DNA of 64,000 nucleotides, taken from contig OZ249449.1 in NCBI GenBank assembly GCA_965235115.1, forward strand, positions 5,642,001 to 5,706,000. Direction: 5' to 3'. Each line of letters begins with the position of its first letter. Within the stretch, counting starts at the first letter, position 1. This DNA is from Laetmonice hystrix (taxonomy: Eukaryota). Below the pieces are notes generated by a model that was not told where the DNA came from, ran no database searches, and saw nothing but the letters and a program-made list of their open reading frames with translations. Position numbers and translations under genes: made by a program. Positions 1 to 64,000 of this stretch are shown here, one piece after another.

Positions 1-235
1 CCGAAAGATGGACCAGGCTTGGCAAGAGGACCTAGCCCCACCAATTGCCCACCACCTCTTATCCCGACCCCTCCCCTGGGCCCTTACTGTAACCCCTAAC
101 CTTAACAAGCAACCTCTAACGGGAAAAAGGGTCTGGTCATCGAGACTAGACCAGGTTATCATGCCATTGGGTTACCAGTCCGACCAGGAGAACGCGAGTA
201 GATTGTGTAGATAGCATGGATTAAGGAGCCAAATA

Positions 236-490
236 CTGTGGCCGAAAAGTACAAACATTATCGGCTGGAGGAGTTCGAAATTCGGGTCACAGATTTTGCT
301 ACTCGGGTCAGATGTTGCTACTCGGCTCGCCGATTTCGAACCTCGACTCGCCAATTTCGCTACTCCAGTCAAATGTTGCTACTCGGGTTGCCGATTTCTA
401 TCCTCGGCTCGTAGATGTCGGTACTCGAGTCCAATGTCCCGAGTAGCGAAATCTGCGAGCCCAGTAGCAACATGTACTTTTCGGCCACAG
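236..490. mobile_element. Non-autonomous DNA transposon (MITE), Tc1/mariner-type by its TA flanks
   Basis: 18-bp terminal inverted repeats CTGTGGCCGAAAAGTACA / TGTACTTTTCGGCCACAG, TA on both sides (234-235, 491-492), and internal repeated GCTACTCGG-like motifs. Confidence 0.7.
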
Positions 491-1513
491 TATCCAAATC
501 ATGACTTCCTTATCTATTGTTATCGGGGATATTAGGCAACAGGTATCCTGATTTATGAATTAACATTCAAGAGTATGACTATGCCAGGAGAAATATATTG
601 TTCATTAGTGTTGTATAGATATAATCCTCTCGTGTAGGAATCGTATGAAACTCTGTGGAGGAATTAAACGCATGTCTTTGACATTAGCGGATTTCCTGCG
701 GGATCTTTGAGGGTGGGTGGGTGTTTTTTAGGGGTGGGGTAGGCATAGGATAGGCATTCTGAAAAGACACGGGGGGGGGGGGGTTACTCTAAAAGAACGG
801 GCCTGCAGGAAACACTGATTATTGCCGATGGGACACGTTGAAGAACCGGCCGAGAGATAACTAGAGAACCGCGGACCTGAATTTAACCATATGAATTCCG
901 ACTTGCTAACCAGAAAGCCTTGAAGAACTGTTGTATGTCTTACCTTATGGGTGGGATTAAGGTGTGCCATAGCGGTCCTGGGAAAACCTCCTGTAAGGAT
1001 GATTTGTAATACACAGCCTAAACTGCTGACCGTATCTGGTTATCTGAAACCGGGGTACAATGTCCACAACTCTCAGTCTCGGCGCTCAGACAAATCGTGG
1101 TCAGAGATTAATCCCGCCTTATCTCGGACCCACCCACCCAACCAAGGCATGCGAAGGCTTCATGAGGTATCTATACAGCATTACTTTTACAAGAAAGCTA
1201 CTTGTGTTTTTCCTTTCTTTCTTTCTTTCTTTCTTTCTTTTTTTCTTCCATTCTTCGCTTTCACATATAGGTCAAGGATAACAGTATTGTAGGCGGTATC
1301 ACGTGCGTGTCCAAGGGGGGGGGTCGTTCAGGGGTCGAAACCAGCCCCCAATTTCTTTTATAGGTTGATATTAACGCTTTCCTGTAGCCATACGAGATTT
1401 CGTTTGACCCCCACATCGTTGACTCCCCCCTGCGTGAAATCATGCAAACAATACTAATATTCGGGAATATAAATAAATATTAGATTTCTCTGGTGTATTC
1501 CAGCTTATCAATC

Positions 1514-15020
<13,507 letters not shown>

Positions 15021-15388
15021 AGGTACACGCCGGTGTCAACTCACCATAATAATGCTATCAATATGTCCATTACTCAACATCGGAGGTGACGGCACGAGCA
15101 TTAACCCGGACTTAAGGGAACACAATATTCTAGCAACTATACACGATTAAACATGTTATGTATGTCATGGTTGAGATGAGAACCTGGATAGATTCAGAAT
15201 CTATCCCGATGATATCAGAATTCTCATTCTGACCGGCTAGTATCAGGATTCTAAACAAATCCGAGTGAGATCGGAATTTTCGATTTATTTTGCTTGATTC
15301 CAATTCTAACCAACTAGAATCAGAATTCTGATTTCAACCAGTCTCAACTGTGGATGAGACCACAATATATACACTATGGGGGAGGCTA

Positions 15389-15520
15389 TACTGTGAAAAA
15401 TATCTGCGTATTTTTACAGTTATTACTTCGTTATTTTACAGATAACTCTACTATAAAATAAATTTACACCAAATAAAGCTGTAAATTTTGTCTGTTATTC
15501 TACGAATATTTTTTACAGTG
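15389..15520. mobile_element. Short CACTG-type (EnSpm/CACTA-like) non-autonomous element
   Basis: Ends TACTGTGAAAAATA ... TTTTTTACAGTG followed by TA, with internal TTACAG/CTGTAA motifs like the larger element at 30994-33888. Confidence 0.45.
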
Positions 15521-16025
15521 TATAATTACAATGTATGACAGTCCGGCGGCAGCAAAGCCTGCCCGCAACAATAATGTTACTTACCGTTTTACATGTTTCG
15601 AATTTCAAAATGGCTGGGCGGAATCCCTAGAGTTTGCTATGTGACAACACGGGGGGGGGGGGGAGTCAAATATCATGGACTGAAAAGGTTTTGATTTATT
15701 TATTTCTATTATTTCTTGAGCACTTATTGATAGATGTCAATGGTAACATATCAATGACATTTTATGAACTGAAAATCTACCACTATCCCTGGCACCAGAT
15801 CCAAACTTATATCCTACTCCCAGTCACCAGAAAACCTGAAAAAGACTCCTTCCTATCATAATCACCGGAATAATATGGGATCTTGAATGCATAACATGCA
15901 TGTTGTCCCGCATAGCGTCGAAACCAACGTCCCCTTCTCCAATAAACCAACGTCCCCTTCTCCAATAATAATTCGCTTCCGGCGTCGTTACTCCCTATCC
16001 CGAGTTCTAACCCTACCCCTACCCA

Positions 16026-16194
16026 CAGTAGCGTACCCGGGGGGGGGGGGGGGTTGCTTGGGGTGCTCAAGCACCTCCCTCAATTTGCCCATTTTTGTTG
16101 GCGCTTGTTGCCCATAGTCCCCTCCCAATTTGCAGTGCCTACGACGTTGGTTATTTCCAGCACCCCCTGGGTCCAGTTTCTGGGTACGCCACTG
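16026..16194. mobile_element. CAGTGGCGTA-type MITE with poly-G tract
   Basis: TIR CAGTAGCGTACCC / GGGTACGCCACTG. The same TIR family occurs at 54141-54514. No clean TSD seen. Confidence 0.6.
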
Positions 16195-16616
16195 ACCCGT
16201 CATTTGGTGTGAATCTTCCCATGGGGAATAACCACTATAATTGACCGCATTTTCAGAACTCATGAGGCTACATGGGGCAAGATTGAACAGCGCTTCCCCT
16301 GTGTTGGATAATTAACCAAACACTAATCAAAGTGTCGTGGCATGCTAGATCCTGAATGACCCGAACCTAGTCACACGATCTCAACATTTATCATCGGTTC
16401 CATCGACCCTTAGATGTAGAAATCGCCGACTCTACCGATCCTCAGATATTAGAAATCGGAAGGAAGAAATGAAGGAAGAAATGAAGGAAGGCAACGAAGG
16501 GAAACATATACTAAAACCTGGACATACACACTGGGCATAAAAAGAAAAAGAAAGAAAGAATGGATGAAGAAAAGAACTGTTACTGCAGGATACACGTAAA
16601 ATAAAACCAGAATTTT

Positions 16617-30013
<13,397 letters not shown>

Positions 30014-30319
30014 GATTGCAAGCTGGAATAAAGCACAAACCTTACATTAGGTATAGAATCATATATACGGACAATTTCTTCCCTGCTCTCTATCGCTCTA
30101 TCTCTCTTTCTCTGTCTTTTTCTCGGAGTTGATTTGTTGATATCTCTCACCTGTTGTGTCAGCATTCAGGTCGTTTCCACAAAGCGCATTCGTTCGGCTT
30201 AAAACCACTGGTAGGATTTTGTCCAGTTAACGAATCTTTCAAAATGATATAACTTGTAAAATACTAAAAGTCTAGGCTCGTTGAGCCCGACTTCACTAAC
30301 CTTTTGTTCATGTATTGCC

Positions 30320-30628
30320 GACATATCGCAGTGAGAACGTTTGTGAAGTGACCTGGAGATGCCTTCCGCCTCACGATCCTAAGCAGTGCTGCCGACTGCT
30401 TTATCAAAGGCCGGCCGTGTCACGATACGTCTATGTGGAGGGGCACGTTAAAGATCCCTTGGCACCTATTGATAAGAGTAGGAGTTCGCCCCGATGCCAG
30501 GTTTCCTCCTATCATCTCATTATCACCCAATGGATTTCACCGACTGAGTTAGTTACCTTGTTCTCGCCCTGAAATAGCTGAAATACTGCTGACTGGGCGT
30601 TAAACACCAACTACTCACTCACTCACTC
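30320..30628 (+). mobile_element. SINE-like remnant ending in (TCAC)n
   Basis: TTATCAAAGGCCG...TAAAGATCCCTTG...AAGAGTAG resembles a conserved metazoan SINE central domain. Tail CGCCCTGAAATAGCTGAAATACTGCTGACTGGGCGTTAAACACCAA followed by (TCAC)n. Confidence 0.55.
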
Positions 30629-30993
30629 CGCCTCACTCTCCTATCTACGTGTAATATCTCGTCTGTAGAAAACCTATATTGGAAGTTAATTCTAAATTGA
30701 CAGTAAAATGAGCCACCCCCTTCCATCACCCTGCAGACGCCGCGACTGTTTAAAGAACTAACGCACCATCTGCGACTGCTCTACAAAAACATCAATGAAG
30801 GCAGGTAGGCTATGATTAACGAGATCTGCAGCAGTTGGAAACATCTGCAGCAGTTCAAAAAATCTGCAGCAGTTCACCTGTTGCTTTCTGCGCACGCTCA
30901 ACGCCTGCGCGGTACGGCAGGTCACGTGACAGATAACGATTCTAGGGCCCGTCTTACTAAGGTCTGGCTATTAACGATATCGTTAAGTTAGTA

Positions 30994-33888
30994 CACTGTT
31001 AAAAATAATTACTGTATATTTACAGAAAAGTGCTGGCAGCAGCAGTTGCAAGTAGTTGCAATAAATATACAGCATAATAAATAAAACACCAAATTGTGCA
31101 TTCTTACAAATAATTTACGATGCAGGATACAATCCAAATTTATTATAAATGTATGAGAATCCTGCAATGGTCCAGTGCGGTAGTACGGATCACGTGACAT
31201 ATCGTCGAATTTAGGCCAACGGCTAGAGCAGGTCACATGCACCTTACTTTGGACAAAATTGTGCGAATTACACAAAACTTGCGTCATTTGATAGGAAATG
31301 ATAAAAGGAACAACTTTTGTTTAAAACAATTTTACGTTTGCGTGATATTTCTACCACTTATGGGGGTTTTCATGAAAAAATAGCTGAAAAATCATAGGTT
31401 TTAGGAAAATATTCCTATAAATTAGAAGAAGCTGTCGTTACCATGGCAACCGAATTTTTTTCTTTTCTTTTCGTTTTGATATTCCACATGATATAAGCTC
31501 CAAACTGATGTCTCACTTGGTGATATATCTACTTCATCTTTCATTACCATCTGACCTTAATTAATATAATGTCTACTTCATTATGCCAGATCTTGATATT
31601 TGTTGGTCAGGAAGGGGTTAAAGGAGTCCTGGTGACTAGTGAAAAGGGTTAAAATCTCAAATTACAAAATTTACAGACAGTTATGACAATGGACACACAT
31701 TGCCCAGCTGCTGCACCTTCTCCAAATTTAAAAATACCCCGATAACAAAAGAGAGTTCAACTAATAAGTTGCACATTAATTTGTAAATTCACTTGAAATG
31801 ATTTGCAGAGAGAGGGGTGAACTATAGGTAGCACATTTTGACAAAACCGTATAGAACAACTAGTAAATCACTTTTGATATCATTCATAACTAAATCACTG
31901 AGCAGTTGTAACTTTTTCACTTGTGAACAAATTACCATGATAACAAGGAGAGGTGACCCAATAGTTGCATGACCGTATGAGTGACAATACTGTGACATGA
32001 CCGTATGAGTGCATCAACCATATGGCCAAGAGTTACAGAGGAAACTGCCGTGTTAGCACAAATATTTTAACCAGTTATTTGTTTTAATACTGTCTAACTT
32101 TATCCCGAGGGGTGGGCATTTCGATATCTTCTAACATAGCAGGACCCCATTCATTATTTCTCACTGTAAGTCCAACTCTTGAGAAAACTGAACAGGCGAA
32201 ATATCAAAACGCCCCTGGTAGGTTAACCAATCAGATTTATTACCCTAGCCAATTTCTACTTAAGGAGAGAGATTCCATACTGAGGAAGACAGACTTCGAG
32301 TGCATACCTTTGGATGAATTCAAGAGTTGCCTCTGCTTCAGAGGGATACATGATATTTAGCACAAAAAAGGATGCAAACAAGACCATCAGTGCTTCCTTG
32401 AAGGTTTTAAGCGACTCCTGGACGATAACTTTCTCAATTGCGGCCAAGGAATGTATCCCCAGGTTCACCTGAAAAAGACGGCCCATGGATAATGTGTTTA
32501 TTTATTTATTTATTGACATCATGCTAATCTGACGAACCAAGGACCGCTGCATCCAGAAAATGGGTCACCCTGGCCTACTTTTCACAGAATCAATAGATTT
32601 TATCGAAACTCATATACCTTGAAATTTCAAGTCTGTCGGATTGGCAGTTTTCAAACATGGCTTGTTAATGGACAGACACATTTTTTCTCTATGCTAAAGT
32701 TCCATAGGCCCTCAATCTCGATAAGCTCACCTGGTGATAACCAGGTGAGCTAACAATCATGACAATGGCCTGATCATGAGCCATGACCATCATGTCATGT
32801 TTGAGCTTTCAGTTAGGGCCTACTGTGGTAAGGACTGATAGTAATTAATGCCTCAACAGCTGCCTTGTTTCCAGCAACCTGAAAAAAAGAGAGTAAGAAC
32901 AAGTACATTAACTAGTGGACCTGTTCATCACAAGCTCAATTTCCTATTCAAATTTTTAGGAAAATCACCTGATAATCAATCTCATGCTCTATAAGAAGAA
33001 TTCCTGAAATCTGATTTTCTAAGGCTCTCATTTTTTGTACGATGCATAGCACAGTGAGACATTTCAGAACTTCTGAGGATTTAATTCTACTAAAGTAAGA
33101 CAGTACTTACGCCAAAATGTCTAAATAACACCATGCTCTTTGGGCCTACTACAGACCCCTACAGACTAGCAATAAAAGTCTTTTATTATAGCCTTGTAGA
33201 TACCCGAAGGGACGAGGCTCCTGTGGTCCGAGTCTCTCGGACCAGGTCAACGGGCCCAGCAAGCGGGCGGCCGGTTGAAGGCCGTGGCTCGGCCTCGAAA
33301 AAGGTCATATCTCTCTTTCAAAATCAGCGTTACATCGGGCCCCAGCATTGGGAATGCACAGTCTGACAGCACAACTCCATGCTCAAATGCGATGCGAATT
33401 ACCAAACCCCCATCTCACATACGTAATAATTTCAAACCTTAAGATATTCATGTTTCATCATGTACATGAATGCTGACGGATTGCTAAATTTAATGCATGA
33501 TTATTTGAGATAAAAAGAATACTTGCCTCGGCTTTCAGTCTCCACATCTGACAAAAATGGCCGCTGGCGCACTTCCTGTTGATGACGCATTACTGTACAT
33601 TTACAGTGAAACTGGTTAGCCTATAGGTCCCCTATGCCTACAGACACAGATTTCTGTAATTTTACAGACATGTTTAATATTGCTTGTGACTGACCTTCAA
33701 ATTTACGGATGACTCTGTAATTTTACTGGGTACAATTGGTGTTAGACAATAAAATTACAGACAGTTCTTTAGAAATACAGGAAAAAATGTAATCCTATTG
33801 TGAAACCTATAACGTTACAGTTTTCTCTGTAAAATAATTGCATAATTGTTAATTACAGAACTGTAAACTTACAGATATTTTAACAGTG
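30994..33888 (-). mobile_element. CACTA/EnSpm-like (CACTG-ended) element with degraded spliced coding remnants
   Basis: TIR CACTGTTAAAA / TTTTAACAGTG with TA on both sides; dense subterminal TTACAG/CTGTAA repeats at 33590-33880; internal exon 32256-32486 (-) encodes ...FKEALMVLFASFFVLNIMYPSEAEATLEFIQR. Confidence 0.7.
32300..32470 (-). pseudogene. Exon remnant of a transposon-associated protein (SAMD3-like C-terminal motif typical of animal EnSpm elements)
   Basis: Motif LFASFFVLNIMYP...TLEFIQR followed by a GTATG donor. Neighbouring exon-like segments (32520-32880) contain stops. Family link is from recollection. Confidence 0.5.
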
Positions 33889-34202
33889 TATGGAAGTGAA
33901 TGGGAGGCCACTAGTTAACAACCAGTCGGGTTCTCATTGGCTGCTATGTAATTTAACGATATCGTTAATAACTAAACCTTAGTAAGACGGCCCCAGGCTG
34001 TTGGGGAGGGATTGGTGGAATTCAACCGGAAAAAGTCCCCTTGCGAACTCTATGTTCTTACGCTCTTCCAAACCGATCGTCCCGCCCACTGTCCCACACA
34101 AAAAAAGCGCAGGGAAATATTCAATTAGTGGGGCATTTAATATGAACCATTGTTATGCCCCTATTTCATCTTCTTGTTCGGTCCCTACGTTTATAGTTTA
34201 GA

Positions 34203-34427
34203 TCAACATTAAAGATACCACCGCGTCGGCATCCGAACAGGTAGCCATGCTGAAACGATTATATATATATTTTTTTTTTTCGATTTTATCGCCTGACTCA
34301 TAAGTCGGCCAATAACATCGGGCAATGTGAGGCCGGCTTGACATGGCGCTCTACTTCAACCTCCATTACCGCTTGAAGGCCTGACGTGTGTGGTACTTAT
34401 GGGCATGTCCGGCGCGGTCACTATATT
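34203..34427 (+). pseudogene. Degraded copy of a CRAL-TRIO (Sec14/MOSPD2-like) exon
   Basis: Homologous to 40628-40771 (GCGTCGG.ATCCGAACAGGT.GCCATG.TGAAACG...CTACTTCAACCTCCATTA...ATATTGTATGTATTC), but interrupted by an ~80-bp insertion and small deletions. Confidence 0.55.
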
Positions 34428-35954
34428 GTATGTATTCATTATGCAAAGGAAATTGGGAAATACATTTGTGATGAATATGTCTCGGAACATGATAATGAGC
34501 AAACAAGTATATAACAGGTTCAATTTGATGTCACAATACGATTTCGGCAGTCAGGCTTTTACCATAATGGCGGCGCCCACACGACGGCGTAGGCCTAGTG
34601 CACACGTGTGCGATAGATTACGAATTCAATGGAGACTCCCTTGGAAGAATTTCCAAAGACCTATGAATGACCATTCATAGATCTTTGGAATTTCTAAGTG
34701 CGGTATACAATATGCGAGCGACAGCCTGCGTTTGCCATTTAGCCTTCGACACACAGACAGCATGTAACAATGACAGGAGCAGTGTCGCGTCTCCCCAAAC
34801 ACATGTTTGTGTGTACATCACCTGCCATTTTGAAAATAGTTTTGTGACGTCGGCCAAGCAAGATGGCGTTCTTACTATCCGAGTCTATTTCCCGATTGAT
34901 CAGGCCCATCTCTGGCTGGATTGAGCCTGATGGCATGTTCACCTGGGACGGCTCCTGAACCCCTAACCTGCCGAGCTCGGGCCGAACTGGGTCACATCTA
35001 GGTAAAAGGGGCCCATTTCGGACCCAAGTGCCCCCCTAACCCCACCTGCACCGGGCCGAAAGTGGCACCCTAAGTTGGGCCGAAGTCGCATTCCTATCAG
35101 GGCAGATATATTTCAGTGTCAGTTTTGAGTAGGTTTGAAATATAGGGGGCCTAAATATTATCGCATTTTGATGTTTTAAGTTCAAAGTTATTTTTTTAAA
35201 TTTTGGGGGGACAGAGAGACGCCACCTAGAGGCGGGGATGCGAAAATCAGATGCGATGAAGACCATTTCGGAAAAAGTCATATTTTTGACAATTACATAA
35301 AAATAATATTTTCTCTGTGTATTTTGACAGAACTGCCCATAAGCACGTATATCAAAGTGTCAACTGGCAGAAACGCCCCAAATATAAAAAAAAGACATGG
35401 AATTTGATCTTCAACGAGGCATCATCGTTTGTTATGTTTCACGTAACAATTACATTTTAATACCATCTAATGTGGAATTTCATTCTTATGTAGGAAACAA
35501 AGAAATAACTTAGAAATGAGTAGCCTATTAAATTTGTTCTGACATTCACAAACTGCCCCCTCATTCATTCTTGCGTGTCGGTCAACGACAGTTCCACCTG
35601 CTGTAGCGATGATCTTAGCTCTACAATGGTGTTACTTTGACGTGTATTTATAGACCCATTTTTTATGTAGGACACATGTATTTCCCGCCACCGGTTTTTG
35701 ATTGACAGGTGCCACGGCAATCACACGCCGCTGTTGTCTGGACGAGGTGCCAGATCGACTAGAGAACACGCAAAGATGTTATGATTTATGGGAACAGCAA
35801 GCTTGACCTACTAAATCATCATCGGTCGACACTGCAACATGACGACCACCGGCCCAGTGCAAACCCCAGTACGTCATCCGTGCTCACCGTGCAGAACGCT
35901 TGCTTCGAACCATCGCGTGTGCAGTTGTTGACATTTTTGGTGCTAATTGACAAC

Positions 35955-36212
35955 GGCGTGGGTTGGTGGGTATTTGGGGTTTTACACCTTGCAACAGCCA
36001 GGGTCATATCACGGCGGTGAAGATGATGATGAAAGTCAGCTTTTCTTAGTGGAGGAAACCGGAGTGCCCAGAGGAAACCACCGACCTTCGGGAAGGAACT
36101 GACTGACAAACCTTTCACACATGCAGCCCTGGCCAAGGATCGAACCCGGACCGCAGCGGTGTGAGGCGATGGTCCTCGGTGTCATGAGCCAGCACCTTTG
36201 ACCACTCGGCCG
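35955..36212 (-). mobile_element. tRNA-derived SINE
   Basis: On the minus strand: A-box-like GGCCGAGTGGTC, B-box-like GGGTTCGATCC, conserved GGTTTCCTCTGGGCACTCCGGTTTCCTCC core, and a GATATGACCCTGGCTGTTG...GTAAAACCCCAAAT tail. Confidence 0.75.
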
Positions 36213-36970
36213 GCAACGGCGTGCCTCACTCAGAACACCGACGCTGCTTCTGATTGGCTGTTTCTAGGTCATATCCGGAGGCGAAGCAGGCCTCGGATGT
36301 ATGAACCGGCCATTTTCCCAGGATTTGTGCAAACCCCAGTGAAGCGGCATCGCGCATGAACACAGAGTAAATAGTCGACCCCTACGCACAGCTTAGTTCA
36401 AATATAATTTCTCAGCATATCTATCCTTCTCGAATTTTCTATCGTGGAGACAAAACAGTCTCTTCTTCACCTGGGAGGAAAACCAGATATTCTGACTTTG
36501 TAAAGTCCGACACTAGGGAGTTCTACATTTTCGGCACGGCGGCAGCGCGCGAGTTTGTTGTTTACATCCGGGTCAGTGGTCCCGACCTAGCCACCCACCC
36601 ACCCCACCCCCCAGCATGGCGACCTTCGTCGTACAGCCGAGATCTGACGCGAGTCAATCGTGGGTGAGCCGAGTGCGGCGTGCCTGTGGGTCTTGGCGGG
36701 GGGGGGGGGGGCATAGAATCAAAGCTGCCCATTTGAATGTGGCAGAGTACGGTCAACCTAGTAAAATGTTCAATCTGGGAATAACCGAAGACTACCACTA
36801 CTGCTACTGCTACTACTATAATACCGTCCAATTTCCAACTAAGAATATCTAGGATCAGACTGTCTTTTACAATCTGCGCTCAATGTGTTTGTGCACGACC
36901 CAAGTCAAATTACGACCGCCCCTTTAAGAATTCAACTCTCGGTGTTGCCGCATGCTGAACTGATTAGTTA

Positions 36971-37500
36971 GCCCTGTGTACACTGTCAACATTTTCGGTA
37001 ACATTCTCAGTAACATGTTGACCAGGTAGCTTGTTGCTGAAAATGTTGTCAGTGTACACAGAGCAAAGCAAATTGGGTAACATGTTACCCAACTGTTGCT
37101 CAGATGTTGACGAAAGAATGCAAATGCATTTATGTTACCGAGATGTTGCCGACATTAACCAATCAGGAGGAGACTCTAGGTCACCTGACCTAGTGTGATC
37201 ATGTGATTGGGACAAAATGGCAGCTACCATGGAGTGGTCTATTTTTGTACTTGGGGATTTCTTGGATGTCTGTCAACCATGAGCAGCAAAACTGCAGCAG
37301 AAGCCTTCTCTTCGAATCTTCCATCTTTGCGCATTCCCGCTCATTGTTTCATCTCAGCAACATCTCGGTAACATGATGGCCAAATGTTGCTAAGTGTACA
37401 CAGGGCCCAAAGTCATGTTGCCCAGGTGTGTTGTCCTACCTGGTCAACATGTTAACGAGAATGTTACCCAAAATGTTGACAGTGTAGGCCTACACTGGGC
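36971..37500. mobile_element. Palindromic MITE, Harbinger-like
   Basis: ~60-bp imperfect TIRs (GCCCTGTGTACACTGTCAACATTTTCGGTAACATTCTC...), internal AACAT/ATGTT repeats, and TTA / TCA flanks. Confidence 0.7.
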
Positions 37501-38695
37501 TCAGTCAACGAATCCTGCACAAACGCCCTATGATGAAGCATCATAATAACATCGCCTTGGTGGATAGCAGCATCGTCGGAACGGAAGCGGAAGTGCTTTG
37601 AGTTCAATCACTTCTGTTTCGCGGCTTTCTGTCAGCCAGCACCTGACCTAACATAGGGAATGCGTATGGTAGGCACAGGGGACCAGGCTAGGCCATATTT
37701 GGCAACCGGATACATGGCCAAATGGAGGTGTGTATGGCGAGGCACTGGGTGAACCGTCACTGATTTTGGGGAAAGCACTGGAGGCCTATTGTAGTTGCTT
37801 CCATGCCTGATGCAGGCAAAATACTGCAAGCACTGCCATGCTGGCGAGAGTCCCGGTTAAATGTACCCGCGATGCAATGTTCAAAATGGCGCCTATTTCA
37901 CCCGAGGCTACTTTCGAAGATATGGCCGGGGTATTTCCCGATATTTCCGAATGCATCGTGTCTGTCGATACGTAAAATTTAGCATCGTTGGGCTATGGAC
38001 GCTAACCAACCGACGTGGACCATCGCGTGCGTTTTGCATCGTTTATGTGGTTAGGGCCCTTAAATGACATACCAAATTATAATATGCTCCTAGCTTGTTC
38101 TCTCTTCCGTAAATAGGATGAACCCATATTTGCCGGGTCTTTCTTATTATGATATGCCTATGGTATTTCTATCTCGGCGATTCGGTATGAAAGGGACTCT
38201 CGTCGTGGAAGGAACGCATACATGTGTGGGTGAAAACATGCGCATTCGATCAGCCGCATCCGTTTGACGTACGTCGATCGCACCATTTTGAACGGACATG
38301 ACTTTGTGCTTCCAGCTTGAGGCCCAGGCTTTTAGTTCTCAGTGCAGACCGCGCCCACATGGTGGCCCCGTTCGTAGACACCAGGCCATATTTATTAGAA
38401 AAGTATGTATTATTCTTTTTATTATCCCACTTTGATAAAAACACCACTTATATATTATCCTACAGTCTGTCACTGCAACACACTTTTGTGTATAGGTGTC
38501 GGTCCATGCGGGGCAGCACTAAGATATCTACACTGTATAAAGTTGTTGTATATGTACAGCAAATTCTACCTTATATTAACAGCAACTTTTGCTGTAAAAA
38601 AATCTACAATACAATTTGCTGTAAATTAACAGAGCACGCACTGTATACAGGGATACATCACGTGCTGGTAAGTCTACAGACTATTGTTATGTTAA

Positions 38696-39454
38696 CCCTT
38701 TCGTGGTTACTGTCCTCAATTGAGGACACCACTTCTGGGTGTACCAGGTTAGAAGCATGTATCATTGTTCACAACCCCTGATGCATGATCCTCACTAGAT
38801 GGGAGGAGCATCCAATGAGTCTGACATCTGGTTGCTGAGCTGCGAACTAAAATGCGACCTTGACCTTGATATGAGGCAAGCATGGTCAACTACGACAACA
38901 ACAAAATCCGAATGTTCACAGCACCATCCAGGTGGAAAAGAATTCAAGCCAGAATTTGAGTATTTTTTTGGTAAATATATAGATGAGGAAGAATAGGAAA
39001 ATTAATAGAAAGTGGTGTGATTTTCAATGCTTAGGTGTCAATGGGTGTTCAAATATCTGTCCTCATATGAGGACGCTGCACATGTACGTCATCTGCTCTA
39101 AGATCTAAATACCCTCCCCATCTGGGAATATCGCACACTCAGCTGAAATTTTTACATAGCATTATAACCAATGTGCACTTGTTTTAAAAACAATCACTAT
39201 ATTTGCAATAATGTGTATTTTTAGGAGGACACAATAAGTCGCCATCAACCTTTCAAGTGCAGAGTCCTCGTGTGAGGACAGTTGTTAAGTTTTTTCTTGC
39301 GCACCGTCCTCATTTGAGGACACCTCATTAAACTGCGTTAATTATATAAAATGAAATAGCCACCATTACAAGTTGTTATTAAGTGAATAAACCCTTAAAT
39401 TTTTTCAGAGAAAAATTTTTCAAGTTACTTTTTCTAAATGCGTGCATGAAAGGG
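38696..39454. mobile_element. Possible piggyBac-like non-autonomous element
   Basis: Left end TTAA|CCCTTTCGTG, right end CATGAAAGGG (flanking TTAA not preserved), and repeated internal palindromes GTCCTCA..TGAGGAC. Confidence 0.4.
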
Positions 39455-40627
39455 TACATCCTCTTCGACGTGCTATAAATTTACAGGACGTAAGACGTTA
39501 CTCGATAACCAGGACAGTGGTCACGTGATAGCTCTCACCTGCCCCTTTATTTGTCTTTCTGAATTAACCATATTGGACCCCTTTTCTAAATTCCTGGATC
39601 CACTATGCACCCCTTCCCCTTTTCTATAAATTCCTTAATCCCCCTCTGACGACACACGGACATTGATTTTGAAAGTGTTGGGGGGGGGGGAGTCCTGAAA
39701 CTTGCCCGATTTTTTCATTGTGATGTTCACATGGGGTGCTTTATGACTAGCAATGCCACAAAATCCCCCCGAAAAGTAGGGGGGGCGATTACCCACCCCA
39801 TGCCCCCTATTCTGATGCCACTATAGCCATGTCCAATATTCTGGACATGGCTATTTTCCTGGCTGTGCATAATGCCCAGTATTTTAAAAAGTGAATAAAA
39901 GCACGTGTATTCCAACAAATACACATGCATTGCAAAGCTTATGTATTTCAGTGTATGCTATATAATGTATTTCATTCCTCCAACAGAAAAAAATGTGATC
40001 AAAACTGGAACAATGTAAGAATATTTCTGACTCTCGCCAGGACATAGGGGCCTATACGTCTTACCCATGGAGAGTGTCTTTGTGATTGGTCGTGCAAAAT
40101 CAGGTGACTAATCACGGAGGCACCTACTGGGAAAATTTTGAACTAGAAATGTCAAATATAATAGCCAGTATGTATTTTTAATATATTTGTGAGCCTGAAC
40201 AACATAAACTCCATCCAAAATATGTCCAAAATATTAGGCTATATGCAACAAAGGGTTAGTATGAGTCATTCGCCGGGTATCAGGCCAGTACCTTGTTAAA
40301 TAAGTTTAAATGATATCGTTAGGGTTGGACAGAACCAGTTTGTGATTCTCAAGGTGCGTGCACCTATCCTGCTTTAACCAAGCACAGATTAAAATGTCAT
40401 ACATTACTAGATCCGGAATGGCCCGAACCTAGTCACATGATCTCAATATCGATCATCGGTTCTATCGACCTTTCGATGTAGACATCGCCGACTCTATCGA
40501 CTCTCAGATATTAGAAATCAGAAGGAAGAAAGGAAGGAAGAAATGAAGGCAGGCAACGTCCGTAACCTTGACATACACACACACTGGACATGCTACTGCA
40601 ACATGGGCCGACTACAATATGTTGTAG

Positions 40628-40771
40628 AAGAATAATACGGCGTCGGGATCCGAACAGGTGGCCATGTTGAAACGTTACATCGCGTTCTACTTCAACCTCC
40701 ATTATCGCCTGAACGCTGGCCAGATGTGTGTGGTACTGATGGACATGTCCGGGGCGGCCACTAGTAATATT
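40628..40771 (+). CDS. Isolated, intact-looking exon encoding part of a CRAL-TRIO (Sec14/MOSPD2-like) domain
   Basis: TGTAG acceptor, 144-nt open frame KNNTASGSEQVAMLKRYIAFYFNLHYRLNAGQMCVVLMDMSGAATSNI, GTATGT donor. The VVLMDMSG...SN motif matches the CRAL-TRIO beta-strand/DxSG motif. No other exons identified in the window. Confidence 0.5.
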
Positions 40772-41726
40772 GTATGTATTCGGTCTCAACACTTTCAAAT
40801 GACATCTTTATAATATTTTTTCTAGGAGAGGGGAAGAAAGAACGATAGAAAGCAAGAAAGAATGGGGGAAGAAAAGAACTGTTACTGCAGGATACACGTA
40901 AAATAAAACCAGATGCCTTCAGAGGTATGTATCGTGGAAGGCGAGATTAACAGTGCCTCCATCTAGCGGTGACATCCGCTCTCCATTCTCCTCGTCTTCG
41001 CCACTTGTCGTCTTGGGGCCTGCCGTTGTGTTCGTTGCTAGGTGACGTTGGTAAGAGGTTTCAGCGTTTGCCTCCAGGTGGCGAACCTGTGCCAACCCTA
41101 ACTGGAGGACCATGTTGTAAAAAGGTCCCTTCCTGTCCTGTAGCAATTCATGAGGATGCCCGTTCTGAACAATATGACCCTTCTCCAGAACCTGCAAATA
41201 TTGTTCCACATTATATGTTAATGTAGGAAGCATGAAAGGTTCTGACTGATTTTGACAATGATTGCTAGGTGGCAACACCAGCAAGTGGCTTAGTGTCATG
41301 CATATTTCTTTTTCAACGTTTGAGTCTCGTTATTATAATGGTTTCTAAATAACAGAAGATCCCTATAGCGGAATGACAGGACTACCAGAAAAACGCATAT
41401 CATATGGTGTTATCTTTCTTGAACGAGGCAACCAGATACTGAAACTCACCATAATTTTGTTATAGGTTATGACTGTAGCCAGACGGTGAGCTATGGTGAG
41501 CACGGTGTTGTCCTTAAACTGTGTACTCAGGGTCCTTTGGATGATGGAGTCAGTGCTGCAAATATCGTGATGCCATGATCAATAAAAGATACACTTCAGT
41601 TCGGGAGTGGTCTCCTTAATTAATATGTATAATGATGCCATATGTGATCAGTTGGTTCTCATTATTAGGGCGGATTATATACAAATTGTTCGGCATTTTA
41701 GCACATCCCATACTCACCACTATTTA

Positions 41727-41933
<207 letters not shown>

Positions 41934-42227
41934 TTAACGCAGACCTATTACAGTAAATGTAGGTCCGTACGGTGGATCCTCCTTGGTGACATGGGTGAAA
42001 AAATAAGTATTATTTCATTTCCTACAAATTAAATGATTTGGAAGGGGAATGGCACATTATATCCTCTTCACGGGAGAAATTGAAGGGTGAAATATGGCCT
42101 CATGCTCCTCAATTTAGGGGGTCTATATATATATACACAATGCGCAAGCCACTCTTATAAATTCAACTGCCATTATAATCATAATATTATGGGGATACTC
42201 CAATACTGCGGCACAGGAATACGTCTA

Positions 42228-42356
<129 letters not shown>

Positions 42357-42650
42357 CTATCAGTTTCTGTGAACAATCCTACGTTGGAGACCATATCGTC
42401 GCCAACCTACAACTCATCTAGATTTTTTTATGATCATGATACCCTATAATGGACGACAGAACTTGTGCAAGGGCCAGCGGTAATATGCCAACTCTTTTCC
42501 GTGCCATCCTCTGTGGACCGGGGACTTTACGTTCTATAGAATTACACGCGTTTTCCCTTTTTCCTCAGGCCTTATCATTTACTTTTTTATAATTAGTTAC
42601 CTTCCATACCTGCTGATCCCTCTTTATGACTGACTATTTGTCAAAAATTA

Positions 42651-42836
<186 letters not shown>

Positions 42837-45800
42837 CTATGATTCAAGTTCGTGAGAAGATACGTTCATTAAAGTATTAATTTCTAAAACTGCATATGAG
42901 GAGGCACGGAATTCTACATCCGGTCCCCTAGATCTTAGATCTGTGATTGGAAACCATACAATCATTTAACATTGAAAGAGCCTTGTCTGCCAAAAACAAC
43001 ATGGATTTTCCTTGAAGGTTGGGCGGGTAATTTCTCGTTCTTCCCGAACTGTGGTAGGCCTATCAGTTCTTACATAAATCAATAGTAGCGCTATACTTTG
43101 TTCAGTCCACGCTACGTGTCACCACAAATGCCCGATTTTTTGTATACCTTTTCGCCAGAGTCGACATGTAATGTTAAAGGACCTAGTGCAGGTCGAGGGC
43201 TGCCCGCATACGTCAGGGCAACGTCAGAGAACGTCACATCTCCCTTTCTCGGCCAGCCGCTAGGTGGCATCACGTCAGTGTGTTCAGGAGCCTCTTGGTC
43301 AAGGTGACAGTACTCGACAATGCGCTCAACTGACGTTAGCTTAAGAAGAGAAGTATGCGAGTTAGGAAAGGAAATATAGGAATGTGGATTTGGATTGTGG
43401 GATTCACAACGCACAGTGTCATGCAGTCAGTCTTTCCTATATTGGTCGCTGAAACTGGTGTATTCAAGTATCGACCTTATCGCGGGTTACTGGCAAATCT
43501 CAAATGAAAGGACATGTGGTCACAAACTGTAGCCCTAGATCAATGAGCCACCGCGTCCACACCAACCCCAAAAAATATCAATAACCTAAAGTGAGATTGG
43601 GCCCACTCACCGCTAGTTGGATGTCTGCGATTCGTTGGATCGCGTACTGAAGCGGCGCGGCGAGGTAGAAAAAATAGGTCAGCGACAGCCCAATAGTTCC
43701 AGCCATAGTCTCTGGAGAAATACACATTATAAATCGTTTATAAAGTGTTAATCTTGTACAAATACCATGAACTCATTTAGCCTGACTAAATACTGCCAGT
43801 GCCCCTGGAACTGTCCCTTCCGTCATAAAGCGGACGTGACTCCATGACCATTCATCACCTACTAATTTGGGATTTCTGTCCTGTTTTACTCTCCAATACG
43901 TTTCCCCCCGTTAGCCCTCTCCCTGAAAGATTACGCTCAGAGGGGATGGTCAGTAATGTGTCAACAGCTCTGCATAACCGTAATTTTTTTCACAACTTAC
44001 AATGCCCATATTCACAGATATTTGATAAAAACTTTTTCACCATAGATTCTGAACATTATTTCTCATTATTTTTGAGTACATGTAATGGACTTGCTATATC
44101 AACAGTTTTACGTTATTGACAATGCAAAGGGTACTGACGGCGGAGTTTGGTGGCTATCATGACGGCTGCATATACGGCACACAAAACAGTGCCGAGCATA
44201 TCGACCATGAAGGCCATGGAGCGTTGTGTGCTGATGTAGAGGAACCAAGCCGACGTGTGACGGTCCATGTGGGTGTTGGACTCCTCCAGGAAGTAGTTCT
44301 GGAGGCCATGTGCCCGGATGACGTGTATACCCTCCAGCATAGCCGAGAGGTGGGAATACGTCGGGCTTCGCACTGGAAGGGTTACCAAAAAAATCACGAT
44401 CCCATTGCTTTCGATAAGAAAAATAAAACTGTCACATTGTGGTTACCCCTTTTCCATTTTTTTCATTCCGTTCCCATCTCAAGCCAGATTGATGAATACA
44501 TCTTAATACTTTAATTCAAGGATCACTATTACACTTTACATTTTTCAAATATCCAATTATTAATTGAAATGGTGACATTTCCAGGAACTTTCAGATAGAA
44601 ATTAGAGTTAGGACATGGCTAGGGATAAGGACAAGTTAGGACATGGCTAGGGATAAGGACAAGTTTAGGAAAGTTTTGTTAGCCGAGGTTACAAATTATG
44701 ATCATGTTTGTGACTGAGAATAGTGACATACTGTTAGTTCCTGCAACCACATTTCATGGAAATTTGACCATGGAGGATCTACCCTTATCCTGAGGACAAC
44801 TTACATCCAGCCTCGATCCTTTTCAGCTTCCACAGACATATAAGTGAGATATACCCTGTAGTTCCAGCTAGTATGATAAACAGAACCACTGCTATTGTCA
44901 TCCATGGGTATACAACACACCCGTACAAAGCATTTTATTGAATTGTAATTCATAGTTTTTGAAAAATTAAAGTTTAAAGTTTGGGGCGTTTTTTTTATTC
45001 ACCCGATATTATACCATTTCGTCAGCATTAAAAAAACAAAGACAACTATTGTTTGGATATGATTGACACAAATAGTTGACAATCTGGACACATACCTCCA
45101 CAATAAAAAATAAGCAGTAGGGAATCCGATGATCCATAAATCCCGTGTCCCGGGAGAAACGGTTCAGAATCTGTCCTGTAAAAACATGGATTATGGCGAG
45201 CCATAACATACAGATGAGCGTTTAGAAAGGTTCCTTACTCAAATAGTTGACATCATATCACTACCATCTGGGGTATATTGTTTGGCAATTATTGAAGGTC
45301 AATTTGACACCTACCAACGTGACAAACGGGGGTTTACCCAAGTAATTAGTATTGAAGATCAATGTATGAAGGGGCTTACTGAGGTAGCTGTTTATGAAGG
45401 TCAAAGTGGGAGAGACCTACCCGAGTGACCATTTTTGAAGGTCAATGTAAGACAGGACCTACCCACAGGTTTACGTTCAAAGAAGGTCATGGGTGCCCTA
45501 AGGACGCGATCAAACATCCCAGTGTAGAGTCGTCTACTCGCCGTGACGAGTAAGAACGCCATCAGAATGCTCTGACACAATAAAACGGCCACATACAGCC
45601 AAACCATTACACTTATCGTCTGTAAGGACGCCGCCAGGGGGCGGTTCAGGGACGTCGCGTTCTGACCAGGAGACGGTCCATCTGTCCTCCTGTCAACGGT
45701 TGTGGTATGCATATTAAAGTCAAGGTAAAGTGGAAAGGAATGCTGAAATCTTAAAGCACAGTTGTGTGATTCTTGGAGTCTTTACCTATAGGCTGATGTC

Positions 45801-46114
45801 ACTATATCAATAGGCCTACTTTATGTCAGGTACATGACAATACTTTCTGTACATTATCTTGGTCAACCTTCCATTTAAAAACACGGAATAAACGATTCCA
45901 TGTGTGCCAGATTAAATGAATGAATCAATAAATTAATAAATGAATAAAAGAATGAATATGAAGAGGGGTACTTGTTGGAAGCCTCACCAATTCGACAACA
46001 TCCAGTCACTATAAACGTCCAGGCCCTGACATATAAAGATTGCAATCATGGTTGTAATAAATCGTATACAAAAGCGATTGCACTAGTCTGTGCACGAATT
46101 CTTACGAAGAGTAA

Positions 46115-46160
46115 AGGCCCAGATACACAGACCGATTTACGGCCGATTGTATCTGGGCCT
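46115..46160. mobile_element. 46-bp Harbinger/PIF-like mini-element
   Basis: 12-bp perfect TIR AGGCCCAGATAC / GTATCTGGGCCT with TAA duplicated on both sides. The empty site GAAGAGTAATGGC is present in copy B (~22110-22125). Confidence 0.8.
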
Positions 46161-46590
46161 TAATGCCATTCTATAACGGGTTACAGTAGACTGCGCATTA
46201 AATGATAATGATTATTGAAATCATGATTTCTTGCCCAAACTTCTGCTGAATCATTCGATGGGTATCTGCTGTGAGTAAGTGAAGGAAACGTTCATAGTTA
46301 ATTATGTAATATTGTAATTACTATCAACAGGAGAGTAAGACATATTTACCATTTTCCCACAGACAAGGATCAGTATAATGGGCACAATCACCAAACCGTA
46401 TCCTGCCTCAATATACCGGAAGTAGACACTAAACGAAACATTTCCGGTATGTTGCGTCTTGATCGTGGCTTCCTTTTGTGTGTCACACTTTCAACCGAAA
46501 TCATTAAAATTAGTAACTTTTAGAGAACATTATTATATATCTATCTGCATTATAAATTTAGAATTTAATTCCACAAGAAGAGAAGAGTAA

Positions 46591-46772
46591 AGGCCCATGT
46601 CCACATAGGCGATTGTCCTTGTGACGTCCATGCGATTTTGACATCACCCTTTTACGTTAGGCCTACTGTGATTTTGAGAAAGATTTTTTTAACGAAATTA
46701 TAGAGAAATTCTACCATTAGATCAATATCGTATGGTCGACGCAAGGACAATCGCCTTAGTGGACATGGACCT
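46591..46772. mobile_element. 182-bp Harbinger/PIF-like MITE
   Basis: ~30-bp TIR AGGCCCATGTCCACATAGGCGATTGTCCTTG / CAAGGACAATCGCCTTAGTGGACATGGACCT, flanks TAA / TAT. Absent from copies A and B. Confidence 0.75.
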
Positions 46773-47421
46773 TATTGCCTAAGATGTTAGGCTTGCAAAT
46801 GAATAAAGAACTTGATGACACTATGAACAAAAGTGATAAAAATGAACGAATAATTTCTGTTTTAAGGATCATCGTAAAAAAATCCCCCCCCCCCAACTCA
46901 CGGAATGCTGGTAATTCTGTTGTAATCCGATGTTATCCAGACCGTCGTTCAGTGTCACGGGACAGTTAATTGTACTGTAGGGTTCCTTGACATCAGGGTG
47001 CCCAAAATTCATCTCAGATGTGTTTTGTATTTGAGGGCGGTCTATATCCGGGTCAGAGGTCATATATCCGGTCCCTGGGTCGTCTTCATAATCCTGGAGA
47101 TGTATATGGGGTGCCACTGAGGCAAAACTCCCCACTGCTACAACGGCACCCTTAAATATATTTACAGTCAATTGTTAGTGTGTCTATTCTTCCTGTCGTA
47201 GTAACCGGGTAAATAATTTAATGTATAAACTCCTGACATTTTCACTCACCTCATCCATGACGATAACCTTATCGACGTACTTCAGGTACTGAAGTTGGTG
47301 GGTGACCAGGATCCTTATCTTGGATTTCAGCATCCCACAGATACACCTGGGGGTCATTTGGTGCATGAGAATGGTAACATTATATTGGAGTGGGCATACT
47401 TTCTTATACTGGGCCAATTAC

Positions 47422-47714
47422 CAATCTAATTAAAATTAGATCTTGGTATTCCGCGTCTCTCTCGGCTGTGTCAGTGCTGCTGCGCTCCATACCTAGATCT
47501 AAGGACATCCCATTAGGGGTCACCTCAGGTTGACCTCTGGATTCAGCCAATCAGCGAGTCGCCTACGAAATCTTCGGTGTGCGCTCGTAGGCATTTTGAA
47601 CGGCACACTTGAATCTGGGTCAAAGGGCAGCCTGAGGTGACCCCATACGGGATGCCGTTAGATCCTAGTATGGAGCGCATGCGAAATAACTAAGACCTAA
47701 TTTTAATTAGATTG
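47422..47714. mobile_element. 293-bp foldback MITE with 10-bp target-site duplication (Mutator/foldback-like)
   Basis: TIR CAATCTAATTAAAATTAGATCTT / AAGACCTAATTTTAATTAGATTG (22 of 23 match) and long internal inverted arms. GGCCAATTAC is duplicated at 47412-47421 and 47715-47724 and is single-copy in A and B. Confidence 0.85.
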
Positions 47715-49600
47715 GGCCAATTACTTACCGATGGAATATGACATTTCCGACTTTACTGTCAACGGCACTGAGAGGGTCGTCTAAGAGGAAGATGTTGGCA
47801 TCATGGTACACAGCCCTGAGGAAAAGAGAAGATTATATTTATATGGTGTTATACTCTTGATCTGTCCCACATAATTTAATTACAAAAAGATAAAACTACA
47901 CCAAATCTCCAACGTGGACGTGGAGTATCAGATTCTAATGCTTCAGGAATTGGGGGATTTGATAGCGCTGGATATTGTGCGGTATTTTGAGAACAGCGAT
48001 CTTCGAGTTGAGAAACAGATCATGACTGGGGGTGTCAACTCCCATCTCGGCCTCAGCCGGATTCGCGTCAACAACCGCGGACCTAATCAATTTTCTTTAA
48101 TACTAAGTACCTTGCTAGGTTGATCCTAGCCTTCTGACCTCCACTCAAGGAGAGTCCTCGCTCTCCTACCGGTGTGAGGTCACCTTGGGGAAATTCATGC
48201 AGGTCCTGGACAACAGACACAGAGGAAAGACATCAGTGAAGAGGGCCATTGCTGCATGGTCACGTACCCACGAAATTTGGGGGAAGGGTTTGAAGTCGGA
48301 GACTAGATAGAGAAAGGGATACCCCTTTTTGGGGACGAGGTCTGTGGACCGGGAGGAAGGGATGAGGGAGGGTAATATACTTTTAGTTCTTATCCCTTTG
48401 GTGGATTACCCTAATTACCAGTTTGAGATAAGATAAGGTTTTATATTTTTTAGGGAGTATCTTCGAGCATTGTACGTATTTCAGTATGGCCTTGGTGATG
48501 TATGTTATTATGCAAATAAATAAGGTGAGGTCAAATATGGAATTCACCACATTCAGAGCGCATGCGCTGATGACTGCCTTGTACGTGTCAGCGTCCATGT
48601 TTTTCCCCATGAGTATGTTAGACCTGATGGTATCTGAGAGTATCCACGACTCCTGAGGAACATACGCCACCGACCCGTTAACATGGAGCTCTCCACCTGT
48701 GAGGTCCAACTCGTTCAGGATGGCCAGGAGTAATGAGCTCTGAGAGACAAACCGTTGAAAGGATGAACACTTATTGTTTCAACCAATCACGCGCGGCTAG
48801 GTAATCAGGGCCGCCTGCATGTGATTGGCTTCATTCATTGTAATAAATATACTTTTCATGTAAAGGTAATCAATCACCCTAGGGCCGCCGAGTTTTGTCG
48901 AAGCGGTGTCCCCATCTCCTACGAATCCGCGTATTTCAAGCTTACCTGATCTTGAATCTATCCCACTGGACTGATAACACATTCTATCGTAATCATAACA
49001 TTGTTGTGCTAGGTCTGTTCTTGATTATGAGCCATAATGAGGCGATACATCCCATATTTTTCATCTCAATGGACTGAGAACCTAGAACACTGCCGCCCTA
49101 ACCATGCTAACGGTCATGCGGTCGTTACTCAGCAACGGGATTGGGCGCATGCGCTGCCTCGCACTGCTCCGCCCGCCCTCCCCCCCCCCCCCCCCAATCA
49201 AAATAGGGGCATGATTTGATTCGCGTGCTCTCGTCTCTAGCCAAATAGGTGAACGCTTAATTAATTAATTAAAAATATTGTCGATATGGACGCGCCATGG
49301 TACCAGACTGCTAGAAACCCCTTAAAATAAGTGTTTTTACCACACTAGGAGTACTTACCTTACCAGCCCCCACGGGGCCAACCACGGCAATCAGTTCACC
49401 CTGAAATATTATTATGAGCCAAATGTTGAATAGGCCTAGTGCAGTTTACTTAAAGCGCTTGTGCAAAGTTTCCACTGTATAGGCTGGTTTATTTACCTTT
49501 TCCAACGTAAACCATCATCATAATAATATCCTTTAGTAATTGATGTAATCAGCAGCACGTAATTCTCATAATTAATGAAAAAACGAATATTAGCTGCAAC

Positions 49601-50933
49601 ACCTCGTAGTGATTCCTCCCTGTACTGTTTGGCCTCCCTGTACCGTCTGCTTGTATACAAGAGTAGCCAGTAGTATAGGGACGCCTTATGTTTCATGTTT
49701 CCATGCCTTTATTGTCCATGAGGCAGGCCATACGTTTCGTCTATCATCTATACTCCCATCTAACCTGTGTCCCCTACAGACCATCTGTAAGCGTCCGACA
49801 ACGTTGTCAGGTCGTCCCAATGACTGTTTGCCGTCAAGGTTTAGTTAACAACGGCAAATGACGCTGTACGCCTTTTCTATATCAGATATCCCATCGCCAA
49901 GTAACAAACAAACAAAGATGACACAGAGATGCTGCAGGCAGAAAACACCAGGGCGGCGGCGGTGGCGTTGACTGCACTGCCGCCTTCCGGCCAGCGGTGG
50001 AATCACCAAGTACACCTGGCCGGGATGGCGGGTACCTGTGGCTCTGAGGCGAGAGACAGGTTAAAGCAATGATAATCGAAAATTGCTACATTTTTGATAC
50101 GTCAAATTGAAACTACGCCCCCAAAAATTATGATTCTTAGGCCAGATGTATAACTGTCAAACGTATAGGTCTCGTACGTTCGCTACAGTTAAATGGTTGT
50201 GATGTGTACACTTTCCATTTGAGTATCTTCTCCAGATTTTAACATTAGATGCTCCTCGCCTGTACATTTTATTTCCACTACCTCACTGTAGTGTTTGCAT
50301 GGCTGGAAGGCCAGTCGGCAAGATGTAGGGATTTCTCACTCTACTGAATGGCTTCCCACCGGCACTGCTTGGCCCCACAGTGTATACTGTTTGGCCTCAC
50401 TGTAGATCTACTCTTTGGCCTCACTGTAGTGTTCGCTGGGGTGCTAGACCAGCCAGTATACCTCGTAGCGATTCCTCCCTGTACTGTTTGGCCTCCCTGT
50501 ACCGTCTGCTTGTATACAAGAGTAGCCAGTACTATAGGGACGCCTCATGTTTCATGTTTCCATGCCTTTATTGTTTATGAGGCAGGCCATACGTTTCGTC
50601 TATCATCTACTCCCATCTAATCTGTGTTCCCTACAGACCACCTGTAAGCGTCCGACAACGTTGTCAGGTCGTCCCAATGACTGTTTGCCGTCAAGGTTTA
50701 GTTAACAACGGCAAATGACGCTGTACGCCTTTTCTATATCAGATATCCCATCCCCAAGTAACAAACAAACAAAGATGACACAGAGATGCTGCAGGCAGAA
50801 AACACCAGGGCGGCGGCGGTGGCGTTGACTGCACTGCCGCCTTCCGGCCAGCGGTGGAATCACCGCGAACACCTGGCCGGGATGGCGGGCACCTGTGGCT
50901 CTGAGGCGAGAGAAAGGTTAAAGCAATGATAAT
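49601..50933 (+). repeat. Two near-identical ~475-bp direct repeats (49601-50076, 50460-50933)
   Basis: Both run from CCTCGTAG.GATTCCTCCCTGTACTG to GAGGCGAGAGA.AGGTTAAAGCAATGATAAT. The second ends in an (ATG/ATA)n tract. Confidence 0.9.
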
Positions 50934-52118
50934 GATGATAATAATGATAATGATGGCCATCTATTCTAGGACCTAGATAGACTAGGCCAATAGGTTCTGA
51001 GAATATAAAAATTGAAGAGACTCCTCCCCCAATCATGCAGACTTTAGGCGGTCTCTAGGCTATAGCTAGGCAAGCTCGGCCCTACAACTATTAAAGCTAG
51101 GATTGTAGGCCTAAAATAAAAATGGAATCGATTCGTGGTTTAAAGTCAGGGCGATTTTTGACAGCTTGGTTCGTTTTGGCGGAAGACTATGCCATGGAGC
51201 TCTATGTCTGAAAAATCGAATGGCAAGGCCAAGGTTGGCAAGAAAGAGCTGGACGTTTCTCAGAGCTTTAAAATAATCTGTAAAATTTAAGGCTGGAATT
51301 ATAAACATTTGAACATTTTCTGTCTTCTATTGTATTTTGGCCTCTTAAAGGGGTCGTAACTGGCCAGTAGGGGTTCGCCAAAGAGGGTTCATAACCCACA
51401 TGGTAGATCTGAAGCATGATTATCCGGTGTACCATATCCTAATCTTCTTACGGACTACACCTAAGTCATTTCTTTCTTTTTCCTACTTTTCCCTTCCTTA
51501 CCTTGCTTATTTCCTTATATATTTTTATGCGCATTACTTGCTGTATTTATTTGCCTATTAAATTATTTCTTTATAGGCGTTGTTGTATGTTATTTGTTCA
51601 TTTATTGTCAATTCATAGTTTTAGGTGTTCATCTCCTAATGTTCTTACGGGGTCCTGTCTCCAAGGAGACAACGCCTATTGTTTCGTCAAAAATAGGGGC
51701 GCGTTTCAAGAAGAATGGAAAACTTGGACAACGACATCATGTGAACGACTTCCTTGTGGCGAAGACATGGCTACAGTGCTACCTAAATTTATATAGCGAT
51801 GACTTGATTAAAACAATATATCGCAAGGACAGACATCTTTTGATCTGTGTGGCGTTTCCATGTATCAACGTCATTTTAGGCTTATGGTCAAAATAATAAT
51901 ATTGAATTGGACCCCTGTTTGGTCATGTGACTTTTTGGACACGGAGACCGTATCCAAGATACACAAACCCCGCAAGGAGTTCGTAGATGGCGGACAGCCT
52001 TTCGGAATATCTCTGAGTATTCGTTCAGCTAACCCAATCTACATCGACAAGCGCACTTAAAAAGTTCTCTGCTCGGTAAAGCGACTTTCGAAGTACCGCC
52101 ACGGCGAACTTTGTGAAA

Positions 52119-55100
52119 ATGGAAGGAGGTTTTGGACCTTCGGGAAGCGACCGAACCTACGCGGACCTGAAAGATCTCGAGGCTCGCGGCTACCGTCTGA
52201 CAGATGCTGATGAAGATGATGTCCCCGAGGTGGAGGGTGTGACTGTGAGAAAGGGCGTCGTCATGCCTGCCAAGGCCCGGTCTCACGGGGGCATCAGGGA
52301 CTGTGTCGACCTCCTCGGGCACACAAGGGTAAGTATATATAATTATATCCCGTAAAATCTAAGTTAGAGCTTATACTCTAGATAATGACGTCATGACGGA
52401 AAGCGCAGAATGTAGGTTGGGGAGGATCGCAGCTACGTCACGCTGTCAGAACTCGAGGTTGGCCTTGTTGTAATTTACTCGGAAGAGACGTCATTTCCAG
52501 CCCCCCCTAAACCTAACTCAAGTGTTTGGCTTGGAGTCCAGACTTTAAATCACTTGAACAAACAGATTTCGTTTGGCAGCCGTCTTCGATCTTTGACTTT
52601 GCGTGGGCCGTGGCTGAAACTGAGTGAAAGTGAAACGTGAAAGTTTGGAGTTGGAATCGGAGCCGGAAGAAGACTAACCCAAGGCCAAACCACATAGCCC
52701 CAATGATATTAGATTAGAAGGATTATATTTAAGTAGATCTAGGGTATGTCTACTCTAAGCCTAGTTAATCCTAATGCTACTTTGGCTGGCGGAGAGCCAT
52801 GGCCGCATCATGTTGGGCGGTGTGCATCACTGCATGCGGTGTCCACGTGATCGGAGCATGACAGTTGGCCATACTCACCAGGTGGCGCCATCGACAACTT
52901 GGCCGGAAGTGACGAAATGACAGGCTTCTTGGTACTTGGTGGGCAGGGACTCGGGTTGTGAAGTGGGGATTTGTACTTTGTAGGGGCTCGTGGGCCCCCT
53001 CTAATCTTATTTATTAATTTTTAGTTATAAATTAAGTAAAATGTATAGATCTAAGGGGTAAATTTGTCTAAGACTAAGTCAAGAGTTAAACTTAAACTTT
53101 AAAGTCATAAATGATACAGAGAGATACTCTCTACTACGCCTATCACTATCAGTATCATATCCCTATCAATCATGCTATGACTTGAGACTGCCTTTGCCAT
53201 AGCTAGGCCTATGGCTAAGCCTATGGCATAGCTATGGCATATGCCATGGCTATGGCTAATCCTAATACCAGAAAATTTGGTATTCGAATTTAGAATTTAG
53301 TAATGCTGGCCGCCTAGTACTAGAATAGAAAATGTTAAGATTTATTTTAGACTTGGCCAATTACGTGGTGGTAATTTAAATGACTGTAATTTAGTGACAC
53401 TACAAAAATTAAAATATACATTATATTACTCCTTTCATGGATGGTCAACAAAATATTAATTCAGAAAAAAAGGTACGAAAAAAACCGCAGCAATAGAAAG
53501 AAAAAAAGAAAAAAAAAAAAGAAAAAAGAAACAAGGATATAAGATAATACGATCTCTAAAGGCTTCATTAAAAATAAAAAAAAAACAAGGAACTTTTGAC
53601 TTGAGCTCCCATCCTTTTTTGTTGTTGGTGATGGTTTTGATGTTGTTTTTGTTTGGTCCTAATAGGTCCTATACGATCATGAGTAAAAAATAAATAGACA
53701 AATGATTTTTATTTAGAAAGAAACGTTTTCGGCAGAAAATACATTTTACATACCAGAAGATACGTACCCCTTCCTAATGGAATTGTTCATACCTGGAAGT
53801 TGAAGTAAAATATTTAATTAAAAGTGAATGAAAATTATATTTTCTTGATTGAACTTGAATCTGAAAGTCCTGAAATAGTTTTCAAATAATCCTGATCTTG
53901 ATCAGTGGGAACCCTGTAGATAAAGATGCAAAAGTAAAGGGTGAGCCCTAGTATAAAGAGTGTTTTCATTTTAGAAAATACTACATTCGTTTTTGCTAAT
54001 TTGGGTAGGGTACAGCAGGGTTGTAGCCAGAAATTTTTGTCAGAGCGGTACTGAGCGGCCGACGCAGGTGGCCGTCTTTCTAGGGGGGTCCCGAGGCACA
54101 GAGCCGTTGTGCGGGCGAAATATTAGGGGGGGGGCGTGAACAGTGGCGTAGCTAGACTTTTTTTCCACAGGGGGGGGGGGGTAAGCACCTAAGATTTCCG
54201 AAATTTTGTAAGGAAAATAAAAAGTCTGCCAAAAAAACAAACAAAAAAAACAAAAAAAAAAACAGGGACATTTTTACCAAATACAGTACAGCGAATTTTA
54301 CCGAATTGGAAATTGGGGGGGGGGGCAGCCCCAACGGGCCCCTATGGGCACGACGGCACTGGGTCGGGCCTTAGGAATACCTCAACTTGGGAAAACCGCA
54401 CTGTAGTTTGGTTTCATTTGATGATCTAGTGTCCCAGATGGCAAATTTCCGAATTTTTCATTTTCCAGAGCCAGGGGGGCAATTGCCCCCCTGCCCCCTG
54501 TAGCTACGCCACTGCCCTTGAACATGCTTAAATACCGAATCGAGAATACTCCTCAAAAAAAAAACTGACAAGCAAAAAAAAAAAATTGTTTTTTTTTTTA
54601 ATTTTTGAAAATTTTCAGCGCGGCGGAGGCGCTTGTCAGCGCGGCGCTGCGCTGCGCCCCGTGTCCGCGCTTTGGATACAACTGCTCAAAAAATCTTAAA
54701 GCATGGTGTTATTTATTAGGACAGCCTTGGTGCACAGATCCCCCCCCCCCCCCCGCCCCGAGGGCGCAGAGTGAAGCCTGAAGGGACAAGGGCTAAGTTG
54801 ACTCAGTCAGTGTCTCGATCAGTAGACCATATCTTGATCTTGATTAATTAATTAATTTCCCATTTTTCAGATCAATGTCCAGGTGGCCAATAACTTAGCT
54901 ACCCCTGTGCCATACCTCAGTGAGGTCTTCGAGCCTGATAAAATCCACGTCAAACGTACTCAGGTGCATCCTAACATCGTAAGTAGTCAATGGGAACTGT
55001 CGTAGTGAATACTGCCAACAGTTTAGTTTACCTGGTGTTTTATCCTCTTAAAGCAAAATCGTAGGGAAAGTCCAAAAAAACGGAAAACGGAAAAGTAGAT

Positions 55101-58100
55101 TTAGGTGACCATGAAGCTGGAAAATGGTACGTTAAACTTAAAGGTTTTCCTTACCTAATCAATCATTGTTCCATGACAGGCGGTTCTGTATGACGTCATT
55201 GCGTCCAAGGATGGTTACCGGACGTACGTCATTCAGGAGGCCCCAAGGGGTGACGATGCCATGACGTATATGAAGAAGATGAAATGCGCTGAACATAAGG
55301 CTCGCGAGGTCTTTGCTCAGGTCGCTGAGGCCATCTTCCATTGTCATAAGGAAAAGTACGATCATGGGTACGTTAGAAGTTTGGTCTTTGGTTTCAATGA
55401 AACTTCAGGGGGAGAAGTCCTACTCCTCCTATTCTCCCTTCTTCCACGTTTCAGCGCCCGTAATTTGAATAAGGCTGATAGGTCAGAGGTTACTCTTTCT
55501 TGGTTCCCGCTTTTGTTTCGTTTTCAATACTCCTGTAGAAACAACAAAAAATAAAGAGTCTCTAGAGCTCTTAACTGGACCTCAGGACAGAATTTAGGAT
55601 AAGTTTTTGGTCCTAAGGAAATTGGCTAGGATGTAAGAAGACTTTATTTTGAACATTTCAGCGAGGTGCGCAGTGGATCTGTGCGCATTGATAAGCATGG
55701 AGATGCTAAAATCCTTGGTAAGCATGAATTAATTATTTATTTAGTTCGCATTTATTATCAATCTTTTGTGTTCAGCTTCACAAAGCTGAATTTATTGACA
55801 GCTAATTCATTTAAAATAGTTAAATACTCTTAGCTACGGTATTTATAATCTAAAAAAATGTATACTATTATAAACCGTTTCTTTTGAAAGAATATTAGCC
55901 CTCAAACTTACTAGGTTGTAAGGTAGAATGAGGTCTTATTGGTCAACCTAAAAATGAGCCAACGATCTGTACTGAGTAAATCTGAAACATGTTAAAGGTT
56001 AAAATTATGTCTTTATACTAAAATTCTATAGCTTGGACAGTGAAGTAAGGTAAGACATAATGAATGCGTGGTGTGTGTGATTGGAAAGATTAGTTGGCTT
56101 GTTGTATGTGTATTTGTTTGAAAGAGTCCATTTTGATCATTTACTAAAAATTGAAATTTTAATTTTTCGCATGTTGTCTTGGTAGAATTAATTCGTTAGA
56201 ACTTACATATTCGAACGTTACATATTCGAATAGGTGTGCACATTTTATTTTCTCTCTCTTTCTCTGCACTCTAGAGGTGGCCTCACTGTTAGTGTTAGTG
56301 TAGTTGGCTAGAGATCCTGCAAATTGTACAAACTAATTACTAGAAATAGCAGAAGAAACGTTTTCCACAATTTGGCTCATCACTGAGTATTATAATGAGT
56401 TGATTATTGTAATGTTCAGTTTCAACCAGAATAATGTACCTCCGTCACTGTTTTTGTACAATTTTCTTCTTGCAACCCATACAAAATCATGGTCTCGTCA
56501 TAATAATACCACCTTTCTCACAACCTGGTGAACTGACTGAAATTGGAATAAAAAAGCAACAAATCTGTGATAAAATTTCAAGGGACAGCTGGAAAGTATA
56601 TTTGGCATTTGATTTGATATTGAGATTAAAGTAAAATTTAAAATAATAATAAAAAATATTGTTCACCTCGGAGGGGGTGGGGGGGGGGGGCTGATCGACA
56701 GAGACAATGACGAGCCTTTAATAGCTTCGCATAAATATGTCTTTAAGCCCATTAAAGACGTTTACTTAGTTGTCTGGAGAGGGTGACAACAATTTATTTA
56801 TATTCGGTCTTTAGACTTGGGACTGTCACGCAAGATCAATCCCAAACATTGCTACGGCAGGAAGATCCCACCAACTGCTCACGATATGTTCAACCTGTAA
56901 GTAGTTACCACTTTCAACGGGCATTATCAACTGAAAAATGGCAAAGTATACGTTTGTCATGATTCTGTTAAGAACTGGAGAAGAACTTTTATTTGTTGGT
57001 AGTTGTAATGTAAGTTACCCACATGTTTTACTCATCCCTATGGAGTTACCCACTTCCTACATAACAATGCTACATGCTACATAACAATGATGCACACAGT
57101 TTATAATTGTCATCACTGATTAACAGGATGATGATGTTTTTGTAATGTGGTATAGGGGTGTCCTGCTCTATGAGCTCCTCCACGGCTGTCGCCCGGGTCC
57201 AGGAACCCTTGATGAGCTGGAGCGCAGTCTCAACCTCAACCACATCAAGATCGGCCCAACTGTGCCCAGAGGTAACGATTTCACTCAGACTAACATTAAC
57301 AACAATCTTTTCTATTACATTTTAAAAGTATTGGGAAGGGGTATGCATCGTTATATTATAAGCCTGTTATATATAAGCAGATCTATATAGGCATGCTTAT
57401 TGAGTAGCGTGAAATCTGAGGTGCGTTTCACAACCTGTCATTCAGAAACTTCTTACAAGTGTCATTAACATTACACAGGGTTTGGACAGGTCCTTGGAAG
57501 TACTTGAAAGTATTTGAATTTTATCATAGATTTTTCATGGATTTTAAACATGCATGATGATCGGAGCCCGGAAACGTCTATGACTATAAGTGTCCCCTGG
57601 TGACTGAGCCCGGAAACGTCAATTACAGACGTGAGCCGATAGATGGCGCCAGTCTATGACTATAAGTGCCCCCTGGTGACTTGTAGACTTACTATTGCAG
57701 CGGCCGTCCAGCTGATGTACAGGCTCATGGATCCAGACCCCATGAGGCGCCCCCTGCCGGATGACGTCCGCAATGACCCCTGGATGCTCGGAGTGCCAGA
57801 GGGCACCGCCATCTTCCGTCAGAGGAAGAGGGTAATTCTCCCAAAGCTGCAGAAGGGTACCAATGACCTGATCAAACTCCGCCAGATGGGCAGCGTCCAA
57901 GTCGGTGAAGCCCAGAGCATGCCAAACTGTGCCATGCCTGAAAAACGTAAGTATGACTTATACATTACACAAATACACCAATATTAAGGGTTTGGCATCT
58001 TCGTGCTTTTCTTCTTCATCTTTTTCATTTTCATTTTCTTCTTGATTTTCTTTTTCTTCGTTTTTCCCCCGTTTTCCCCCCATTTTCCTCATGAATTCTT

Positions 58101-60297
58101 CTTGTTCTTCATATCCTTTTTTCGCATTTTTCTTTTCTTCGTCTGCATTTTCCTCTTCATTTTCCTCCTTGCACTCCTTGTACTCCTTGCCTCCTCCGTC
58201 TTATTGGTTTTCTTGTTAGAATTTAGAACTTGGTCCTCTCATTTCCAGCCACCGAAAACCTTGCTGCCAAGAAGCCAAAGCAGGCCAAGCGCAGGGTTGA
58301 AAGCCCAGACAGTGGTGACGAAGGTGAACTCCTTGACTGTTCCCTCACCGTGCGGGGAATCGCAAAGCCAAACCCCGATAGGCCCAAGTCCAAACTTGCC
58401 CGCCCGTCTGCATCCAAGGAAAATTGCAAGCAGCAGGTTTGTGTACTTCTGGACTTGCAGTCAAAGTCAGGATATGGTTGTTGAACTTTCTTTCTGCTGC
58501 AGGTGACTTACATAGATCGATGTGGTTCCAAATGTTTAAAATGGGAATCATGGGATTTGCTCAAGTTTATATTACTAACGAACCTGCTGTTGGTCAAATG
58601 TTCTTTGCTACATACAGACAAGTATGTGAAATACGTAATTTCTAATCACATACTTTTCCATATATCTTAGGTGAAGGAAACTCCTGCCAAAGTGAAGGTT
58701 GAACGCTTCCAGTTCATTGCCCAATCCCGTGGCTCACCGAGCCCAGCTGAGGTAATCGAAGAGGACATCAAACCCCGCAGACCACCTGCCAGGCCTGCTA
58801 GGATCATCAGCCCTGCCCTCTCCGTCGGTGAGGCCATCCTAGAGAGGGTCAAGCGCCCCAAACCATCTGCCAGGGCCGCTGGGACCATCAGCCCCGCCCT
58901 CTCCGTCAGTGATGAGCCAGAGAAGGTCAAGACCCCCAAACCTCCATCCAGGGCCGCTGGAACCATCAGCCCTGCCCTCTCCGTCAGTGATGAGCCAGAG
59001 AAGGTCAAGACCCCCAAACCTCCATCCAGGGCCGCTGGAACCATCAGCCCAGCCCTCTCCGTCAGTGGATCCATCCCAGACGAGGACATGCCCACTAACA
59101 TCGCGAGTCCTCCACAGAGTGCACGCAGCACCTCCGCTGAACCAAACGGAAAGGTACCCAAGTCTTTCGTAGTTCCAAAATGGATTCCTTTGTACGTAGT
59201 ATAGAAAGAAGATCTTTAGAAGTTGATGGCAAACCATTACTTTGTCCTCAACCTTAGATTGAGACTGACTTGCAATATTTGTTGGTTGATCGTGAGCAGG
59301 TTGTCTTTGTCGAGGATGCCAAGGAGCCCAAGAGGCAGTCAGTCGCTGATCTCATCAAATCGGGCCATGTCCCACGTCCGCCAAGTGAGTTTCCCCAAGT
59401 ATCACCAAGAGCAATCACTTAGACCGACTAACTTATACTTGCCCCCTCAAAAAAAAAAAAAAAAAAAGAAAGACCAGATGGTCCTCAGAGTATAAAGATC
59501 AGAATTATTGATTAAATTGATTGAGAATTTACTGTATGCGCCAAAACTGGGCTTGATTTGACCTCCCCCTGAGAGGTTTCCCTGGGTATGCTGCTTGTAT
59601 ATGTAGATCATGTCATACCAGACCAGACGTCTACCAGAACGGCCTGATAGCCTCATTGTGAGGAAGCATAAAAACACCATTCCCACTCGTATAGATGTTA
59701 AGAAGAAAAGTATATTATATAAATGTATTAAAAGTGATATTCTATTGATATCAGCTGGCAAACGCCCAGAAAACACCGGCCGTCCGAAACGCGTCCACAA
59801 GACGATCGCGCTGCCCACTGTGGCCGTCAAGGAGAGTGAGCGATCTGCTGCTGTAAGTTTTACTCTAAATAATCACTCAGTAACATAACAACAACGTTCG
59901 TCTGGGAAATTCCATTAAGTAAATGACATGTTTATAGTTTAGTTCCCATAGTTGATACATTTATATATTAGAAACTATTTTATGTACACCAACGAATCTT
60001 GAAAAAAGAAATGTGTCCTAATCCCTACTGGACACATAGGATCGGTATTGTATTGTTCCAAATCAGTTGTTCAAACCTTAGAATGAAGACATCCACCTTA
60101 ACAAATGATGTATCCAGGGACATCTTAACGCTACCCCTGACATCAATTTGAGATGTACTTTTTACTGCACCCAACAGCCGCCCACCAAGATCGCACGCTC
60201 ATCCGTCACCGGACCGCCATCGGTCCTGAACATCCGACCCCCAAAGTCTCCAAAAAGGAAGACCAGCCTGAAGCTGCCAAAGATCCAGATTGACTAG
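52119..60297 (+). CDS. CAMK-group (TSSK-like) protein-kinase-fold protein, predicted pseudokinase, 659 aa, with repetitive Pro/Lys/Ser-rich tail
   Basis: 12 GT-AG exons with matching phases: 52119-52328, 54871-54978, 55180-55367, 55662-55717, 56815-56896, 57156-57271, 57701-57946, 58249-58436, 58671-59153, 59300-59384, 59755-59852, 60178-60297. Total 1980 nt, open to TAG; start context GAAAATGG. Kinase landmarks: HPNI, AREVFAQVAEAIFHCH, AKILDLG, DMFNLGVLLYELLHG, RLMDPDPMRR...DPWM. Confidence 0.8.
54141..54514. mobile_element. CAGTGGCGTA-type MITE within a cluster of poly-G/poly-A MITE fragments in intron 1 of the kinase-like gene
   Basis: 14-bp TIR CAGTGGCGTAGCTA / TAGCTACGCCACTG. Confidence 0.65.
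58788..59070 (+). repeat. Coding 78-bp (26-aa) tandem repeat, ~3.5 copies
   Basis: RAAGTISPALSVSDEPEKVKTPKPPS is present twice nearly identically, with a diverged first copy and a partial last copy, inside exon 58671-59153. Confidence 0.9.
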
Positions 60298-60729
60298 TGA
60301 AGTCAGTCTCCGAGAGGGAGGGGGGACTCCGCCGTGGTCGTAAGGAGATCATTGCTGAGTCATATCATTGTATATATCCACAAATCTCAAATTGTCAGGC
60401 AATATATGGAATGCATTTGCTCATCAACCAACATCATATTTCGTAGCAACAAAAAATCTAAGTTAGTATGAAAATGGTAATGAACATCATCCCTCGTATA
60501 AAAATAATCATGATTTACAAAACTCAAAAATGGTTATTGTAGTTCTAAAGACCAGCATTTAGAATATCAAACTTGTATTACTTGGGACAGATAAGTATAC
60601 AAACCTAAAAAATGATCATCGTAGAAAACCAAACAGATCAAGGATCATTTTAAACAGTATAGTTATGGATCTCAACAATGGAAGTTGTAGGTAACCCTTC
60701 ATCGATTGTAGTGTAGAACAGTGTACGGA

Positions 60730-63700
60730 CCTCAAAATGGTCCTTGTTGAAGCCTACCACCAAGTATGAACCAGGTGAACAGTATGGTACAGATAGATCT
60801 CAAAACGGTCCTTGTTGAAGCCTACCACCAAGTATGAACCAGGTGAACAGTATGGTAGAGATAGATCTCAAAATGGTCCTTGTTGAAGCCTACCACCAAG
60901 TATGAACCAGGTGAACAGTATGGTACAGATAGATCTCAAAACGGTCCTTGTTCAAGCCTACCACCAAGTATGAACCAGGTGAAGAGTATGGTAGAGATAG
61001 ATCTCAAAACGGTCCTTGTTGAAGTCTACCACCAGGTATGAACCAGGTGAAGAGTATTGTAGAGATGGATCTCAAAACGGTCCTTGTTGAAGCCTACCAC
61101 CAAGTATGAACCAGGTGAAGAGTATGGTAGAGATAGATCTCAAAAGGTTCTTCTTGAAGTCCACCACCAAGTATGAACCAGGTGAAGAGTATGGTAGAGA
61201 TAGATCTCAAAACGGTCCTTGTTGAAGCCTACCACCAAGTATGAACCAGGTTAAGAGTATGGTAGAGATAGATCTCAAAACGGTCCTTGTTGAAGCCTAC
61301 CACCAAGTATGAACCAGGTGAACAGTATGGTACAGATAGATCTCAAAACGGTCCTTGTTGAAGCCTACCACCAAGTATGAACCAGGTGAACAGTATGGTA
61401 CAGATAGATCTGAAAACGGTCCTTGTTGAAGCCTACCACCAAGTACGAACCAGATGAACAGTATGGTAGAGATGGATCTCAAAATGGTCCTTGTTGAAGC
61501 CTACCACCAAGTATGAACCAGGTGAAGAGTAAGGTAGAAATAGATCTCAAAATGGTCCTTGTTGAAGCCTACCACCAAGTATGAACCAGGTGAAGAGTAT
61601 GGTAGAGATGGATCTCAAAACGGTCCTTGTTGAAGCCTACCACTAAGTATAAACCAGGTGAAGAGTAAGGTACTCTAGATGGATCTCAAAACGGTCCTTG
61701 TTAAAGCCCACCACCAAGTATGAACCAGGTGAAGAGTATGGTAGAGATGGATCTCAAAATGGTCCTTGTTGAAGCCCACCACCAAGTATGAACCAGGTGA
61801 ACAGTATGGTAGAGGTAGATCTCAAAATGGTCCTTGTTCAAGCCTACCACCAAGTACGAACCAGGTGAAGAGTATGGTAGAGATAGATCTCAAAACGGTC
61901 CTTGTTGAAGCCTACCACCAAGTATGAACCAGGTGAAGAGTATGGTAGAGATAGATCTCAAAACGGTCCTTGATGAAGCCTACCACCAAGTATGAACCAG
62001 GTGAACAGTATGGTACAGATAGATCTCAAAACGGTCCTTGTTGAAGCCTACCACCAAGTATGAACCAGGTGAAGAGTATGGTACAGATAGATCTCAAAAC
62101 GGTCCTTGTTGAAGCCTACCACCAAGTATGAACCAGGTGAACAGTATGGTACAGATAGATCTTAAAACGGTCCTTGTTGAAGCCTACCACCAAGTATGAA
62201 CCAGGTGAACAGTATGGTACAGATAGATCTCAAAACGGTCCTTGTTGAAGCCTACCACCAAGTATGAACCAGGTGAAGAGTATGGTAGAGATAGATCTCA
62301 AAATGGTCCTTGTTGAAGCCTACCACCAAGTATGAACCAGGTGAACAGTATGGTACAGATAGATCTCAAAACGGTCCTTGTTGAAGCCTACCACCAAGTA
62401 TGAACCAGGTGAACAGTATGGTACAGATAGATCTCAAAACGGTCCTTGTTGAAGCCTACCACCAAGTATGAACCAGGTGAACAGTATGGTACAGATAGAT
62501 CTGAAAACGGTCCTTGTTGAAGCCTACCACCAAGTACGAACCAGATGAACAGTATGGTAGAGATGGATCTCAAAATGGTCCTTGTTGAAGCCTACCACCA
62601 AGTATGAACCAGGTGAAGAGTAAGGTAGAAAGAGATCTCAAAATGGTCCTTGTTGAAGCCTACCACCAAGTATGAACCAGGTGAACAGTATGGTAGAGGT
62701 AGATCTCAAAATGGTCCTTGTTCAAGCCTACCACCAAGTACGAACCAGGTGAAGAGTATGGTAGAGATAGATCTCAAAACGGTCCTTGTTGAAGCCTACC
62801 ACCAAGTATGAACCAGGTGAAGAGTATGGTAGAGATAGATCTCAAAACGGTCCTTGATGAAGCCTACCACCAAGTATGAACCAGGTGAACAGTATGGTAC
62901 AGATAGATCTCAAAACGGTCCTTGTTGAAGCCTACCACCAAGTATGAACCAGGTGAAGAGTATGGTACAGATAGATCTCAAAACGGTCCTTGTTGAAGCC
63001 TACCACCAAGTATGAACCAGGTGAACAGTATGGTACAGATAGATCTTAAAACGGTCCTTGTTGAAGCCTACCACCAAGTATGAACCAGGTGAACAGTATG
63101 GTACAGATAGATCTCAAAACGGTCCTTGTTGAAGCCTACCACCAAGTATGAACTAGGTGAAGAGTATGGTAGAGATAGATCTCAAAATGGTCCTTGTTGA
63201 AGCCTACCACCAAGTATGAACCAGGTGAACAGTATGGTACAGATAGATCTCAAAACGGTCCTTGTTGAAGCCTACCACCAAGTATGAACCAGGTGAACAG
63301 TATGGTACAGATAGATCTCAAAACGGTCCTTGTTGAAGCCTACCACCAAGTATGAACCAGGTGAACAGTATGGTACAGATAGATCTGAAAACGGTCCTTG
63401 TTGAAGCCTACCACCAAGTACGAACCAGATGAACAGTATGGTAGAGATGGATCTCAAAATGGTCCTTGTTGAAGCCTACCACCAAGTATGAACCAGGTGA
63501 AGAGTAAGGTAGAAAGAGATCTCAAAATGGTCCTTGTTGAAGCCTACCACCAAGTATGAACCAGGTGAAGAGTATGGTAGAGATGGATCTCAAAACGGTC
63601 CTTGTTGAAGCCTACCACTAAGTATAAACCAGGTGAAGAGTAAGGTACTCTAGATGGATCTCAAAACGGTCCTTGTTGAAGCCCACCACCAAGTATGAAC

Positions 63701-64000
63701 CAGGTGAAGAGTATGGTAGAGATGGATCTCAAAATGGTCCTTGTTGAAGCCCACCACCAAGTATGAACCAGGTGAACAGTATGGTAGAGATAGATCTCAA
63801 AATGGTCCTTGTTCAAGCCTACCACCAAGTACGAACCAGGTGAAGAGTATGGTAGAGATAGATCTCAAAACGGTCCTTGTTGAAGCCTACCACCAAGTAT
63901 GAACCAGGTGAACAGTATGGTAGAGATAGGTCTCGAAACGGTCCTTGTTGAAGCCTACCACCAAGTACGAACCAGGTGAAGAGTATGGTAGAGATAGATC
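60730..64000. repeat. 68-bp tandem repeat array (~48 units, continues past the window end) with higher-order duplications
   Basis: Unit GATCTCAAAACGGTCCTTGTTGAAGCCTACCACCAAGTATGAACCAGGTGAACAGTATGGTACAGATA. Period 68 (e.g. 60791 to 60859). Rare variants recur at offsets of 884 and 1975 bp. Confidence 0.95.

Follow-up and report, generated by a model that had tools for sequence, protein, structure and literature searches.

The window, a 64,000-nucleotide stretch of Laetmonice hystrix DNA, contains a gene of 12 exons on the forward strand at 52119-60297, of which exons 1-7 (52119-57946) encode the kinase-like part and exons 8-12 follow downstream (Table 1). The original prediction had described an intact 12-exon gene with preserved splice phases, and our independent rebuild of the model arrives at the same structure: every intron is bounded by GT..AG, the spliced frame of 1,980 nt is open throughout and encodes 659 aa followed by a stop codon, and the boundaries and phases of exons 1-7 are the same in 10 paralogous loci. 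The N-terminal segment encoded by exon 1 is conserved across the family (GP.G ... DLE..GY ...), with copies of the exon at C19:9.85 Mb (99%) and C11:28.74 Mb (50%), and the post-kinase segment of exon 7 follows a family-conserved pattern, LP.L ... GS.(V/I)G ... (I/M)P. The tail of the window protein comprises 324 residues, is basic and Pro/Ser-rich, and carries 12 Ser/Thr-Pro sites; within it, Tandem Repeats Finder places 3.8 tandem units of 78 nt (26 aa, motif GTISPALSVS) at 58768-59067 in exon 9. Beyond a twin copy of the gene, described below, homology of exons 8-12 is weak, as is that of exon 8 to the C11a copy.

Table 1. Positions in the window of the exons and of the upstream element
Feature	Positions	Strand	Description
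Conserved non-coding element	51950..52060	+	~60-170 nt upstream of the ATG; from an alignment of 8 members
Exon 1	52119..52328	+	70 codons, phase 0/0; start codon; no GxGxxG
Exon 2	54871..54978	+	36 codons; beta-3 strand and alpha-C region; reads INVQVAN
Exon 3	55180..55367	+	beta-4 to alpha-E; ends in His-Gly at the HR position of HRD
Exon 4	55662..55717	+	Remainder of the catalytic loop, then beta-7/8; reads (G)EVRSGSVRIDKHGDAKIL
Exon 5	56815..56896	+	DLG and truncated activation segment; 82 nt
Exon 6	57156..57271	+	alpha-F and alpha-G; GVLLYELLHG...
Exon 7	57701..57946	+	alpha-H/alpha-I: LMDPDPMRRP, DPW; then family-conserved post-kinase segment
Exon 8	58249..58436	+	Beginning of the basic, Pro/Ser-rich tail
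Exon 9	58671..59153	+	Tail; tandem repeats
Exon 10	59300..59384	+	Same exon in the twin copy
Exon 11	59755..59852	+	Same exon in the twin copy
Exon 12	60178..60297	+	Stop codon included (...KIQID*)

The element upstream of the start codon is family-specific and ~90 nt long, has a near-invariant core, CCCGCAAGGAGTTCGTAGATGG(C/T)GGACAGC, and holds a YY1-like ATGGCGG that is also an upstream ATG. A genome-wide DNA search returns it at 7 places only, each just 5′ of a family member, and among paralogues with saturated synonymous sites it still shows 79-83% identity. We take it to be a promoter or 5′UTR. A scan of 50500-61000 against Rfam, this element included, gave no match. The block was also considered as coding sequence and rejected, as it shows frame-shifting indels between paralogues and stops in the window copy.

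Kinase Homology and Group

Homology was searched exon by exon, not on the spliced full-length protein. Exon 3 alone matches the Pfam Pkinase profile PF00069 (E = 1.1e-4, 22 bits, profile positions 65-118), a score under the whole-domain cut-off because it comes from a piece of only 62 aa. When compared with solved structures, the exon 3 family profile retrieves Snf1 (E = 4.7e-10) and then SNRK, MARK, and AMPK; the exon 6 profile matches CDPK (E = 5.9e-4) as well as PKC, and the exon 7 profile matches CaMKI (1a06, E = 2.9e-6), with a weak extension into the CaMKI regulatory segment. The exon 1 profile gives nothing significant among solved structures (MKK7 N-lobe, E = 1.3). On solved kinases the exon 3, 6, and 7 profiles match in collinear order (chain residues ~79-136, ~193-234, and ~249-323), and the elements alpha-C to alpha-I of Snf1/SNRK/MARK/AMPK alpha and CaMKI are collinear with the window domain. 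As judged from these matches, the domain belongs to the eukaryotic protein kinase superfamily. The top solved matches of the exon profiles (Snf1, SNRK, MARK, AMPK, BRSK, SIK, CaMKII, and CaMKI) point to the CAMK group for the window gene and its family, with CAMK/CAMKL enzymes as the nearest solved kinases. Identity between the window protein and the SNRK-like exon of the same genome is 29%, and in the ESM Atlas exon 3 of a paralogue falls only in generic "protein kinase domain" clusters.

The original prediction had likened the N-terminus to the start of testis-specific serine kinases (TSSK), which likewise lie within the CAMK group. None of the best 60 solved-structure matches of the exon profiles is a TSSK, and the affinity appears to be a short N-terminal resemblance only: the ..GY.L.. 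motif followed by an SY-containing loop (GQMSYG in paralogues), which we take to be of TSSK type. Mammalian TSSK genes are active and intronless, whereas the window family has seven kinase-domain exons. The sperm link suggested earlier is pure conjecture.

Loss of the Active Site

Motif columns were assigned by alignment with the SNRK-like CAMKL exon of the same genome and with 10 paralogues, and the losses first read from the bare sequence reappear in this alignment. The beta-3 column holds Gln74 in the window protein and Lys in SNRK and in all nine of the other aligned paralogues, so that the predicted absence of Lys at the VAIK position stands (INVQVAN in the window gene vs V(I/M)(I/V)K.ID in paralogues). 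The catalytic loop reads H-G-E-V-R-S-G-S, with HGE in place of HRD, and exon 4 encodes (G)EVRSGSVRIDKHGDAKIL vs DLHSN... in all paralogues. The predicted change of Asp to Glu and the loss of Asn are both seen; the gapless reading of Asn to Ser does not hold in the MAFFT alignment, which puts a family-wide one-residue deletion in the loop, so that the Asn column falls on Gly174 (MAFFT) or Ser175 (ungapped) and Asn is absent either way. DFG is DLG, as proposed, with Asp188 retained and Phe changed to Leu. The activation segment is short and lacks APE, again as proposed: exon 5 measures 82 nt, vs 133 nt in the 7 paralogues with APE, and the 17 missing codons, APE among them, are internal to the exon, with conserved anchors on both sides.

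Two stretches are candidates for the site where the Gly-rich loop once lay: the acidic one named in the original prediction, PEVEGV, and KARSHGG, ~20 residues further; the absence of GxGxxG holds for both, and the sole GxGxxG match in the window exons is GGFGPS at residues 3-8, ahead of the domain. The C-lobe scaffold was said to be preserved along with the reading frame, and DMFNLGVLLYELLHG, LMDPDPMRRP, and DPW are indeed all retained in an open frame. Because the beta-3 Lys and the HRD Asp are both lost, the window gene counts as a pseudokinase, for which loss of at least one of the beta-3 Lys, HRD Asp, and DFG Asp is sufficient. The alignments support the view that the domain is unable to catalyze canonically.

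A wrong gene model could in principle create such a picture, if other exons restored the motifs or if the 12 exons spanned more than one gene, and the weak homology of exons 8-12 outside the twin would agree with the latter. However, the introns hold no open stretch with VAIK, HRD..N, DFG, or APE patterns that could serve as an alternative canonical exon, the activation-segment loss lies inside exon 5 between its anchors, exons 1-7 are bounded identically and in the same phases in the 10 paralogous loci, and the twin keeps 12 of 12 exons with their splice sites. We consider an error of this kind very improbable.

Paralogue Family and Twin Copy

A genome search finds exon 3 at 11 loci, all with the same seven-exon kinase-domain structure. 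Common to the family are the N-terminal extension, an HRDLHSN loop (one residue short), the post-kinase segment, and the upstream element. AMPK-related/CAMKL kinases and CaMKI are active enzymes with GxGxxG, VAIK, HRDLKxxN, DFG, and APE; in comparison, the family as a whole is without GxGxxG, and its catalytic loop, shortened by one residue, carries His at the position of the loop Lys; of these motifs, the window protein retains only the DFG Asp. The N-terminal extension, the post-kinase segment, and the tail are the family's own relative to these enzymes. Seven of the 11 loci keep Lys, HRD or HRN, DFG, and APE. In the sister group on contig C11, Lys and DFG are present, the HRD position reads HGD, and APE is missing; the most degenerate members are the window gene and its twin. 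In the tree, the window gene and twin form a clade with C11a and C11b (support 99/100). The three closest other relatives are all damaged (C11a by a frameshift, C11b by truncation, and C19c by the absence of exons 1-4), and thus the clade of the window gene is one that yields dead genes. Literature searches on TSSK, invertebrate pseudokinases, and annelid kinomes returned no paper on such a family, which we regard as undescribed. The existence of 11 loci with graded loss of catalytic motifs, an intact twin, and broken relatives had been missed in the original prediction.

The twin is 96% identical to the window gene, intact, and located 4.2 Mb away on the same chromosome. It shares all 12 exons and their splice sites with the window gene, and its frame is open for 685 codons. 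Their exons differ by a single indel, a complete 78-nt repeat unit that is extra in the twin and leaves the frame unchanged. The duplicated unit included 1.1 kb of upstream sequence and a downstream satellite. We do not favor the twin being a misplaced haplotype or haplotig of the assembly, as its locus has no gaps within 44 kb and its upstream flank differs from that of the window gene. Three public sequencing runs contain the stretch, all from one sample and all genomic contigs, with no splice joints in the reads. Of the comparable variant letters in those reads, 36 of 38 are the letters of the twin copy, and so the variants are unusable as polymorphism data.

Selection and Interpretation

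The original prediction called the gene a selected, noncatalytic scaffold. Within this one genome, where the comparison is made against paralogues, dN/dS of the window gene vs C11b is 0.34 (bootstrap 0.23-0.46), and omega for the window branch is ~0.40 (0.27-0.61) on the assumption that dS is split equally between the two branches. Between the twins, exons diverge by 1.0% vs 2.6% for introns (Fisher P = 2.4e-5), which makes exons ~2.5-3-fold slower, and nonsynonymous sites of the kinase part diverge 0.30 times as fast as introns (P = 2.7e-4). The changes along the window lineage are concentrated at the active site: 12 of 19 family-invariant positions in the beta-3, catalytic-loop, and DFG segments have changed vs 11 of 80 elsewhere (14%; odds ratio 10.8, P = 3e-5), and the C11 lineage has changed none of those 19. 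The low dN/dS, the slower exons, and the focus of change on the active site support selection on the window gene for something other than catalysis.

The same comparison bears on whether the protein could be an atypical active kinase that uses substitute residues, for example, Glu170 as the base and a Lys supplied by a different strand. Some kinases without canonical residues still catalyze, and WNK and CASK work with substitutes; the window protein retains the DFG Asp (in DLG), has Glu in place of the HRD Asp and Arg at a catalytic-loop residue, and contains several N-lobe Lys/Arg residues (VRKG, AKAR). Yet the Gly-rich loop, beta-3 Lys, HRD Asp, Asn, and APE with 17 residues are all gone together, and only in the window lineage do the active-site segments evolve like unconstrained sequence. 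Catalysis by such substitutes seems highly unlikely to us.

A weightier alternative is that the twins are young, unexpressed, unprocessed pseudogenes with frames left open through shortage of time. For changes that postdate the duplication, pN/pS is 0.59 (20 changes in all) and, within the kinase part, 0.89 (6 nonsynonymous vs 2 synonymous changes), neither distinguishable from 1. Under neutrality at 1.3% change per copy, the chance that both frames stay open is ~0.2; the sister group is broken in 3 of 3 cases, and the public runs with the stretch are of genomic DNA only. Set against this, several catalytic residues and their motif neighbors have changed while the other invariant positions have changed at only 14%, and a short neutral phase could not have produced this pattern with all 12 exons and 22 splice sites still intact; a neutral frame of this length is computed to acquire a stop almost certainly after 0.1 substitutions per site. 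The long-branch dN/dS of ~0.4, the ~3-fold slower evolution of exons, in particular of nonsynonymous sites, relative to introns, and the conserved upstream element also argue against pseudogenes, which we judge to be unlikely.

We consider it likely that the window gene is genuine and encodes a catalytically dead CAMK-group pseudokinase, the most degenerate member of the 11-locus family; it is probably functional and lineage-specific. The gene structure, motif losses, family, duplication, and marks of constraint are all seen in the data. On this reading, the window lineage lost its active site (Lys replaced by Gln, HRD by HGE, and DFG by DLG, with Asn gone and the activation segment shortened) and the remainder of the fold stayed under purifying selection; a later duplication to the second site on the same chromosome left both copies intact. 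The protein would then work without phosphotransfer, as a binding module: the kinase-like domain and post-kinase segment may bind partners, perhaps those of the motif-bearing paralogues, and the long basic Pro/Ser-rich tail may be a docking or substrate region. A more far-reaching and rather doubtful proposal is that the family is an undescribed lineage-specific CAMK branch with an atypical yet conserved active site, and that the window gene and its twin, as dead paralogues, were recruited as regulators or competitors of the motif-bearing members. If so, one family would hold a stepwise series from full motifs to HRN, to HGD without APE, and to a dismantled site.

Roughly one-tenth of an animal kinome consists of pseudokinases, and those restricted to one lineage are common; finding one in the window is therefore unsurprising. 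Its value lies in being a clean case, with paralogues at several stages of catalytic decay in one genome. Because the decay is confined statistically to the active site and the rest is constrained, a selected scaffold can be separated from a dying gene without expression data. Should the motif-bearing paralogues prove active in spite of the missing Gly-rich loop and the shortened catalytic loop, the family would interest kinase enzymologists as well; its 11 loci, at least three of them broken, merit curated models in annotation.

In the CAMK-group pseudokinases Tribbles 1-3, STK40, CaMKV, and CASK, a CAMK-type bilobal domain has lost ATP-binding and catalytic residues but persists as a module for binding proteins, and a regulatory segment often follows at the C-terminus. 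The window protein shows the same general solution, a CAMK-type domain with these residues lost, and differs in its truncated activation segment and 324-residue basic repeat tail. A regex search of the 659-aa model for the Tribbles signatures (SLE for DFG, DQxVP, and HPW(F/L)) found none, and we see no relationship to these proteins closer than group level. By analogy only, a dead member inside a family whose other members keep Lys, HRD, DFG, and APE, and may themselves be active, could resemble STRAD-LKB1 or HER3, where a dead paralogue regulates live ones.

The prediction that the gene is lineage-specific agrees with the protein searches, in which it looks lineage-restricted: very large protein collections gave only fragments of one member from one other assembly, and no orthologue in another species. 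Exon 1 returned no homologous protein. Exon 3, searched against 1.84 billion proteins, gave 6 weak matches, of which one, P0006, is relevant: it is an ORF call from ENA assembly ERZ26222911 that runs across the exon 3 of a family member. A search with the family alignment of exon 7 retrieved only P0007, which lies on the same foreign contig as P0006.

Gene structure and kinase homology

The original prediction described an intact 12-exon gene, and reading and splicing positions 51800-60900 by script reproduced that model exactly. Every intron is bounded by GT..AG with consistent phases, and the frame of 1,980 nt encodes 659 residues, with a C-terminus of ...KIQID followed by the stop codon. 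Exons 1-7, the span to which the prediction had been assigned, encode the kinase-like part (335 residues), of which residues 286-335 constitute a post-kinase segment that is conserved family-wide in the family alignment. The tail, residues 336-659, is basic (pI 10.3), rich in Pro, Ser, Lys, and Ala, and contains 12 Ser/Thr-Pro sites, several Lys/Arg clusters, and 3.8 copies of a tandem 26-residue repeat carrying GTISPALSVS. A search of the tail against Pfam gave no match; outside the twin, a copy of the gene elsewhere on the chromosome, the family locus C11a resembles it only weakly. Intron 1 includes a stretch rich in repeats, bordered by runs of G and of C and partly absent from the twin, whose summed contig depth in DNA runs reaches ∼10x that of neighboring sequence, which marks it as a high-copy element.

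Kinase homology was tested exon by exon, with single exons or family profiles as queries rather than the spliced protein. Exon 3 of the window gene alone matches Pfam Pkinase (E 1.1e-4, profile positions 65-118), and the best solved match to the exon 3 family profile is Snf1 (E 4.7e-10), followed by SNRK, MARK, and AMPK. At the alpha-F position, the exon 6 profile matches CDPK and PKC (E about 6e-4), and the exon 7 profile matches CaMKI (E 2.9e-6), in an alignment that extends weakly into the CaMKI regulatory segment. Because the exon-profile matches are collinear along the kinase domain, they identify the predicted protein as a CAMK-group kinase homologue. A link to TSSK in particular, and the sperm-related role suggested with it in the original prediction, would be conjectural.

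Graded loss of catalytic motifs in the family

A six-frame search of the genome (627 Mb in 35 contigs, with the window on contig C19) located exon 3 at 11 loci, with corresponding matches for exons 1 and 7. When the exons were modeled by homology with phases fixed, the seven kinase-domain exons had identical boundaries and phases at every family locus. We aligned the family with a canonical, SNRK-like CAMKL exon from this genome (L012). Compared with SNRK, the family catalytic loop (HRDLHSN) is one residue shorter, and His replaces the loop Lys. The beta-3 Lys, DFG, and APE are all retained at seven loci (on C10, C12, C13, and C5), which also have HRD or, in two cases, HRN. At the two C11 loci, the Lys and DFG survive, the catalytic loop has HGD, and 10 residues are gone, APE among them. 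The window gene and twin have Gln, HGE, and DLG, lack the Asn, and have an activation segment 17 residues short.

The motif losses that had been predicted for the window protein were all recovered on the respliced model: GxGxxG is absent, the beta-3 position reads INVQVAN, the catalytic loop reads H-G-E-V-R-S-G-S, DLG replaces DFG, and the short activation segment is without APE. The C-lobe motifs DMFNLGVLLYELLHG, LMDPDPMRRP, and DPW are present, as also predicted. GxGxxG is missing from the whole family, and its former Gly-rich loop has two candidate positions; in the first, the original reading, GQMSYG of the paralogues corresponds to PEVEGV in the window protein, and in the second, the MAFFT placement, it lies ∼20 residues further on.

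A maximum-likelihood tree places the window gene and twin beside the two C11 loci with support of 99/100 and a long stem. In C11a, exon 7 carries a frameshift and no exon 1 was found within 14 kb; C11b has a shortened exon 6 and only the first 37 residues of exon 7. A third member of this sister group, at C19:24.26 Mb, comprises exons 5-7 only. The sister group is decaying, and the degenerate clade has no intact members other than the window gene and twin. Within the motif-bearing group, exon 1 of locus C10a (L042 and L032) is split by a ∼3.5 kb insertion, so that this locus is probably disrupted too.

Signatures of selection on the window gene

The predicted reading, that selection maintains this gene as a kinase homologue without catalytic function, is supported by four independent signatures. 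In the comparison with C11b, the window gene has a dN/dS of 0.34 (bootstrap 0.23-0.46) at a dS of 0.94. With dN apportioned by means of four outgroups, the ratio is about 0.40 (0.27-0.61) on the window branch and 0.26 on the C11 branch, values that assume equal dS on the two branches. A neutral frame of 1,980 nt would have acquired a stop codon with a probability >0.99 after 0.1 substitutions per site. The window gene and twin differ at 20 of 1,980 exon sites versus 123 of 4,788 aligned intron sites (Fisher P 2.4e-5), and nonsynonymous divergence in the kinase part is 0.30 of the intron rate (Poisson P 2.7e-4). The pN/pS of this pair, from only 20 changes, is 0.59 for the whole frame and 0.89 for the kinase part, neither distinguishable from 1.

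A dead gene is expected to decay uniformly, whereas a selected pseudokinase is expected to decay only at its active site. We inferred the ancestral residue at 99 columns in which C11 agrees with 70% or more of the seven motif-bearing loci. Of the 19 such columns that fall in the beta-3, catalytic-loop, and DFG segments, the window lineage has changed 12, versus 11 of the 80 outside them (odds ratio 10.8, P 3e-5); the C11 lineage has changed 0 of the 19. Loss limited in this way to the active site is the pattern expected of a selected pseudokinase and not of a dead gene. The window gene is probably a lineage-specific pseudokinase, a new member of a well-known kind. Its product would most likely function in non-catalytic binding through the preserved kinase fold and the conserved C-terminal segment, and might compete or partner with the motif-bearing paralogues.

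A noncoding block of ∼90 nt, 60-170 nt upstream of the ATG of the window gene, is 79-83% identical to paralogues in which synonymous sites are saturated. It occurs at only seven places in the genome, each in front of a family member, and no Rfam family matches it. By eye, candidate CRE-like motifs (ACGTCA or TGACGTCA) can also be seen in the upstream alignment, some 200-250 nt before the ATG, in several family members, including the window gene and L035 (C13b).

Duplication, flanking sequence, and external data

Coordinates of features in the window and elsewhere in the same genome (G000)
Feature	Location	Remarks
Window gene	window 52119-60297 (+)	12 exons
Kinase-like part	window 52119-57946	exons 1-7
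Repeat-rich stretch	window 53874-54848	intron 1
CRE-like motif	window ~51865-51880	
68-bp satellite	window 60731-64000, past window end	48 copies in window, 94% matches between copies
Same satellite array after twin	G000:C19:9858709-9866732	about 8 kb
Segment with inverted copy	window 40375-49455	92-97% identical
Inverted copy	G000:C19:8661634-8670521	
Open frame within that segment	window 40919-41299 (minus)	
Segment copied on C4 and C7	window 32850-33890	~1 kb, 99% identical
Locus C10a	G000:C10:2477400-2495399	

The twin lies at C19:9.85 Mb, 4.2 Mb from the window gene, and is about 96% identical to it. All 12 exons and splice sites are kept, and the open frame of 685 codons owes its added length to one further copy of the 78-nt repeat of exon 9. 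The assembly is gap-free for 44 kb around the twin. The duplicated segment begins at window 50977, 1.1 kb upstream of the ATG, and sequence upstream of this point is unrelated between the two loci. The segment extends across the gene and into the 68-bp satellite, which starts ∼430 nt past the stop codon. Since the same array follows both copies, the duplicated segment ends in the satellite, which may have mediated the duplication.

Three public sequencing runs hold this stretch, all genomic DNA contigs from one sample, and no RNA run was found; 36 of 38 comparable variant letters in these runs are those of the twin. Searches of very large protein collections returned no orthologue of the window gene, only two ORF fragments (P0006 and P0007) of one motif-bearing family member, located on a single 196,551-bp contig of a second organism (ENA assembly ERZ26222911). 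This member is of the C13b type, and its exon 3 ends in His-Gly, not His-Arg, which suggests that the HRD Arg was lost there independently. A literature search found no description of such a kinase-like family.

The inverted copy of the segment upstream of the gene occupies a third place on the chromosome, separate from the twin locus, and by our reading the translation of the open frame within the segment resembles the C terminus of an ABC transporter. The segment with copies on contigs C4 and C7 is probably a young mobile element.
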